Shown here: positions 1-64,000 of the stretch, in pieces
Layout: each line of letters begins with the position of its first letter
Position numbering within the stretch: the first letter of the stretch is position 1
Assembly: GCA_017601225.1 (NCBI GenBank)
Contig: JAFNIX010000004.1
Location: forward strand, 4,507-68,506
Source of the DNA: Candidatus Brockarchaeota archaeon
GTDB taxonomy: Archaea; Thermoproteota; EX4484-205; JAAOZP01
Direction: 5' to 3'
DNA: 64,000 bases
The notes under the pieces: model-generated
What the model saw: only the letters and a program-made list of their open reading frames with translations
Databases searched by the model: none
Told to the model about the DNA's origin: nothing
Position numbers and translations under genes: made by a program

Positions 1-42
1 TTGGGCGGAAGATTTTTTATTCACCTCGTGCTTACCATAGTC

Positions 43-801
43 ATGGCGAGAGCGGGATTGAAAAAAATATGGAGTAAGGGAGACAGGGTTTTAGTTATAC
101 AGGCGCATCCCGATGACGCGGAATATCATGCTGGCGGAACCATTGCAAGGATGGTTGAAGAAGGTTGCGTCGTGAACTACGCTACGGTGACTGATGGAAG
201 CAAAGGGACTTTCGATGTGAACATGGATCCTAAGGCTTTAAGCGAGACTAGGAAGAGGGAGCAGAGGGCTGCGGCAGACGTGCTCGGAGTAAAACAGCTG
301 TTTTTCCTAGACTATCCTGATGGTGACCTGTACCCGTCTCTAGAATTAAGGGGGAGGCTTGTGGAAATAATAAGAAAAGTTAAGCCGAATATTGTCATGA
401 CGCTTGACGCTTGGCTCCCATACGAAATACATCCTGACCACAGAGTTACTGGGCTTATGGCTTCTGAAGCGACGGTTTTCGCGGGCATGCCGAACTTCTA
501 CAAGGAACAGATTCTTTCAGGAATTGAAGCCCATAAGCCTGAGTTTATACTCTTGTTCGCTACGGGCAGCCCAAACCTCTTCATCGACATCACCAGGTTT
601 ATAGAGAAGAAGGCTGAAGCAATCATGAGGCATGAGAGCCAATTGTCCCTATCGTTCCCAGAGGATCTTATGAAGAAGGGGTTGGGAGAAGTGAGAAGGG
701 AGTTGGTGAGAAACTTGAGGAAAGAAAGCAGGAAAAAAGGAAGATGCGTGGAACCAATGAGAATGTTCAGAGTGGGGGCGGGCCATTTCATAAGAGAATA
801 A
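43..801 (+). CDS. PIG-L/LmbE family (N-acetylglucosaminyl) deacetylase
   Basis: ORF 1..801. Motifs VLVIQAHPDDAEYHAGG and EIHPDHRVTG are typical of the PIG-L zinc deacetylase fold. The ATG at 43 puts HPDD about 20 aa from the N terminus. The frame is open to the window edge, so the true start could lie upstream. Confidence 0.8.
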   Translation: MARAGLKKIWSKGDRVLVIQAHPDDAEYHAGGTIARMVEEGCVVNYATVTDGSKGTFDVNMDPKALSETRKREQRAAADVLGVKQLFFLDYPDGDLYPSLELRGRLVEIIRKVKPNIVMTLDAWLPYEIHPDHRVTGLMASEATVFAGMPNFYKEQILSGIEAHKPEFILLFATGSPNLFIDITRFIEKKAEAIMRHESQLSLSFPEDLMKKGLGEVRRELVRNLRKESRKKGRCVEPMRMFRVGAGHFIRE

Positions 802-848
802 CGTTTCCATTAGGCTTCATAAAGCAGCCAACTGGGCATTCTAAAAGA

Positions 849-859
849 TTTATATAAAT
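849..859 (+). promoter_or_regulatory. TATA-box-like element upstream of the GH38 gene
   Basis: TTTATATAAAT is centred about 25 nt upstream of the ATG at 879. This is consistent with an archaeal promoter driving a leaderless or short-leader mRNA. Confidence 0.4.
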
Positions 860-878
860 CCTGCTACTGGAAAGCTTT

Positions 879-3812
879 ATGCGGACTCTTCAGGAGCTTG
901 AAGCGAGACTAGCCCTATTGCATGCTGCTTCCTTTAGGAATGTCAGAATGCTCGAATGGGATTCTTTCGCTAATAATAGGGCGACAATGGCTTTAAACGC
1001 TGCAGGAGAAAACTTTCAACTCCTAGTTCTGGACTACAAGGGTTCTGCATTAGTAAAGCTAGATTCGAAACCATATTTCTCCCTCGACGGCTATCATTAC
1101 GCAATACCAATACCGGAGGGGAATCACCTTGTGGAAGCCGAGTTCTCGCCTTTCCTCGCATTCGGCGAAAAAGTGGATGTTCACCCAGGCAAGCCTGTGA
1201 GCGTCAACAGAAACATGGAGGCTCTAAGGCTCTGGGCCTATGGAAGATCCGTATTAGAGCTGGCTCGCGCAACTAAGGATGAGGAGCTTAAAGAAGATCT
1301 TCTAAGGGTGTTGAGCAACGCTCTCAGAGAAGCCCCCTTTGAAACTGTTTCCAAGGAGCAGGTTTCCTTAGCAACCGCATTCAAGGCAATGATAGGAGGG
1401 CTCGATAGTGTTCCAAGATTATTGTCCGAAGACATTATTCCAGTATTTGTTGAGGAGCAGGATCTGGAAAAATACCGGAGGGCGCTCAGCCTGCTCAAGA
1501 ATAGTCTGAACAGCCTTGTTGAAAAATACGGTAAGAGGGAAGAAATGGTTGCGCTTGCTCACGCGCACATAGACACCGCATGGCTCTGGCCGTTTGAGGA
1601 AACTAAGAGAAAGGTTTTCAGAACATTTTCCACAGTGTTAACTTTAATGGAGCATTATGATTTTAAGTATATTCAGAGCGCTGCCATATATTACGACTGG
1701 ATCAGGAGCGATGAACCTTCGATCTTCGATAGAGTCAGTGAGAGGATCGCGGAGGGGAAATGGATACTGGGGGCAGGCTGGGTGGAGTTCGACACTCAAA
1801 TGATATCTGGCGAATCTCTGGCTAGACAACTCTTATACTCTCAAAGGTTTTACATGGAGAACTTTGGAAAAACCGCTGACGTGCTCTGGCTTCCAGACAC
1901 CTTCGGCTTTTCACCAACTCTACCTCAGGCAGCGAAGCTTGGGGGTGTTAAGGTTTTTGCGACGCATAAAGTATTCTGGAACGATACGAATACTTTCCCC
2001 TACAACGTGTTCCACTGGATCGGCCCAGACAACAGCAGGCTTAAGGCAGTAGCATTCGGCCACGGTAGGGGGGGCTATAACTCGGATTTCACAGCAGACA
2101 GCGTTTACGAGCAGTGGCAAAACTGGGTTGATAGGGATCACCCTATGCTTTACTCGTACGGATATGGTGACGGTGGAGGTGGGCCTACTGAAGAAATGCT
2201 TTTAAGAGCAGAGGCTGTGGACTCGCTTCCGATCCTGCCAAGGGTGGAGCTCAAGGGATCCTTGGATTCAGTAGTGTGCGATCCTGTTTCTGAAGAATGG
2301 AGGGGAGAACTCTATCTTGAGGATCACAGGGGTGTTTTCACATCACATTCCAAGATGAAGCTTTTAAACAGGAGGGCGGAGCTGTCTTTAAGGGAGGCGG
2401 AAACATGGGCAACTTTTGCCGGAACCTATGATAAGGAAAGGTTTTCAAGCCTTTGGAAAATCCTGCTTAAAAACCAGTTTCACGACGTTCTGCCAGGCTC
2501 CTCTATAAGGGAGGTTTACAGCGAGGCTTATCCCGAGCTTGAAAAAGTGATTTCTGAGGCCGATAGGATTGCTGGAGAAGCCATGAGTAGAATAGCGGGA
2601 GAAGGACGTACAAAACTTGTTTTCAACTCTCTACCCTGGGACAGGGAGGACTACGTTATTGTAGAGGAAGAAGTCGAAGGGTCTCAAAAGGTTCCTGAAG
2701 GCTTCTTGCTGAGGGTTAGAGCACCTTCAGTTGGTTATGCCCCGCTCAACACTACCCCAACGACCCGCGTGAAAATTTCTGAGGAAAATGATTCCTACCT
2801 GGTTGAGAACAGGTTCTTCACGGTGAGGGTTTCGAAAACCGGAAGGTTGGTTTCCATATGGGATAAGGAGGCCGGTAGAGAAATTTTGAAAAACCCCGGG
2901 AACAGGCTGGTTGCCTACGAGAATATTCCGGGGTGGGCTGATGCTTGGAACATTGAGAAGGGCTATAAGGAAACCTTTTTCGAAATAACTTCGTCGAGAA
3001 GCTGGATTGTTAGCAAAGGCCCGTTAATGGTGTCCATATGCTTCATTTACCCGTTTAGAAGGTCTGAGATCAAGCAAGAGGTCAGGATCTTCTCTGACTC
3101 TAGGAGGATTGATTTCAAAACCACTATTAACATGAAGGATAGGGAGCTGCTGGTTAAAACCTGGTTTGATTTTGACGTGAACACGGATAAGGCTGTTTCA
3201 GACGTCCCGTTCGGAGTTACTGAAAGACCCACTACCAGGAACACTTCGTGGGAGAAGGCAAAATACGAGGTGGCAATGCAGAAAATGGTTGATCTTTCCG
3301 AGCACAGCTATGGCGTAGCATTGTTGAACGACGGTAAATACGGGGTTTCTATAGAAGGCTCCTCAATAGGGCTTTCACTCACAAGAACACCTGTCTTTCC
3401 AGATCCGTCTACAGACCTTGAGGAGACAACATTCACATACTCCATATATCCGCATGTTGGAGACTGGAAGGAAGCAGGAGTATTAAGGAGGGCATACGAG
3501 CTGAATGTCCCACTAAGAGTGGTTGTAGGGAAGAAAAGTAGTAAAAGCTTCTTGAAAATAGGCTCTGACAACTTGATGCTAGAGGCTGTGAAAGCCGCAG
3601 AGGATGGGGACGGTATTGTTTTAAGGCTTTATGAGTTCCATAATGCAAGGGGGAGGACACGTATCAATCTTGCCGCTCAGGTGCAGAGTGCAGAATCTCT
3701 AGACCTGCTTGAATTAAACAAGGTTAACAGGGATATTAGGACGGATCGAAATGGTTTGGAGTTTACATATCGCAACAGGGAAATAATCACTTTAAAAATA
3801 CGTAGAAAGTGA
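879..3812 (+). CDS. GH38 family alpha-mannosidase
   Basis: 977 aa. The HAHIDTAWLWPFEET motif is the GH38 N-terminal metal-binding signature. The length fits cytosolic archaeal/bacterial GH38 enzymes. No signal peptide is visible. Confidence 0.85.
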   Translation: MRTLQELEARLALLHAASFRNVRMLEWDSFANNRATMALNAAGENFQLLVLDYKGSALVKLDSKPYFSLDGYHYAIPIPEGNHLVEAEFSPFLAFGEKVDVHPGKPVSVNRNMEALRLWAYGRSVLELARATKDEELKEDLLRVLSNALREAPFETVSKEQVSLATAFKAMIGGLDSVPRLLSEDIIPVFVEEQDLEKYRRALSLLKNSLNSLVEKYGKREEMVALAHAHIDTAWLWPFEETKRKVFRTFSTVLTLMEHYDFKYIQSAAIYYDWIRSDEPSIFDRVSERIAEGKWILGAGWVEFDTQMISGESLARQLLYSQRFYMENFGKTADVLWLPDTFGFSPTLPQAAKLGGVKVFATHKVFWNDTNTFPYNVFHWIGPDNSRLKAVAFGHGRGGYNSDFTADSVYEQWQNWVDRDHPMLYSYGYGDGGGGPTEEMLLRAEAVDSLPILPRVELKGSLDSVVCDPVSEEWRGELYLEDHRGVFTSHSKMKLLNRRAELSLREAETWATFAGTYDKERFSSLWKILLKNQFHDVLPGSSIREVYSEAYPELEKVISEADRIAGEAMSRIAGEGRTKLVFNSLPWDREDYVIVEEEVEGSQKVPEGFLLRVRAPSVGYAPLNTTPTTRVKISEENDSYLVENRFFTVRVSKTGRLVSIWDKEAGREILKNPGNRLVAYENIPGWADAWNIEKGYKETFFEITSSRSWIVSKGPLMVSICFIYPFRRSEIKQEVRIFSDSRRIDFKTTINMKDRELLVKTWFDFDVNTDKAVSDVPFGVTERPTTRNTSWEKAKYEVAMQKMVDLSEHSYGVALLNDGKYGVSIEGSSIGLSLTRTPVFPDPSTDLEETTFTYSIYPHVGDWKEAGVLRRAYELNVPLRVVVGKKSSKSFLKIGSDNLMLEAVKAAEDGDGIVLRLYEFHNARGRTRINLAAQVQSAESLDLLELNKVNRDIRTDRNGLEFTYRNREIITLKIRRK

Positions 3813-3816
3813 TTCC

Positions 3817-5097
3817 CTAAAGGCTTTCACTCCTCCAAACAGTGTAAAGCTCCCGAACAACATCTTTCTCAGCACCATCAAAGTTCCAGTACACTAGCCC
3901 ATCGGCACGGCCCCGTGCTGCTGACTTAACACTCTCCATGAAGAACTCTCTGCCAGCCACAGAGATATTTGAAATACGTTCACCCAGCAGATAATGCACG
4001 AAATCGGTGCGAAGAATCAAAATGACGGGCCATATTCTCGCTCCCCCAACATTCCAGTGTGAGATTTTCATCAAACCTGCTTCTATTGAGCTTGAAGGTA
4101 GCCCTGAGAGTCGCGTCTCATCATAGTTCCGTGGCTGAACTATGGTGCTCAACCCTGTAGCCACGTAGTAAAACTTGCTGAGAAGATCCTTGTCTAGGCC
4201 GTAAGTATGACTAAGCTCCTTGACTGCGGTTAAGCCTTCCCACTGCATCCAGTCAAAATAAAGCATCGGCTCAATAATGTCTAGAATTCGGCTGAGAGCC
4301 CTATAGCTTTGACCTGTCAACATGCTCCACCATGGTGACAAAAGATTGGCACCGATGACTGTTCCCCGGCCACCCTCCTCCTTGACTGCTGAAGAGAAAA
4401 TCCTGACAACGCTCTCAATATACTCGCTCCTATACTTGAACCATTCGAACACTCCTGGAAACTCGTTGTAAACATCTAGAACATCAGGGGTGCTTAAGGT
4501 TCCCTGTCTAACAATCTCCTTAGGGAACTCCCCCTTGCCAAGGAAATCCATCATGCGCAACCAGTCTCTCTTGATGAAAACCGGATTGTAACCTAAGCTC
4601 TTCATCTCTTCGCAGCAACTGGGGCAGAAGCATGTTAGAAAATAGTCTAAGCCAGCCATGGGGCTTTCAAACCTGATGAAGTCGAGCACAACGCCCTCCA
4701 CATGGTATAGTCTCACGAGGCTTCGAAGATCAGCGACTATTCTTCTTAAAACATCAGGGTTTGTTGGACAGGCTCGAGCATAATGAGGCTTTCCAAGTAT
4801 AGTCCATGCGGAATACTCTGGTCCTCTTCTAGCTATCTCGGGCCTGCTGAAAACAGGATAGCTGGCGAAGAATTTCAAGCCTACTCCGCGTAACTCTTCG
4901 AGAAGCCTCTTAAGATCGCCATAGGATTCCTTCTCAAAGTTTTCCGGGAGACACCTTACACCATTGTAAAGCTCTTTAGCCTCCTCTGGGAAAACAGGCA
5001 GATGCGTATGCACGTACTCTATGCCGTACTCTTCCAGAAGCCGGTTTCCATACTCTTTTAGAGCCTTAAGGCTGATGAAAGCACCTATGGGCTTCAT
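3817..5097 (-). CDS. Glycoside-hydrolase-like TIM-barrel protein with Cys motif (paralog 1 of a tandem pair)
   Basis: 426 aa. It shares the motifs C-P-[TN]-N-P-D and F-x-T-C-F-C-x-x-C with the adjacent 386 aa ORF. The alternating beta/alpha pattern resembles GHL/DUF4015-type putative hydrolases. The family assignment is from memory and is not verified. Confidence 0.4.
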   Translation of the reverse strand: MKPIGAFISLKALKEYGNRLLEEYGIEYVHTHLPVFPEEAKELYNGVRCLPENFEKESYGDLKRLLEELRGVGLKFFASYPVFSRPEIARRGPEYSAWTILGKPHYARACPTNPDVLRRIVADLRSLVRLYHVEGVVLDFIRFESPMAGLDYFLTCFCPSCCEEMKSLGYNPVFIKRDWLRMMDFLGKGEFPKEIVRQGTLSTPDVLDVYNEFPGVFEWFKYRSEYIESVVRIFSSAVKEEGGRGTVIGANLLSPWWSMLTGQSYRALSRILDIIEPMLYFDWMQWEGLTAVKELSHTYGLDKDLLSKFYYVATGLSTIVQPRNYDETRLSGLPSSSIEAGLMKISHWNVGGARIWPVILILRTDFVHYLLGERISNISVAGREFFMESVKSAARGRADGLVYWNFDGAEKDVVRELYTVWRSESL

Positions 5098-6254
5098 TTC
5101 CCAATCACCTCTGAAATCTTGCTAATCCTGTTTTTCTCCTCTTCTCGGAAGGAGAAGAAGTCGATTCCATCTAATCCTGTTTCCATAGCGATTTTAACAG
5201 CCTGCTCGATTTGCGGGTCATCCAGCATTATAATTGGATGAAGCTCACTCCTGCCTGCTAAAAGTCTTTTAGCAGCCTGAAACTCGATTTTAATCAAGGA
5301 TATAGGTAAGCAGTCTTCAAACAGCCTTTTGGTGCTAAGCGGGTACTCTTCCCCTCGAAAGCCGAAAACACGGTAGAGCACGTCTATAAGCTCAGATTCT
5401 GGTAGCCACGAGTTCCAGTGAAGCAAGTCCTCGGCGATTTTAGCCAGTTCAAAGTTGAGGCAGGCAACCCCACGCCCTCTCCTGTAAACCATTGGTTTTA
5501 CGAAATCCAGATGGCGCCAAAACTTCCTATAGTTCTGACCGACTAGAAAAGCTAGAGAGGGAGTGAAAACATAAGCGCCAAGGCGGGTCTTCCCACTATA
5601 TGACTTGATCGTATTTCTAACTTCAACTATAAACTCTTCAACGCTATGCTCCCGAAACCCAAGCCAATCAAGTAGTCCACTCCCCTCCTTAACAAGATCT
5701 AAAAATCCTACCTGAGAATAACGATATGCTTGCAAAACTTCCCAGGCCTGTTTAAAATCATAGAAAGCGTTAAGCATCTTTTTAACTGACTGCTTCATCT
5801 CCTCAAAACGGTATCCGTATTTATCAGCCTTATTCCTACAATTTTCGCAGAAACACGTCGCAAAAGCTTCTAGCCCACTGCCCATCGATGCAAATCGGAT
5901 TCCGTCGAGCAAAATGCTGCTAACATCATGTTTCTCAAGGATCTCGGAAACCTGTCGGAGGGTCCTACGCCTTATGTCAGGGTTATTAGGGCATCCTGAT
6001 CCAAACCATACGTGTTTCCTGCCATATGGGTCCTCCGCCAGAAACCTCGGTTCTCGAAACTCATTGTCGATTCGAAAAGCCCCGATGACGATGTGAACAT
6101 TAAAGCCCTTATCCCGTAATCCTTCGACCAGCTCAGGATCATAACCAATAACAATATCTTTAAAACCTTTTTCGAGAAGGAAATCAGCATATTCGAGCCT
6201 TGGAATTCCAAACATCCAGAGCCTCAAGCCTGCATACACCAGGTTTTGATTCAC
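5094..6254 (-). CDS. Glycoside-hydrolase-like TIM-barrel protein with Cys motif (paralog 2 of a tandem pair)
   Basis: 386 aa. Motifs GCPNNPDIRRR and FATCFCENCRNKADKYGY align with CPTNPDVLRR and FLTCFCPSCCEEMKSLGY of the downstream ORF. A 4-nt overlap (5094-5097) indicates co-translation. Confidence 0.4.
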   Translation of the reverse strand: MNQNLVYAGLRLWMFGIPRLEYADFLLEKGFKDIVIGYDPELVEGLRDKGFNVHIVIGAFRIDNEFREPRFLAEDPYGRKHVWFGSGCPNNPDIRRRTLRQVSEILEKHDVSSILLDGIRFASMGSGLEAFATCFCENCRNKADKYGYRFEEMKQSVKKMLNAFYDFKQAWEVLQAYRYSQVGFLDLVKEGSGLLDWLGFREHSVEEFIVEVRNTIKSYSGKTRLGAYVFTPSLAFLVGQNYRKFWRHLDFVKPMVYRRGRGVACLNFELAKIAEDLLHWNSWLPESELIDVLYRVFGFRGEEYPLSTKRLFEDCLPISLIKIEFQAAKRLLAGRSELHPIIMLDDPQIEQAVKIAMETGLDGIDFFSFREEEKNRISKISEVIGK

Positions 6255-6395
6255 CTGAACAATATTTAAGCATGACCTTTTAAGTAGAAAAGGGTGTAAA
6301 GTTCGATATGCTTAGAATGCTAGTCGGCAAGCGTATGAGGCTTCATGTTTAAAAATCCTCCTCAGGATATGCTAAAGATTTACTGGAAGAAAGTA

Positions 6396-6405
6396 ATTTT
6401 TAAAT
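6396..6405 (+). promoter_or_regulatory. TATA-box-like element upstream of the GH2 gene
   Basis: ATTTTTAAAT lies 25-34 nt upstream of the ATG at 6430, in the divergent intergenic region 6255-6429. Confidence 0.4.
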
Positions 6406-6429
6406 GTCTGTCTAACCTTTCAATTAAGC

Positions 6430-9168
6430 ATGAGCACCATACTTATGGGAAACTGGGCAATAGGGAGTCAAGTCGAAGGTTTCGCGTCAAACGTTAAGCT
6501 TTCCGTAAAACATGTTATTACTCTTAATGAAGACTGGATGTTCGCTGTTGACCCTGAGGGAAATCTTACTCCAGAGACTGTTCGCTCTGTCCGAGATGTG
6601 AGAAAAGCAAAAGCAGGCTTACCTTGGGAGGCACAGTTCTCAGACCTTACAAATTATGATGGGGTTGCATGGTATTGGCGTAGCTTTAGAATTCCACGCA
6701 TGCTGAAGGGTAAAAGGATCATCCTCAGGTTTGACGCTGTTGATTATGAAGCTAAAGTATGGTTGAACGGCGTTGAGCTTGGCTCCCATGAGGGAGGCTA
6801 TACTCCATTCGAATTCGATGTAACAAACATTGTGAAATTGGATGAGGATAACGATCTTATGGTTAGAGTTTACGATCCTCAGGATTGCTCTGAAATCCCT
6901 AACGGTAAGCAGTCTCACTACTGCAATATTGGCGGCCTATGGCAGGGGGTCTGTCTCCTCATCAGGGAAAAGGTTTACGTACATTCAGCATTCATAGTAC
7001 CGGAGGTTGATAATTCGAGAATTAGGGTTCGCATAATTCTTTCCCACATTGAGGAGGCTCCTGAAGATGGTCTTAGGCTAACCCTTAGGGTTTCTCCAGG
7101 CGGAGAGGAGAAAGTCGTCAAAGTGTTTAAAGGCGAGCCTGTTTACGATGTTGAAATGCCTATCCGGGGCGTGAGACTATGGTCTCCGGATTTCCCCTCT
7201 CTATATAGGCTTGAAATCCTTCTCTCCGGCGAAGACGTTGACGATACTTGTTTCGTAGATTTCGGCATGAGAAAGGTTGAGGTGCGTGAGAACAGGATTC
7301 TCCTTAACGGCGAGCCCATATACCTTATGGGGGCTCTAGACCAAGATTTCTATCCGGACGTAATATACGGCACTCCTTCTGATGAAATGCTTCGCAACCA
7401 GTTTCTCAAAGCCAAGGAACTGGGGCTTAATTTTCTGAGGACACATATCAAGATCCCTTGCCCGAATTATCTTGAATGGGCGGACAGACTTGGAATCATG
7501 CTCTGGATAGATTTTCCAAGCTTCTACAGGTTCACCGTGAAGGCGAGGGAAAGGATGAGGAGGCAGCTTGAAGAATGGGTTTGGAGGGATTTTAACCATC
7601 CATCGATATTCTGCTGGTGTCTGGTGAATGAGGAGTGGGGTGTTCCACTTGCCGAAGAGGAGGAGGCGAGAAGATGGCTTAAGGAGACGTGGCACCTGGT
7701 TAAAAGGCTCGACCCCACTAGACTTGTTGTCGACAATTCTCCTGCAAACGCGGGACACATTGTAAGCGACGTTGAGGACCAGCATGTCTACATGGCGATA
7801 CCTGACCATGCTCGAGAGTTCGAAGACTGGGTTGAGGATTTCTCTAAACATCCTGCTTGGACGTTTAGGTTCCCAGAGTCTGAGAGAAGGGGTTTCGAAC
7901 CCTTGATGGTTTCAGAGTTCGGCAACTGGGGGCTTCCGGATGTTGAGGAGATTCTCCGCTACTACGATTGGAAGGACCCTTACTGGTTTAACCAGGCGAG
8001 CTACGGGGGGCCGATTCGCACAGGCATTAACGAGTTCTTCAGACTGGGACTGGATGAGGCTTACGGCTCGCTGAAGAAGCTTGCAGAAGCCGCTCAAAAG
8101 CATCAGCTTGACTCCCTTAAGTTCGAGGTTGAAACAATGAGGCTTCACCCCGAGATAGTTGGATACGTTATAACGCAGTTTACAGACTTAAACAGTGAGA
8201 GCAATGGGCTCATGGACATGTGTAGGGGTGAGAAGATTCTACACCGTTTCCTGAGATTCTTTCAAGCGCAAGACGTTGTCGTAATAAGGCCTGGAAAATG
8301 GAGCTATATTGAAGGTGAGGAAGCCAGGGTAAAAATCTACGTTTCCAGGTTTTCAGACATTGAGCCGAAAGCTGTGGAATGGTGGGTTGAGAACACTCCG
8401 GTAGGTGGCGTGTTGAAGCCGGTGAGCATTGAGAAGGCTTGCTGCGCAGAGGTGGGGGAAGCAAGCTTCAGGATTCCGGAAGCAGAGTTTCCTGGCAAGC
8501 TAACCATATGGGCAAGGCTGCTCGACGAACATGGAAGAGAAACCTGTCGAAACTATCAAGAGATCCTGGTTCTTCCATATCAATCCGTCAGGAGCAGTGG
8601 AAAAATCAGCGTGTTCGGTGCTGATGAAAGCGTTATGGAGAAGATTAGGGAGATAGGCCTAACCATCGTTAAGCCCAGCGAACCCAACGTTGCGGTGTCT
8701 CTAGGAGTTAATAAAGACGCTATCGTTTTTGCTGAGAAGGGTGGCAGAGTGCTCTTCCTGCTTGAAGACTGCGGAGCAGGATCCGCCATACCAGGCGGAA
8801 TCCGGCTTGTAGACAGGAGGGAAAAAGGCCGCTGGGGAGACTGGTGCACAGCATTCCTCTGGCTTAAGAAGGAGGTTACAAGTAGGCTGTTCTACGAGGG
8901 CCACTTGGGGATGCCGTTTATAGAATGTATTCCCAAGATGGTTCTGGAGGGGATTAATACTAAGGACGCTAGGAAAGCTTTAGGAGGCATTTTCGTCGGC
9001 TGGATGCGGGAGCCAGCTGCCACGATACTCCCAGTAAAAACTGGGACAGGGATTGCTGTTCTCTGCACTTTCAGGCTGGTGAAAAACCTTGTTAAGGATC
9101 CGATTTCAACCGCACTGTTCTGCTCACTGATCGACCTAATGTTTTCAGAGAAACTTAGCGGTGTGTAG
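6430..9168 (+). CDS. GH2 family glycosidase (beta-mannosidase/beta-galactosidase-like)
   Basis: 912 aa. The GH2 sugar-binding domain signature is present: WYWRSFRIP...RFDAVDYEAKVWLNGVELGSHEGGYTPFEFDVT. Acid/base-like WCLVNEEWG and nucleophile-like MVSEFGNWG motifs are also present. Confidence 0.8.
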   Translation: MSTILMGNWAIGSQVEGFASNVKLSVKHVITLNEDWMFAVDPEGNLTPETVRSVRDVRKAKAGLPWEAQFSDLTNYDGVAWYWRSFRIPRMLKGKRIILRFDAVDYEAKVWLNGVELGSHEGGYTPFEFDVTNIVKLDEDNDLMVRVYDPQDCSEIPNGKQSHYCNIGGLWQGVCLLIREKVYVHSAFIVPEVDNSRIRVRIILSHIEEAPEDGLRLTLRVSPGGEEKVVKVFKGEPVYDVEMPIRGVRLWSPDFPSLYRLEILLSGEDVDDTCFVDFGMRKVEVRENRILLNGEPIYLMGALDQDFYPDVIYGTPSDEMLRNQFLKAKELGLNFLRTHIKIPCPNYLEWADRLGIMLWIDFPSFYRFTVKARERMRRQLEEWVWRDFNHPSIFCWCLVNEEWGVPLAEEEEARRWLKETWHLVKRLDPTRLVVDNSPANAGHIVSDVEDQHVYMAIPDHAREFEDWVEDFSKHPAWTFRFPESERRGFEPLMVSEFGNWGLPDVEEILRYYDWKDPYWFNQASYGGPIRTGINEFFRLGLDEAYGSLKKLAEAAQKHQLDSLKFEVETMRLHPEIVGYVITQFTDLNSESNGLMDMCRGEKILHRFLRFFQAQDVVVIRPGKWSYIEGEEARVKIYVSRFSDIEPKAVEWWVENTPVGGVLKPVSIEKACCAEVGEASFRIPEAEFPGKLTIWARLLDEHGRETCRNYQEILVLPYQSVRSSGKISVFGADESVMEKIREIGLTIVKPSEPNVAVSLGVNKDAIVFAEKGGRVLFLLEDCGAGSAIPGGIRLVDRREKGRWGDWCTAFLWLKKEVTSRLFYEGHLGMPFIECIPKMVLEGINTKDARKALGGIFVGWMREPAATILPVKTGTGIAVLCTFRLVKNLVKDPISTALFCSLIDLMFSEKLSGV

Positions 9169-9236
9169 CATGCAGAACCATGCTTAAAAATACTTCAAGC
9201 TTTAAACGCGATACCCATTATGAAACATTCGGATGC

Positions 9237-10664
9237 CTAGAAAGACAGCAATACTTGCCAGATGAACAAGTATCCTAGTGATTCGATTTCCTCCCAGACT
9301 CTTCTAAAGAGTCCCTCATCTCCAGAGATTGCTTCAATCTCTCTGCGTTTCTCATCCCAAGGTATGCACACTCCCGGTTTTAACTTTTGACTCTTAAGCC
9401 TTGGTACATGTTTCTCCTCAACAGCTTTCTCATCCAGCTGTGGATTTTTCGAACATTCAGAGCCCCTGTCTTCGTATTTTCCGTAGCTACGTGTAAACTC
9501 AGTCATAGCCTTAACGTTTTCAACCTTAGCATCATTCTGAATTATGGCTGACGCATCCATTATGTATCCGCCTTCTGAAGCAATACTGTCAATGATTTTC
9601 TTACAATAGCGATGCACCTCATCAGGCGTTCCCAGAGTAAGCAGCCAGTTGGGCAGGCCCCCGCTCAGACAGAACTTATGTCCAAGTTTCCTATGCGTCT
9701 CAAAAATATTGCTCCTGTCAATATGGAAGATTATGCTGCCCTCCGGCAATTCGGCAAAGCTATCCAGGTGCGGCGTCCAGTCTCCCTCAGCATAGAAAAG
9801 CACCCTGAGCCCGTTAGACCAGAGTTCCTCTATAATGGGTCTCAGTGTGCGCCAGTGGATTTTTTCAAAATGATCCATACTGATGAAAGGTATGGCGCTG
9901 CGATGCATCCAGAAGCCTATTGGAACCTTTTTCTCCGGGTCGGCAGTCATGCGGGCAACTTGAGTCAAATGCGGGGCTAGGGCTTCACATGCCTCAAGCA
10001 CTTTCTCAGGCTGCCTATGAAGATCCTTAGCTAAACCAATATATCCGCGAAGCTTATCTGCAATAATGTCAAGCGGGGCCTTGAGAATGCCCGCTATTGC
10101 GGAGACGGTTCCAGCCTCCCTCCTCATTCTTTCAACCTGAGGCCCGAAAGCGTTAAAATAATCGCTCATTGCCATAGCTCCTTTCACAAGAGCAAGCATG
10201 CTCCGATACGAGGATTGAAGAGCGTTTCCAGAAATCTCGCTGGAGACACGGGGCAACCAGACCGTGTAAAGAAACTCCGTAGGATCATCTATCAAAAGGT
10301 TATACTCTTCAGGCTTCATGAACGCTTTCTGCTCAGGTGGCTCAAGATACTGAAACGCGGTGTCGGGAGGAATGTCGATACCGGGTATAGCGTAGTATTT
10401 CAGGCCAAGGGCCTGTGTAAGCCCCGTCCAAACATAAACCATGTTGGCGACCATCGCATCCCAGTCGAAATCCCTAGCGCACTTCAAAACCGCGTCAAAA
10501 GCCTTCCTGTAATCATGCGTAACCTCTTGACAAGTGTAGCCCGCATACTTTGCAGTAAACTCTGCTACAAAGGGTCGAATCGGAATTCGATCGGGTTTCT
10601 CGTTGCGCATAGCGGTCAAGTAGCGTTTCAACCGCTCTTGGTAAAGATACTCTTTTTCACCCAT
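9237..10664 (-). CDS. Uroporphyrinogen-decarboxylase-like (URO-D/MtaA superfamily) protein with C-terminal extension
   Basis: ORF 9237..10700. The N-terminal block RYLTAMRNEKPDRIPIRPFVAEFTAKYAGYTCQEV is typical of URO-D-like proteins. The internal ATG at 10664 is preceded by a GGAGGAGGGGG purine tract and was chosen as the start. The MtaA H-x-C zinc motif is absent (YAEGD in its place). Confidence 0.6.
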   Translation of the reverse strand: MGEKEYLYQERLKRYLTAMRNEKPDRIPIRPFVAEFTAKYAGYTCQEVTHDYRKAFDAVLKCARDFDWDAMVANMVYVWTGLTQALGLKYYAIPGIDIPPDTAFQYLEPPEQKAFMKPEEYNLLIDDPTEFLYTVWLPRVSSEISGNALQSSYRSMLALVKGAMAMSDYFNAFGPQVERMRREAGTVSAIAGILKAPLDIIADKLRGYIGLAKDLHRQPEKVLEACEALAPHLTQVARMTADPEKKVPIGFWMHRSAIPFISMDHFEKIHWRTLRPIIEELWSNGLRVLFYAEGDWTPHLDSFAELPEGSIIFHIDRSNIFETHRKLGHKFCLSGGLPNWLLTLGTPDEVHRYCKKIIDSIASEGGYIMDASAIIQNDAKVENVKAMTEFTRSYGKYEDRGSECSKNPQLDEKAVEEKHVPRLKSQKLKPGVCIPWDEKRREIEAISGDEGLFRRVWEEIESLGYLFIWQVLLSF

Positions 10665-10829
10665 CCCGCCCCCTCCTCCGCCTAATATTAGGTAGAGCAT
10701 TATCCTTAAATGTTTACCTAAGCTTAGAAAAGCAGCATCATCCTCTTTGCAATTTATGTTGAAAACATTAGCAGCTAGAAGCTTCGGAAAGATTAATATC
10801 CTTTAAGGGTCTTTAACACGAGATGGACG

Positions 10830-11660
10830 ATGGGGAGTCTCAAGATAGGTTTAGCATTATGGTCGCTAGGGCCAACTAGGAACGAGACCGAGTTTAAGAC
10901 TGCTCTTGAAACAGCTAGAGGAATCGGTATTCAGGGTGTTCAACTCTGGTGCGTCGACTACTCCCCCTCGGAACCCTGCATTCTTGATCCAGACAGATGC
11001 GTAGGAAGTGAAAGAAGAAGGATTAAGGAGATTGTGGAATCATATGGGCTTAACATAACGGGGTTCTGCGCTCAACTCACTGGACCCATGGATCCCGGCA
11101 TGCCGTGGCCTGGTTCCGCTCTCGGCGATCCAAGGGACCTTGAAAACAGGATTGAAAAAACCATGAGGGCTCTGGAGCTTGCCTCAGACATGGGCTCCGC
11201 AATAGTCACAACTCACCCCGGCGAAATACCTTCAGACAGGTCAAGTAAAAAGTATGCGAACATGCTTAACTCCTGCAAGAAGCTGGCGAGATACGCTGAG
11301 CAGGTTGGAGCAGTGTTTTGCATAGAGACTGGGCAGGAGAGGGCTGAAATTCTTAGACGTCTCCTCGAAGATGTGGGGAGTGAAGGGTTAAAGGTAAACT
11401 ATGATCCTGCAAATATGCTTAAATATGGCGTGGTTGAGGGTGTTAGAATCCTGGCCCCATGGATTGTGCATACCCATGCTAAGGACTATAACCCCGTTAC
11501 AAGACGTGCAACAGTCGGCGAAGGCCTAGTGCCTTGGGACGAATACATAAGCACGCTTAAATCAGTAAACTATTCAGGATGGTTTGCAATCGAGGATGAA
11601 ACAGGCATAGATGTTGTAGAGTCTATTAAACGGGGTAAAGCATTCTTGGAAAAATACTGA
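10830..11660 (+). CDS. Sugar phosphate isomerase/epimerase (xylose isomerase-like TIM barrel)
   Basis: 276 aa. The motifs IETGQE, NYDPANM and HTHAKD match the AP endonuclease 2/xylose isomerase-like TIM-barrel pattern. Confidence 0.7.
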   Translation: MGSLKIGLALWSLGPTRNETEFKTALETARGIGIQGVQLWCVDYSPSEPCILDPDRCVGSERRRIKEIVESYGLNITGFCAQLTGPMDPGMPWPGSALGDPRDLENRIEKTMRALELASDMGSAIVTTHPGEIPSDRSSKKYANMLNSCKKLARYAEQVGAVFCIETGQERAEILRRLLEDVGSEGLKVNYDPANMLKYGVVEGVRILAPWIVHTHAKDYNPVTRRATVGEGLVPWDEYISTLKSVNYSGWFAIEDETGIDVVESIKRGKAFLEKY

Positions 11661-11723
11661 TAGCTGCACGCTCATCGCCCTCAGACGTGTAACGCTGTTC
11701 ACAGCGAACTCGTCCATGTCTTT

Positions 11724-12866
11724 TTAGAAGGTTGACGAAACCCTCAGCCTACTGCCTGTTCTCGAAGACTGTATCGACTTTATCATTATTTCGCTTACAT
11801 GCATGCCCCATTTTAGACTCGGCAGGGGCTCCTTATCGTTCAATATGCAGTCGAAAAAGTGTTCCGTGGAAGCCCTATAATAGTTCCAAGGCGGAAAGTC
11901 CTCCTTGGGTATGCAGTACCAGCCATCTGGCAAGTAATACTTGCTATCCTTGCGCTTCGTCATGACAGATATTGCCGCCGGCCCGCCTACGAGTAGAGCA
12001 CCCTCGCTACCATATATCTCTATGTCAGGCATATTCCCAACACCTGTCCTGAGGCCGTCAGGAGTTACGAAGTTCGCGATGACACACCCCAGGCTTCCGC
12101 TTCTCATATTGAGCAGTGTAAACGTGTTGTCCTCAGCCTCCATCTTTATCCGTTTAGTTGGCTTCGCGGCTGCTAGCTTCGGCCAGAAGGATTCGTAAGG
12201 CTTATGGGAGAGATGATCGGTGAAAAACTCATCGGGCACGATGAATCTGTCCGGTATAGATAGCTTCGCCATGCCTGCCACTGACGAGGCGGGGCCTAGG
12301 AGGAAGGTTAGTGCGGCTATCTGGTATACGCCGAGGTCAAAAAGCGGGCCTCCGGCTTGCCTTGTGAAAAAGGTTTCCTCACCCCAGCTTGGTGCTCCCC
12401 TCCCCAGCCCGGCTCTAAACCAGTAAACCTCTCCTATTGTTCCCTCCTCCAGAATGCTTTTAACCTTCAAGTATAATGGGTTCATCTGAACATTAGGCTC
12501 TACAAGCGCCTTGACACCGGCTTTCTTAACCGCGTTGAACACTTTTCTCAAATCCCTCATGCTAGTGGCCAACGGTTTCTGAACCAAGACGTGTTTCCCA
12601 GCCTTCGCCGCCCTCGCCGCATGATCAGCATGCATACCCATGCCTGAAAGTATGAAAACAGCGTCTATATCTGATTTCCTCAGCATCTCCTCGACATCGG
12701 TATAGTATTCTTTAGCACCCCATAGCTCCATGCTTCTTCTAGCTCTCTCCTTAATCCTGTCGCATGTTGCAACCAGCTCGCCCTTCTCAACTATGGCTGG
12801 GAAATAGGCTTCATTAGCAATAACGCCACACCCTACAACACCACACTTCACCCTCTTATCCCCCAT
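11724..12866 (-). CDS. Gfo/Idh/MocA family NAD(P)-dependent oxidoreductase
   Basis: ORF 11724..12875. It has the N-terminal Rossmann motif KCGVVGCGVIANEAY and the family-typical HVLVQKPLA motif. The ATG at 12866 is preceded by a GGTGAGGAG purine tract. Confidence 0.8.
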   Translation of the reverse strand: MGDKRVKCGVVGCGVIANEAYFPAIVEKGELVATCDRIKERARRSMELWGAKEYYTDVEEMLRKSDIDAVFILSGMGMHADHAARAAKAGKHVLVQKPLATSMRDLRKVFNAVKKAGVKALVEPNVQMNPLYLKVKSILEEGTIGEVYWFRAGLGRGAPSWGEETFFTRQAGGPLFDLGVYQIAALTFLLGPASSVAGMAKLSIPDRFIVPDEFFTDHLSHKPYESFWPKLAAAKPTKRIKMEAEDNTFTLLNMRSGSLGCVIANFVTPDGLRTGVGNMPDIEIYGSEGALLVGGPAAISVMTKRKDSKYYLPDGWYCIPKEDFPPWNYYRASTEHFFDCILNDKEPLPSLKWGMHVSEIMIKSIQSSRTGSRLRVSSTF

Positions 12867-13003
12867 TCTCCTCACCTTTCACATGACAATATGGAGGATT
12901 TATTTAAAGCTATATAGTTATTGGCGGCAAGAGTTTAAAACCTTTTCACTCCTTTAGATACAGTATTAAAAATTTAAGTAGAATCCTGAAATAGAGGAAT
13001 CCG

Positions 13004-13732
13004 ATGAAGGTAAAGTATGAGGAAATGACTCCGAAAGAGTTTCTGGAGGCGGTTGAAAAGATGCCTGTTTTCATAGTTCCAACAGGTCTTCTCGAATGGC
13101 ACGGCGACCATCTTCCTCTCGGACAGGATGCGTTGAAAGCCTACGGCATATGTCTACGGGTTGCCGAAAAGCTTGGAGGAGGAATTGTTCTTCCTCCCAA
13201 CTATTGGGGAAGACCAGGCTTTTCAACATACGTTGGAACCCTAACCTTCAGCGACGGGTTGATTCGAACACTCTTCTGGGAACTGTTTGAACAATTGAGG
13301 AAGGTTGGGGCGAAGCTGGTGCTCGTTGTTACGGGCCACTATGGTCCCTGCCAAGTAGACTGTCTAAAAGGGGTGGCAGAGGATTTCAACAGGTGCCACC
13401 CAGATGTCTATGTTATCGTCCAACCAGAATACGAGGGTATCGAGATTGATGGAGAAGTACCCGCGGACCACGCGGGCAAGTGGGAGACATCAATGTTCTG
13501 GCACATGTATCCTCAGCTTACAGTACTCGAGGAATTCAAGCCGGGGAGGATCAAGGTGCACACTTATCCTGATGCTCCGTACAACTATTATCGTGAAAGC
13601 CCGGTTTGGGAGTGGAGGGAGGATATAAGGATTGTTTCCTCCCCGGAGCTTGGAAGAAAGGCTGTAGACATCATTGTAGACAACCTGGTTAAACTAGTTA
13701 AACAGAAGCTGGAGGAGCTGAAAAGACTCTGA
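13004..13732 (+). CDS. Creatininase-family amidohydrolase
   Basis: 242 aa. The motifs GLLEWHGDHLPLGQD, VVTGHYGP and DHAGKWETS fit the creatininase/ArfB/MftE family metal-site motifs. Confidence 0.7.
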   Translation: MKVKYEEMTPKEFLEAVEKMPVFIVPTGLLEWHGDHLPLGQDALKAYGICLRVAEKLGGGIVLPPNYWGRPGFSTYVGTLTFSDGLIRTLFWELFEQLRKVGAKLVLVVTGHYGPCQVDCLKGVAEDFNRCHPDVYVIVQPEYEGIEIDGEVPADHAGKWETSMFWHMYPQLTVLEEFKPGRIKVHTYPDAPYNYYRESPVWEWREDIRIVSSPELGRKAVDIIVDNLVKLVKQKLEELKRL

Positions 13733-14073
13733 GACCGCTAAGTTCTTCCTATTCCAAAGATGATTATGAGGCATGCTAAGAACATTAGGGAAGCCATAGC
13801 GCGCTAAACCCGGAGCAGTATGAAAAGTATGTTGTAGATAAAGATGACGAGCAAGGGACTGAGGCGAGTTTCCCTGCAACATTTCCTCTTGACAGGTCTC
13901 GCTCTCCTTAAACTGTGGATATAAGCATTTGAAATCCAGGTAAAGTCGTCGAGAACATTTTGACAGAACGGCCACCTATATCATATTAGACGTATTAAAC
14001 TTTAACAACCTAAGACTGCTGAAAACGGTTTGAGCAGCTGATTTCTGTTGTTTAATGTATAAGCAACACTACC

Positions 14074-15123
14074 TTAATTCGTATTGTTTTTCTCCATCCT
14101 TAGGATTGATGTTATCTGAGAAATATCAAATTTTGGTGTTCCATCAACATAGCAGAGGCCGAAGCATGCGTGAACAGGGCTGTTTTCGCTTTTTATTTTC
14201 CTATGAAACGGGTTATCCCGCCACTCATATATGAATACACCATGTATTCTACCCGAATAATCCCTGTTCACCCTACTTATTAGTTCAGATAATTGCAGAT
14301 AGACTTTCATAAAGTTGGAGGGATCCTGAATTGGAATTATCTTTCTTCCGTCCCGGGTCTCAATATTGGGTGTTCTCCCGTCCTTTTTTGCCTTTACAAT
14401 CTTAAAGCCTATGCCAGCATGAAGCCCAGTCTCGCTAATTATAAGTGGCTTATCGTATTTTTCAAGCTCGTTTAAAAGGCTGCGGAGCATAAACTCAAAC
14501 CTTGCAAGCCTCAAATTAGCTTCCCTCGGACTTGTGAGAAACCTCTTATTGTGTTCAAACGCGTCCAGGGTAAACCAGTCTTTTGCTTCCATAGGATAAC
14601 AGTTAATGGAGTACACGTCTGCTGCCTCAATAATTGGCACAACCCATTCCTTTATTTTGCCTTCGGCATCTAAACCAAATCCCTCCATAGCGTAAGTAAC
14701 AGGCGTATTGAACCCGTGTTCCTGAATAAGTTTTCTGGCTGCAGTAATCAGGTTTGAAATGGCGAATGCTAGTCTTCCCGTAAACCTCCAGTTAGGCGGT
14801 TCACCCTTCGTGTACTCTCTAAGCTCGTTTCCTAGACATATTGCAGTTAAAGGGATGTTCAATTCATGCGTACCAAGGATATGCTCCTGCTTAAGTTCAC
14901 TATGCCAGTCTTTTAGAAGATTTTCAGAGTTTACGTGTATCCCTGCATACAAACTCATATTCAGCTTCTTTATTATTCCTGCGATTCTTTGGGAATGCTC
15001 ATAGTTGTAGGTTCTGACCGCGTTAATACCCATCTTCGCAGCCTCGCTAAAACCCGAGTTCTCAATCCTTCTGACACCGGAAGGGTGGAACCATGCACCG
15101 ATAATCATGTTTCTACACCACAA
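14074..15123 (-). CDS. Clan GH-A (beta/alpha)8 glycoside hydrolase, family unassigned
   Basis: 349 aa. CLGNELRE is a candidate acid/base motif and LIISETGLH a candidate nucleophile motif, spaced as in clan GH-A enzymes. The gene lies 41 nt downstream of module gene A1 on the same strand. The start may instead be the internal ATG at 15108. Confidence 0.5.
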   Translation of the reverse strand: MWCRNMIIGAWFHPSGVRRIENSGFSEAAKMGINAVRTYNYEHSQRIAGIIKKLNMSLYAGIHVNSENLLKDWHSELKQEHILGTHELNIPLTAICLGNELREYTKGEPPNWRFTGRLAFAISNLITAARKLIQEHGFNTPVTYAMEGFGLDAEGKIKEWVVPIIEAADVYSINCYPMEAKDWFTLDAFEHNKRFLTSPREANLRLARFEFMLRSLLNELEKYDKPLIISETGLHAGIGFKIVKAKKDGRTPNIETRDGRKIIPIQDPSNFMKVYLQLSELISRVNRDYSGRIHGVFIYEWRDNPFHRKIKSENSPVHACFGLCYVDGTPKFDISQITSILRMEKNNTN

Positions 15124-15164
15124 GTAAATGTATTCAATAAACTAACTTAAAAATATTTTGTAAA

Positions 15165-17042
15165 CTAATATGGAAGTATCCACATGTTTTTCAAAATCAA
15201 ACCGATAGCCACGCTAATCGTTATAATTAAACCAACCCCTAGGGAGATCCCGGCAACTATCGAATTCCTATAGCGTGACCAGAAGTCTCGCCCTATTCTT
15301 TTTTCAACCAGCTTTCCGATAATCATTCCTATCAGTAGGGAAACGGAGTAGGGTAATGGTTGCGCCGCGCCCGCAGACAGAGCTATGACAGGAATGCTTA
15401 GGCGCGTCACCTCGGAGACGGCGAAAACAATAAGGCCAATCACGAAGAATCCGGCTACGAGAAGCGGGTTTAGCAGGCCAGCAGCCCCCCCTGAAGCGAA
15501 CAGGCGGAGCCATCTGGCCTGAATCGGCCAGTAAATATTCGTACCAGGGTAAACGTTAGACGGCATTGGCGCGATGTTCCAGAAGGCAGACACGTAGATG
15601 AAGCCAACCAGCCAGACTATTGGGAAAACCAGGAAGTATGTCTTATACATGGTTTTTGAAGGAGTGTTGCAAAGTTGACCGATCTTCATGAAGTAGCAAA
15701 AATCAGCCCCAAAAGTAGTGATAATAAGTGGACCGAACCATATTCTGGTATCATTAAACCCTGTTGCACCCATGTATGCTAGAAACGCCCCCTCCTTAAG
15801 GTATGGAACATCCTGCTTAAAACCAACGATCCCATAGGATCTCGTGCCCACTAAAGTGTATATGAATGACCATCCGGATGAAAGAGCAAGAAGCAAAAGT
15901 AGAAAAGTAACCGGGAGACCAGGTATAAGGTAGGCGAAAAGAGCAACCGACCCAACGGTTGAGCCGAAGAACAGTGCTAGAAGAAACCATAATGGGTAAT
16001 TGTCAACACCCTTGCCGACCCTTATTCTCAAGAGGCTTTTTAGAGAGTTAATGAAAATTTGAGGATTTCTTAATATTGGGAGGATGCCTGCAGCTATGGC
16101 TAAGCCTATTATTGGGCTTACCCAAAGCTCGAAAAGCGAATGCTGGTATATTGTTGAAAGAGAGGAGCCGGGAGACCAATAGCTGAACAGCCCCCTAAGG
16201 GCCGGCAACGGTGATTCGGAACTGGTGAGAAAACATCCGAAGAAGTAGAAAGCCATTCCGCTTGCAAACAAGGTTAAGACGACGCTTACTGGAAGTATGA
16301 ACCCTGTCGCGATGCTTATTATATCAGTCGCAACGCCGAACGAAGCACCAGGTAGAAACGGCTCTATTCTGCTAGTAAGATCAACCCATGGAATTGGGAT
16401 AGTCGTATAACCCATTACTAGCGCCGGCAAATAGACCAGAAGCCCATAGACGAAACCCAGCGCCGCAGAAAGTGTGAAAATCCTGGTTCTCCTAGGATCA
16501 GTTCTCTCTGAAAGAGTCAGGATTGCATCAGCCCCTACTTGAGCCGTTGGAAACGGCAGATCCTCAACCTCGATGAACATGCTTTTCGCAATGAAAGCCA
16601 TAGACATATCTGCAAGTTTCCAAAGTAGTCCTCCTATGAGAGATATGAGAATAGGCGGAATGAAGCCAGGGGAGAAAAACGTTCTGTAGATAAAGAGATT
16701 TGTCTCTGGAGAAGGAGCCCACCAATCCGGTATGTTCAACCCATAGGCATATGGGCTAGTCCTGAACCAAGTGGCGTATATCCACTGTATGCTTATAACC
16801 TCGAAGCAGATTTGATGCCCCATCATCCATATTAGGAATGCCTCTTGCCTGCTTAACGGGTGTCCAGCCAAAAATCCGAGTTCAACAGCAAACAGGAGCA
16901 GAGTATACTGGATCCCGGAGCTAAGGCTACCGCCGCTGTAAAGCTGGTACCATATTGCCGCCGGCAAAAGAACCACTATGCCGTAGAGTATCACTAAAAA
17001 CGATCTCCAGGTTAACCCTGAGACGCCTTTAGCACTATTCAT
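15165..17042 (-). CDS. Module protein A1: large polytopic membrane protein (OPT-superfamily-like transporter candidate)
   Basis: ORF 15165..17099. It is hydrophobic throughout, with at least 12 predicted TM segments. It carries the motif FIEVEDLPFPTAQVGADAIL. The ATG at 17042 overlaps the stop of the upstream 1520 aa gene (ATGAATAG). It aligns along its full length with the 639 aa ORF at 53171..55090. Confidence 0.6.
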   Translation of the reverse strand: MNSAKGVSGLTWRSFLVILYGIVVLLPAAIWYQLYSGGSLSSGIQYTLLLFAVELGFLAGHPLSRQEAFLIWMMGHQICFEVISIQWIYATWFRTSPYAYGLNIPDWWAPSPETNLFIYRTFFSPGFIPPILISLIGGLLWKLADMSMAFIAKSMFIEVEDLPFPTAQVGADAILTLSERTDPRRTRIFTLSAALGFVYGLLVYLPALVMGYTTIPIPWVDLTSRIEPFLPGASFGVATDIISIATGFILPVSVVLTLFASGMAFYFFGCFLTSSESPLPALRGLFSYWSPGSSLSTIYQHSLFELWVSPIIGLAIAAGILPILRNPQIFINSLKSLLRIRVGKGVDNYPLWFLLALFFGSTVGSVALFAYLIPGLPVTFLLLLLALSSGWSFIYTLVGTRSYGIVGFKQDVPYLKEGAFLAYMGATGFNDTRIWFGPLIITTFGADFCYFMKIGQLCNTPSKTMYKTYFLVFPIVWLVGFIYVSAFWNIAPMPSNVYPGTNIYWPIQARWLRLFASGGAAGLLNPLLVAGFFVIGLIVFAVSEVTRLSIPVIALSAGAAQPLPYSVSLLIGMIIGKLVEKRIGRDFWSRYRNSIVAGISLGVGLIITISVAIGLILKNMWILPY

Positions 17043-20000
17043 GGTTCCCAGCCTCCTTAAATTTCTCCAGCATTTCCCGTGCTTTCTCAATCGCTTCAAG
17101 CTTATCTGCCGCTGGAAGGGTCCTCCAAATGAGTAGTTGTTTGCGAAGACTGTCTACAAACCTGTATCCTGCTTTCTGCCACATGTAAAGCGTGCCGGAT
17201 TTTCTATTTAGACGGAGAGCGTATTTGAAATTGGTTTCGCCAGCATCTTTGCGAATCAGTATTTCGGCCCTCTGAGAGATGCCCATGTCGAAAGGAGGCA
17301 GAGTAGTATCAACGATTATGATCTTCTCAACAGCCCCGTCTTCAACTCTTTCAGACAATGCGAGATTGTCCGTTCTAAAGGTGCCTACCTCCGCCGTTGT
17401 GAAAGCCTTGAAAAATTCAACTAAAAACATTATTATTCCGTCGGTTTCCCCGATCGAGGAGGTGAAGGGTAAAGGTATGTCCCAGACATCGCCCTGAGGC
17501 TTGGTTTTAAGCTTCCAAACCCTCTCCACCGAGGGTGTGACCAGCCTTGAAGCCTTCAGAACAGGATAGATGGAGGACGCTATCGTGGTTAATATCGATA
17601 TTGAGACTGTTAAAATTACGATTGTTGAGGAGAAGTTAGGGTAAAAGTCTTTCGGCATCAATTGAAACATGTAGAGGAGGTTGGTTCCCACAAGCCCTGC
17701 AACGTATCCTAGGACTGCAGCAACAACGGAGTATACTAGCGTTTCCGACAGAAAGAGACCGGCAACATGCAGGGGTGAGAGCCCCAGTGAGCTGAAAATA
17801 CCGATCTCTCTAACCCGTTCATAAACGTTGGCCAGCATCGCGTCCAAGATTGCTAGAGCAGCAATAATAATTGGGAAAACAAGGTGCTCAATCCCCCTGA
17901 GGGAGAACCATGCTTGCTGCTGGAAATTGGCCCTTTGACCCCCGGCGCTCGCGTAAACGACAAACGGCAACCTGTTAGACAGGCTTTGGGCAATTTCGAA
18001 AACCCGGCTTTGATTACGGAATTTAGCGACTATCTGCATTGGGGGATAGCCTAATCTTTCTGCCAGCGAGTATGGAACTATAAGTACTAATTGAGCGGGA
18101 ATATGCTGGATGCCGCCCGCCCATTGGACCCCCCAGTTGATAGGCGTCACCTCGTGCAGATTTAAATCAACCAGGCTGTTAAGAGTGGAAGAATCGAAGA
18201 TTCCGATGATAGTCAGATTGGCTTCACCGACATAAATTGTGTCGCCTATCCTCCAGCCGCAGGTGTCCGCAGCTTCCCTCGGTATTATGGCCGTGTAAGA
18301 ACTTAATAGCTGGGAGCAATTCGGAAGAGTAATGCCCTGCTCAAAGATAGGGTCTTCCGGCACAACTGCCAGCAAAGCCGAGAAGACGTATTGTGTTCTA
18401 GGCAGGTTATCCGTGATCCTAGTTACCCTTATCTTCGTCCCCGGAACCTGGCCTCCCAAGACCGACACGTAGCCGCTGGAAGTATAGATCCAGCTTCTTG
18501 GGCATATGACAGCTTCGTCCCCGATCTCCACTTTAAGAAAAGCCTCCAGATAAGATGGCAGGTACCTGAATTCACTTATCAGGATTCCGTCATAATAGGT
18601 TTTCCCGGGTTTCGGAATGGTTCTGACTATTGATATCAAGTATATGGATGTTAATGAAATAAGGGAGAACACTATCAATGTGATTGTTACAAGTGTAAGA
18701 GCAGTCCGCAGCCTTCTCTTCCGCATATTAGATACGCCCATTGAGAAAGCGATTAGAATCGCGCCAAACCGGCTTATCTCGGCGAAATGTTTGCCGATTA
18801 CCTCTTCTCTAAACGCCCTTATAAAGCCGGATATTCTGCCCCACAGTATTCCTACAATGGGGGTGACGAAAACTAGGATCGCTATGCCAACCAGCATTAT
18901 ATAGATGTTTGTTGCTAAGTGAAAACCAGGATGAAACCAGTAGAGTAGAAATGTGAAAAGCGCGAAGACTCCGCATGCATACAATATTCTCCGCATGCCG
19001 CTTCTCGGTGAAAACACGAGTTCGACAAGGAGTATTGAAAATGGAACTAAAAGTATGAAAAAGAAGAGGGTTGATGAAATTATTTCGAAAATTAGGCCCC
19101 TTGTAAACGTGTAAGCGTTTATCTCGCTCTGCCAAGCAGCGTAAGTAGCGTAGACCATGCGAGAATAGTTAAACCCGGCTTCTGCCGAGAAACATCTTAA
19201 AGCCTCGCTTAACAGATTGCCCGTATTTTTTGAGAACTCTAAAGCAGGAGCACTCGCAGCCAAGTAGCTTGAAGCCAAATGAAGCCTATACTTGTTCAAA
19301 AGATGAAAATCATTAACAAGCCTTAGAGGCGTGGCTAGGATAATTAATGTCTCACCCTGTTTCACCGAGAATCCTCTTCCTTCAAGAGTTTCTTCAGTGA
19401 TACTTTTTAAAACTCCTTGGGGGGAGGGAATTCCCGGACTGTAGATAATAACCTCAATAGGCACGTCTTCAGGTGCAAATATCATTGTTATGTCCTCGCC
19501 CTCAATGAAGCTGTCGCGAACATAGCCGTAGGACGTAGGTGGAGTATGACCGCGTGAATCCAGAATAGAAATGCTCCCGAGCATATTCACGGGTGGAATA
19601 AGGTTGAACAAGACTATTGAGCCACAGGGGAAGACTGGAAAATAGCGAGGTGCATCCGGGGTCCCGATACGCCCGCTGTCAACCTGGAATGAAATAGGGT
19701 ATACGTCGGATCTTTGCTGCCACAGCTCAGGAGCATATATAACGTTTCCATTCTTGTTGAAGACGAATGCCTCAACCATGACTTTTGGAACCGCGACCTC
19801 AGCAACACCCACGCCCAGCTGCTGCGCACCCGTATAGGTTGTCTCCGAAGGCAGCCCGTGAACCATAAAAACACCGTTCTCATCCGTTTTACACAAAGAG
19901 TAGAAATGTGGAGTATACCCGCTTTCAGTATAAGACAGGCGGACTGAAACCAGCGCGTGAGGCACTCCCTCAAACCATCCCTTCGCATAATCGTATGTAA

Positions 20001-21597
20001 CAATTTTCCCAGTTAAAGTAACGAAGCCGCCTGCGTTCGGCTGTAAAGCGTACCTCGTTGGTCCAATACCCCTGCTTCCGAAGTCAGGACCGTTTATCAG
20101 GCTTGACGCTAAGGCCGCTGCAAACATAACCTGTTTCTTAGTGTTTTCGAACCTTCTCTGAGAGCCGAGACTATTCTCATAGATGTCTGAAGGCGTGGAG
20201 CAGAAGGCTCTGAAAGAATTAGCGGTAGCTACTGTTATTCCAACCCCGCCCGCTAAAACATACGGTTCATGGTCGAAAGCCAGGTTAGTCGGCAAGTATA
20301 CTCTCCATTCTCTTACGCGTAAACCGTCTTCAACATTTATATCGAGGCCCAGATTCTGCAGAATGTTCTTAACCTCAGACTGCGACCCGAATAATCTATC
20401 ACGTAGCCAAGTATACCTTAGGAGAGAGGCCTCGAAGTAATAGTTGTACCCGCAGAAGAATAACCCTAGATCGCTCACGTCGGAAGCCAGGTCGAAGTTT
20501 ACCCATATGCTGATCTTATTGCCTATTTCCTCGAAGTGCTGCTCTACAAACTCTCTGGAGCCCTTTAACCCTCCGTAGTGAGAACCTATAGCGAGAAACC
20601 ATATGGTTCTCTCAGGAGGATTATCCTTAAACCAGGAAGCCAGCTCCATGATCATCGCAATGCCTATAGCCTCATCTGCTCCAGGAGCCACTCCAACTAT
20701 GTATGATTGCGAATCATAGTATGCACTTAAAATCACAATCTCTTCTCTCCTTCCGGGTATTACACCTAGAATATTCCAAGCCGGCTTTTCCTCCCAGGAA
20801 GCATTCAGCATAATTCTTACTTTAACCTCGCCTATTGTCTGAAGAGCAATCAGATTCTCCGCATCTCTTCTTGAAACCACGAGCCTAGGAATATTTAACG
20901 GGACGCCTAGGTAGTTGACTCCCCCTCTGAAAGCTAATCGTGGAGCATCCGGAAGCCTACCGTTTAAAGAACTTTGAACGTTATTGTAGATTTCCGGCTC
21001 AATAAATAGTACGGCTTTAGCGCCAAACATCACTGTGCGAATCCAGTTCCCGCTGTTTTCATAGTCCACAAGCACTATCTTATCATTAAGGTTCTTTCCT
21101 TCAAGCTCCGACAGGGATGCTTTCCCAACGTAGACTAGCCTCCCCTCAATACCCTCGGGAGGAGTCATACCCGGATTTAGACCCATCGGGTACATTGTTA
21201 AAACATTGTCAAGGGTAAACTGGATTGGAGATAATACTTGAACCCTTGACTCATGAACTACTGGGACGAGGACCGTGAAGTTTTCAAAATAACCGTAAGG
21301 ACCTGGTTTAAGACCATTTTTCACGAAGTTTTCATAGATGTATTTCGCTGCAGCTTCATAGCCAGGGTAGCCGGGGGTCCTGCATCTAAGGCTAGACAGA
21401 TACTTAACGTGCTCGCGAATCGCATCTGTGTTTATGATGTTTGCGATCTCGCTATTTTTAAAGGGCTGCAGCCCGTCTGCCTCAACTTGATAGGCAATGT
21501 TTAAAACGATTGTTGAACATAAGAGGAATATAATAGACAGGGGAATAAGTCTTCTCCTCAATACTGTTCGAAGCAGGACTCTTCCCCCTAGAGACAT
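17035..21597 (-). CDS. Module protein C1: signal-anchor + PA/M28-like (transferrin-receptor/GCPII-like) ectodomain + CarboxypepD_reg-like segment + 3 TM + MacB/FtsX-type permease + novel cytoplasmic tail
   Basis: 1520 aa. M28-like blocks: WNILGVIPG..VILSAYYDS..APGADEAIG..GSHYGGLKGSREF..VNFDL. PA-like block: GRLVYVGKA..DKIVLVDYENSG..GAKAVLFIE. FtsX TM1 block: NMRKRRLRTALTLVTITLIV. FtsX domain block: NVYERVREIGIFSSLGLSPLHVAGLFLSETLVY. There is no Walker A motif anywhere in the protein. Confidence 0.7.
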   Translation of the reverse strand: MSLGGRVLLRTVLRRRLIPLSIIFLLCSTIVLNIAYQVEADGLQPFKNSEIANIINTDAIREHVKYLSSLRCRTPGYPGYEAAAKYIYENFVKNGLKPGPYGYFENFTVLVPVVHESRVQVLSPIQFTLDNVLTMYPMGLNPGMTPPEGIEGRLVYVGKASLSELEGKNLNDKIVLVDYENSGNWIRTVMFGAKAVLFIEPEIYNNVQSSLNGRLPDAPRLAFRGGVNYLGVPLNIPRLVVSRRDAENLIALQTIGEVKVRIMLNASWEEKPAWNILGVIPGRREEIVILSAYYDSQSYIVGVAPGADEAIGIAMIMELASWFKDNPPERTIWFLAIGSHYGGLKGSREFVEQHFEEIGNKISIWVNFDLASDVSDLGLFFCGYNYYFEASLLRYTWLRDRLFGSQSEVKNILQNLGLDINVEDGLRVREWRVYLPTNLAFDHEPYVLAGGVGITVATANSFRAFCSTPSDIYENSLGSQRRFENTKKQVMFAAALASSLINGPDFGSRGIGPTRYALQPNAGGFVTLTGKIVTYDYAKGWFEGVPHALVSVRLSYTESGYTPHFYSLCKTDENGVFMVHGLPSETTYTGAQQLGVGVAEVAVPKVMVEAFVFNKNGNVIYAPELWQQRSDVYPISFQVDSGRIGTPDAPRYFPVFPCGSIVLFNLIPPVNMLGSISILDSRGHTPPTSYGYVRDSFIEGEDITMIFAPEDVPIEVIIYSPGIPSPQGVLKSITEETLEGRGFSVKQGETLIILATPLRLVNDFHLLNKYRLHLASSYLAASAPALEFSKNTGNLLSEALRCFSAEAGFNYSRMVYATYAAWQSEINAYTFTRGLIFEIISSTLFFFILLVPFSILLVELVFSPRSGMRRILYACGVFALFTFLLYWFHPGFHLATNIYIMLVGIAILVFVTPIVGILWGRISGFIRAFREEVIGKHFAEISRFGAILIAFSMGVSNMRKRRLRTALTLVTITLIVFSLISLTSIYLISIVRTIPKPGKTYYDGILISEFRYLPSYLEAFLKVEIGDEAVICPRSWIYTSSGYVSVLGGQVPGTKIRVTRITDNLPRTQYVFSALLAVVPEDPIFEQGITLPNCSQLLSSYTAIIPREAADTCGWRIGDTIYVGEANLTIIGIFDSSTLNSLVDLNLHEVTPINWGVQWAGGIQHIPAQLVLIVPYSLAERLGYPPMQIVAKFRNQSRVFEIAQSLSNRLPFVVYASAGGQRANFQQQAWFSLRGIEHLVFPIIIAALAILDAMLANVYERVREIGIFSSLGLSPLHVAGLFLSETLVYSVVAAVLGYVAGLVGTNLLYMFQLMPKDFYPNFSSTIVILTVSISILTTIASSIYPVLKASRLVTPSVERVWKLKTKPQGDVWDIPLPFTSSIGETDGIIMFLVEFFKAFTTAEVGTFRTDNLALSERVEDGAVEKIIIVDTTLPPFDMGISQRAEILIRKDAGETNFKYALRLNRKSGTLYMWQKAGYRFVDSLRKQLLIWRTLPAADKLEAIEKAREMLEKFKEAGNHE

Positions 21598-21625
21598 TCC
21601 CTAATCACCTTCATGCTCAACCCTG

Positions 21626-21640
21626 TTTAAAAATGTAAAT
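21626..21640 (-). promoter_or_regulatory. Shared 15-nt promoter motif ATTTACATTTTTAAA (minus strand) upstream of C1
   Basis: The plus strand reads TTTAAAAATGTAAAT. On the minus strand the TATA-like TTTTTAAA lies 29-36 nt upstream of the C1 ATG (21597). The identical 15-mer recurs at 23788-23802. Confidence 0.45.
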
Positions 21641-21642
21641 AG

Positions 21643-21649
21643 AAAAAAA
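21643..21649 (-). terminator. T7 tract downstream of B1 (possible archaeal oligo-T terminator)
   Basis: AAAAAAA on the plus strand gives TTTTTTT on the coding strand, 9 nt after the B1 stop codon. It lies immediately before the promoter-like motif of C1. Confidence 0.3.
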
Positions 21650-21657
21650 GGAAGTGA

Positions 21658-23742
21658 TCAACCTGGAACAGCAGGAGTCCATTCTATCCCTGCTTGTGCA
21701 ACCGGCAGGAATATGTCGGTAACTATTGACACTATGAATGCACCTAGGAATATTCCTATCGCTAGCGGGACGCCTTGTTCCTCATAGAGTTTTGAGCCGC
21801 CTATTCTAAACGTTAGAAACTTCAAAACCCATGCTACGAGAAGATAGCCCCAAAGCCAGTGTGCGGGCTGACATAAGCCTATGACAAGACCCACCGGATT
21901 CAATGGAAACCTGGCGAATGCAACCCTAGCCCAAAGAAGAACTCCGGCGAGGAAGAAGCCCGCAGCCCAGTTTGCCAGCTCAAGACCTAGCAGGTCCTTG
22001 TTCCAGTTAAACCAGGAACAGCCCTGAGCTTGGTTGAAAGCAGCGTTAAAAATGGCTTCTTGACTCCACCATGCAGGACTGACCCACTGGCTGTACAGGG
22101 TGCCACCGTATCCGAAGCCCTTGTCGATCCCAATCATGTATGTAAAGACCAGCCAAAGCGGGAGACATATGAGGACGGCGAGGACCATGGCCACAATGGT
22201 TGAAATCGCCATAGCCCTATTATTGGTTTTAGTTAGAGTCGCCAATTTGAAGGCTTCGAGCTGAGCGCTCTGAGGCGTGCCTGCTCCACCCCAGTACCAA
22301 GTGTAATGCCCAGTCACCACGTAACCCATGTTCCAAGCCGTGTAGGCACCTGGCCCGTATGCGGCTTGAGACGCTGCCGAGGCTTGGGGCCCGACAAGCG
22401 AGTATAGCCCTGCCTGAGACAATAGCGTAGCTAAAACCTCCTGGGACTCCCAAGGTATGTCTCCCTTCGCTATGCTTTCACCCCTGATTCTTGATGTCGC
22501 CACATACTGGAGACACGTATATACTACGATTATGCCGGCCGCCCAGACTGGAATATAGACAACCACCATAAGCACAATGAGCAGCACTGTTGAAATTATG
22601 AAGGCAAGCCACAGAGTTCTATATGAGAAAGGCTCGTTAGACTCATCAAGCACCTTCTTGCCAAACGCGTTCTTAAGCGTAGAAACAATGTATTTCCTCG
22701 CGTAGACAAGAAGCCAGAGGCCTAAGCCAATCATTGCACCCCATCCGATCATCCCACCGGATATGGGAGCTATCGCACATGACGCCATGTTGTGCCACGC
22801 GCCTCCGGAGCTTCCCCAAGGTGCTTGCAGCGTTGCGTACCCAGCCCAAGCGGAAACCGCCGGAATAATATCGGCAAATATAAACCAGGCGACGACTGCA
22901 GTGAATAGAACGTCAAGTGGCGCGAGATACCATAAGCTTAGCTGAGACGGGGATACGCTGAAGAACCAGCTTGAATTCGGCAGCGCGACCTCCAGTGCTT
23001 CGATGTGGTAGGTCTGCCACAGGTTCCATCCTCTTCCGGGTGCAAGAGCATCTATAAGGTTACCAAGCATCAGTAAAAATCCCACCAGCAGACCTATCAG
23101 AATCTTTTTAACGCGGGGTTTCTGGGTTACGCCCATGCCTAGGTTTATCAGCTCATTAGTAATGTTCAAGTATGGGAACGGTAGCTTCTCAATGTCTATC
23201 CACAGTTTCCGAAGTATCATCCCCATCGAAAGCATGAAAACCAATAGAACTATAGTGAAGATCATCCAGAATCCTAACGCCGGAGCCCATGCTGCCCAGG
23301 GAACAGAAGTTCCCCCGGTGAAAGCAGCTAAAGCAGCCTCCATGTCTTTTACTCCGAAGAGCGGGCTCATCTCTAATGCTCCAGGTATTGTGGACACCCA
23401 GTATCCCATCCACCACCATTGTTTTTCCCAGGCCGTGTTGAAAATCGATATTGAAAACGGTACTGCCACAGACCATGCGAAGCCAAGACTTACCGTCACC
23501 ATGGCGAAAACGATGGCGTATTCGTCTGCCCTGAGCCTCAGGGAACTGAGAAAGTAGCCAAGTATTGCCAGCACAAAAAGTACTAGGAATGCTCCCGCGT
23601 TCATGCCCCACAGTGTCAGATTAACGTTTGTCCAGTCTATTGATAGCTGTATCAGCATCATCACTATGGAGATGACTAGGCCGACTATGAATCCTCTAGA
23701 CTTTAAAAATTCGCTGAGGAGGAATTCTTTTTCCTCACTCAT
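21658..23742 (-). CDS. Module protein B1: large polytopic membrane protein, distant relative of A1
   Basis: 694 aa and hydrophobic throughout. It carries the motif LWIDIEKLPFPYLNITNEL. It aligns along its full length with the 660 aa ORF at 59773..61755, for example at LAPLDVLFTAVVAWFIF versus LAPLDILSSIVIWLFIF. Confidence 0.6.
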   Translation of the reverse strand: MSEEKEFLLSEFLKSRGFIVGLVISIVMMLIQLSIDWTNVNLTLWGMNAGAFLVLFVLAILGYFLSSLRLRADEYAIVFAMVTVSLGFAWSVAVPFSISIFNTAWEKQWWWMGYWVSTIPGALEMSPLFGVKDMEAALAAFTGGTSVPWAAWAPALGFWMIFTIVLLVFMLSMGMILRKLWIDIEKLPFPYLNITNELINLGMGVTQKPRVKKILIGLLVGFLLMLGNLIDALAPGRGWNLWQTYHIEALEVALPNSSWFFSVSPSQLSLWYLAPLDVLFTAVVAWFIFADIIPAVSAWAGYATLQAPWGSSGGAWHNMASCAIAPISGGMIGWGAMIGLGLWLLVYARKYIVSTLKNAFGKKVLDESNEPFSYRTLWLAFIISTVLLIVLMVVVYIPVWAAGIIVVYTCLQYVATSRIRGESIAKGDIPWESQEVLATLLSQAGLYSLVGPQASAASQAAYGPGAYTAWNMGYVVTGHYTWYWGGAGTPQSAQLEAFKLATLTKTNNRAMAISTIVAMVLAVLICLPLWLVFTYMIGIDKGFGYGGTLYSQWVSPAWWSQEAIFNAAFNQAQGCSWFNWNKDLLGLELANWAAGFFLAGVLLWARVAFARFPLNPVGLVIGLCQPAHWLWGYLLVAWVLKFLTFRIGGSKLYEEQGVPLAIGIFLGAFIVSIVTDIFLPVAQAGIEWTPAVPG

Positions 23743-23787
23743 GTCTTATCACGGTTTTTATATGCGAAAAACTTCTATTTAAGTTTT

Positions 23788-23802
23788 TTTAAAAATGTAA
23801 AT
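23788..23802 (-). promoter_or_regulatory. Shared 15-nt promoter motif ATTTACATTTTTAAA (minus strand) upstream of B1
   Basis: This 15-mer is identical to the one at 21626-21640. The TATA-like part lies 46-53 nt upstream of the B1 ATG (23742). Confidence 0.45.
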
Positions 23803-23849
23803 GTGTTTAGCATTTGCAGCTGCAATTTTACCACAACGCCCTTTCACAA

Positions 23850-25496
23850 CTACTTTTTTCTAAGGAGAAGAAGTACTGCTATTAAAAACTCTAGGATCGA
23901 AGTTGCTACTAAACCGACCATGCCTAGGACAAAAGAAGCAGTTAGAAGCAGAGCCATGTAGTAAACTAGAATCGGAATCATTGCAACTATGTAGCCGAGT
24001 ATCCAAGGGAGAATATAGTAGTAGAATTTTAGATACAGGTTTCCAGATGGGATTGTTTGCCCAAATGTTCTTGAGAGAAGAACTATTTCAAATATTATTG
24101 ATGCCACGACGGAGAACGTGAAAACACCTCCGAAAAGCGCGAACACAGAGACGAAGCCCGGTGCTCTCAGCATGGTTATCACCAAGAGTACGAGGAGTGA
24201 AGCCAAATACACGGTTAACGATAGGATTGTTTTAGCAAGAATCAGCGTCCTTCTTCCCAGAGGCAGGCTTCCGACGTAAGAATAGGCTATGCTCTCGGTG
24301 TTTAAAAGCGCAGGGGGAAGTATCAACACCATAAGTAAAGAAATCATGAACAGTGGCAGGAACATGGGGGGCAGAAACTCGGCTGAAGCACCGCCCGCAT
24401 CAGGGTGGAAGGAGGTGAAGCTGAAAATTATGATTTGTATAACCGGCATTGCAAGTATGCTGAAGTAGGAAGGAGACCTTGAGGCAATCCTGAGATCCTT
24501 CTTAAGAACCCCCAGCCACGGTGGCCCAGGGTTTATGGAAATTTCCTTAACCTCCACCCTGCTGCCTGCGGCAACGCTTCCAAAGCCTATTCCAACCACC
24601 CTCTTAACAAGCCACTTGAAGGAATATGCTGCCAGGGCTAAGTAGAGGAGTGAGGAGCCCACGGATAAGGCCGCAATCCTAGGGTCATAGGTTTTGAAGA
24701 AGGTGGCTAATGAAGCCAAGAAACCCATTGAAAATGGGTATAGCAATGTAAGCAGGTATGAGAGACTTTGAGTAAGGGTTTTCATGAGGCTAACCATTTG
24801 CATCGCAAAGCTCGTAACCGCGTACATGAGGAACATTGGAATAATCCAGACCAGCATGTAGAAGAGCCTCAGGAGTGTTTTCAGTGATGACCTTCCGCCA
24901 CCCTTAACCACTTTAGAATAGAAAGAGAAGGATAGGAATACGGCTATTGCTAATGCGAAAACTTCTGTGATTACAACGCTCAAAAGGACAGTTAAAGCAC
25001 CCGGGATAGAGCCGTATGAGATCCCGTACGCCATTGGAATTATTAAGATTGCTGCTACTAATGGAACGTCGAAGATTCGTATGAAACACATAAGGAGAAT
25101 TTTTGAAACATCCTTGCTTGAAACCGGGAGTGGAGTCAGAAACTCTGAAACCCTGGAGGAGACGAAGGATGTCGCAACCTGCAGCCCCATGAAAACCATC
25201 ATGAACAGGACAATGCTGAGCATGGATGAAACGCCGCACGCAGCAGCCAGCTCCCTATCCATCTCGAGCAGAACGCCTGAGAAGAAGGTAAAACCCCCGA
25301 ATACGCCGATGAAAATAGCGAATATAACTTTGTTAAGCATAAAATTCCACTCCGCGCTCCTGACGAGTTGAACGATGTTTTTCTCAGCGTCACCTGCTTG
25401 AGGCAGGGTTCCGCCCACGCGGAGTGAGAAGAACGATTGGAAAACAATCTCCCTGTAAACCTTTTTCGACAGCCACCAGAGTTCAGAAACGTTCAT
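23850..25496 (-). CDS. Polytopic membrane protein, probable ABC-2-type permease partner of the upstream ATPase
   Basis: 548 aa with about 12 hydrophobic segments. It starts 5 nt after the stop of the ABC ATPase gene on the same strand. I recognise no catalytic motifs. Confidence 0.5.
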   Translation of the reverse strand: MNVSELWWLSKKVYREIVFQSFFSLRVGGTLPQAGDAEKNIVQLVRSAEWNFMLNKVIFAIFIGVFGGFTFFSGVLLEMDRELAAACGVSSMLSIVLFMMVFMGLQVATSFVSSRVSEFLTPLPVSSKDVSKILLMCFIRIFDVPLVAAILIIPMAYGISYGSIPGALTVLLSVVITEVFALAIAVFLSFSFYSKVVKGGGRSSLKTLLRLFYMLVWIIPMFLMYAVTSFAMQMVSLMKTLTQSLSYLLTLLYPFSMGFLASLATFFKTYDPRIAALSVGSSLLYLALAAYSFKWLVKRVVGIGFGSVAAGSRVEVKEISINPGPPWLGVLKKDLRIASRSPSYFSILAMPVIQIIIFSFTSFHPDAGGASAEFLPPMFLPLFMISLLMVLILPPALLNTESIAYSYVGSLPLGRRTLILAKTILSLTVYLASLLVLLVITMLRAPGFVSVFALFGGVFTFSVVASIIFEIVLLSRTFGQTIPSGNLYLKFYYYILPWILGYIVAMIPILVYYMALLLTASFVLGMVGLVATSILEFLIAVLLLLRKK

Positions 25497-25501
25497 TAAC
25501 C

Positions 25502-26290
25502 CTATGCCTCCAGGGCTTTAACTATCTCCTGTACCCCAGCCTCCTGCTCAGTTACTTTCAAGAATATTTCCTCTAAGGAGCCTTCCGCGCTCTTAACCAG
25601 TTTTCGAAGACCGTCGACTGTTCCCTCGCCAACCATTCTCCCCCTGTTTATTATACCTACTCTCATGCAGAGTCTTTCAGCAACCTCCATTATGTGCGTT
25701 GAAAAAATCACTGCACCCCCCTTGCTCACGTGGAAGGTCAACAGCTCCTTGAGTATTTTGGATGAGAACGCGTCAAGCCCCATCAGCGGCTCGTCGAGAA
25801 TCAGGAGCTGTGGCTCGTGCAGTAGGGCTGCCACTACCGCGACCTTCTGCTTATTCCCTTTAGAGAGGGCTGCGATAGGCGTGTCGAAATACTCTCTCAG
25901 TTGGAAAGCTGAAAACAGTTTCTCAAGCCGGGGGTGAACCATGTCCGCTTTTAGACGCCTAATAGAAGCAACAAATTCCAAGAATTCTCTGGGGGTTAGT
26001 GAATCCATGAGGATGACCTCTTCTGGAACATATCCCATCATGCTTTTAACAGCAACCTCGTCTGAAAGCGGCCTGCCGAAGATTTCAACCCTCCCGGAAG
26101 CAGGCTTTAAAAGCCCGGTTAACACTTTCAAAGTGCTGGTTTTACCAGCCCCGTTCGGCCCGAGAAGCCCGTATATTTCACCAGGTTTAACGGTGAAGGA
26201 AACACCGTCGACGGCGACGAAAGAACCATATTTAACAACGAGTCCCTCGACGAAAACAGGGGGAGCATGCTCATCATAATCGACTAACAT
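25502..26290 (-). CDS. ABC transporter ATP-binding protein (ABC-2/DrrA-CcmA type)
   Basis: 262 aa. Motifs present: Walker A GPNGAGKTS, signature LSKGNKQKV and Walker B LLILDEP. Confidence 0.85.
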   Translation of the reverse strand: MLVDYDEHAPPVFVEGLVVKYGSFVAVDGVSFTVKPGEIYGLLGPNGAGKTSTLKVLTGLLKPASGRVEIFGRPLSDEVAVKSMMGYVPEEVILMDSLTPREFLEFVASIRRLKADMVHPRLEKLFSAFQLREYFDTPIAALSKGNKQKVAVVAALLHEPQLLILDEPLMGLDAFSSKILKELLTFHVSKGGAVIFSTHIMEVAERLCMRVGIINRGRMVGEGTVDGLRKLVKSAEGSLEEIFLKVTEQEAGVQEIVKALEA

Positions 26291-26407
26291 GGAACCCAGC
26301 TCCCAAGCACCGGTTTTGTACGCAGCTCTTTTTATTTAAGTTTTAATCTTTTCAACCTTAAAATGGTAAAAGCCTAATAGTGAGCAAAAAGCATTCCCAC
26401 GGAGAAC

Positions 26408-27385
26408 TTGGATCAGAGAAACATCTTTCTCTCTCTTGCGCAGGGTGAAAACACAGCGGGACTGGTGGCTGCAGCAATAACAAGCCCTCTGACAGAGGAG
26501 CTGCTCAACATGTGTGGCTTAACGTGGTCCTCAGTCCACAAGAATCACGAAAACATGGTTAAAGTCGCGCTGGTAGCTAAATCCGCAATGGGTTTTGAAA
26601 CAGTTCGAGTCCCTTTCGACCAGTGTGTTGAAGCGGAAGCCCTAGGCGTTGAACTCGATTTTGAAGGCTATTATCCGAAGCCGAGGAGATTCTTGGAGGA
26701 AATACTGGAGTTCAACTTTATGGGGAGAGGCAGGACGATGATGGTTTTACAAGCCATTAGGGAGCTTAGAGAGGCTGTGGGCCCAGATTTCCCTATACTG
26801 GGGGGCGTCACAGGCCCTTTCACCCTCCTCAACTATCTTCTCGGCCCTGCTAAAACCATGTTGCTAAGTAGAAGGGACCCGAATATCATTAAGGATTATG
26901 CTGACAAGCTCTCAGCATCCGTAGCTGATTACGCCACGGAAATGGTTTCCGCTGGGGCTGATGCTATAGTGATTGAAGACATGGCTTCGTCTCCAGACGT
27001 GCTTAACCCAAAGATTTTCAAAACGGTTGAAGTAGAGCCTCTTAAACGGTTGACATCTAGGTTGAAAGTCCCCTGCATACTCCACATATGCGGAGACACT
27101 TTAAAGATTTTGAAAGACATACCTGAGACAGGTGTTAAAGTCTTCCATATTGACCCTAAAACCAACCTAAGGGTTGCAAAAGACTTGGTTCGGGGTGTAA
27201 CTTTAGCAGGAGGGGTAAGCACATCTCTACTTTGCGAAGGTGATGAGAAGAGTATTGTTGAAGCCTCGCTCTCCTGCATAAGCCTCGGAATCAGAATAGT
27301 GGCTCCAGCCTGCGCCCTACACCCAAAAACCCCGATGGGGAACGTTAAGACGATGATTAAGGCGGTGAAAAATAGCGCCTGCTAA
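26408..27385 (+). CDS. MtaA/MtbA-like methylcobamide methyltransferase family protein (URO-D superfamily)
   Basis: 325 aa with a TTG start. The block FDQCVEAEALGVELDF is family-typical. LHICGDT (H-x-C) plus the later APACALHP Cys match the MtaA-type zinc ligand pattern. Confidence 0.6.
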   Translation: MDQRNIFLSLAQGENTAGLVAAAITSPLTEELLNMCGLTWSSVHKNHENMVKVALVAKSAMGFETVRVPFDQCVEAEALGVELDFEGYYPKPRRFLEEILEFNFMGRGRTMMVLQAIRELREAVGPDFPILGGVTGPFTLLNYLLGPAKTMLLSRRDPNIIKDYADKLSASVADYATEMVSAGADAIVIEDMASSPDVLNPKIFKTVEVEPLKRLTSRLKVPCILHICGDTLKILKDIPETGVKVFHIDPKTNLRVAKDLVRGVTLAGGVSTSLLCEGDEKSIVEASLSCISLGIRIVAPACALHPKTPMGNVKTMIKAVKNSAC

Positions 27386-27397
27386 GTTTCCAATTTA

Positions 27398-29227
27398 CTA
27401 CCCGTTGCTTCCAAGTAGCTCTTTCAACCCTAGTCTATCAAGAGTCTCCATCTTTGGCTCGCCCTTCTCGTCCCAACCCCTGAGCCTATAGTATTCGGAA
27501 AGCATTGGTTCAAGCTCAACCACCTGTCCTTTCCCAGGCCCCTCCGTCATTGGCTCGTTTAAGAACCTGCGGGGCAGAGAGTCATCCTTCCTTGTTAACC
27601 CCTCTCTCACGTTGAAAAGCCTCGTCAAGTTGTAAACTCTCTCTCCTATCCTCATGAAGTCATACCAGTCTTTATATGGCTGTCCGGTGCACGCGACAAC
27701 CATGCGGTGCAGCTCTTTAAGCGTTATTGCGTAAAATGCGAAGAAGCATAAGCCTGAAGAGTCTATCACAGCCTTCTCGTCCTGCCTATCTATCACTAGC
27801 CTCGCCTTGCCCTCGATAGTGTACGGGTCTACACCACCACCATACCCAAGCAGCTCCTGCCCAGCGGTGTATCCTCTAAGGTGGCATGCTCCCCGGTCGC
27901 TGGTCGCGTAGCCAAGACCCATTCCTTTCGCAGCCCTCGGCTCGTAAGCAGGAATCTCCAACCCTTTCACATGCATCGCGAAGCTCTCGCTGCCTGGAAA
28001 CTTTCTGCTTAGCCTAGCTACACCCTGCTCAACCATTCTCCCACAGTCCTCGCCCTTACACGCCTTCTCAACAAGCCTTATGAAAACCTCGTCGTCTCCC
28101 CACGCAGGCCTTAACCCGTCCAGCTCCCGTATGAACCCTTTCTCGTAGAGCTCCATGAGGAAGCTTATTGTGACACCGGTGCTTATCGTGTCTAAGCCGT
28201 AGGCGTCGCAAAGATAATTAGCCATAGCTATCGTCTTAGCATTCTTGATGCCGCAGTTTGGGCCGAACGCCCATATTGTCTCGTAGTCAGGCCCGTCGAC
28301 CCATTTGTCGTTTAAAACAGCGATTTTCCCACACCGTATAGTGCAGCCGTAGCAACCCTTATCGGCCCTCCAAAGGCCGGATCTCCATTTCTCTCCTGAA
28401 AGCTCGCTTGCACCTTCGAACCTTCCTTTTTGAAAGTTTCTAGTGGGGAGCGCACCCATCTCATTAACAGCCTCTATTATGTTCACCGTCCCATGTCTCG
28501 GCAGGCTTCTAGCAGTAACCTCGTGCAGCCTCAGCATTCTCCTAACCACCCAAGCAGCCCTCTTCAAACCATCAGGATCATAAACCTCTATTGGTCTCTT
28601 ACCACCAACCACTATTGCCTTCAGCCTCTTAGAGCCCATTACGGCGCCGGAGCCACCTCGTCCGGCGGACCTCATATCATCAGTCATTAGACCGGATATT
28701 GGGGCGAGCCTCTCGCCCGCGGGCCCAACGATTAGGAAACTGTGAACCGGAAACTCTTTCCTCAGCTCCACAATGGTTTCGAATGTTGTTCTGCCCCATA
28801 GCTTGCTTGGTCTAAGCTCGGCCCCGTTTTCATCCACCACGAGCACAGAGGGTGCTTCAGCAGATCCCTTAATGATCAGCATGTCGTAACCGGCTCTCTT
28901 AAGCTGAACCCCGAACATTCCGCCGCAGTTTGAATCCAGGAAAACACCCGTCTGGGGGCTTTTTGTAACTATGCTAAACTTTGTGCCGGTTGGAGCAATC
29001 GTGCCCGTTAATGGTCCTGTGGAAACTATGAGCGGGTTTTCAGGCGACAGCGGATCCTCCTTGCCCCGCAGGCTCCGGTAGAGGCAGAGGGCTCCAAGAC
29101 CCTTTCCCCCCAACATTAGGAAAGCCTCCTTCTCGCTCAGACTGTCCACCCTAGCCTTTTTCAGAGAGAGATCAAAGCAGAGAACCCTACCCGTGTAGCC
29201 GCCCTTCATCTCAAACATCCTCCTCAA
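27398..29227 (-). CDS. aor: Aldehyde:ferredoxin oxidoreductase family tungstopterin enzyme
   Basis: 609 aa. It has the N-terminal block GRVLCFDLS...GGKGLGALCLY, the [4Fe-4S] motif CYGCTIRCGK and the pterin-region motif DSSGLCFF. Confidence 0.9.
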   Translation of the reverse strand: MRRMFEMKGGYTGRVLCFDLSLKKARVDSLSEKEAFLMLGGKGLGALCLYRSLRGKEDPLSPENPLIVSTGPLTGTIAPTGTKFSIVTKSPQTGVFLDSNCGGMFGVQLKRAGYDMLIIKGSAEAPSVLVVDENGAELRPSKLWGRTTFETIVELRKEFPVHSFLIVGPAGERLAPISGLMTDDMRSAGRGGSGAVMGSKRLKAIVVGGKRPIEVYDPDGLKRAAWVVRRMLRLHEVTARSLPRHGTVNIIEAVNEMGALPTRNFQKGRFEGASELSGEKWRSGLWRADKGCYGCTIRCGKIAVLNDKWVDGPDYETIWAFGPNCGIKNAKTIAMANYLCDAYGLDTISTGVTISFLMELYEKGFIRELDGLRPAWGDDEVFIRLVEKACKGEDCGRMVEQGVARLSRKFPGSESFAMHVKGLEIPAYEPRAAKGMGLGYATSDRGACHLRGYTAGQELLGYGGGVDPYTIEGKARLVIDRQDEKAVIDSSGLCFFAFYAITLKELHRMVVACTGQPYKDWYDFMRIGERVYNLTRLFNVREGLTRKDDSLPRRFLNEPMTEGPGKGQVVELEPMLSEYYRLRGWDEKGEPKMETLDRLGLKELLGSNG

Positions 29228-30455
29228 CGACTCTTATTGCTGCTGTGCCACACCATTCGGCACACTGGGGAACTCCGCCGCAAAGGTCGCATAAGAGAGG
29301 CCTATTCGCCTCCTCGTTGAACAGGATAACCTTCTGCGGGCATGATTCCACGCAGGCCATGCAGGAGGTGCACAGTTCCTCAACAAGCTCAACGTTACCC
29401 TTTGAACCCTTTTTTAAGGCTCCTGTTGGACAGACAGTTATGCATTTCCCGCATTGAACACATACAACCGGCTTGGCTCCGCTGGGCCATTCTTGAACAA
29501 CCCTGAGCCTAGCGCGCCCAATATCTATTTTGCCATAATGGTAGAGGCTGCAGACAGCAGTACACAGGTTGCAGCCGACGCAGGCAGCAGGCTCAACCCT
29601 TAGAGAGATCCTGCCCTTCTTAGCTGCTCCGACCACTTCCAAGACGCTCCTGCCCTCGTGCACTATACTCCTTACTAGCCTCACCATCTCACCAGGATCC
29701 TGGGCCTGCACTATGTTCCTGCCGTAGACTATTCCAGCACCACCTGCCTGCATAACCTCTTCAACAACCTCCAGCGAGTCCCTTATCGTGACGCCGCTGT
29801 ACCCGCCTAGGGCTAGAACAGGTATGCCGCCGGCAGCCTTAACGGTCCTCTCGAAAGTATACGGGTCCCCGGTGTAAGGGACTTTAAGCGCGTCAGCCCC
29901 AAGCTCAGCAGCCATTTTAACCGAAAGGTTTACAAGGTCGACGTAGTTCGCCTTCGTAACACGCTCACCCATCGGGAGGGGCTCAACTATTAGAGGCATT
30001 CCCCGCTTCTCGCATTCACGCGAAAACATTGATATCGTCTTAATGTTCTTAGCCTCCTCATCCTCGTCGCCGAGACCTATAAACAGGTAGACCACTATTC
30101 CGGAGGCGCCTAGTGCTAAAGCATCATCCACTTTCACAGTGCCCACGTCACGTATGACTCTTGCGGGGAGAGTGTATGTTTTATCTCTGAAAGCGTTTGT
30201 CCAATCAGCTCTAACTAGGAGCGCTGGTGCATCCCTCCCATGGAAGAGGTCGACTAGACTGGATGCTTGCCCAGGGGTCAGAAGAATAGCGTCCGGGCCT
30301 CCCTGAATAACCCGAGTAAGAGTTTCCCGAAGGTTCACAACGCCCCTTATTGGCCCAAGCATAAGCCCATGGTCCGCGGCGACAACCACGGATCTCCCGT
30401 CTTCGCCGAATATTCTTTTTAGCCTAAGCCTCTTTCCGGTCTGCATTCTTAACAC
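29211..30455 (-). CDS. DhnA-type class I aldolase fused to a C-terminal 16-Cys polyferredoxin domain
   Basis: 414 aa. The aldolase part has AADHGLMLGP and ELGADALKVPYTGD (putative Schiff-base Lys191). The C-terminal 130 aa carries CVGCNLCTAVC, CVQCGKCITVCP, CTSCMACVESCP and CDLCGGVPQCAEWC. The gene overlaps the AOR gene by 17 nt. Confidence 0.75.
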   Translation of the reverse strand: MLRMQTGKRLRLKRIFGEDGRSVVVAADHGLMLGPIRGVVNLRETLTRVIQGGPDAILLTPGQASSLVDLFHGRDAPALLVRADWTNAFRDKTYTLPARVIRDVGTVKVDDALALGASGIVVYLFIGLGDEDEEAKNIKTISMFSRECEKRGMPLIVEPLPMGERVTKANYVDLVNLSVKMAAELGADALKVPYTGDPYTFERTVKAAGGIPVLALGGYSGVTIRDSLEVVEEVMQAGGAGIVYGRNIVQAQDPGEMVRLVRSIVHEGRSVLEVVGAAKKGRISLRVEPAACVGCNLCTAVCSLYHYGKIDIGRARLRVVQEWPSGAKPVVCVQCGKCITVCPTGALKKGSKGNVELVEELCTSCMACVESCPQKVILFNEEANRPLLCDLCGGVPQCAEWCGTAAIRVVEEDV

Positions 30456-31222
30456 CCGTGAACCAGAAGCCTGGCTTCCGCAACGGTCTCCTCAACGCTG
30501 CCCGAGGCCAGTCTCTCCCTTAAGAGAAGACCTAAGCATCCGGCTGAGAGAGCCTTACTAAGCTCTGAGATCGGAGTCTCAGGATCGTCAATCGCGACAA
30601 CCGGGGTTTGACCAGACACCTCTACGATGGCCCGCATAGACTTCTCGTCTCCAACATATGGTGCCGCAACAAGGTCGGCACCCGCTTCAACAGCCATCCT
30701 GACAGCAAGCTTTAAACAGTCTAGCCGGTTAGCCTGAGTAACCCGCTCACCTATTGCCATTGTCTCCACAAGGAGTGGAAGCCCGAATCTCCTGCATCCT
30801 GAGACGAGTGTTGAAACAATTCTAATACTTCTAGCCTCTTCATCCTCATCCCCGACGAGAAGATAAGCGGCAACGCCTTCACCACCCAATGTCAAAGCCT
30901 CTCTAGGGTTAACCAGTTTAACATGCTCAAGTTTTTTACGAGTCAGTTTCGAACAGCCTCCCACAGCATTAGTGAAATCACACCTTAGTATAACAGAGGG
31001 TCCTCTTCCTCCGATCAAGCTTTCCAGTCCAGTGACCTGCCCCTTGCTAAGTATGATGGCATCGGGATTAGATTTTAAAACGCTCGTTAAGATGCTTTGC
31101 GTCGCCCACAGGTTTTCAACCTGTCCGCCCATGAAAGTAGAGTCAAGACTGATGATCAGTGTTTTCCCATCTTTGGAGAAAATCCTGCTTAACCTAAGCC
31201 CCTTCCCTATATGGGCGAACAA
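30449..31222 (-). CDS. DhnA-type aldolase-like protein lacking the Schiff-base lysine (probable non-catalytic paralog)
   Basis: 257 aa and alignable with the aldolase part of the downstream fusion. The motif is EAGADLVAAPYVGD where the paralog has GADALKVPYTGD. It has LDSTF where the paralog has ADHGL. The gene overlaps the downstream gene by 7 nt. Confidence 0.6.
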   Translation of the reverse strand: MFAHIGKGLRLSRIFSKDGKTLIISLDSTFMGGQVENLWATQSILTSVLKSNPDAIILSKGQVTGLESLIGGRGPSVILRCDFTNAVGGCSKLTRKKLEHVKLVNPREALTLGGEGVAAYLLVGDEDEEARSIRIVSTLVSGCRRFGLPLLVETMAIGERVTQANRLDCLKLAVRMAVEAGADLVAAPYVGDEKSMRAIVEVSGQTPVVAIDDPETPISELSKALSAGCLGLLLRERLASGSVEETVAEARLLVHGC

Positions 31223-31298
31223 GACGCTACGCCTCCAAAAATCTTTTTACCACACACTCCAGCCAAGCCATGTTCAATCATCCGCCTGTTTTTACTCA

Positions 31299-31877
31299 TC
31301 ACATCCTGCTCAGAGGCTTAGCTATGATCTCTTTAATAATCATGTCGAATATTCTGGAGGAGTTGGCGGGCTGGACAACTATAGCGGTGTCAGCACCCCT
31401 ACCGGTTCCGGCTATGCTCACCACATCCCTATCCACAGGTATTAGGCCAGCGTCCGCAGCCATGGCTACGATCTCGACAGCCACCTTCATGCCCTCGCAG
31501 AAAAGCCTAAGGGTTTGAGCCATTATCTCAGCAGGGTAAGCCGTGTCAAACTTGCTTCTTATCGCCCTCTCAACATTCATGAAGACATGCGTCCCGGTGT
31601 AAACCTTAACCCCGTTTGCCTCCATTATTCTACGATTCTCCTCAGTCAACTCCTGTTGCCCAGGTTCTTTAAAACCCGTGTGATGAGTCACGACAACCAA
31701 GTTAAAGCCTTTAAACACCTGTGAGGCCTTAACCCCGGTTTCACCAGTTGTAGACGCGACGACAATGTTCTTTATGCCCAGCTCCTCAGCCCTCTTCTTC
31801 GCTGAAGCCAGAACAGCCTCAGTATTGCTCCTCCCAGGCGTGCCGAAGTAAACTATGGTTTTCTCAATCACGCTCAT
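31299..31877 (-). CDS. Stand-alone pyruvate kinase C-terminal (alpha/beta) domain-like protein
   Basis: 192 aa. The blocks YFGTPGRSNTEAVL..IVVASTTGETG..VVVTHHTGF..KVAVEIVAMAADAGL..IAGTGRGADTA resemble the small archaeal PK_C-like proteins. The family assignment is recalled from memory. Confidence 0.5.
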   Translation of the reverse strand: MSVIEKTIVYFGTPGRSNTEAVLASAKKRAEELGIKNIVVASTTGETGVKASQVFKGFNLVVVTHHTGFKEPGQQELTEENRRIMEANGVKVYTGTHVFMNVERAIRSKFDTAYPAEIMAQTLRLFCEGMKVAVEIVAMAADAGLIPVDRDVVSIAGTGRGADTAIVVQPANSSRIFDMIIKEIIAKPLSRM

Positions 31878-31974
31878 GGGGACATCGTTTCAAAAAGCGC
31901 CGATAATCTTTTAAGCCTTTTGCCTAGAAAAAGCGTAAATGCAAGCCTAGGCTGAGCCGTTGTCCGATGATGGC

Positions 31975-33006
31975 TCAGCGCCTGCAACACTGCAGCGGGT
32001 AACTCCTCAATTTTAAAAAGGTCTTTACATATTCCTCAGCATTTTCAAGAGGCATGTTAACTATTACACCGTAGTATATGAATCCTCCGCCATGAGCCCC
32101 AGCGTGGAGCTGGCTTGCAACATATTCCTCTATCAGGTTTCTAGGAATCTTCTCCAATTTATAGGTGGAGGGTTGAGGTATTAGAGTCACTTTGCTCCCG
32201 TATTTCTCCTTCACAGAGGCGAGAACCATGTTTTCAGCCTCATCCAAAGGGTTTAAGCCGTCGAACCCCGCGTCAACCAATCTGTCTAGAATGAGGTTCA
32301 GATTACCATGGCTGTGGAGGAAAACGTAGGCCCCCTGGTTATGGTAGATTCTGCAAAGCTCACGGTCAAACGGCTCGAGAATTTCCCTGCATAGTTTTGG
32401 CGACAGGAATGGGCCGTTGCGATCCCCCAGGTCGCCTGAAAGCCAGACGCCGTTGACACCTGTTTCCTCTATTATTTGCCTCGCTATTTCCGTAAGCCTC
32501 TTAACTCCGAAACTGAGAATCCTTTTGGCGAAACATGGGTTCATAACCATGTCTGTAAGAAACTTTTTGAAACCTCTTAAAGAGTATGCCGCGAAGCCGA
32601 AGGGGCTCTCGTGACTTATGAAGGTGAAGCGATCACTGTTTTTCTCAACATTCTCCCCGATTCTCTTGACATGTTCCCTGGATAATTCGAACCTTTGTTC
32701 TTCAAGCCTATCAAGATCCTCCGGTTTTAAGATAGCGGGCTTAACCAACTCCCTGTAACCATAATCCACTTTGTAAGAGACACGATGAATATCTCCGAAA
32801 AAGGATTCTAAAAGCATGTGTTCAGAATCCTGCTCTAAAACCCTTGTCTCCGGAATGCTTCCTACACCCACAAGGTCCTGGGGCATCTCTCTGGATCTGA
32901 AAGCTTCTTGAAGCCGTCTGAGGCCGTCTGCAACAGCCCAGAGGCATGGAACCATGTCGGGCTCCTCGTGGTTAAGTGTAGTTAGAACACGATCAATAGG
33001 CTTCAA
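31975..33006 (-). CDS. Uroporphyrinogen-decarboxylase-like (URO-D superfamily) protein
   Basis: 343 aa with a TTG start. It has the N-terminal block LNHEEPDMVP and the block FLHSHGNLNLILDRLVDAGFDGLNPLD. It is closely similar in pattern to the ORF at 49110..50189. There is no H-x-C zinc motif. Confidence 0.6.
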   Translation of the reverse strand: MKPIDRVLTTLNHEEPDMVPCLWAVADGLRRLQEAFRSREMPQDLVGVGSIPETRVLEQDSEHMLLESFFGDIHRVSYKVDYGYRELVKPAILKPEDLDRLEEQRFELSREHVKRIGENVEKNSDRFTFISHESPFGFAAYSLRGFKKFLTDMVMNPCFAKRILSFGVKRLTEIARQIIEETGVNGVWLSGDLGDRNGPFLSPKLCREILEPFDRELCRIYHNQGAYVFLHSHGNLNLILDRLVDAGFDGLNPLDEAENMVLASVKEKYGSKVTLIPQPSTYKLEKIPRNLIEEYVASQLHAGAHGGGFIYYGVIVNMPLENAEEYVKTFLKLRSYPLQCCRR

Positions 33007-33037
33007 CTTTTAGGTACACTCAATCCGGATTACTTGA

Positions 33038-33823
33038 TCAGAATGATTTAAGGAAGCTTAGCGTTCTTCTTAACTCCTCCTCAGGTTCTCCGGGTATGCC
33101 GCACTCCAAGGTAAGATAATGCTTGTAGCCTCCTTCCCTTAGAATCCTCAGAGAACTGAAATCAGTATGCCCTCTTCCTGGCGTCAACCTGTTGCTGTCG
33201 GCAAGATGTATGTGAACAATCTTGTCGAGATGTTTCTTCAAGCTTAACCCGATGTCCGCCTCCTCAATACTCATGTGGAAATAGTCAGCCATTATCCTCA
33301 CTTCGTCTAAGCCGACTTCTTCACAGAGCGAGGCGGCTTGAGAAAGCGTCTTGAGGAAGTGCGTCTCATACCTGTTTAGCGGCTCCACGATCACTATGCT
33401 TCCGACATCCTTTGCATGCCTCCCGAGAATCCTGTATTCTTCTACAGCCAGCTTCCACTCCAGTTCAAACTTGTCTTTGAAAAGAGGAGAAAGATCGGGG
33501 ACGGTTGCCTCCCCGAAGACCGGTACAGTTATAACCCCTACTGCACCAAGCCTGTTAGCCCACTCAAGCCTCTCCTTTATCCCTTTTAATGCTGCCTCTC
33601 TGTCTTCTTTCCTCGGGGAAAGCAGGCTTCCCGAGTACCCTGAACAAATAGTGCTCACCTTAACCCTTGTAGTTGATAACGCTTCTAAAACATCCTTTAG
33701 AGCCCCGCCGAGCTCCTGTCTCCCCCAAAGCTCAATACCGTCATAACCATAGTTTTCAAGCCTCTTCAGCTTCTCCTCTAAGTTGACACCGGGAACAAGA
33801 TTCTCCTGGACTGAGAACTTCAT
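33038..33823 (-). CDS. Sugar phosphate isomerase/epimerase (xylose isomerase-like TIM barrel)
   Basis: 261 aa. The motifs VIVEPLNRYET, DYFHMSIEE and IHLADSNR follow the family-typical pattern. Confidence 0.7.
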   Translation of the reverse strand: MKFSVQENLVPGVNLEEKLKRLENYGYDGIELWGRQELGGALKDVLEALSTTRVKVSTICSGYSGSLLSPRKEDREAALKGIKERLEWANRLGAVGVITVPVFGEATVPDLSPLFKDKFELEWKLAVEEYRILGRHAKDVGSIVIVEPLNRYETHFLKTLSQAASLCEEVGLDEVRIMADYFHMSIEEADIGLSLKKHLDKIVHIHLADSNRLTPGRGHTDFSSLRILREGGYKHYLTLECGIPGEPEEELRRTLSFLKSF

Positions 33824-33899
33824 TTGCCACTTCTACTCTTCTCAGCTACTTTTTAACTTTACCTTTACATAGCATAGAAATACTGAGCTATTTCATGTT

Positions 33900-34142
33900 T
33901 CACCCGCCACCAAGCGGCGGGAAAATTGCCAGAACATCCCCATCTTTAACCTCAGGATTATCCCTAACTATTTTCTGGTTTAAGACAAATATTGCCTCCC
34001 TATCGAATTCAACATCAGGATGTTTCGAAACTATTTCTCTAATAACCTCCCTAATGGTTGAGCCGGGTGTGAGCTCCAGCTCCTCCTCGTACTTTCCCAC
34101 AGCCTCTCTGTAGGAGGCGAAATACTTAACCAGAATCTTCAT
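33900..34142 (-). CDS. MoaD/ThiS-family small sulfur-carrier protein
   Basis: ORF 33900..34166. The internal ATG gives an 80 aa protein starting MKILVKYFASYRE and ending in FPPLGGG. The C-terminal Gly-Gly is typical of the beta-grasp sulfur carriers. Confidence 0.75.
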   Translation of the reverse strand: MKILVKYFASYREAVGKYEEELELTPGSTIREVIREIVSKHPDVEFDREAIFVLNQKIVRDNPEVKDGDVLAIFPPLGGG

Positions 34143-34242
34143 CCCGCTTCCTTCTAACCCCCTCATGCTTATATGTTTTTACTGGGCGTGGCCTACACTA
34201 TACTTATAAATACTTGCAAAACATGCTTCCCCGACCATTACC

Positions 34243-36018
34243 ATGGCTGGCTGGATGGGCTCCATCGCCGAGGTAGACCTGTCTAGTTCAAAGATAATTT
34301 TTCGCGAATGGAACGAGGAGGAGAAGCTAAGGTTTATCGGTGGAAGAGGAGTAGGAGCTAAAATCATCTATGACAATGTTGGTCCCGAGGTTGACCCTTT
34401 AAGCAAGGATAACGTGCTGGTTTTTGCGGTTGGCCCGCTTACGGCAACAGCTGCGCCGACATCAGGCAGGTTCTCAGTGTCAACAAAATCCCCGTTGACA
34501 GGGACGGTGTTCGACGCGAACTCTGGAGGGTTTTTCGCAACCAAGTTCAAAGCATGCGGTATCGACGTACTCGTTATTCGAGGGGCAGCTCAAAACCCAG
34601 TTATAATATACATGGATGATAAGGACATTCAGGTTCTGGACGGGGAAAAATACTGGGGAATGAGAGTGTTTGAAGCCACGAGCATGTTGACTGAAAAGTT
34701 TGGGAAGGAAGCAAGAGTGGCCTGCATAGGCCCCGCTGGGGAAAACCTTGTGAGGATAGCGGGCATAATGAACGACTACTACAGGTCTGCTGCTAGAGGT
34801 GGGGTGGGTGCAGTAATGGGCTCCAAGAAGCTGAAGGCAATCGTTGCAAAAGGAAGTAAGACAGTTGAAATTGCTGATAAGGAGAATTTTCTCTTTGTAG
34901 TAGGCGAATGCAATAGGGTTTTTGGCCAGAATCCCATCACGAGTAAAGCCCTACCCAGGTTTGGAACGGCGGTTCTCGTAAACCTCATGAACGAGCTCGG
35001 TGTGCTTCCTGCTAAAAACTTTCAAGCAACCTTCCTGCCCGAGGCCAAGAACATTGCCGGCGAGGAAATAACTAGGAGGCTGCTGGTTAAGCCTAAAGCG
35101 TGCTTCGGATGCAGGATCGCGTGCGGCAGGGGAACCCGTTTAGACAGTGTTGAAGGCGAGGGACCAGAGTACGAGACTGTCTACGCACTCGGATCATGCT
35201 GCCTGCTTTGGGATTTGGAGACGATCTGGAGGGCGAACCATTTGTGCAACGACCTGGGGCTGGACACTATTTCAACAGGCGTGACAATAGCCTGCGCGAT
35301 GGAGCTTAGCGAGAAAGGCATGCTGCCTGAGAAGGTAAAATGGGGCGATGGGAATAAGATCGTCGAGCTGATTGAGAAAACAGCTTACAGGAACGGTTTA
35401 GGGAACGACCTTGCAGAGGGCTCGCGTAGGCTAGCCGAGAAATACGGGGATCCAGATGCAGCCATGCAGGTTAAAGGCTTGGAGCTGCCCGCCTACGACC
35501 CGCGGGGGGCTAAGGGACAGGGATTAGCATATGCTACAAGCAATAGGGGAGGCTGCCACCTAAGGTCGTATATGATAGGTCTGGAAATACTCGGGGTTCC
35601 TAAGAGAATAGACAGGTTTTCAACAGTCAACAAAGCCGGCCTAGTAATATATCAGCAGAATCTTTACTCAGCCATGGATACGCTTGTAGCCTGCAGGTTC
35701 ACGGGATACGGGCTTGACGAAGAATACTACTCAAGGATGCTTTCAGCAGCGACCGGTGTAAAGTATACGGCTGAAGACCTCATGCTCGTGGGTGAGAGAA
35801 TATGGAACCTCGAGAGGCTTTTCAACATTAGAGAGGGGTTTAGCAGGAAGGACGATACTCTTCCCAAGAGGCTTTTAAGCGAGCCGTTGACCAGTGGACC
35901 CACCAAGGGGCAGGTTGTTGAGCTTGACCAGATGCTTGAAGAATATTATAGAGCTAGGGGTTGGGATAAAGAGGGCCGTCCAACCAAGAGAACGCTTGAA
36001 AGACTTGGACTAGCCTAG
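34243..36018 (+). CDS. aor: Aldehyde:ferredoxin oxidoreductase family tungstopterin enzyme (second copy)
   Basis: 591 aa. It has the block GSIAEVDLSS..GGRGVGAKIIY, the [4Fe-4S] motif CFGCRIACGR and the C-terminal block VELDQMLEEYYRARGWD. Confidence 0.9.
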   Translation: MAGWMGSIAEVDLSSSKIIFREWNEEEKLRFIGGRGVGAKIIYDNVGPEVDPLSKDNVLVFAVGPLTATAAPTSGRFSVSTKSPLTGTVFDANSGGFFATKFKACGIDVLVIRGAAQNPVIIYMDDKDIQVLDGEKYWGMRVFEATSMLTEKFGKEARVACIGPAGENLVRIAGIMNDYYRSAARGGVGAVMGSKKLKAIVAKGSKTVEIADKENFLFVVGECNRVFGQNPITSKALPRFGTAVLVNLMNELGVLPAKNFQATFLPEAKNIAGEEITRRLLVKPKACFGCRIACGRGTRLDSVEGEGPEYETVYALGSCCLLWDLETIWRANHLCNDLGLDTISTGVTIACAMELSEKGMLPEKVKWGDGNKIVELIEKTAYRNGLGNDLAEGSRRLAEKYGDPDAAMQVKGLELPAYDPRGAKGQGLAYATSNRGGCHLRSYMIGLEILGVPKRIDRFSTVNKAGLVIYQQNLYSAMDTLVACRFTGYGLDEEYYSRMLSAATGVKYTAEDLMLVGERIWNLERLFNIREGFSRKDDTLPKRLLSEPLTSGPTKGQVVELDQMLEEYYRARGWDKEGRPTKRTLERLGLA

Positions 36019-36098
36019 TTGAGCATGAAAAGTCTAGTTTGGCTTAGCTAAGAAGCCTGAAGGCTTAAGTACCCAGCCGATGAGAAGGATTACGGAGA

Positions 36099-36713
36099 TT
36101 GGGTTCAAGCAATGTAAGCGAGGTTTGGAGGGAGATAAGCAAGTATGGTAAGAAGCTTTTCGACAAGGGCTACATGGTTAGCCACAGTGGGAACATAAGC
36201 GTTAGGGTTGGAGACAAGATGTATATTAAGAGGAGGGGCGCGGCTGCCGACGAGATAGGGCCGGAGGACGTTGTTGAAGTAGATCTTTTCGAGGAGGATA
36301 GTTCCATACTGTTAAGCTCCTCGGAAACCATGGTTCACAGGGCAATATACCTTAATACTTCAGCGTTAGCCGTTGTACACGCTCATCCCCCCTACTCCAT
36401 AGTCTGCTCGCTGATCTTCGACGAGATAATTCCGATGGATGCTGAGGGAGACTACGTGCTTAGAAAGATACCTGTGCTAGTTGTTAAAGAGGTGAGCGGC
36501 TCCAAGGAGCTCGAGGAAAAGGTTTCGGAGGCGCTTAAACACTACAAGGGGGTTGTGGTGAGGGGCCACGGAACATTCGCCGCGGCTAAGCTCCTGGAAG
36601 AGGCATACCACGTCACCTGTATGATTGAAGCTTCCTCTCAGATCCGGTATCTTGTGCACACGTCTGGAATACCACCAAAAAGAGATAAAACAGCTGAATT
36701 CACTAGATGGTAA
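36099..36713 (+). CDS. Class II aldolase/adducin-family protein (fuculose-phosphate aldolase / MtnB-like)
   Basis: 204 aa with a TTG start. The motifs SHSGNISVR and AVVHAHPPYS (metal His pattern) are present. Confidence 0.7.
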   Translation: MGSSNVSEVWREISKYGKKLFDKGYMVSHSGNISVRVGDKMYIKRRGAAADEIGPEDVVEVDLFEEDSSILLSSSETMVHRAIYLNTSALAVVHAHPPYSIVCSLIFDEIIPMDAEGDYVLRKIPVLVVKEVSGSKELEEKVSEALKHYKGVVVRGHGTFAAAKLLEEAYHVTCMIEASSQIRYLVHTSGIPPKRDKTAEFTRW

Positions 36714-36754
36714 AGCAGCCGGCTAATCCGTAATGACGACATACCTGTAAATTC

Positions 36755-38035
36755 TTATTGTGGGAGAGGTATTGCGGAAGGACCATCAGGAAGAAGAGTT
36801 ATCCTCCCCCTGGGCTTAAGGCTAAGAGCGATTTCTAAACCCTCCTTCAGGCTTTTCGCATGCATCATGTGCATGGATTCAACAGTCTTCGAATCCACAC
36901 CCCTTGAAACAACTACCACGCGAAACCTCTCTAAGACTTTCGCTAACACTTGAGCCTCCCATTGCGCCTCCCTCCATATTTCTCCAGCCCTAAGCCTAGT
37001 TAGGAACTCGCTTGGACTGCTTGAGGAGGCAAGCATCTCATAGAACCCCTGGTGCCCAACACCGTCGACGCATTCGCCACATGCCACTATTACGCCGCCC
37101 TCCTTGGCTATTAGGGCGCCGTTTGAAATCCCTTTAACAAGCTGGTAGAGGTTTCTGTCCAGAGGATAGCCACCGTTTGAAGTTATTACTATGTCTCCTG
37201 GAACCGGTTTTACACCACAGCATTTTAATGTGAAAACACGTCCGCATCTATGAGCCTCAACAGGGTCGCCTGCGAATGTTGAAATAATCTGCTTCCTCCC
37301 GTCTAACACGACGTTCAGAATGAAGCGAAGTTTCGCCAGACGCGCTGCCTCCAGCATCTCCCCGTATATCGGGTTTCCCTCTGCAACCCCGCATCTCGCG
37401 TTTGGATGATCAATATTTCTAGGAGAGTGATTGCCCATTATTGTTTCAACTCCTGAAACACCGGGTAGAATGCTCTTCGGCCCGCCGGTGAAACCTGCGA
37501 AGAAGTGGCCCTCAATATATCCTTCAGCAACCACCAGCTCAGCCTCTCTTAAAAGAGTGTTTACGTAAAGCTCGTTGCCGGTTGATAACGATCCAAGGTT
37601 AGCCAGCGAGTCAATGTTTTTAGCTGAGTGAATAACAACTTCCTCTAAATAGTCCAGCGCCTGACCGAACTTCTCTTTCAACTCGCTCCTACTTGGAGAC
37701 CATTCGTGCAGCCCGGTAGCCACTAACAGCCTTATGGAAGACTGTGGAGATGCCTTTTTCATTCTCGCAACAAGCCTAGGAAGAGTGGTTTTGCTTGGGA
37801 CAGGCCTAGTGTTATCGCTGGTAATAATCAGAATCCTGCCTGCCTTCTCAGCGAGCTCATCAAGGCTTTTAGACCCTATTGGCTTCGATAAAGCGTTTTC
37901 AACACTAAAATCAGGGTTAGCAGGAATGGGCCAAGATGGCTCGAGATGAGCCTGAATTCTAGAATCCTCGACCTCACACTCTTCAAAGCTTCTGCCGAAA
38001 GGTATCCTAACCAGCATGAAACCTAGTTGTTTCAA
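36755..38035 (-). CDS. LarA-like nickel-pincer-dependent 2-hydroxyacid racemase/epimerase family protein
   Basis: 426 aa. The motifs ITSDNTRPVP, HFFAGFTGGPKSILPG and GNHS are typical of the LarA/DUF2088 family. Confidence 0.75.
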   Translation of the reverse strand: MKQLGFMLVRIPFGRSFEECEVEDSRIQAHLEPSWPIPANPDFSVENALSKPIGSKSLDELAEKAGRILIITSDNTRPVPSKTTLPRLVARMKKASPQSSIRLLVATGLHEWSPSRSELKEKFGQALDYLEEVVIHSAKNIDSLANLGSLSTGNELYVNTLLREAELVVAEGYIEGHFFAGFTGGPKSILPGVSGVETIMGNHSPRNIDHPNARCGVAEGNPIYGEMLEAARLAKLRFILNVVLDGRKQIISTFAGDPVEAHRCGRVFTLKCCGVKPVPGDIVITSNGGYPLDRNLYQLVKGISNGALIAKEGGVIVACGECVDGVGHQGFYEMLASSSSPSEFLTRLRAGEIWREAQWEAQVLAKVLERFRVVVVSRGVDSKTVESMHMMHAKSLKEGLEIALSLKPRGRITLLPDGPSAIPLPQ

Positions 38036-38066
38036 TGGTTTATATCTTTAATTGCTGTCTGATTCC

Positions 38067-38113
38067 CGATAACAGTAAAGTTTATATATCGTTATCGATA
38101 TCGGCATCGATAT
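38067..38113 (+). promoter_or_regulatory. padR promoter with flanking palindromes (candidate operator)
   Basis: The inverted repeat CGATAAC (38067-38073) / GTTATCG (38091-38097) brackets the TATA-like TTTATATA (38081-38088). It is followed by two copies of ATCGATAT (38094-38101 and 38106-38113), the second running into the ATG at 38112. Confidence 0.4.
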
Positions 38114-38648
38114 GTTTATACACTGGATGAGGCACATGGCTTGCGCGCCGAAAGGGCTTCTCAGATACCTTATTCTAGAGAAATTAAGCGAGAAACCGAT
38201 GTCCGGCTCTGAATTAATGGATAGGATTGAGGAGGAGAGCCACGGAGCTTGGAGACCGAGTCCAGGCTCAATATACCCATTGCTTACATGGCTGCAGGAA
38301 AAAGGGTTCGTAAAGGCTCTTCCTAGAGATGAGACAGGGATTAAACGCTATGAGTTGACTGATAAGGGTAGAAAACTTCTTGAGGAAAAGGATAAGATAA
38401 GGGAGAAGCTTGTTGAAAAAATGGTTTCTTTCCCACTCTTAATACCACCGCCTCCTTTCGTCAGCAGGCTTCCAGAAGATAGGCTAGGCGAGCTTCACAA
38501 GCCTATTAAACGTCTTTTCATAGCCTTCAGAGAATTCATGATTCTTTCAAAAGACAAGGCAACTAAAGAGGATCTTGCAGAAGTAGGCAGGGTGCTCGAG
38601 GAAGCCGCTGAGAAAATAGAGGAATTAAACAGGAAGTTCGGGAGGTAG
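38112..38648 (+). CDS. PadR-family transcriptional regulator
   Basis: 178 aa. The winged-helix block is LLRYLILEKLSEKPMSGSELMDRIEE...PSPGSIYPLLTWLQEKGFV. It is the first gene of a tightly packed plus-strand gene string. Confidence 0.85.
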   Translation: MFIHWMRHMACAPKGLLRYLILEKLSEKPMSGSELMDRIEEESHGAWRPSPGSIYPLLTWLQEKGFVKALPRDETGIKRYELTDKGRKLLEEKDKIREKLVEKMVSFPLLIPPPPFVSRLPEDRLGELHKPIKRLFIAFREFMILSKDKATKEDLAEVGRVLEEAAEKIEELNRKFGR

Positions 38649-38655
38649 ATTCAGA

Positions 38656-39660
38656 ATGGTTGAGGAAGTCATAGTTGCTAGAGGTCTTACTAAGGTTTTC
38701 AACAGGAATCTGGTTGCAGTCGACCATGTGAGCTTCAGCGTTAAACATGGTGAAATCTTTGGTTTCCTCGGTCCTAATGGTGCAGGCAAGACAACCACCA
38801 TAAACATGCTTATAACTGTTTTAAGGCCGACAGAAGGCACGGCAACTGTTCTAGGATACGACGTTGTGAAGCAGGCTAACGAGGTTAGAAGGGTTATTGG
38901 CGTGGTTCCACAAGAGTACACGGCTGACGAGGATTTAACAGGCTACGAGAACATAATTCTATGTGCAGACCTCTACGGCATTCCCCGTGAAGTCTCGAAG
39001 AAGAGGGCTGTTGAACTGCTAGAGCTTGTTGAACTCACCGGCTTCAAAGATAAGAAGGTTGAAACCTATTCCGGGGGGATGAGGCGAAGGCTTGAGCTCG
39101 CATGCGGCCTGGTAAACAGGCCGAGAGTTCTTTTCCTAGATGAGCCAACACTCGGTTTAGACGTTCAAACTAGGGCTGCAACATGGAACTATATTGAGAG
39201 GTTGAAAGAGGAATATGACATGACTATTTTCATGACGACACACTATTTGGAGGAAGCCGACACCCTGTGCGACCGCATAGCAATAATCGACTATGGGAAA
39301 ATCATCGTAACCGGGGACCCGGAAGAATTGAAGCATAGTTTAGGCGGCGACATCATAACGATAAGCGTAAAGGAGGATGCTGACATTAGTGATTTAATCC
39401 GCAGCGTTGAAAACGTTAAGGAGGTTAGAAACGAGAACGGCTCCTACAGGATCAAGGTGGAATCCGGGGAGGTGACGGCTCCTCTTGTAATCGAGGCTCT
39501 CAGAAGGAATGGTTATACTGTGACTAGGCTTTCGCTTACAGAACCTACTTTAAACGAGGTTTATCTGGAATACACTGGCAGGTCTATGCGTGACACGGAG
39601 GAGTCTAAAGAGGCTTTTCGAAGCCAGAGGCTGACTATCAGGAGGGCGAGGGCAAGATGA
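38656..39660 (+). CDS. ABC transporter ATP-binding protein (DrrA-like)
   Basis: 334 aa. Motifs present: Walker A GPNGAGKTT, signature YSGGMRRRL and Walker B VLFLDEPT. Confidence 0.9.
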   Translation: MVEEVIVARGLTKVFNRNLVAVDHVSFSVKHGEIFGFLGPNGAGKTTTINMLITVLRPTEGTATVLGYDVVKQANEVRRVIGVVPQEYTADEDLTGYENIILCADLYGIPREVSKKRAVELLELVELTGFKDKKVETYSGGMRRRLELACGLVNRPRVLFLDEPTLGLDVQTRAATWNYIERLKEEYDMTIFMTTHYLEEADTLCDRIAIIDYGKIIVTGDPEELKHSLGGDIITISVKEDADISDLIRSVENVKEVRNENGSYRIKVESGEVTAPLVIEALRRNGYTVTRLSLTEPTLNEVYLEYTGRSMRDTEESKEAFRSQRLTIRRARAR

Positions 39661-40616
39661 GCAGGGCTAACGAGTATCATCCGAGCCTTCTCCGCGGCCT
39701 GTGGGCTTTAACCGTCAGAGAGCTTAAAAAATGGTTAAACGACCCCGTAATGCTTCTAATGCTCGTAATCCAGCCTTTAATCTGGATGGGGCTTCTAGGG
39801 AAGTCGATGAACCTGGGCGCAATGTTCTCCGCAAGCAACCTGGGCAATATAGAGGTCCCGGAGAAAATTCCGATACCTGGAAACTACGTGACCCCTCCGG
39901 CTAACGGAATAATATATGTTAGCGGCATAATGGTTTCCCAGATAATCCAGCAAATGGTCTCAGATATTGGTGGAAACGTTATGAGGAATGTGTTCGGCGT
40001 CACGGATTACTTCAGCTACATGTCTATCGGCATGATCTCCATGATAGTTATGACCACGACGATGTTCAGCGGGATGTCTATAGTTTGGGACAGGCGTCTA
40101 GGGTTCCTTGATAAAGTTTTAAGCACACCTGTGCCACGAGGAGCGATAATCTTTTCAAAGGTTCTTAATGCGACTTTAAGGGCGATGCTTCAGGCAACGA
40201 TAATCCTGGCTCTAGCAACAATATTCGGATTGCAGTTGAGCCAAAGCTTCACCCTGCTTAACATGTTTGGTGTTTACGCTGCAATATTCCTTCTCAGCGT
40301 TGGGCTTTCATCGGTTTTCTTAGCGTTCTCCCTGAGGTCAACTAAGTTGGAGAGGCCAATGCAATTCGTAAGCTTGATCACTATGCCGCTGATGTTTGCA
40401 AGCAACACTTTATTCCCAATCACTTTAATGCCGGGTTGGTTGCAGGCGGTGGCTTACGTTAACCCGCTAAGCTATATGACAGACGCTTTAAGACAGTTGA
40501 CAATCCTGACTTTAGACGTTTCTAAGCTTATCACCGACTTCATATACCTAGGTTTCTTCGCCGCCGTACTTTCTTCAATAGGAATAATGCTTTCCTGGAG
40601 GTATCTGTCCAAGTAG
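39657..40616 (+). CDS. ABC-2 type transporter permease
   Basis: 319 aa with 6 hydrophobic segments. A 4-nt overlap with the upstream ATPase gene links the two. Confidence 0.8.
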   Translation: MSRANEYHPSLLRGLWALTVRELKKWLNDPVMLLMLVIQPLIWMGLLGKSMNLGAMFSASNLGNIEVPEKIPIPGNYVTPPANGIIYVSGIMVSQIIQQMVSDIGGNVMRNVFGVTDYFSYMSIGMISMIVMTTTMFSGMSIVWDRRLGFLDKVLSTPVPRGAIIFSKVLNATLRAMLQATIILALATIFGLQLSQSFTLLNMFGVYAAIFLLSVGLSSVFLAFSLRSTKLERPMQFVSLITMPLMFASNTLFPITLMPGWLQAVAYVNPLSYMTDALRQLTILTLDVSKLITDFIYLGFFAAVLSSIGIMLSWRYLSK

Positions 40617-40630
40617 GATGGAGTTGGAAA

Positions 40631-41317
40631 ATGACCGGGACCATCATTAAAACTGTTGATCTAAGAAAAACCTACATGCAGGGCAAGATTCCGGTTGAAG
40701 CTCTGCGTGGCGTAAACCTAGAGGTGGGGGAGGGCGAGTTTCTTTCCGTATTAGGTCCTTCGGGAAGCGGAAAGTCGACTCTTCTAAATCTAATAGGGGC
40801 TTTAGACAAGCCTACAGGGGGAAGGCTTTTCATCGAAAACATTGATGTGTCAGCCTTGAATGAGAATCAGCTTGCGGATTTAAGAATGAGAATCGGCTTC
40901 GTCTTCCAATTCTTCAACCTTATTCCAAGGTTTACAGCAAGGGAGAATGTTGAACTACCAATGTCAATAGCCGGCTTAAGCAAGGGTGAGAGGAGAAAAC
41001 GCGCTGAGGAACTCTTGCAGATGGTTGGCTTAGCAAGCAGGATGAACCATAAGCCGACGGAGCTCAGTGGGGGGGAGCAGCAACGCGTCGCAATTGCCAG
41101 AGCCCTGGCCAACAACCCTAGATTCCTACTTATGGATGAACCTACTGGAAACATAGACTCTAAAAATGCTTATGAAATAATAAGGCTTGTAAAGAGGCTT
41201 AACGAGGATAAGGGTGTAACCATAATAATGGTTACTCATGATCAGCGTTTGGCTGAGGAAGCAAAGAGGATAGTGTACATGCTTGACGGCACGATTGTCA
41301 TGGAGAAGGTGAGGTGA
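40631..41317 (+). CDS. MacB/LolD/FtsE-type ABC ATP-binding protein
   Basis: 228 aa. Motifs present: Walker [10 protein letters not shown], signature [15 protein letters not shown] and Walker [11 protein letters not shown]. Confidence 0.9.
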
Positions 41318-41318
41318 A

Positions 41319-42596
41319 ATGAGGATAATAGACATGTTTTCATATGCTTTCAGCGCAATAAGACTGCGGAAGCTCAGAGCCGGTTTAACAACCCTAGGCG
41401 TAGTCATTGGAATAGCAGCCATAGTGGCACTGCTCTCAATAACTCAGGGGCTTCAAGTCGCGATATCCTCGCAGCTTCAGAGGGGTTTTGCAACAGACAC
41501 TCTTATCGTTACCGCAGGCGGGGGTTTGGGTGGCGTGAACGAATTCAACTTATTGGTTAAGGATGCTCAAACAATAAAAGAGATAGGGAACGTTACTGCC
41601 TCGATAGCAGTGATCCAAAGAATATGCTATATAAGAATGCCTTATGGGCAGACACGTCGAGTTACAGTAACTGGCGTCGACTTTGCAGCTTACAAGGAGA
41701 TTTACAGCAGCACGTTCGTAGCCGAGGAGGGGGAGATCCCGTTGAACCCTGAAGACGATTTTATCATTGTAGGAAAGCAGGTGAGCGACCCTTGGAGTAA
41801 CGGAACAATTCTCTGCAGGACTGGCGACGCGTTAGAGATACTTTGGACCAACACGACTACAAGGCCACTTAGAAACGAAACGTATTTAGGTAGAGTAGTG
41901 GCTGTTCTCAGAGAGATCGGGGGATTCACAATCGGTGGTCCCTCAGATAACAGGATATATATTCCGATTTCGAAGGCTCAAAGCTTCTTCGGAACTGAAA
42001 CCTGCGAAATGATAATCGTTAAGTTGAGGAATGACGATAGGGCCACGATTGACAGTGCGGCGAAAGCCATAAGGGAAGCCTTAGGAGGCAGGGTAGCGGT
42101 CACCTCTTCAACAGCCGTCTTAAACATAATTTCAAGCGTCTTCTCAACGATCGAGCTATTCCTAGCCGGGATCGCAGCGATCTCGCTTCTAGTAGCAGGG
42201 ATAGGCATAATGAACATTATGATTGTATCAGTGATGGAACGCACTAGGGAAATAGGCATACTGAAGGCCTTAGGCATGAAGAATCGCCAGGTGCTGCTGA
42301 TATTCTTATGCGAGGCAGCCATAATAGGTCTGCTAGGCACTTTAATCGGAATCGGCGCAGGCTGGAGCTTAGCGCAAATTGTTTTAAGAATATTCGGCTC
42401 CTCGGGTGGAGCAGGCATCATGCGTCAGGGAAACCAAGCGGCAGTGTCAAACGGTATCACGATAACACCGGTCCTAACTCCAACAGTTATACTGGGAGCC
42501 ATCGTCTTCGGCCTAATGGTCACTATGGTATTCGCTCTCTACCCTGCTTGGAAAGCTTCAAAACTTAAACCTGTGGAGGCACTAAGGTATGAGTAG
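41319..42596 (+). CDS. FtsX/MacB-type ABC permease with extracytoplasmic domain
   Basis: 425 aa. The N-terminal block is AIRLRKLRAGLTTLGVVIGIAAIVAL. The FtsX-domain block is SVMERTREIGILKALGMKNRQVLLIFLCEA. Confidence 0.85.
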   Translation: MRIIDMFSYAFSAIRLRKLRAGLTTLGVVIGIAAIVALLSITQGLQVAISSQLQRGFATDTLIVTAGGGLGGVNEFNLLVKDAQTIKEIGNVTASIAVIQRICYIRMPYGQTRRVTVTGVDFAAYKEIYSSTFVAEEGEIPLNPEDDFIIVGKQVSDPWSNGTILCRTGDALEILWTNTTTRPLRNETYLGRVVAVLREIGGFTIGGPSDNRIYIPISKAQSFFGTETCEMIIVKLRNDDRATIDSAAKAIREALGGRVAVTSSTAVLNIISSVFSTIELFLAGIAAISLLVAGIGIMNIMIVSVMERTREIGILKALGMKNRQVLLIFLCEAAIIGLLGTLIGIGAGWSLAQIVLRIFGSSGGAGIMRQGNQAAVSNGITITPVLTPTVILGAIVFGLMVTMVFALYPAWKASKLKPVEALRYE

Positions 42597-43995
42597 GGAA
42601 GTGGCTTCCAGCAGATGTAGAACGAGCTTTGGCATACCCATGGGTAGTCCAACTGGTTTTAAAACCAGGCCAACAGCTACAATAATCATAATACTGGTTA
42701 ATGTTTTAATATACGTCTTAACCTCATACGAGAGTTTCTTCATAGAGACCAGTGACTACTGGGTGAGCATGGGTGGTTTCATCCCCTCGCTTATAGAAAC
42801 CCCATTTCAATGGTATAGGGTTTTCACATCCATGTTTCTCCACGCCGATTTCTTCCACATACTCTTCAACATGTATTTCCTATATGTTTTCGGCAGGGCT
42901 GTTGAAAGCATTCTAGGCAAGTTAAGATTTCTACTCTTATACTTGACAGCGGGGGTTGCAGCATCCATATTCCACACTGCGTTTAGCTTTCTAGGCGGGC
43001 TTTCAGCCTACACGGTTCCTGCGATAGGCGCCTCTGGAGCGATCAGTGGAATACTTGGGGCGTATCTCATACTTTACCCGGGCACATATCTTGTAGTAGG
43101 CTGGGGCTTCATACTCCTCCCAATGTTTTTCAGAATCAAGGCCGCCTACTACATAATTTTTTGGTTCGCAACACAGGTGATTTACGGCTTCACTAGGACT
43201 GCGGGAAGCACGGCAGTGTTTGCTCACGCAGGAGGATTCGTAATGGGAATAGCGTTGCTTCCGCTCCTTGCCGACAAAAGGAGGATCGCCATGTTCAGAA
43301 TGCTACGGGCATACAGCCTCCTCCCCTACTTGATGCCTATCAACCTGAAGACAAGGGGGCTAGGCTTTTTCTCCAAAACCATTATCACAGTTTTCATGGT
43401 TTTGCTTTTAGCTGGAGCAGCCTACGCCTCCTCAGGGTTGGCTGTTCAAGGCACTATTAAGTCAACGACAATCCAATATACGTGTGAGAGCGTTCCCTAT
43501 GTTGACTACGTGGGCATACAGCTGCCCGACTTGGAATCTCAGATTGCCAGTGTATCTCTGGACACTACGAGAATATTGCTAAACAGGTTGAACGCTGCAG
43601 AATTGCTCTACAACACGACTAATTCTAATGGCGAGATCGTTTTAAGCGGCAAAAGTACTGGGCTCCCGGTAATGGTGAGAGTAGGATCAACAGTCAGCAT
43701 TGTCAACGTGAATACGACGATACATTATTTTATTGGAACCTACGATTCCGACGGGTTCCTGAGCAGTGGTGAGGGAAACTTGACAACGCGGGCAGTAAGC
43801 ATCGTCCTATATGGACAGCTATATCGGATTGTGGAGAGCGAACCGATCAACTACGTTTTCAAAGTAGCGTCTCAGACGGTTGATTTAACGGGCCTTACGA
43901 GATACATGGGAGCATTATCGGCATCCACAGCGCTGGCAGCATTATTCGTAGTGGTTAAAAAGGATGGAGAATTAACACTCGTAGAAGAAAGGTGA
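42589..43995 (+). CDS. Rhomboid-family intramembrane serine protease with an extra TM and ~200 aa C-terminal extracytoplasmic extension
   Basis: 468 aa. Motifs present: HADFFHILFNM (H-x3-N), GASGAISG (GxSG catalytic Ser) and AHAGGFVMG (catalytic His). The start overlaps the FtsX permease stop by 8 nt. Confidence 0.8.
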   Translation: MSREVASSRCRTSFGIPMGSPTGFKTRPTATIIIILVNVLIYVLTSYESFFIETSDYWVSMGGFIPSLIETPFQWYRVFTSMFLHADFFHILFNMYFLYVFGRAVESILGKLRFLLLYLTAGVAASIFHTAFSFLGGLSAYTVPAIGASGAISGILGAYLILYPGTYLVVGWGFILLPMFFRIKAAYYIIFWFATQVIYGFTRTAGSTAVFAHAGGFVMGIALLPLLADKRRIAMFRMLRAYSLLPYLMPINLKTRGLGFFSKTIITVFMVLLLAGAAYASSGLAVQGTIKSTTIQYTCESVPYVDYVGIQLPDLESQIASVSLDTTRILLNRLNAAELLYNTTNSNGEIVLSGKSTGLPVMVRVGSTVSIVNVNTTIHYFIGTYDSDGFLSSGEGNLTTRAVSIVLYGQLYRIVESEPINYVFKVASQTVDLTGLTRYMGALSASTALAALFVVVKKDGELTLVEER

Positions 43996-44190
43996 AAAGT
44001 TTATCATAATGCACCTGGGTGGGCAAATACTTGAGTAAAAAGTTGCAAAATTCTTAAAAGCATTCATAGAAAAGCATTGCTGAAATGGCTGGAAACAATC
44101 CTGGAAGGCATGGGGCGACTCTCTTCAGACAATTACATTTAGAATTCACATTTCGTGAGCCATTTTTAAAAATGGTGTTATATTGGTCTG

Positions 44191-45213
44191 GTGATGAAAA
44201 ACATGAGTGTTAAAACAAGAGCCGCGGTCGAGGCAACTGTCATGGAAAAACCGGTTTTGGAAACCCTAGTTCAGGCTACGGGTCTTCGTAAGACATATAG
44301 GTCCGGTGGAAAGCAGACGGTTGCGCTTCAAGGCGTCAGCTTCAGCGTCAGGGAGGGTGAAATAGTCTGTCTTCTCGGGCCTAATGGAGCCGGTAAGACT
44401 ACTTTAGTTAAGATATTGAGCACCCTCCTGTTTCCAGACGAGGGGCAGGCATGGGTTGGCGGCTACGACGTGGTTTCTCAGGCCGACAGGGTTAGGAGAA
44501 TAATTGGTTACGCTGGCCAAGATAGTGAGAGATCAGCTTTCTTCAGGTTGACCGCCAGGGAGAACCTGATCTTCTTCGCTACTGCTTTCCACGGGTTACG
44601 CCGGCCTGAGGTTAACGAAAGGATTGAGGAGATGGCTAGTGAATTCGATTTCAAAGAGTGCCTGGACCAGTATTTCATCGCTCTTTCAGGAGGCCAGAAG
44701 CAGACTTTCGTAATAATGAGGTCTCTAATAACCCAGCCGAGGATCGTGTTCATGGATGAGCCTTCTAAATCCCTCGACCCTCTTACTGCCTCTAAAGTTA
44801 GAAAATATTTGAAGGATTATGCTCAGAAAAGAGGAGCAGCAATAATTGTCACAACTCACAACATGAGGGAGGCTGAAGAAATAGGTGATAGGGTTATCAT
44901 GATGAACAAGGGCAGGATTATGTTCGACGGGACTCCAGAGAAAATGAGGGAATCAGTCACCAGAACCGAGGTGATTCAGATAAACGGGAACAATGTTTAC
45001 GAAGGGCTCATGAAGCAGCTGGCTCATTTGGAGGGAGTTATCAGTGTTCAAAGGGAGAACTCTGATCTTAGGATTTACTGTAAGGATGCTTATGAAACCC
45101 TGCCGGTTGTGATCAAGCTTTTGAAAGACAATGGGCAGAGGCCTGGAATAAGGATAGAGAATCTAACGCTTGAAGAAGCGTTTAAAATAATGGTTGAGGG
45201 TGAGGGAGGATGA
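44191..45213 (+). CDS. ABC transporter ATP-binding protein
   Basis: 340 aa. Motifs present: Walker A GPNGAGKTT, signature LSGGQKQTF and Walker B IVFMDEPS. The start is GTG at 44191 or ATG at 44194. Confidence 0.85.
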   Translation: MMKNMSVKTRAAVEATVMEKPVLETLVQATGLRKTYRSGGKQTVALQGVSFSVREGEIVCLLGPNGAGKTTLVKILSTLLFPDEGQAWVGGYDVVSQADRVRRIIGYAGQDSERSAFFRLTARENLIFFATAFHGLRRPEVNERIEEMASEFDFKECLDQYFIALSGGQKQTFVIMRSLITQPRIVFMDEPSKSLDPLTASKVRKYLKDYAQKRGAAIIVTTHNMREAEEIGDRVIMMNKGRIMFDGTPEKMRESVTRTEVIQINGNNVYEGLMKQLAHLEGVISVQRENSDLRIYCKDAYETLPVVIKLLKDNGQRPGIRIENLTLEEAFKIMVEGEGG

Positions 45214-46016
45214 GCAATATTCTGACAATGATTAGGATGACCGTCTGGAGGAGAATAAGAGAGATAACGCGCTACAAGCTGAATTTCACGGTGGAGTTGA
45301 TAATGAGTTTCATATGGGGTCTTGGCCTCATGATATTCGGGTTCGTCATAGACCCTGCGAAACTCGGCTCGATTGGGAGCACGAATTACGCCGTATTTCT
45401 ATTAATCGGAGTTGCTTTCCAAAACTATCAGGGTGCTGCAACCTGGGGAGCCTGGGAGATAAGGGACGAGTTGACCAGGGGGCAGATCGAGTACACGTTT
45501 GCCTCGCCAGTCTCCAGATACGTCTACATGCTTTCCTCATCCATCTCCCAGGCTGTTGTTGGAACATTGTTCGGCATAGTACCTATGTTTGCAACAGCGT
45601 TCATCCTGCTAGGCAGCTTTCCACACCTACCTGCGTTCTTAATGACATGTGTCACACTACTCCTAACCTTCCTAGCCCTCTGCCAGATAGGCGTTATAAT
45701 GTCCAGCGCCATACTGCTTTTCAAAGATGTTTCAGCAGTAATGTCCATCCTAAATTTCCTCTTTCAAATAGCCACGGGAATGTTCGTACCCCTACAGTTC
45801 ATGCCTGACCCGTTGAAAATCCTCGCATTCCTAATACCTCTAACCCACGGGATTGATCTTTCACGCCACTTCATAATGGGAACCAGCACCGTGTGGCCGG
45901 TGGAAGTTGAGATCGGAATGCTACTAGCCTTCACACTAGGTTTCGGCCTTTTAGCGAAAGCGGCAATATTTCACCTGGAGAGAAAGGCTAAGAAGGAGGG
46001 TCTTGCCCTAGCTTAG
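45210..46016 (+). CDS. ABC-2 type transporter permease
   Basis: 268 aa with 6 hydrophobic segments. A 4-nt overlap links it to the upstream ATPase gene. Confidence 0.75.
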   Translation: MSNILTMIRMTVWRRIREITRYKLNFTVELIMSFIWGLGLMIFGFVIDPAKLGSIGSTNYAVFLLIGVAFQNYQGAATWGAWEIRDELTRGQIEYTFASPVSRYVYMLSSSISQAVVGTLFGIVPMFATAFILLGSFPHLPAFLMTCVTLLLTFLALCQIGVIMSSAILLFKDVSAVMSILNFLFQIATGMFVPLQFMPDPLKILAFLIPLTHGIDLSRHFIMGTSTVWPVEVEIGMLLAFTLGFGLLAKAAIFHLERKAKKEGLALA

Positions 46017-46138
46017 TTCACTCATGCATCCAGTAAACGCACCTCATCTCCCCTGTGTTAATTCTCCACTGAACCTTCTTTCCAGTTACAAAAAACGCTG
46101 GGAACAGGCGGGTGAAAAATACTTTAAAAATCAAGGAT

Positions 46139-47503
46139 TCATCTGAAATGTCTCGCCATCTCAAGGTTCTCTGGCATTAAAAGAATTTCATCTATTACCT
46201 GGTTAACCTGCTCTGTAGACTTTGTCCTAGGGTCAATTATTAGCCATTCGAAAAGAGCGTCACGACCACCCTCTAGGAACGCTTCAAGAGCCCATTCCAT
46301 TCTCATCATCCTAGGCCGGAGAACATAGTTTACTATTCGCTTAGGCAGTTTTTCAACCCTCATCCTGTGCACGCCTTTTTCGTCAACCCTCGCCGGAATC
46401 TCTACGGCAACGTTGTCAGGCAAATCCTCTATCACACCCTTGTTTAAAACGTTAACTTGGTAGATTCCCTCCTTATCATTCATCAAAGAATCTATTATTG
46501 GGACAACCGATTCCCTGCTAAGATTAGGGGGAAGCACTCTCGTCAAAGGCTCCGGATCCTTTATCGCCGCAGCTATCGCGTCAAAGTTGTATTGAAGCAT
46601 ATCTAAGTATACTTTCCAACCGGTTTCAGAATCAGGGCCGGCTAGAGACCCGTACCATTTTCTCTTAGTGTCAAGATTCCAATGATACTTCCATGTTCCA
46701 CCTCTAACGGTGTCTCCCACCGGGAAGAGCCCGTAGATCCTATACATGTCGACAGCGGCTGGAGACATCTGTATGTCGAACGGGTTTACTTGATCCTGGC
46801 TCCACACTTTCCAGTATTCTTCAGCCTTTTTTCTAATCCAGTTGTCTATGAGATGGTAAGCATCCTCCCCGTTCTGTTTAAACCTGGTTAGCCAGATAAC
46901 GTGGTTAAAGCCTATGGCCTCGAAATCAATATTTCTAGGGTTAAGCCCCAAGATGCTGGATATCTCTAAATATCCTAGGTGACCGTGGCAAAGTCCTATG
47001 ACTCTTGTCTTAGTCTCTCTGCTTATTAGAGTGGTTAGTTCGAAAACAGGGTTAGCCAGCTGGAGAAGCCATGCTTCAGGGCTTAATTCCTCGATATCTC
47101 TCGCTACATCCAAGGCAAGTTTAAACTGGTAGTATCCCCATATAGTATGGTAGTCTGAAACCATGTTCCACTCAACGCTGTTTATTCCCCTATAGTAGCC
47201 ATGTTTCTCAGAAATACCCCTCATTTTTTCATAGTATGAGTGGCCTCCAGCCATGGCTGTGTTTATCACCACGTCGGAACCCCTTAACGCAGCCCTCCTG
47301 TCGGTTGTTTTCTCGAAAACCAGGTTGGCCTTAACCTCGGAAGAATACCTCTTAGCGAAAGCATTGATCAGATTCAGCCTCTCCTCGTTTACATCCATGA
47401 ACACTATTGTTGAACCCCTGAGGCTTGGAGTCAAACATAAGTCGCGAACAAGTGTCGCCGACCAGGCGAGGCTTCCTGCCCCGATAACAGTTATCTTAAA
47501 CAT
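46139..47503 (-). CDS. GH4 family NAD+/Mn2+-dependent glycosidase
   Basis: ORF 46139..47563. The internal ATG gives MFKITVIGAGSLAWS, the Rossmann motif at the N terminus seen in GH4 enzymes. The VIGLCHG motif (Cys-His metal site) is present. Confidence 0.8.
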   Translation of the reverse strand: MFKITVIGAGSLAWSATLVRDLCLTPSLRGSTIVFMDVNEERLNLINAFAKRYSSEVKANLVFEKTTDRRAALRGSDVVINTAMAGGHSYYEKMRGISEKHGYYRGINSVEWNMVSDYHTIWGYYQFKLALDVARDIEELSPEAWLLQLANPVFELTTLISRETKTRVIGLCHGHLGYLEISSILGLNPRNIDFEAIGFNHVIWLTRFKQNGEDAYHLIDNWIRKKAEEYWKVWSQDQVNPFDIQMSPAAVDMYRIYGLFPVGDTVRGGTWKYHWNLDTKRKWYGSLAGPDSETGWKVYLDMLQYNFDAIAAAIKDPEPLTRVLPPNLSRESVVPIIDSLMNDKEGIYQVNVLNKGVIEDLPDNVAVEIPARVDEKGVHRMRVEKLPKRIVNYVLRPRMMRMEWALEAFLEGGRDALFEWLIIDPRTKSTEQVNQVIDEILLMPENLEMARHFR

Positions 47504-47608
47504 GATTACTCGTTTTTCAGATGAAGTTTGGATTATTATAAACTTATTTGCCAGCAAGTTCAAAAACTAAGCTAAAAATTAAAATACTTGAGATTCAGCT
47601 TTTCCACC

Positions 47609-47818
47609 ATGGATTGTAAGAGAGAAAAAAACTTGAAGAATTGTCCTTGCACGTGGCCCGACTGCCCCAGGAAGGGGATATGCTGTGAATGCATAAGTTA
47701 CCATAGGGCGCACGGCGAGCTTCCAGCATGCTTCTTCTCGAAGGAAGCTGAGAAAACGTACGACAGGTCTGCTGAAAACTTCGTGAGAGATAGGTTTCCA
47801 AGTTTAAGGGTCAGATAG
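47609..47818 (+). CDS. Small cysteine-rich protein (8 Cys in 69 aa), function unknown
   Basis: ORF 47588..47818. From the ATG at 47609 it reads MDCKREKNLKNCPCTWPDCPRKGICCECISYHRAHGELPACFF. It sits between the GH4 and MFS genes. Confidence 0.5.
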   Translation: MDCKREKNLKNCPCTWPDCPRKGICCECISYHRAHGELPACFFSKEAEKTYDRSAENFVRDRFPSLRVR

Positions 47819-47856
47819 AAGTTTTAAAAAAGACAAGGCGAGGCGGGTTTCCCTCA

Positions 47857-49035
47857 ATGTTTTTGAAAGAATATGGAAACAGAGATTTCAAGGGCATTCT
47901 TGCAGGGGGTCTGCTTCATCAGGCAGCCTCCTCGATGCAAGGGGCAATAGCCTCCCCGTTTTTCAACAGCAGGGGAGTTTCTCCGAGTCAAATAGGCGTA
48001 TTAAACTCTGTCAGCTGGAGCATCATCAGTTTCGCCTCCATGCCGTTCGGCAGACTCTCCGACTTCACCGGTAGACGTACCCCGCTCATTGTTTCCAGTA
48101 TTCTAGGTGCTGTAGCATGCATACTTGTGTATTTCGCAACAAACATTTTCACAGCCTTATCGCTCTATATTCTAATCGGTTTTTCAACCGCCTTGTTCAC
48201 GCCCAACAATAGTGCTCTAATATTTGAAAGCACAGAATCCTCTAAGGCTCCACTCTTCTTCGCCGTTTTCTATCTTGCAACCCTAGTCGGCTCGTCGCTG
48301 GGCTCATTTTCAGCAGGCTGGCTTTCAAAACTCTTTGCAGCACAACTCCCGTTTTTTACCGCCTCAATGCTCTTCCTCTTACCCATCCCGATTTACTCTC
48401 TCTATGTTTCTGGAGGAAGAGGCAGATCGCAGGGAAACATGTTGAAAGTTTTAGCAAGCTCAGTCGACATTAGAACAACTTTACGCATGCTTAGGCAGAA
48501 TCCGCGGCTTATCTACTACAGTTTCTCAATCTTCTTTCACGAACTGGGTTTCTTCATGATATCCCCATACATCAGTCTTTTCGCTCAAAGAAGGGTTGGA
48601 CTAGATATGGCGGGAGTCGGAATGGTCGTCTCGATTTGGAACATTGGACTGGCAGTTGGCTTCCTTCCCTGGGCATGGGTCACGACAAGAAAGGGAAGCT
48701 GGAGAATGATGCTGACGCATCTAGCAGTATCCTCGCCAACCTGGATTCTTCTCGCTTTATCAGACAGCTTTGCATCCATGGGGCTCTACATTTTTGTTTT
48801 CGGTCTTGTAGGAGCGATGGACCTTCCCGCCAGGAGGACGCTTACAGCAGAGATTTGCAATGGTGAAAACCTTGGGGAAGTAATGGGATTCATAGAGCTC
48901 AGCAATGGTCTAGGCGGAGTTTTTGGGGGAATAGCGGGAGGCGTTCTATGGGAAAACTTTGGGCCGGCGTCCATATTTTACGCCGCCAGCGTTCTAACAC
49001 TTTTTTCAACACTGTTTTTTCTAATGGTTAGATAA
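47857..49035 (+). CDS. MFS-type transporter
   Basis: 392 aa with about 12 hydrophobic segments. The loop 2-3 motif GRLSDFTGRR resembles the MFS signature G-x-L-x-D-R-x-G-R-R. Confidence 0.75.
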   Translation: MFLKEYGNRDFKGILAGGLLHQAASSMQGAIASPFFNSRGVSPSQIGVLNSVSWSIISFASMPFGRLSDFTGRRTPLIVSSILGAVACILVYFATNIFTALSLYILIGFSTALFTPNNSALIFESTESSKAPLFFAVFYLATLVGSSLGSFSAGWLSKLFAAQLPFFTASMLFLLPIPIYSLYVSGGRGRSQGNMLKVLASSVDIRTTLRMLRQNPRLIYYSFSIFFHELGFFMISPYISLFAQRRVGLDMAGVGMVVSIWNIGLAVGFLPWAWVTTRKGSWRMMLTHLAVSSPTWILLALSDSFASMGLYIFVFGLVGAMDLPARRTLTAEICNGENLGEVMGFIELSNGLGGVFGGIAGGVLWENFGPASIFYAASVLTLFSTLFFLMVR

Positions 49036-49109
49036 AAAGCATGAGGAACAGGAGCTGCCTGTATATTTATGGCTAAAAATTTAAGTAATTAAGCGAGATT
49101 TCGGAAAAC

Positions 49110-50189
49110 ATGGATTCGAGGGAACGAGTGTTAAGAGTCCTAAACCATGAGGAAGCTGACAGGATACCCTTCATAGATTTCCCATGGGGTGAGACCCTGG
49201 AGAGATGGTACAACGAGGGCCTGCCGAGAGGAGTCTCTCTACACGATTATTTCGGCTACGATATTTATTTAATAGGGCCAGACGTAAGCCCCAAGTACGA
49301 TACCATCATACTTGAAGAGAATGATAAGTTTCGAACACACATAGATTCTTGGGGCGTAAAGGTGAAAGCTTGGATTGGGAGGAGTGGCACTCCTCATCCC
49401 GCTGGACCACCATCCGTTTCGACGATTGAGGATTTTAAAGAGAAGCTTGAGCCCCTGCTCGACCCTGAGCTGCCAATCAGGGTTTCAAGCAGTAGATACC
49501 CGTTTAAGAGGGAGCTGGAGGAAGGCATAAGGAGGCTGAAGGAACGGTACGCCGTATTCTGCTCAATAATAGGTCCTTTTGAAACAGCCCGACATATTCT
49601 CGGAGAAAGCGTGGACAAGGTGTTGATCGCGATACATAAAGACCCGGGCCTCGTAAGACATATTTTCAGACACTTAGGCTGGTATTTCTCCAAGATCGTG
49701 GAAACCTATCTTAAGCTTGGTGTTGACGGGCTATGGGTTTGGGAGGATATTGCTTATAGTAAGGGACCTTTCTTCTCCCCCAGGGTTTATGAGGAGGTGG
49801 TGAAGCCTGCGCATGCTCAAATGACGTCCTCCTACAGGTTAAGGAATATGCCGGTCATAATACATACAGACGGTAACGTGAACCTGCTGATACCCAAATT
49901 GATCGAAGCCGGGTTCACAGCCATACAGCCGTTAGAGGTTAAGGCAGGCATGGATGTTGTTGAGCTGAAGGAGAAATACGGAAAAACCCTTTCCTTCATC
50001 GGAAACCTTGACGCTAGGAAGATTGCCAACACTAAGGAAATAGAGGAAGAAATTTCTCGCAAAGTACCCGTCGCAAAAAAAGGAGGGGGATACGTAGCTT
50101 GTTCAGACCATAGCGTGCCGCCCGACGTTTCTTTCAGCGCATTTCAAGAATACATAAGGCTGATCAGAAAATATGGAGTATATACATAG
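49110..50189 (+). CDS. Uroporphyrinogen-decarboxylase-like (URO-D superfamily) protein
   Basis: 359 aa. It has the blocks LNHEEADRIPFIDF and VIIHTDGNVNLLIPKLIEAGFTAIQPLE. It is a paralog of the ORF at 31975..33006. There is no H-x-C zinc motif. Confidence 0.6.
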   Translation: MDSRERVLRVLNHEEADRIPFIDFPWGETLERWYNEGLPRGVSLHDYFGYDIYLIGPDVSPKYDTIILEENDKFRTHIDSWGVKVKAWIGRSGTPHPAGPPSVSTIEDFKEKLEPLLDPELPIRVSSSRYPFKRELEEGIRRLKERYAVFCSIIGPFETARHILGESVDKVLIAIHKDPGLVRHIFRHLGWYFSKIVETYLKLGVDGLWVWEDIAYSKGPFFSPRVYEEVVKPAHAQMTSSYRLRNMPVIIHTDGNVNLLIPKLIEAGFTAIQPLEVKAGMDVVELKEKYGKTLSFIGNLDARKIANTKEIEEEISRKVPVAKKGGGYVACSDHSVPPDVSFSAFQEYIRLIRKYGVYT

Positions 50190-50886
50190 AGATTCTGCCT
50201 AAACCTCATGCTCTCAAATTTATTAGGAATGTTCATGTTTTTAAAAAAAAGTGAAGTGAGAAAAATAAGAGGAGATTGAGTATAGAGCTGGATTATGGCC
50301 AGATTACCTCGCCTGAATACGTTGTAGTGGCATCGTCATTCGGGTTCCCCGCAACAACATAATTTATTCCCGAGTCGAGAACCGTCAGGCTCCGGCCTCT
50401 CAAAGGTCAGGAATGCTAACTAAGGGTGGCTTTTGCGGAGCTTTAACCATTAGGAGGTCCGGCATTATACATGAACTTCCAGGATGCGAACGAGAAATAC
50501 CCGTCCCCTTTAATAAGTGGTCCTGTAACCCTGAGAATGAAGCCCCAGAGGTTAACTTTCAATACTCTTCCGTCATCCAGCCTGATTTCCCTTACGAAGG
50601 AGGAGGCCATTTGTAAGGATCGTTCGTAGGATTCTCTAGCTTATGACATGAATATTGATCGGGCCTCAAACCATAATGTTACTTGTTAAGGTAGAATAAA
50701 ATTTTTAATGCTTCTCAAAATAATTCTAAAAAATCCAAGTCCCTGGCGATTCCACAGAAAACAGTACGAAAAGCTTCATCTGCATAATCTCCACCGCAAC
50801 GACTAACAGTTAACAAAGAAGACTCGTTATACTCATCTATTGTCTGGGTGTCAAAATTAATAAGAATCATCCATTAAAACAATGAC

Positions 50887-51972
50887 ATGAAAAACATGTG
50901 GTCTGGAGAGGAATTTGTATATGGAATGTGGTTTAACGATGAGGCGATGGTGGGCTCCTTCAAACCAGTGAAAAGATACCTTATAACTCCTATGGGCGGG
51001 TATTTCCCGGTTTTAACCAAACTGAAAAACGGGGAGCTAGCGGTAGTCTTTCGCACGGGAGACTATCATGTTGGCCCACGAGGCCGCTTGGAACTCTCGC
51101 TATCTAGAGATGGGGGGAAGACATGGACGATGCCGCGGATTGTAACTGCGTCTGAGACCGATGATCGAAATCCAGCCTTCTGCCAGTTAAAGGATGGTAC
51201 TCTGCTGGTTGCCTTTGTAAGAGTCTGGGGCTATGAGAATGGGTTGTGGAAGAGGAATGGGATGAGGTGGCAAATGTTCGTAACGAGGTCGACTAATGGA
51301 GGCAGGGAGTGGAGTAAGCCCGAGCCCCTAGAGGTTCCTTTTAAGGGAGCTGTTTCCCCGTATGGAAGAATGCTTCAGATGGATGACGGAACCATTCTGA
51401 TGGCTGTTTACTCTCAAGAATATACTTCAGACGGCTCAATAGAGGCTAGCTATATTCTACGCTCTGAAGACAACGGTTTCACATGGCAGGATTTAACCCT
51501 AGTCGCTAAAGGATATAATGAAACCGCTCTTCTACAACTGCCCGATGGCGATTTGTTGGCAGCCCTCCGCGGGCCCCATGCTAAAAACGGTGGTGAATGT
51601 GTCGCCATCAGTCGTTCTCGAGACTCGGGTTACACATGGTCTGAGCCTAAACAGGTAACTGTTGGCGGTGAGCACCCCGGGGATCTCTGTTGCCTCAGAA
51701 GCGGGAATGTTTTATTAACCTTTGGACACCGTAGGGCACCATACGGGGTGCATGCAGTGATAAGCCCTGACGGCGGCCGATCATGGATGTTCAGCAGAAG
51801 AGTTGCCTTAGTTTCCTATGCGGCAGACGCTGACTGTGGGTATCCCAGTAGCGTCCAGCTTGATGACGGAACAATCTATACGGCTTATTACTCGGCAACA
51901 TGCTTAAAATATCGGGAATGGGGAATCCATGCTGCAGGTGTAGCCTACACGGAAGACATATTCTCAATCTAA
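50887..51972 (+). CDS. BNR/Asp-box repeat beta-propeller protein (sialidase-like fold)
   Basis: 361 aa with five Asp-box (S-x-D-x-G-x-[TS]-W) repeats: SRDGGKTW, STNGGREW, SEDNGFTW, SRDSGYTW and SPDGGRSW. No signal peptide is visible. Confidence 0.7.
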   Translation: MKNMWSGEEFVYGMWFNDEAMVGSFKPVKRYLITPMGGYFPVLTKLKNGELAVVFRTGDYHVGPRGRLELSLSRDGGKTWTMPRIVTASETDDRNPAFCQLKDGTLLVAFVRVWGYENGLWKRNGMRWQMFVTRSTNGGREWSKPEPLEVPFKGAVSPYGRMLQMDDGTILMAVYSQEYTSDGSIEASYILRSEDNGFTWQDLTLVAKGYNETALLQLPDGDLLAALRGPHAKNGGECVAISRSRDSGYTWSEPKQVTVGGEHPGDLCCLRSGNVLLTFGHRRAPYGVHAVISPDGGRSWMFSRRVALVSYAADADCGYPSSVQLDDGTIYTAYYSATCLKYREWGIHAAGVAYTEDIFSI

Positions 51973-52113
51973 GCTTAAGCATCAGTGTTGACCAGCCGAT
52001 GATATTACCGCTAAAGCCATGGTTTTTAAAAGCGTATGCTATGCTTGATGCATTTTAAGACGGGTTGAAATGTCACCCTGCTTCTAAGAAGCCTTAAATA
52101 ATATTCTCTCACT

Positions 52114-53160
52114 ATGGTTCATTTTATGGGCTGGTATGGTCTTTACCCGCCTCAAGCAATCTTTTCTAAAAGAAGGTTTAGAAGGGTGATTCTTGACCCT
52201 CCCAATTTCAACCCGGGTTCCTGGTGTGGAGCCGGGAAAATGTGGATTGATGAGGATAACGGGGAGTACTGGTTGACGAGCAGGCCGAGGGAGATGCGAG
52301 AGATGAGGAGAGGGTATGCTGTCGAAATATACAGGTCGAGGGATGGTGAAAACTATGATATTGTAACATGGATTACGAAGGAGGAGTTAAGCGAGATGAC
52401 TAAAACACAGATTCTGAGCATAGAGAACCAGCAGCTTTTGAAAGACCCCTTAACAGGAAGGTATCATCTATACCTTTCGCTGAATGTTTCAAGGGAGAAC
52501 CTGGTTGTTGAGGGAAAGGCTTTCACAGAGAGCAGGTGGGAGACTTTTCTACTAACTTCGGAAGATCCTTCCGGCCCATGGGAGCCCGAAGGCTTCGTGA
52601 TCAGAGGAAGCGAAGACTATGACGGCGGAGAAGCGAGGGACGCCACTATAGACATAGTTGATGGCAGGTATTTCTGCCTATACAAAGCTAGGAAGGCAGG
52701 CACAGCTATCGTGAAGACCGCGTTGGCTGTCAGCACCGATGGGAAGAGCTGGATTAAGCTGGGAGTACCGACTGTTGACGGTAAGAGCCAACCGGATTTC
52801 TTTCTGCTCAGCGGCTCAATAATCCCTGGGTCAACAGGTCTAGTTTTCATAGGTACTAAAACGCTTGATGTGATAAGGGGAAACGCGCTCACTAAACATT
52901 TCGTAGCCTACAGTATGGATTTGGCTAGGCTTAATTTAGAAACTGTTTTCGAAAAAATTTGGACGCCGCTTTCACGCTTCGAACACGTCGAGTACCCGAT
53001 TCACACTTATGCTCAAGCCGTATTCGATAGGATAAGAGGGGACAGGTGGCTAATATGGGTTGAAGCAGTAGATCCGACTCATACCAGGGAGCTTGGATGG
53101 AGCACACAGGTGGATCGACTGGTTCTCTATACTTCTGAGATGAAAAAGAAAGGAGTGTAA
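52114..53160 (+). CDS. Hypothetical protein, possibly a 5-bladed beta-propeller glycosidase-like fold
   Basis: 348 aa. Weak cues only: YRSRDGENY, SEDPSGPWEPEG, EARDATIDIVDGRYFCLY and VSTDGKSW resemble blade motifs of the GH32/43/130-type propellers. Confidence 0.3.
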   Translation: MVHFMGWYGLYPPQAIFSKRRFRRVILDPPNFNPGSWCGAGKMWIDEDNGEYWLTSRPREMREMRRGYAVEIYRSRDGENYDIVTWITKEELSEMTKTQILSIENQQLLKDPLTGRYHLYLSLNVSRENLVVEGKAFTESRWETFLLTSEDPSGPWEPEGFVIRGSEDYDGGEARDATIDIVDGRYFCLYKARKAGTAIVKTALAVSTDGKSWIKLGVPTVDGKSQPDFFLLSGSIIPGSTGLVFIGTKTLDVIRGNALTKHFVAYSMDLARLNLETVFEKIWTPLSRFEHVEYPIHTYAQAVFDRIRGDRWLIWVEAVDPTHTRELGWSTQVDRLVLYTSEMKKKGV

Positions 53161-53170
53161 CACGCTTACT

Positions 53171-55090
53171 CTAGAATGGTTTAGCCGTTATCGCTCTCCC
53201 CATTATGGTGATGGCGACGGCGGCTGCTACTGCGAGCGCGATCCCGCAGAAAGTTCCCGCGATTATCACTCCTCGCCGCACAACCCACTTATCCTTACCC
53301 ATTCTTCTCTCAAGCCATTTTCCTATCAGGGCTCCGATCAATGGTGGAAGCGTGTAAGCAGGAATGTTTTGAAAGCCGTATAGGAAGCCTATTGGGGAGA
53401 AGTATTGTGTCGGGAAACGGGAGGAGGCGACGACCATTATGAAGGACAGGACGCTTGAGATGGCTATCACGTCAACCTTGAAAATCTCGATTGACCTGGA
53501 GACCCATAGGGAGAAGTAGAGGGCTGAAATAGGCCAGGAGTAGCTGGCATAGGGGTAGAAGGCAGACGGTATTGGCGTCATAGCCCAGAATATTGAAACA
53601 TACAGTAGAGATAGGAGAATGGCTATTAGGAAGAATATGAGGTATGCCTTGTAGTAGTCGAGAGGCCTGACCTTCAGCAGCTTAGCCACGTAGACCCTGT
53701 GCGTAATTATTCCAGCGCTACTCGTCACATGCGTTGGAACCACCCATGGGATCACGTCCCCAGGCCTTGTGAAAGAGACGAAGAACGCCTCTCTAATGTA
53801 TGGAATAGTGACAGATAACCCGGTTTCAGCCGTCGCCCTGGCTGTCAATATGCCTTGAATAAACGGTACTATCGTCCAGGTCACCACCCAGACGAACCAT
53901 AGTTCTGGGGCGAGGGAGACTGAAACAAGCAAACCTCCTATAGACCCGGCGGTGATTAAAGCAATTATCCAGCTGAAAGGCAAGTATGATGTTTTAAGCT
54001 GCTCTGCTGAAAGATGCCTCAGAGACAGGATTGCCCTCGCAATGTTTTTGGCGCCGACTGCAAGTATCCCGAGAGCAATCCCGAGTGTTAAACCTACCTG
54101 TGGGCTTGCCCACAGGTCGTAGATTGCTCTCTGCCACCACCATTGGATTGACGCTCCATAGGTCCATTCTCTCTGCCACATGCTGAAGTAGGGGTGGTCT
54201 ATCCTGAGTGCTATAGAGTTTCCGAAAACCCAGACTGCTACAGACCCTATGAACATCCAGACTGCAGCGTTAAACGGGATTAGCCAGCCCACCATGTATT
54301 GGGCAATATCTGTTCCGACCGCGAAAACGGCTCCCGGCAGGATTCTTTCAATCCCCGTTGTCAAGTCCACCCAAGGATACGGTATGACGGTTATGGCCCT
54401 GCCCAAGAAAATCGAGGTTATGTTTGGAATCCCGTAGATGGCGAACTCATAGATGAAGCTTATCACAGCGGCGAACGAGAAGTACATTATTTTCTCAGGT
54501 GTTCTTTCAGTAAGGGTTGAGATTGCTTGGTAGTCTATGGGTGCAACTGGGAACGGGAGCTTCTCTATCTCTATGTAAAGCATGTTCGTTATGAAGGAAA
54601 CACCGTAGTCTATCATCAGCACGCAAACGTTAACAGCTAGAGAGATCGATATCGGGATTATCCAGTCTGGGGAGAGGAAAGTCCTGTGAAGCGGACCGTA
54701 GCTTCCCAGCTCAGGAACATACCATGTTGGAAGCTTTTCAGCAATACCGTAGAGGATGGTGTATGGGGCAGACCTATAGTAATACCTTATGAGGAAATCT
54801 CCGAACATTCCTCCGCCGACGAACCATAGGGCTATGGCTTGAAGCATGAAGTATATTATGTAAGCTTCTTGGGACGTTATGTATCTCTTGACGAGCCTCC
54901 CGGCCTCTGTGAAAAGAAGTATTGTAACGAAAACCGGGATGAACCTTTCGGTCCCGCCTAAAGAGCCGACGGCCCATCCTAAATAGATTATCGCTGGCAC
55001 GATTACCACAAGCCCAAATAATACTGCGGAGACCGATACGATCGTGAGCCCAGGGATGAAGGCTTCTTTTTCACGTGCAGCCTCTTCCAT
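53171..55090 (-). CDS. Module protein A2: large polytopic membrane protein, paralog of A1
   Basis: 639 aa. The motif YIEIEKLPFPVAPIDYQAISTLTERT aligns with FIEVEDLPFPTAQVGADAILTLSERT of A1. PYPWVDLTTGIERILPGAVFAVGTDI aligns with PIPWVDLTSRIEPFLPGASFGVATDI. The start overlaps the stop of C2 (TAATG). Confidence 0.6.
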   Translation of the reverse strand: MEEAAREKEAFIPGLTIVSVSAVLFGLVVIVPAIIYLGWAVGSLGGTERFIPVFVTILLFTEAGRLVKRYITSQEAYIIYFMLQAIALWFVGGGMFGDFLIRYYYRSAPYTILYGIAEKLPTWYVPELGSYGPLHRTFLSPDWIIPISISLAVNVCVLMIDYGVSFITNMLYIEIEKLPFPVAPIDYQAISTLTERTPEKIMYFSFAAVISFIYEFAIYGIPNITSIFLGRAITVIPYPWVDLTTGIERILPGAVFAVGTDIAQYMVGWLIPFNAAVWMFIGSVAVWVFGNSIALRIDHPYFSMWQREWTYGASIQWWWQRAIYDLWASPQVGLTLGIALGILAVGAKNIARAILSLRHLSAEQLKTSYLPFSWIIALITAGSIGGLLVSVSLAPELWFVWVVTWTIVPFIQGILTARATAETGLSVTIPYIREAFFVSFTRPGDVIPWVVPTHVTSSAGIITHRVYVAKLLKVRPLDYYKAYLIFFLIAILLSLLYVSIFWAMTPIPSAFYPYASYSWPISALYFSLWVSRSIEIFKVDVIAISSVLSFIMVVASSRFPTQYFSPIGFLYGFQNIPAYTLPPLIGALIGKWLERRMGKDKWVVRRGVIIAGTFCGIALAVAAAVAITIMGRAITAKPF

Positions 55091-58000
55091 TATTTCTCAC
55101 CCACTAGGCTACGCTCCCTAGCCATACGTATGTATTTCTCCCGGTCCTCCGGATTGAGGACATTCCATATCAGCATCTGCTTCCTCACCTCATCGATAAA
55201 GGGGTAGTTGAACCTGACCCATGAGTCGTAGGGCCCGGACACCCTAGTTAGATTCATTGAGATGAGGAAGTTCTGCTCCGTCTTACTCTTCAATATCACT
55301 ATGTTCATATCCTGCTTTATGTTCTGCTCGAACGGTGCCAGCCAGACTCTCGACTTTACAGCAATCCCAGACTCTATCTTGTTAACCTCAACGCTTTCAA
55401 CGGTGAAAACCCCCGCCCGCTCTATCCTCTTGTTCCAGAGATACTCGTGGAGGAAAACAGCCATTCCCGCAGCCCTATCATCCTCTTTTATGCGGAAAGG
55501 TATCGGTATGTCCCATGAGTCTCCCTTAGGCTTAGTCTGGAGACGCCACTTCCTCTCTAATGACGGGGTCACTGTGACGGAAACCTTGTAGAACGGGTAG
55601 AGCGATGCTGCCAGAACCAGCACGATCACCAGCCCGACAGCTATCATGACGAATGACGACGTGTAGTTAACAGGGAGGTTTATCAGGCCTATTTTCCTCG
55701 TTAAGTACGAGGCGGAGATACCCCCGAGATAGCCCGTCATCGATCCTACGATAGCGTATATGATGTTCTCACCGAAGAACATTAAGCCCACTTGAACCGG
55801 TGCTAGGCCTAGGCTGCTGTATATGTAGCCCTCCCGTATTCTCTCCATGACTCCTCCCAGAATTGTCGACATAGTTATCAGCCCCGCAATGATCATGGGT
55901 ATTAGAATGAACTGGAAGCCGAACAGCGAGATAACGTTCTCCTTGGAGAACCGGTAGACGGTGCCGTTATAAGTCAGATAGATGTTTAACCCTTCGAAGG
56001 CGGAGAAAACATCGCCGCACTTCTCGTAGAGTTCCTCGAGCACCATCCCGTCTGCAGGTATGAAAACACTCGTTAAACATGATTCTGGAATCAGTTCAAC
56101 TAGGCCAGCCGGCACGAATATTACGGATCCTGGGCTTAACGCCGCCTCAGCACGGGGAGGCGTTCTCTCGTTTGAAAGAACGTATGTGTCCATGGGTAGG
56201 ACGTCGACGAAGCCGTCCGCATCCTTCACGTAGGCTAGAACTGCAGTAGTGTTAAGTATGCCTGTTACTTTTAAGCGGAAACCGTTAACCCAGACATATT
56301 CGCCTGTCTTCACCCCCAGGCTTTCCGCAAGACTGTTAGGCAACAGTGCTGAGAAAACCTCTTCATCTTTAAACATGGATCCTTCTAACAGTATTTTTTC
56401 GAACTCGTTGAAAGATGCTTTCAACTCCACAGAGCTTATTCCTACAGCAGCGTAGATCAAAGCCTTACTTTTCTCAGAGGATATGACTATTGTGCCAGCA
56501 GTCCCCTCTCCAGGAGTAGAAGGAAGATAAACCCAGTACCTCGGAGCGTAAAGCGTCTTGCCTGATATGTAGATTGACACTAGGTCAATCAGCTTCCTGT
56601 TTAACGGCGCGAAGTTGGCTGTTCTCAGCAACACCCCGTTGTAAGTAACCTCGGTGGGAGTCGGAGTGACTCTTAAAGCCCTTATCTCCGTCACAGAAGT
56701 CAGAGAAGAAAGTGAGAAGCTTATGATCACTATGCACAGCATCGTTAAAACTGTTCTAAACTTACGTTTCTTCAAGTTGCCTATTCCTATAGATACGGCT
56801 GAAAACGAAACGTCGAATCCGCTTCTCTCGAGGAAGTGTGCACCAAGAACTTCTCTCCTCAACCTCGAAAGCCCTGTGGAGAAGTTGGAGAATAGGAAGA
56901 ACATTACTGGAATAACTAAGGCAACTATCAGTGTTCCTATGAATATTGCAGGCACGTTTACCGCCAGCCCGAAACCCGGGTGGAACACTGTTAAAAGCAA
57001 CGCCACGGACAGCGCTACCGCAAGAGTAAGGGCGACGCTTCTAAAGCCGCTGCTCAAATTGTAAACCAAGGATGAAAACAGCAGGATGAAGGGTATTGCT
57101 AAAGCGAATACGAGAATTATGCTCGTAACCGCGTCGCGGACAACGCTCAAAGAGCTTTGGTAAGCCTTGTTTGAGAACCCCCAAGCCATTAAAGCGCTCG
57201 TCAAGAACCCAGTGTAATCCTTTTTTGAAGCCATTTGAAGAAGTGTCTGGTTGAACATTATCGCATAATTCAGATTCTCCATCGTCTTTGGGTCCAGAAC
57301 TTGAATATCTGCTTGAGCCAGATACCTGCCATACGCTAATGTCAACATCTCCATGAACATGCTAGGCATTCCGCCCTTTACCAGCAGCCTGTCCCCCTCC
57401 CTAGCGAAATAATACCCGTATCCATCCTGGTTCTGCAGGGTCACATTAGTATAGACTGCAACCGTTTTAGCCATAGATGTGCTTTTAACAACGAAGCCGA
57501 ACCTGGTGCGGGGCGGGGCGTAAACCTGTGCAACCGATAGGATGGGGTCGAACTCGTAGCCGAATGAGTCGAGAACGGAGTACCCAGGTATCTGCATCAC
57601 CATCACGCTTATCGTTAGCGGGGTCTCGTAGCCACCGTAATTCCTGAGCTGCGCTGAATAAGCATTCGTGGTTCCAAACATTGAGCTTGGAGAGACTGCA
57701 GCCTGCAGAGTGTCCGGGTCGGTTAAATCGAACATGACAGCGCTCCCACATTTAAACACAACGTTCCTAGTGAATTGTTCAGGCGAAACTATCGTTACGC
57801 TTGAAGGGTATGTTCCGGCACCATGCTGCCCCCTGTCTGGAGCATAGATGATTCGCCCCTCATCGTCAATCAGATAACTCTGTATTGGGGTTTGCAACGC
57901 GGTTGTCGCCTCAGGATATGGCCTTAGACCCCTGAACACTGCGAAGCCTAAAGAATCCGATTTCGAAAACATTAGCGTGAACGGGTCCAACGTGCTTCCC

Positions 58001-59607
58001 ACTGTGACGAAAGCGTTTGGAACAGGGCTGTATAGGCCCGGCGTAGTTGGGTCGTATTCGACCACTTCAACCCTTAACACCGTGAATCCGACTCCAGTAT
58101 AGGTTTCACCCATCCTTAACGGTCTTAAACCCGCCCAGCTACCCGAATACCATTCTTCAACAGGAGCCTTCAACAAGTCGAACAGGATCTGGAATGTTAG
58201 CTGTGCTTGAGGTATAACGTTCTGGAAATCGATAAACTCCAGCTTGTCAGACGGGGTGAACACACGATACCTGAAGTCGTCGAAAGTAATTATTCCGAGC
58301 CCGATGCTGTTTGCTAGCTCAAAGGGCTCCATTTCAAGAATATGCTTGAAGGCAAGGCCCTTCTGAAAACCGGGGCTGGCCGAGTCATAAGCAATACCGT
58401 ATAGGCCGGGATATAGGTTGCTGGTTAAAACCTTTTCGCCATAGCTTGGGAAAGATTTAATGAAAGATTTAATTGAATTTGTAAAAAATAATCGGAGATC
58501 TCTGAACCTGCCTGCAATATATTGAGTATTGATGGAGTACATCATGCCGCTGTAAACCAGGTTTAAATGCGGGCTTCCTGAGCTGATCTTAATATCTATA
58601 ACGAGATAGGGGAAGACCGTGCTGCCTATCTCAGAATTGTTAAAGTAGAATTGTTCCACGAAGCTTCTCGCACCGGCTAGGGCCTGCCAATGTCCAGACA
58701 TCGCTATAAAAAGCACTGTGTATCTGGGCGTGAAACCCTGTTGCTTTAAAGCCCTGATGAATTCAAGCATAACTGAGACTCCTATGGCTTCATCAGCCCC
58801 CGGAGCAAACCCTGGGATAATCGACCCCGAGTCATAGTTTACAGTTATGATGATTACTTTAGACGGGTCTTCGACACCCCTCATTTCTCCGATCACGTTC
58901 ACAGCCTCGACTTCTCTCCACTCCATACCGTTGAAAAGCTCCGCATCCGGATTGGTTCTAGCGATTTCTCTGAGCTGAGACGCTTCCTGGCCTGCTACGT
59001 ATATTCTTGGAGTAACTAGTGGGATGGAGGATATTTTGCTTAACGCTTCAAAGCGATTCGTATCCCCGTCCTCTAGAAAAACGATGCCTGATGCGCCAAG
59101 CTTAACCATGTCTACCCATGCAGACCCGGAGTTAAACTCAAGGAGGACTATGCTACCATTCACATCAAGCCCATTAAGATCCCCCGGAGTACCGTGGCCC
59201 GCGTAAATAAGCTTTCCAGAAGCTTTTTTTAAACCCGTGGCTACGACATTAGGGTAGAGCCCATAGGCCTTAATCACCTTGCCGCCTACCTTCATGTATG
59301 AGCCGGAGTCGTAGGGGACCAGCACCGTGTAGTTGAAAAAACTGACTTTCAACCCGAAGCCGTTAAACTCTTCCGCTATGATTCGTGCCGCCTGGAGAGA
59401 ACCCGGGTAGCCTGTGAACCTTGACTTTATTGACGAAAACAACACTACATAATCTCTTATCCTGTCGGCTGAAACCACTGGGACTTCAAGCTGGTTTAAA
59501 AAGTTTTTTTCTTCAACAGCGTCACGCTCTCCCTCAGCGATTAGGATGGAGGCAGTCAGCAATATTAAAGCCACAACAAACAGATTTTTTCTTCGAACAG
59601 TTATCAT
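55090..59607 (-). CDS. Module protein C2: paralog of C1 (PA/M28-like ectodomain + MacB/FtsX permease + conserved tail)
   Basis: 1505 aa. M28-like blocks: VNVIGEMRG..IIITVNYDS..APGADEAIG..SGHWQALAGARSF. FtsX TM1 block: NLKKRKFRTVLTMLCIVIISF. FtsX domain block: VMERIREGYIYSSLGLAPVQVGLMFFGENIIY. The tail block TPSLERKWRLQTKPKGDSWDIPIPF matches TPSVERVWKLKTKPQGDVWDIPLPF of C1. Confidence 0.7.
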   Translation of the reverse strand: MITVRRKNLFVVALILLTASILIAEGERDAVEEKNFLNQLEVPVVSADRIRDYVVLFSSIKSRFTGYPGSLQAARIIAEEFNGFGLKVSFFNYTVLVPYDSGSYMKVGGKVIKAYGLYPNVVATGLKKASGKLIYAGHGTPGDLNGLDVNGSIVLLEFNSGSAWVDMVKLGASGIVFLEDGDTNRFEALSKISSIPLVTPRIYVAGQEASQLREIARTNPDAELFNGMEWREVEAVNVIGEMRGVEDPSKVIIITVNYDSGSIIPGFAPGADEAIGVSVMLEFIRALKQQGFTPRYTVLFIAMSGHWQALAGARSFVEQFYFNNSEIGSTVFPYLVIDIKISSGSPHLNLVYSGMMYSINTQYIAGRFRDLRLFFTNSIKSFIKSFPSYGEKVLTSNLYPGLYGIAYDSASPGFQKGLAFKHILEMEPFELANSIGLGIITFDDFRYRVFTPSDKLEFIDFQNVIPQAQLTFQILFDLLKAPVEEWYSGSWAGLRPLRMGETYTGVGFTVLRVEVVEYDPTTPGLYSPVPNAFVTVGSTLDPFTLMFSKSDSLGFAVFRGLRPYPEATTALQTPIQSYLIDDEGRIIYAPDRGQHGAGTYPSSVTIVSPEQFTRNVVFKCGSAVMFDLTDPDTLQAAVSPSSMFGTTNAYSAQLRNYGGYETPLTISVMVMQIPGYSVLDSFGYEFDPILSVAQVYAPPRTRFGFVVKSTSMAKTVAVYTNVTLQNQDGYGYYFAREGDRLLVKGGMPSMFMEMLTLAYGRYLAQADIQVLDPKTMENLNYAIMFNQTLLQMASKKDYTGFLTSALMAWGFSNKAYQSSLSVVRDAVTSIILVFALAIPFILLFSSLVYNLSSGFRSVALTLAVALSVALLLTVFHPGFGLAVNVPAIFIGTLIVALVIPVMFFLFSNFSTGLSRLRREVLGAHFLERSGFDVSFSAVSIGIGNLKKRKFRTVLTMLCIVIISFSLSSLTSVTEIRALRVTPTPTEVTYNGVLLRTANFAPLNRKLIDLVSIYISGKTLYAPRYWVYLPSTPGEGTAGTIVISSEKSKALIYAAVGISSVELKASFNEFEKILLEGSMFKDEEVFSALLPNSLAESLGVKTGEYVWVNGFRLKVTGILNTTAVLAYVKDADGFVDVLPMDTYVLSNERTPPRAEAALSPGSVIFVPAGLVELIPESCLTSVFIPADGMVLEELYEKCGDVFSAFEGLNIYLTYNGTVYRFSKENVISLFGFQFILIPMIIAGLITMSTILGGVMERIREGYIYSSLGLAPVQVGLMFFGENIIYAIVGSMTGYLGGISASYLTRKIGLINLPVNYTSSFVMIAVGLVIVLVLAASLYPFYKVSVTVTPSLERKWRLQTKPKGDSWDIPIPFRIKEDDRAAGMAVFLHEYLWNKRIERAGVFTVESVEVNKIESGIAVKSRVWLAPFEQNIKQDMNIVILKSKTEQNFLISMNLTRVSGPYDSWVRFNYPFIDEVRKQMLIWNVLNPEDREKYIRMARERSLVGEK

Positions 59608-59742
59608 TATTGAAAGTTTATATCAAGACTGATTTAAACTTTACGGCTTTAAAACCCATTCTCAAACGGAATTTTCTCAAAAGCATATGGAGGGCCCTAG
59701 AAACGAGGTTTAATCTGATACAGAGATAAATAAGCCGTATGG

Positions 59743-59750
59743 TTCCATAA
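59743..59750 (-). terminator. T8 tract downstream of B2 (possible archaeal oligo-T terminator)
   Basis: AAAAAAAA on the plus strand gives TTTTTTTT on the coding strand, 23 nt after the B2 stop at 59773. It lies within the 165-nt spacer before C2. Confidence 0.35.
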
Positions 59751-59772
59751 ACAAAAAAAAGAGGGTTTGAAT

Positions 59773-61755
59773 CTAATAGCCTGTCGGTCCTACGGATATT
59801 CCTCCAGTTGCAGCGTTCACTCCCATGATTATCGTAGCCATGAGAGTGACACCAACCATGAAGCCTATGGCTACCGGTACTCCAACCTCTTCGTAAGCCT
59901 TTGCCCCGAATACTTTAAGCGTTATTAGTTTGAGAATCCATGCGACTCCAGCGTTTATCAGCCACATTCCGGAGTAGAAGAATAGCGCGTATGGGCTGAA
60001 GAAGAACCATGCGAACCTAGCTCTCAGGAAGAAGAGGATCCCGACGACAACTATAGCCAGCGGAAACATCCACCAGTGGAAGTCCGCAGGTGGTGCTGAA
60101 TCAGCCACCACCCACGGTACCTGGAACCCAGTGATATTCGCACCGCTGCCGAGCCCCCAGGCTTTCAACTGGCCTATTCCAGTGCCGTAGATTATGTAGA
60201 CGGCAACAGGAACGCCTATCAGCACCGTTATCAGGATTCCTAGGATATGCGACTTGAGAATATCTGTCTCCTTCACCTTAGCCGGCTCAACCATAGTATA
60301 GGTTGAGGTGTAGGCCCAAGCAGTGTGCGTGTTCTGGTGAAGAACTCCACCCATGTTTGCAGATATGCTGACGCCAGCCATCGTGGCCCATGCGGATTGA
60401 GTTTTCGCAGCCGCCCCGCTTGCTGGGAACAGGCCTATTCCAGTACCTACTCCCCAAGCCAAGAATCTAGCTGGAACAGCATCTCCTCCCGCCACCCATG
60501 TTCCCGTTGCCCCGCAGACAGCAACCATACCAGTCGTGTACAGGAACCACACTATGAAGCCGACCAGCAGCGGGAGAATGTTGGCTCCGAATATTACCCA
60601 TAAGATTAGCCAGAGAAGCCACGTGGCCGCGAAGCCGTACCATACGAGCGAGTTTGGAAGCTCACCGGGGGCAAACTCCTTCTTCTTAACGCTTTCAGCA
60701 TAGGTCTTATAGCCGAAGACTATTGTCCAGATTCCTATCGCTAACGGTGCCCAATAGTAGCTGAAGTTTAGCCATGGGAAGGGACCTGTGCCAGCCGGGT
60801 TTGTGTTAGGTGTTATTACTCCAGTGTTGACGAGGATCAGCGGGAACAAGATTTGGAATATGAATAGCCAGATGACTATTGAGGAAAGAATGTCCAAGGG
60901 AGCAAGATACATTATCGCGGCATCTGCAGGTATGAACATCCACCAGGATTGTATCGTGTTTTGAGATATTGAGCTCATAAGGTCGGCGAACCACTGCTGG
61001 TAGAACTGGCCGAAGGCGAAGAACACAGTCGTGAACTTAATAATGTAGTTTAAAGCTCCCAGTACCCCTATTGCGCACCCCAGTAGTATTCCCGCTATGA
61101 ACGGGAGCTTCTTCATGTACTGTGTGAAGGTTCCTTTCTGATGCTGTGAAAGCATTTCATTAATCGGTATCATCATGGGGAACGGGAGCCTTTCTTTTTT
61201 AATCAGCTGCAGCCTGATTAATGCTGCCTGGAAAACCATCATTAGGCACCAAATAATTATCATTATCATCCAGAACGCTAGGTATGGGAGCAACCTGCCC
61301 AGTGGTACGGCTGCTCCTCCAGTCCAAGCGGGGGCGATCAGATCATAGTCGCCCGGGGTCCACAGCGGTGGGTAATACTTTAGCAGGGCCTCTACATTCG
61401 GGTTAGTCTTAACCAGGTATGTTCCTGCGAATATGAATTGTAGGAAGGCGCCGATGACGAACGGGCTGTCTGCCGTTATGAACGCTATTGTAGTGATTAC
61501 TGCGATCTCCTGGACTGTCAGAGCCTTCATGAACAGGCTTACCAGAACGAGTATGAAAACGAGTCCGTACGGTGGGTATATTGCTGACCCGACTCTGCCT
61601 GCGAAAACAGGTTCCAAGCTTATTCCTAGACCCCACCAGGTAGCTATGTTTGCGAAGAGCCCTATTATACCGAAGACTATCGCAAGGATTATTGCTCTAA
61701 TGGTAAAACCTGTTTTTAACTCTTCTATGACTGAGACAGTCTTTGTCTCACTCAA
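59773..61755 (-). CDS. Module protein B2: large polytopic membrane protein, paralog of B1
   Basis: 660 aa with a TTG start. It carries the motif LIKKERLPFPMMIPINEML. The C-terminal block KVFGAKAYEEVGVPVAIGFMVG aligns with RIGGSKLYEEQGVPLAIGIFLG of B1. Confidence 0.6.
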   Translation of the reverse strand: MSETKTVSVIEELKTGFTIRAIILAIVFGIIGLFANIATWWGLGISLEPVFAGRVGSAIYPPYGLVFILVLVSLFMKALTVQEIAVITTIAFITADSPFVIGAFLQFIFAGTYLVKTNPNVEALLKYYPPLWTPGDYDLIAPAWTGGAAVPLGRLLPYLAFWMIMIIIWCLMMVFQAALIRLQLIKKERLPFPMMIPINEMLSQHQKGTFTQYMKKLPFIAGILLGCAIGVLGALNYIIKFTTVFFAFGQFYQQWFADLMSSISQNTIQSWWMFIPADAAIMYLAPLDILSSIVIWLFIFQILFPLILVNTGVITPNTNPAGTGPFPWLNFSYYWAPLAIGIWTIVFGYKTYAESVKKKEFAPGELPNSLVWYGFAATWLLWLILWVIFGANILPLLVGFIVWFLYTTGMVAVCGATGTWVAGGDAVPARFLAWGVGTGIGLFPASGAAAKTQSAWATMAGVSISANMGGVLHQNTHTAWAYTSTYTMVEPAKVKETDILKSHILGILITVLIGVPVAVYIIYGTGIGQLKAWGLGSGANITGFQVPWVVADSAPPADFHWWMFPLAIVVVGILFFLRARFAWFFFSPYALFFYSGMWLINAGVAWILKLITLKVFGAKAYEEVGVPVAIGFMVGVTLMATIIMGVNAATGGISVGPTGY

Positions 61756-61900
61756 ACTCTTTTCACCGTGTAAAATAGTTTTTACGTCTTTATAAAGTTT
61801 TAGGGTTATAAAAACATTGGACTAGCCATTTTCAACCAAAAAGACGCTATTTAAAGAGGCTGTTGCTGCATGCTTATATGTTCACGATGAGCAGTAAAAT

Positions 61901-61912
61901 TTTTTTATAAAA
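61901..61912 (+). promoter_or_regulatory. TATA-box-like element upstream of moaA
   Basis: TTTTTTATAAAA lies 22-33 nt upstream of the ATG at 61934, in the divergent B2/moaA intergenic region. Confidence 0.4.
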
Positions 61913-61933
61913 GGGTTTTAAAGTTCCTCGCCA

Positions 61934-62863
61934 ATGTTTCAACAGGCCGGCAGATCCTTGAAAAACCTGAGGATATCTGTTACAGAAAACTGCAACCTTA
62001 ATTGCTTCTTCTGCCACAGGGAATGGAACCCTCCTCCCAGTAGTGGGAGTATGACTCTAAACGAGGTTAGAAAAATCGTCGAGGTAGCCAGTAGCATAGG
62101 GGTTGAGAGTGTTAAGATAACGGGTGGAGAACCATTGATGAGAGAAGACATTGTTAACATGGTGAAAGCAATCTCCCCGCTCGTCCGAGAGGTTTCACTC
62201 GTTACAAACGGTATCCTCCTTGAGGAGTATGCTGCGGATCTTAAGAGTGCAGGGCTAGCGAGGGTTAACGTTAACCTCCCTAGTCTAGATTCTTCAAAGT
62301 ACAGTTGGATTACTGGGGGTGGGGATGTTTCAAGGGTTTTCAATGGGGTCAATGCTGCCTTAGAGGCTGGGCTAAACCCGGTTAAGATAAACATGGTTAT
62401 TCTGAAAGGGGTTAACGAGGAGGATGTTGAAGAGATGCTGGATTACGCTGGCTCCATAGGAGCGGTTCTCCAGCTTATAGAACTACAGCCGATTCCGGGC
62501 GGTGAAAAGGTTTTCCAAGAGTTTCACGTCAGCCTTGAGGCTATTGAAAAAAGCATCTCATCAAAATCAGCCAGGAAAACTGTCAACAAAACTGGACAAC
62601 GTAACGTCTACATGCTACTCCGAAACGGAAGGACTGTTTTCGTCGAAATAGTCTCGCCGACAGAGAACATTGGCTTCTGCTCCCACTGCTCCAAGCTGAG
62701 GGTTACTTGCGACGGGAGGCTGAAGCCCTGCTTGTTGAGGAACGATAATCTCGTAGACATAGTAGGATTAATCAGATTAGGCGGAAGCGATGATGACTTA
62801 AAAAAGAGGTTTATGGAGGCAATTATGTTGAAAAAACCATATTGGGAGAACCGTGTTACCTAG
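61934..62863 (+). CDS. moaA: GTP 3',8-cyclase MoaA (molybdopterin/tungstopterin cofactor biosynthesis, radical SAM)
   Basis: 309 aa. It has the radical SAM motif CNLNCFFCH near the N terminus, the block KITGGEPLMRED and the C-terminal auxiliary-cluster Cys motif CSHCSKLRVTCDG. Confidence 0.85.
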   Translation: MFQQAGRSLKNLRISVTENCNLNCFFCHREWNPPPSSGSMTLNEVRKIVEVASSIGVESVKITGGEPLMREDIVNMVKAISPLVREVSLVTNGILLEEYAADLKSAGLARVNVNLPSLDSSKYSWITGGGDVSRVFNGVNAALEAGLNPVKINMVILKGVNEEDVEEMLDYAGSIGAVLQLIELQPIPGGEKVFQEFHVSLEAIEKSISSKSARKTVNKTGQRNVYMLLRNGRTVFVEIVSPTENIGFCSHCSKLRVTCDGRLKPCLLRNDNLVDIVGLIRLGGSDDDLKKRFMEAIMLKKPYWENRVT

Positions 62864-63978
62864 GACACTGGTTCGAAAACTATTTTAAGCATTCTGGCGT
62901 AATCGTAGGCTTCCCGCATCTCTCTCGCACTAGGCCTCCTAGCAATATCTGGATACGCCTCAGGGTTTCTCGCCACCAGGTAATCTGGATGATACTGGCC
63001 CATTATGTTCACGAGAACATTAGGAGTATTTTCAGATATCCATTTTAAAACAGGCTTAGTGCAACACTCAAGATGGTTAGGCAGAACTAGGTGCCTTATT
63101 ATCATATCGCCGTTCTCATAGGCAATCATATGATTCCTCGCCACAACTTCAAAATATTTTTCAACCCTTGAAAGCCTTCTTGCACAATCGTCGCTGCCAT
63201 ACTTGAAGTCTGGAAGCCATATGTCTATTACTTCAGCCAAGAGCTTCATGGTCTCAGTGCTGCAATACATGTTGCTGTTCCAGAGCTGTGGAATGTTTAC
63301 ATCCAAGTGCTTAAGGGAAGAGAGTATTGTGTGGAGATTCGGCGTCGGGTCTCCGCCCACATAGTTTATGTTTGCAGCATTCTCGGAGCTAAGCCTCTTG
63401 CTTATTAAGGCGAGCGTTCTCGGATTAACCTCGCCACCGTTACCAGGGTCTGAAGAGATATCCCAGTTCTGACAGTAGACGCAAGGCCCAAAGTTGCAGC
63501 CTGCGAAGAATATTGTTCCAGAGCCTCCCTCACCTATTAACGGAGCCTCCTCCCCGAAGTGGTGGAACCATGTTGAAACCCTGCTTACATACCCTACTCT
63601 GCAGAACCCTAGTTCCCCCCTCCTCCGGTTAACCATGCATCTTCTCTCGCAGAACTCACAGTGTTCGAGAATCCTTTCGGAGAGTGCTATCTTAACGTCA
63701 AGGAAGCTTACTTCTGCGGGAAAGGTCTCGTATGCCCCACCTGTCTTCACAGACTCGTGAGCCTTCCTGAACTCTGAGCTAAGGTCCTCGTGAAGTCTCC
63801 ACAGCTCCTCCTCCTTCATGCTCTCTAGATCCTTAAACTTGACTTGAGCCGGGATGCTTTTAGCTGTTAGGTATTTGGCTGGCTTAAGATTCTTCATGAC
63901 CGCCCTATACCACGAGAGCCTTTTCTGAACATCCTTATTGTTCCACACTGTTATCGCATCGCTTCTGAGAACCCACAT
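62860..63978 (-). CDS. Radical SAM protein, PflX-like (pyruvate formate-lyase activase-related) with an extra N-terminal Cys cluster
   Basis: 372 aa. The motif FFAGCNFGPCVYCQNWDIS is a Cys triad with C-x4-C-x2-C spacing. An upstream cluster reads CEFCERRCMVNRRRGELGFC. Its stop overlaps the moaA stop in the palindrome CTAG at 62860-62863. Confidence 0.6.
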   Translation of the reverse strand: MWVLRSDAITVWNNKDVQKRLSWYRAVMKNLKPAKYLTAKSIPAQVKFKDLESMKEEELWRLHEDLSSEFRKAHESVKTGGAYETFPAEVSFLDVKIALSERILEHCEFCERRCMVNRRRGELGFCRVGYVSRVSTWFHHFGEEAPLIGEGGSGTIFFAGCNFGPCVYCQNWDISSDPGNGGEVNPRTLALISKRLSSENAANINYVGGDPTPNLHTILSSLKHLDVNIPQLWNSNMYCSTETMKLLAEVIDIWLPDFKYGSDDCARRLSRVEKYFEVVARNHMIAYENGDMIIRHLVLPNHLECCTKPVLKWISENTPNVLVNIMGQYHPDYLVARNPEAYPDIARRPSAREMREAYDYARMLKIVFEPVS

Positions 63979-64000
63979 CCGACGCCGAACATAAAGCAGT

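Follow-up and report, generated by a model that had tools for sequence, protein, structure and literature searches.

Is a three-gene membrane module present twice in this archaeal DNA, with a strongly diverged second copy between positions 53,171 and 61,755, as predicted from the letters of the sequence, and what could two such copies do in one genome? The window considered here is the whole stretch of DNA that was analysed, 64,000 nucleotides from a Brockarchaeota genome, and the genes are called B, C and A in the order in which they are read, followed by the number of the copy. The module genes, all of them open reading frames (ORFs), and the junction discussed below are the following.

59773–61755, minus strand: B2, 660 amino acids, TTG start
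55090–59607, minus strand: C2, 1505 amino acids
53171–55090, minus strand: A2, 639 amino acids
55088–55092, minus strand: TAATG, C2 stop and A2 start with one base in common (read directly from the sequence)
21658–23742, minus strand: B1, 694 amino acids
17035–21597, minus strand: C1, 1520 amino acids, with M28-like head and FtsX domain (Pfam)
15165–17099, minus strand: A1 ORF, OPT-like permease, likely coding part 15165–17042

Relationship of the two copies

The ORFs match exactly the gene sizes given for copy 2 in the original prediction, and their coordinates agree with its statement that both copies have the same order and strand. Pairwise BLASTP over the full length gives 25% identity for B2 and B1 (E = 2e-27), 27% for C2 and C1 (E = 7e-159), and 29% for A2 and A1 (E = 3e-70), i.e., all three pairs are significant and align end to end far beyond chance, and the motifs first noticed by eye, APGADEAIG, TPS[VL]ER.W..TKP.GD.WDIP.PF, E[DK]LPFP, and PWVDLT..IE..LPGA, are seen in the pairwise alignments. 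The region is confirmed as an intact second, anciently diverged copy of the three-gene membrane module, and, as judged by protein comparison, the two copies are shown to represent ancient paralogous lineages, both intact and with their gene order kept.

The C-to-A junction had been described as identical in the two copies, which holds for the overlap itself and not for TAATG, found in copy 2 only. The likely start of A1 is the ATG at 17042–17040, with GGAGG ahead of it, and the C1 stop is the TAG at 17037–17035, so that the copy-1 overlap is 8 nt long (ATGAATAG). The TAATG junction suggests that C2 and A2 may be translationally coupled. Across the loci collected for the family, the order C then A is nearly universal: A adjoins C in 36 of 40 archaeal modules and lies downstream of it in 24 of 34 bacterial ones. 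The two genes often overlap (26/57), and the gaps mostly fall in the range of −30 to +100 bp, figures in which ORF starts may be over-extended. Both A and B are present in all 15 archaeal loci with at least 8 kb of flank per side, and unbiased clustering of neighbour genes finds strong recurrence of C, A, and B only (92, 72, and 53 loci, respectively).

Homologues of C are found in Brockarchaeota, at 93% identity, as well as in Bathyarchaeia, Thermofilaceae, Desulfurococcaceae, Armatimonadota/Fervidibacter, Latescibacterota, and Planctomycetota, and the homology searches indicate that the three-gene module is widespread among archaea and present in some bacteria; no experimental study of it was found in the literature searched. 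Phylogenies of the three families, called for in the original prediction, have the same clades, and their pairwise distance matrices correlate at r = 0.90–0.93 (Spearman 0.63–0.73), which points to joint inheritance. A, B, and C evolve as a unit, even if this could reflect merely a common pathway rather than contact between the proteins. The trees are neighbour-joining trees with poorly supported deep nodes, in which the position of B1 is not settled, while copy 2 forms a clade of its own with 100% bootstrap in all three.

The original prediction had also taken the two copies for an old duplication rather than a recent repeat. The age is borne out by the low identities; a duplication retained within the present genome is not, given that the copies fall in separate old clades. 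C1 and A1 are nearer to the modules of Bathyarchaeia and other archaea (35–38% identity to locus L083) than to C2 and A2 (27–29%). Orthologues found elsewhere are 58–92% identical for copy 1 and 89–99% for copy 2, with deeper members of the latter at 45–72%, and close relatives have modules of yet other clades, for example L006 and L073 in Brockarchaeota GD2_1. A genome-specific duplication is therefore rejected as the origin, and the split of the copies would predate these lineages. One copy may instead have come by horizontal transfer, since the module family crosses the boundary between archaea and bacteria.

Architecture of C and fold of A and B

C2 is predicted to begin at the N-terminus with a membrane anchor, which is followed by the extracellular PA/M28-like head, a middle region rich in beta structure, three transmembrane helices, the MacB-type FtsX permease module, and, at the C-terminus, the cytoplasmic tail. 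Pfam recognizes Peptidase_M28 (36.3 bits) and FtsX (43.4 bits), and hydropathy places transmembrane segments at residues 8–26, 830–906 (three), 952–970, 1226–1244, and 1318–1336.

58198–59445, minus strand: PA/M28-like extracellular head, about residues 55–470 (phmmer alignments to 2ek8 and 1amp)
55582–57120, minus strand: membrane region, residues 830–1342, three extra helices and a MacB/LolCE-type 4-helix permease with periplasmic core domain
55093–55575, minus strand: cytoplasmic tail, residues 1345–1505, predicted topology beta-alpha-beta4-alpha2 (model)

The head aligns with the PA-plus-M28 aminopeptidases 2ek8 and 1amp at E = 7e-9 to 8e-11, and weakly with the Nicastrin lobe (E = 0.018). 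Relative to the site of the Aeromonas aminopeptidase, H97 is replaced by N257 in C2 and by Tyr in C1, and the pair E151/E152 by H306/W307 in C2 and by His/Tyr in C1 (PDB alignments); D117 is kept as D272 in C2. The family alignment has the same substitutions (consensus SGHWQ), with a bridging Asp that varies, and the last His of the site is, as seen by eye, also replaced. With its canonical zinc and catalytic residues replaced, the site looks degenerate and non-catalytic, a point missing from the original prediction. The whole family keeps a His where the catalytic Glu would be, so that the head may have an unconventional catalytic activity.

The AlphaFold model of residues 790–1505 has a mean pLDDT of 82.4, and Foldseek matches it with LolC/E, MacB, HrtB, and YtrF with a probability of 1.00 and E-values as low as 1e-11; its TMt against the isolated MacB periplasmic domain 3ftj is 0.61. 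The loop between TM2 and TM3 carries a strongly conserved cytoplasmic coupling-helix motif, ERxREIxIYSSLGLxP, and a short helix stands at the expected site in the model. Weak but repeated Foldseek matches connect the tail with proteins of the START/Bet v 1/SRPBCC type, namely PYL/RCAR, Hyp-1, and polyketide cyclases (E between 2e-3 and 7e-3); the tail has no Pfam match, CARF included, and no PDB sequence match. With an E-value limit of 1e-3, its own search returned 1,315 cluster representatives; in the best 150 of these the domain lies at or near the C-terminus of proteins mostly of about 1,450–1,580 residues, the shorter ones listed being probably fragments, and the tail appears to be specific to the C family.

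B2 is a polytopic membrane protein that matches Pfam DUF6785 at 51.4 bits (cutoff 25), and B1 matches DUF6785 at 126.8 bits and DUF6784 at 53.9 bits; within the B family, all 31 members match the former and 25 the latter. Comparison of the B and A families with hhalign (probability 99.95%, E = 8e-38, 587 columns) indicates that they are distant paralogues of the OPT superfamily. This homology had not been noted in the original prediction. The AlphaFold model of A2 (pLDDT 89.8, pTM 0.89) is predicted to have the OPT/Yellow-Stripe fold, with Foldseek matching it to barley HvYS1 (7wst/7wsr) at E = 3e-10 and TM-scores of 0.68/0.72 over 667 columns. A1 falls slightly below the Pfam OPT cutoff of 25.8 bits (24.8 bits, E = 1.1e-5) and A2 has no match to this model, which recognizes 9 of 37 A-family members (best E = 7e-18) and one B-family member. 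NPG and KIPPR, the signature motifs of OPT proteins, were looked for in A and B and not found.

Gene neighbourhood and proposed function

Three further genes flank copy 1.

14074–15108, minus strand: D, 344 amino acids, directly downstream of A1
23850–25496, minus strand: 12TM_1 membrane protein upstream of copy 1 (Pfam)
25502–26290, minus strand: ABC ATPase upstream of copy 1 (Pfam)

D follows A1 at six loci orthologous to copy 1 (L085, L087, L088, L089, L090, and L092; 70–85% identity) and accompanies this lineage only. It has no Pfam or PDB match, but by eye it contains possible clan-A glycosidase-like motifs, GNELREY and IISETG. An aldose 1-epimerase homologue (3ty1, E = 5.7e-39) lies directly after A in nine Armatimonadota loci, and other modules are accompanied by GH3, GH42-like, GH127, CBM4_9, TrmB, FGGY kinase, GFO/IDH/MocA, and xylose-isomerase-like TIM genes; GFO/IDH/MocA is near 10–12 of 82 loci, a modest number with no genome-wide background to compare. 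The window itself holds GH38, GH2, GH4, GH43-like, BNR, and PIG-L genes, and its ORFs scanned against Pfam include no binding-protein-dependent ABC importer. The neighbours of the module are mostly sugar-related, and the module probably imports sugars or other nutrients.

The ATPase and 12TM_1 genes are lineage-specific neighbours outside the module core: the pair occurs in the closest copy-1 relatives only, neither gene is in L086 or L088, L089 has lost the ATPase and has a split 12TM_1, and no equivalent stands beside copy 2. No ATPase is fused to C, and of the 82 non-redundant loci only 13 have an ABC ATPase within 10 kb, whose position varies. That an FtsX domain stands here without an ATPase partner is a further aspect on which the original prediction was silent.

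The module most likely functions as a receptor-assisted secondary uptake system, and we give slightly better than even chances to the full reading, in which copy 2 belongs to an ancient module of C with A and B and each copy serves different substrates. C, probably a dimer by analogy with other single-module MacB-type permeases, would expose its head as a membrane-anchored receptor or gate for an extracellular nutrient, which would be passed to the co-translated A, and to B where present. Import through A and B would be driven by the membrane potential, as in characterised OPT transporters, and the tail may regulate the system by sensing a small ligand. The gene neighbourhoods suggest sugars or glycosides rather than peptides as substrates. 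The known substrates of OPT transporters are peptides, glutathione, and metal chelates; sugars are not among them, which counts against sugar uptake. The original prediction's sub-functionalisation of the copies toward different substrates is plausible, with D beside copy 1 and not beside copy 2 as its sole support.

Alternatively, C could be the mechanotransmitter of a type VII ABC machine for envelope biogenesis or export, which would use an ATPase encoded elsewhere to extract or display a lipid-linked or surface molecule, such as a lipoprotein, glycolipid, or S-layer component, with A and B as exporters or flippases. We regard this as unlikely, though worth weighing. The nearest solved structures for the membrane half of C, namely LolCDE, MacB, HrtBA, YtrEF, and BceAB, are all ATP-driven and act on outer-leaflet or periplasmic substrates; to our knowledge, no MacB-type permease has been characterised that works without an ATPase, and their substrates, in the outer leaflet or periplasm, are usually exported or extracted. 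The strongly conserved coupling-helix motif and the helix modelled at its site could mean that such an ATPase docks on C, a MacB-type ATPase is encoded at 40631–41317 of the window, and the START/SRPBCC-like matches of the tail fit a lipid-like ligand. On the other hand, no ATPase is consistently linked over about 80 loci, whereas genes for MacB-type permeases and their ATPases are normally adjacent; the genome context is catabolic, without envelope biosynthesis; the OPT fold is known from importers only; and nutrient transporters, more typically than an essential envelope machine, come in several diverged copies per genome.

Quite unlikely is an extracellular peptidase with a peptide importer, the reading suggested by the database names, where the head of C cleaves proteins or peptides and A and B import the products. 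Peptidase_M28 scores above the Pfam cutoff in both C1 and C2, A1 is near that of OPT, and "M28 family peptidase" and "OPT/YSL family transporter" are among the names used at NCBI; such proteins detected in Fervidibacter sacchari were taken as peptide catabolism (PMC11535203), and extracellular peptidases have been predicted for Brockarchaeota (PMC8065059). Against this stand the broken co-catalytic site in both copies and the family consensus, recurrent neighbours that are sugar enzymes and not peptidase or amino-acid catabolic genes, and the missing NPG and KIPPR motifs.

Finally, it is very improbable that C is a signalling or defence sensor of the PADLOC "CARF_m8-LolE_TM" type, with a tail that binds a cyclic-nucleotide-like messenger and controls the membrane part: CARF_m8--CARF_LolE_TM matches C1 (E = 7e-74) and C2 (E = 2e-52), as CARF_m8--CARF_Beta-galactosidase_LolE_TM matches both, and scores far above the generic FtsX match place C in the same chassis family, but the match is limited to the transmembrane/FtsX part and proximal tail (profile positions 77–657 of 810), C2 stops some 30–50 residues past it, the modelled tail topology is not Rossmann-like, no CARF is among the 50 structural matches listed, B, A, D, and 12TM_1 have no PADLOC match, and the window has no tandem repeats, hence no CRISPR array, and no CRISPR-Cas or other defence family among its ORFs scanned with Pfam.

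Comparison with known systems

The proposed uptake system combines features of several known ones. A and B resemble OPT/YSL transporters (PF03169), represented by barley Yellow Stripe 1, in being polytopic proteins of about 640–700 residues, and A2 shares their fold over its full length; they differ in their marginal or missing Pfam matches, in the signature motifs, and in a context that points to sugar substrates. Moreover, a diverged A/B pair tied genetically to a MacB-like giant is not reported for characterised OPT transporters.

Like the type VII ABC proteins MacB, LolCDE, FtsEX, and HrtBA, C has an FtsX module of four helices in which a periplasmic core domain lies between TM1 and TM2, but it has no fused or linked nucleotide-binding domain, adds three transmembrane helices and an 800-residue extracellular head at its N-terminus, carries a 160-residue cytoplasmic tail missing from the solved relatives, and has as its obligate genetic partner a protein of secondary-transporter fold. 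Compared with the PA/M28 aminopeptidases, the head has a family-conserved His-Trp in place of Glu-Glu and is fused to a permease module; it can be likened to transferrin receptor and nicastrin, non-catalytic M28 relatives with membrane-anchored ectodomains that lack the full catalytic set. With the PADLOC CARF models C has the transmembrane/FtsX region and proximal tail in common, whereas their distal ~150 positions and beta-galactosidase part are unmatched, the M28-like head is found in C only, and defence genes are absent from its context here.

TRAP/TTT systems follow the logic proposed here: a receptor outside the cytoplasm supplies a permease that is driven by an ion gradient, with no ATPase involved. 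Their analogy to the module is functional, with no relation in sequence or fold: here the receptor would be a membrane-integral protein of 1,500 residues, and the permease would have the OPT fold.

The two gene sets

The module occurs twice in the window, each time in the order B-C-A, where A and B code for OPT-like permeases and C for a protein of about 1,500 residues that comprises a head, a MacB-type FtsX permease and a cytoplasmic tail.

Table. The two B-C-A sets (window positions)
Copy 1
21658-23742, minus strand, B1
17035-21597, minus strand, C1
15165-17099, minus strand, A1 open reading frame
Copy 2
59773-61755, minus strand, B2, 660 aa, TTG start
55090-59607, minus strand, C2, 1505 aa
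53171-55090, minus strand, A2, 639 aa

The three minus-strand open reading frames of copy 2 lie exactly where the original prediction had placed them, and the coordinates bear out that both copies have the same gene order and strand. The predicted full-length paralogy was confirmed by BLASTP, with identities of 25% for B2 and B1 (E = 2e-27), 27% for C2 and C1 (E = 7e-159), and 29% for A2 and A1 (E = 3e-70), and all the motif blocks that had been singled out are visible in these alignments. The prediction that this is not a recent repeat also stands, given protein identities of 25-29% and a separate set of orthologues for each copy, and on these grounds both a recent duplication and an assembly repeat are ruled out. 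The C/A overlap, described as common to both copies, was found as TAATG at 55088-55092 in copy 2, but the junction of copy 1 differs: there the C1 stop is overlapped by 8 nt by the likely A1 start, an ATG at 17042 with GGAGG just before it (sequence ATGAATAG).

Reading the minus strand of copy 2 by eye, we noted eight T in a row just past the B2 stop, and some 30 nt ahead of the C2 ATG an AT-rich TTTAAA box (both within 59608-59772). The B2 TTG start is preceded by a TTTATAAA box at a distance of about 35 nt and by GGTGA at about 7 nt (both within 61756-61800). The T run and the boxes suggest that B2 and C2-A2 may form separate transcription units.

Distribution and inheritance of the module

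The nearest relatives of C2 come from Thermoproteota and Candidatus Brockarchaeota MAGs (93-100% identity), while more distant members of the C family occur both in archaea (Bathyarchaeia, Thermofilaceae, Desulfurococcaceae, Thermoproteales, and Micrarchaeia) and in bacteria (Armatimonadota/Fervidibacter, Fimbriimonadales, Latescibacterota, Planctomycetota/Brocadiia, and Gemmatimonadaceae). Synteny was surveyed by calling open reading frames in 84 loci and labeling them with profiles.

Table. Gene adjacency in archaeal and bacterial modules
A adjoining C: archaea 36/40 modules; bacteria 24/34 (downstream)
A directly downstream of C: archaea 31/37; bacteria 24/34
B directly upstream of C: archaea 23/35; bacteria 4/32
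B in the flank (loci flanked by 8 kb or more on both sides): archaea 15/15; bacteria 5/16
A in the flank (loci flanked by 8 kb or more on both sides): archaea 15/15; bacteria 10/16

The orders A-C-B, C-A-B and B-A-C were also found. The gap from C to A is mostly -30 to +100 bp, with an overlap in 26 of 57 cases, and the two genes are tightly linked. Unbiased clustering of about 1,100 non-nested open reading frames from all loci returned C (92 loci), A (72), and B (53) as the sole strongly recurrent genes, and no further conserved partner gene emerged from it. Because of these adjacency counts and the clustering, we take C-A as the core of the module, to which B is often added, above all in archaea.

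Some loci depart from this arrangement. Four from Bathyarchaeota/Thermoproteota (L015, L016, L017, and L056) have two B genes of 669 aa each, about 2.3-2.9 kb apart, upstream of a single C-A pair, and B is therefore duplicable within the module. Two others, from Latescibacterota and Gemmatimonadaceae, contain B-labeled open reading frames of more than 2,000 aa that overlap the coordinates of C (L050, 9982-16479; L062, 10228-16482); these may be C fused to a B/A-like permease or a frame artifact of the calling of open reading frames.

Neighbor-joining trees of A, B, and C, built from 34 complete modules, have the same clades. The clade of copy 2 (loci L001, L005-L008, L010, and L079) has 100% bootstrap in all three, while C1 and A1 fall in a broad clade of Bathyarchaeia-type modules (80%, with L083 and L020, for C1; 87% for A1); the placement of B1 is weak, with no resolved position in its tree. 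The pairwise distance matrices of the three families correlate at r = 0.90-0.93 (Spearman 0.63-0.73). On the evidence of the trees and distances, A, B, and C are inherited as a unit. Orthologues of copy 1 are found elsewhere at 58-92% identity, C1 and A1 share 35% and 38% identity with the module of locus L083, more than with their copy-2 counterparts, and closely related genomes carry modules of yet other clades: GD2_1 (L006 and L073), Kamch4342 (L007 and L017), and SRP231805 (L009 and L056). The split between the copies is thus ancient and older than these lineages, or else involves horizontal transfer. Of the original prediction of an old duplication, what holds is the ancient paralogy of genes that travel together; the duplication is not peculiar to this genome, as the copies have separate orthologues.

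The C protein and its permease partners

By hydropathy, C begins at the N terminus with a membrane anchor, followed by some 800 aa of extracellular sequence; three transmembrane helices come next, then the four-helix FtsX module, and a tail of about 160 aa ends the protein. The extracellular head matches Pfam Peptidase_M28 (36.3 bits for C2 and 49.7 for C1, cutoff 21.3), and from this match comes the rival view that C is a true peptidase working with a peptide importer. We compared the site with the PA-domain aminopeptidase 2ek8, the Aeromonas aminopeptidase 1amp, and a 30-member family alignment.

Table. The M28 site in the head of C
H97, first zinc ligand: N257 in C2, Y in C1; His in many family members, also S, K, F
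D117, bridging Asp: D272 in C2, kept in C1; family varies (D, E, T, S, K, R, H, N)
E151, catalytic Glu: H306 in C2, H in C1; family consensus SGHWQ
E152, zinc ligand: W307 in C2, Y in C1; family consensus SGHWQ
D179, zinc ligand: K in C2 (with D two residues earlier), D in C1; family mostly D
H256, zinc ligand: T of TPxD in C2 and C1, placed by eye and outside every alignment

Because the H97, E151, and E152 positions are substituted, the canonical co-catalytic zinc site is broken, and the head is probably no canonical peptidase as judged from these residues. An active M28 peptidase is accordingly ruled out as the default reading of the head, while the conserved His-Trp pair could leave room for an unconventional activity. 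The head also has a weak match to the Nicastrin lobe, and its residues R63, R201, D259, S262, E282, R314, and E427 are invariant.

The membrane part is that of a MacB-type permease. Pfam FtsX is matched with 43.4 bits by C2 and 51.3 bits by C1 (cutoff 25.5), MacB_PCD is recorded in many C homologues, and a model of C2 residues 790-1505 (pLDDT 82.4) resembles LolC/E, MacB, HrtB, YtrF, and BceB with a Foldseek probability of 1.0, and 3ftj with a TMt of 0.61. In the predicted model the tail has a beta-alpha-beta4-alpha2 topology, with weak, repeated Foldseek matches to START/Bet v 1/SRPBCC proteins (E = 2e-3 to 7e-3), and its sequence has no match in Pfam or the PDB. Used as the sole query against 1.84 billion cluster representatives (clusters at 50% identity), the tail returned 1,315 homologues at E <= 1e-3, and with the cutoff tightened to E <= 1e-10 it still returned 776. 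Among the 150 best matches it lies at or near the C terminus, mostly of proteins of about 1,450-1,580 aa; shorter proteins are probably fragments, and when tail-bearing ones were scanned with Pfam for other heads, MacB_PCD and FtsX alone were matched. The C family is thus large, its tail alone marking out at least 776 clusters, and has one dominant architecture.

An FtsX permease calls to mind a second rival, an ATP-driven envelope or export machine whose ATPase is remote from C. The cytoplasmic motif ERxREIxIYSSLGLxP between TM2 and TM3 is highly conserved, and an ATPase encoded elsewhere in the genome is possible. C itself has no nucleotide-binding domain by Pfam, there is no ATPase among the neighbors of copy 2, and only 13 of 82 non-redundant loci have an ABC ATPase within 10 kb, its position varying from locus to locus. 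Copy 1 does lie downstream of an ABC ATPase gene paired with 12TM_1, which codes for a membrane protein; this pair is limited to the closest copy-1 orthologues. Both genes are absent from two orthologous loci at 58-60% (L086 and L088), and L089 lacks the ATPase gene and has 12TM_1 broken into two open reading frames. In addition, an insertion of about 5 kb splits the ATPase gene from 12TM_1 in L085 (about 852-5993) and L091 (about 1601-5990), the two genes being adjacent in the window, which suggests mobile insertion and decay of this transporter in the relatives of copy 1. The pair was rejected as the missing motor of C, being confined to the closest relatives, decayed in L089, and without an equivalent in copy 2.

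The third rival, a CARF-type sensor, starts from the PADLOC candidate profile CARF_m8--CARF_LolE_TM, matched by C1 (E = 7e-74) and C2 (E = 2e-52), and from CARF_m8--CARF_Beta-galactosidase_LolE_TM, which both match too. When the parts of C were scanned separately, the TM/FtsX region covered profile positions 77-548 and the proximal tail positions 551-657 of 810; the last ~150 positions of both profiles have no counterpart in C, and the heads match neither. Pfam and PDB searches found no CARF domain in C, the modeled tail is not Rossmann-like, and B, A, 12TM_1, and D (the gene directly downstream of A1) have no PADLOC match. The window holds no tandem repeats and therefore no CRISPR array, and its annotated neighbors are metabolic rather than defense genes. 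We conclude that C shares a chassis with the CARF_m8 proteins and that there is no evidence for its having a CARF domain or taking part in defense; a defense system was rejected on the chassis-only matches, the want of CARF evidence, and the missing array.

A2 has no match in a Pfam scan, A1 scores 24.8 bits against PF03169 (OPT; gathering cutoff 25.8), and this profile is matched by 9 of 37 members of the A family at E <= 0.01 (best 7e-18) and by 1 of 31 of the B family. B2 matches DUF6785 (51.4 bits) and B1 both DUF6785 (126.8 bits) and DUF6784 (53.9 bits), all above the gathering score; B2 has no separate DUF6784 match, and its C terminus aligns with the DUF6784 region of B1. Sequence-profile searches with A and B against the PDB gave no match. 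The AlphaFold model of A2, made with 42 homologues as input (pLDDT 89.8, pTM 0.89), resembles barley Yellow Stripe 1 (HvYS1, 7wst) over its full length (Foldseek E = 3.3e-10, probability 1.00; TM-score 0.68/0.72), with no significant Foldseek match of another type. A profile-profile comparison of the 37-member A alignment with the 31-member B alignment gave a probability of 99.95% (E = 8e-38, 587 columns), and because of this match A and B are regarded as ancient paralogues with the OPT fold that arose by duplication inside the module, a kinship absent from the original prediction. The classical OPT signature motifs are NPG and K[IVL]PPR. NPG occurs in two of the 37 members of the A family and in none of the 31 of the B family, and K[IVL]PPR in no member of either (0/37 and 0/31); in their place, both families have the motif E[KRDE]LP[FY]P.

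Sugar-related neighbors and the possible role of the module

The window is a carbohydrate and central-carbon island. By Pfam it encodes a GH38 alpha-mannosidase, GH2, GH4, and GH43-like proteins, a PIG-L deacetylase, and a BNR protein, along with xylose-isomerase-like TIM barrels, a GFO/IDH/MocA oxidoreductase, aldolases, an MFS transporter, aldehyde:ferredoxin oxidoreductases, and URO-D-like proteins. No binding-protein-dependent ABC importer was found among its open reading frames scanned against Pfam, and neither a tRNA nor an Rfam match was found in the window. Directly downstream of A1 lies D:

14074-15108, minus strand, D, 344 aa, found downstream in six copy-1 orthologue loci (L085, L087-L090, and L092) and 70-85% conserved

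D has no match in Pfam or, by sequence-profile search, in the PDB; by eye, it contains the clan-A glycosidase-like motifs GNELREY and IISETG and no obvious signal peptide. Elsewhere, an aldose 1-epimerase homologue (3ty1, E = 5.7e-39) directly follows A in nine independent Fervidibacter/Armatimonadota loci, and other modules adjoin genes for GH3, GH42-like, and GH127 enzymes, a CBM4_9 protein, TrmB, an FGGY kinase, GFO/IDH/MocA, and AP_endonuc_2; GFO/IDH/MocA occurs in 10-12 of 82 loci, a modest raw count. In these modest numbers, the neighbors point consistently to sugars and not to peptides. The peptide-import rival has its counterpart in the literature: proteomics of F. sacchari detected an M28 peptidase and an OPT superfamily transporter, which may be a C-A pair and which were taken as peptide catabolism (PMC11535203).

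Other features of the window deserve mention. Four genes belong to the URO-D family (uroporphyrinogen decarboxylase/MtaA-like methyltransferase fold; 9237-10700, 26408-27385, 31975-33006, and 49110-50189), homologues of which lie near B-C-A modules at 19 loci elsewhere, 10 of them non-redundant. At 29211-30455 (minus strand), a DeoC/LacD-type aldolase carries a fused C-terminal 2x[4Fe-4S] ferredoxin domain; its gene adjoins a second DeoC-like gene and lies between aldehyde:ferredoxin oxidoreductases at 27398-29227 and 34243-36018. Two overlapping open reading frames between GH38 and GH2 (3817-5097 and 5094-6254, minus strand; 426 and 386 aa) have marginal Pfam matches only (DUF4838, DUF4015, and GH42; E = 0.03-0.09) and no homologue among the module loci compared, and could be glycosidases that are as yet unclassified. 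At 40631-43995 (plus strand), the genes of a canonical MacB-type ABC pair (ATPase, 228 aa; MacB_PCD/FtsX permease, 425 aa) precede that of a rhomboid-domain protein of 468 aa, with an overlap between the permease stop and the rhomboid start, and a rhomboid protease in one operon with a type VII ABC system is unusual.

The analysis establishes the composition, folds, and homology of A, B, and C, their inheritance as a unit with tight C-A linkage, the ancient paralogy of the two copies, the degeneracy of the M28 site, and that no ATPase is linked to C. Beyond this, we infer that C would serve as a receptor or gate, anchored in the membrane, for a nutrient outside the cell, probably as a dimer by analogy with other single-module MacB-type permeases, and that A and B would bring the nutrient in by means of an ion gradient. 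The tail may be regulatory, the substrates are probably glycans or glycosides, and copies 1 and 2 may serve different ones. In its boldest form, which we regard as doubtful, this would be a new transporter class, in which an ATPase-less MacB-type scaffold with a pseudo-peptidase receptor head and a ligand-sensing tail takes oligosaccharides or glycosides from outside the cell and feeds them to OPT-fold permeases. If so, the OPT superfamily would extend to carbohydrate substrates, the "mechanotransmission" architecture of MacB would be re-used without ATP hydrolysis, and Brockarchaeota, Bathyarchaeia, and hyperthermophilic Armatimonadota would import glycans mainly through the multiple diverged copies in each genome. 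An ATPase-free MacB-type module locked to a secondary-transporter fold would be a new way to build an uptake system, and the cultured carrier Fervidibacter sacchari PD1, which has C-A-epimerase loci, makes the module experimentally testable.

The matter bears on annotation as well, since the C family is present in Brockarchaeota, Bathyarchaeia, and Fervidibacter, which are regarded as important degraders of carbon in sediments and hot springs. Current names for the genes are "M28 peptidase", "FtsX-like permease", "OPT oligopeptide transporter" or "hypothetical", and the module is probably mis-annotated. Metabolic reconstructions take the M28 and OPT names as evidence of protein degradation (e.g., PMC11535203); such inferences are wrong for the C family should the module prove to be a sugar importer whose head is no peptidase. 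Already known are the component folds and the partial labels DUF6785/6784, "FtsX-like permease", and PADLOC CARF_m8-LolE_TM. Our literature search returned nothing relevant on DUF6785, OPT+FtsX+M28, ATPase-less MacB or CARF_m8, and neither OPT-fold permeases tied to an ATPase-less MacB-type pseudo-peptidase nor multiple ancient module lineages per genome were found in it. Paralogy itself is ordinary, while the module is unusual and widespread.

Set beside known systems, C shares with the type VII ABC or MacB-type permeases the four-helix FtsX domain with an extracytoplasmic core between TM1 and TM2, but it has no fused or consistently adjoining ATPase; to our knowledge, every characterized MacB-type system has a cognate ATPase, and C departs from this. 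With the CARF_m8 proteins it has in common the TM/FtsX region and the proximal tail, but not the distal ~150 profile positions. As for the OPT/YSL transporters, a family of proton-coupled importers of peptides or metal chelates, A2 is predicted to share the HvYS1 fold, but the A and B families largely lack NPG and wholly lack KIPPR. Finally, the head of C resembles the transferrin receptor and nicastrin, which are non-catalytic relatives of the M28 peptidases.
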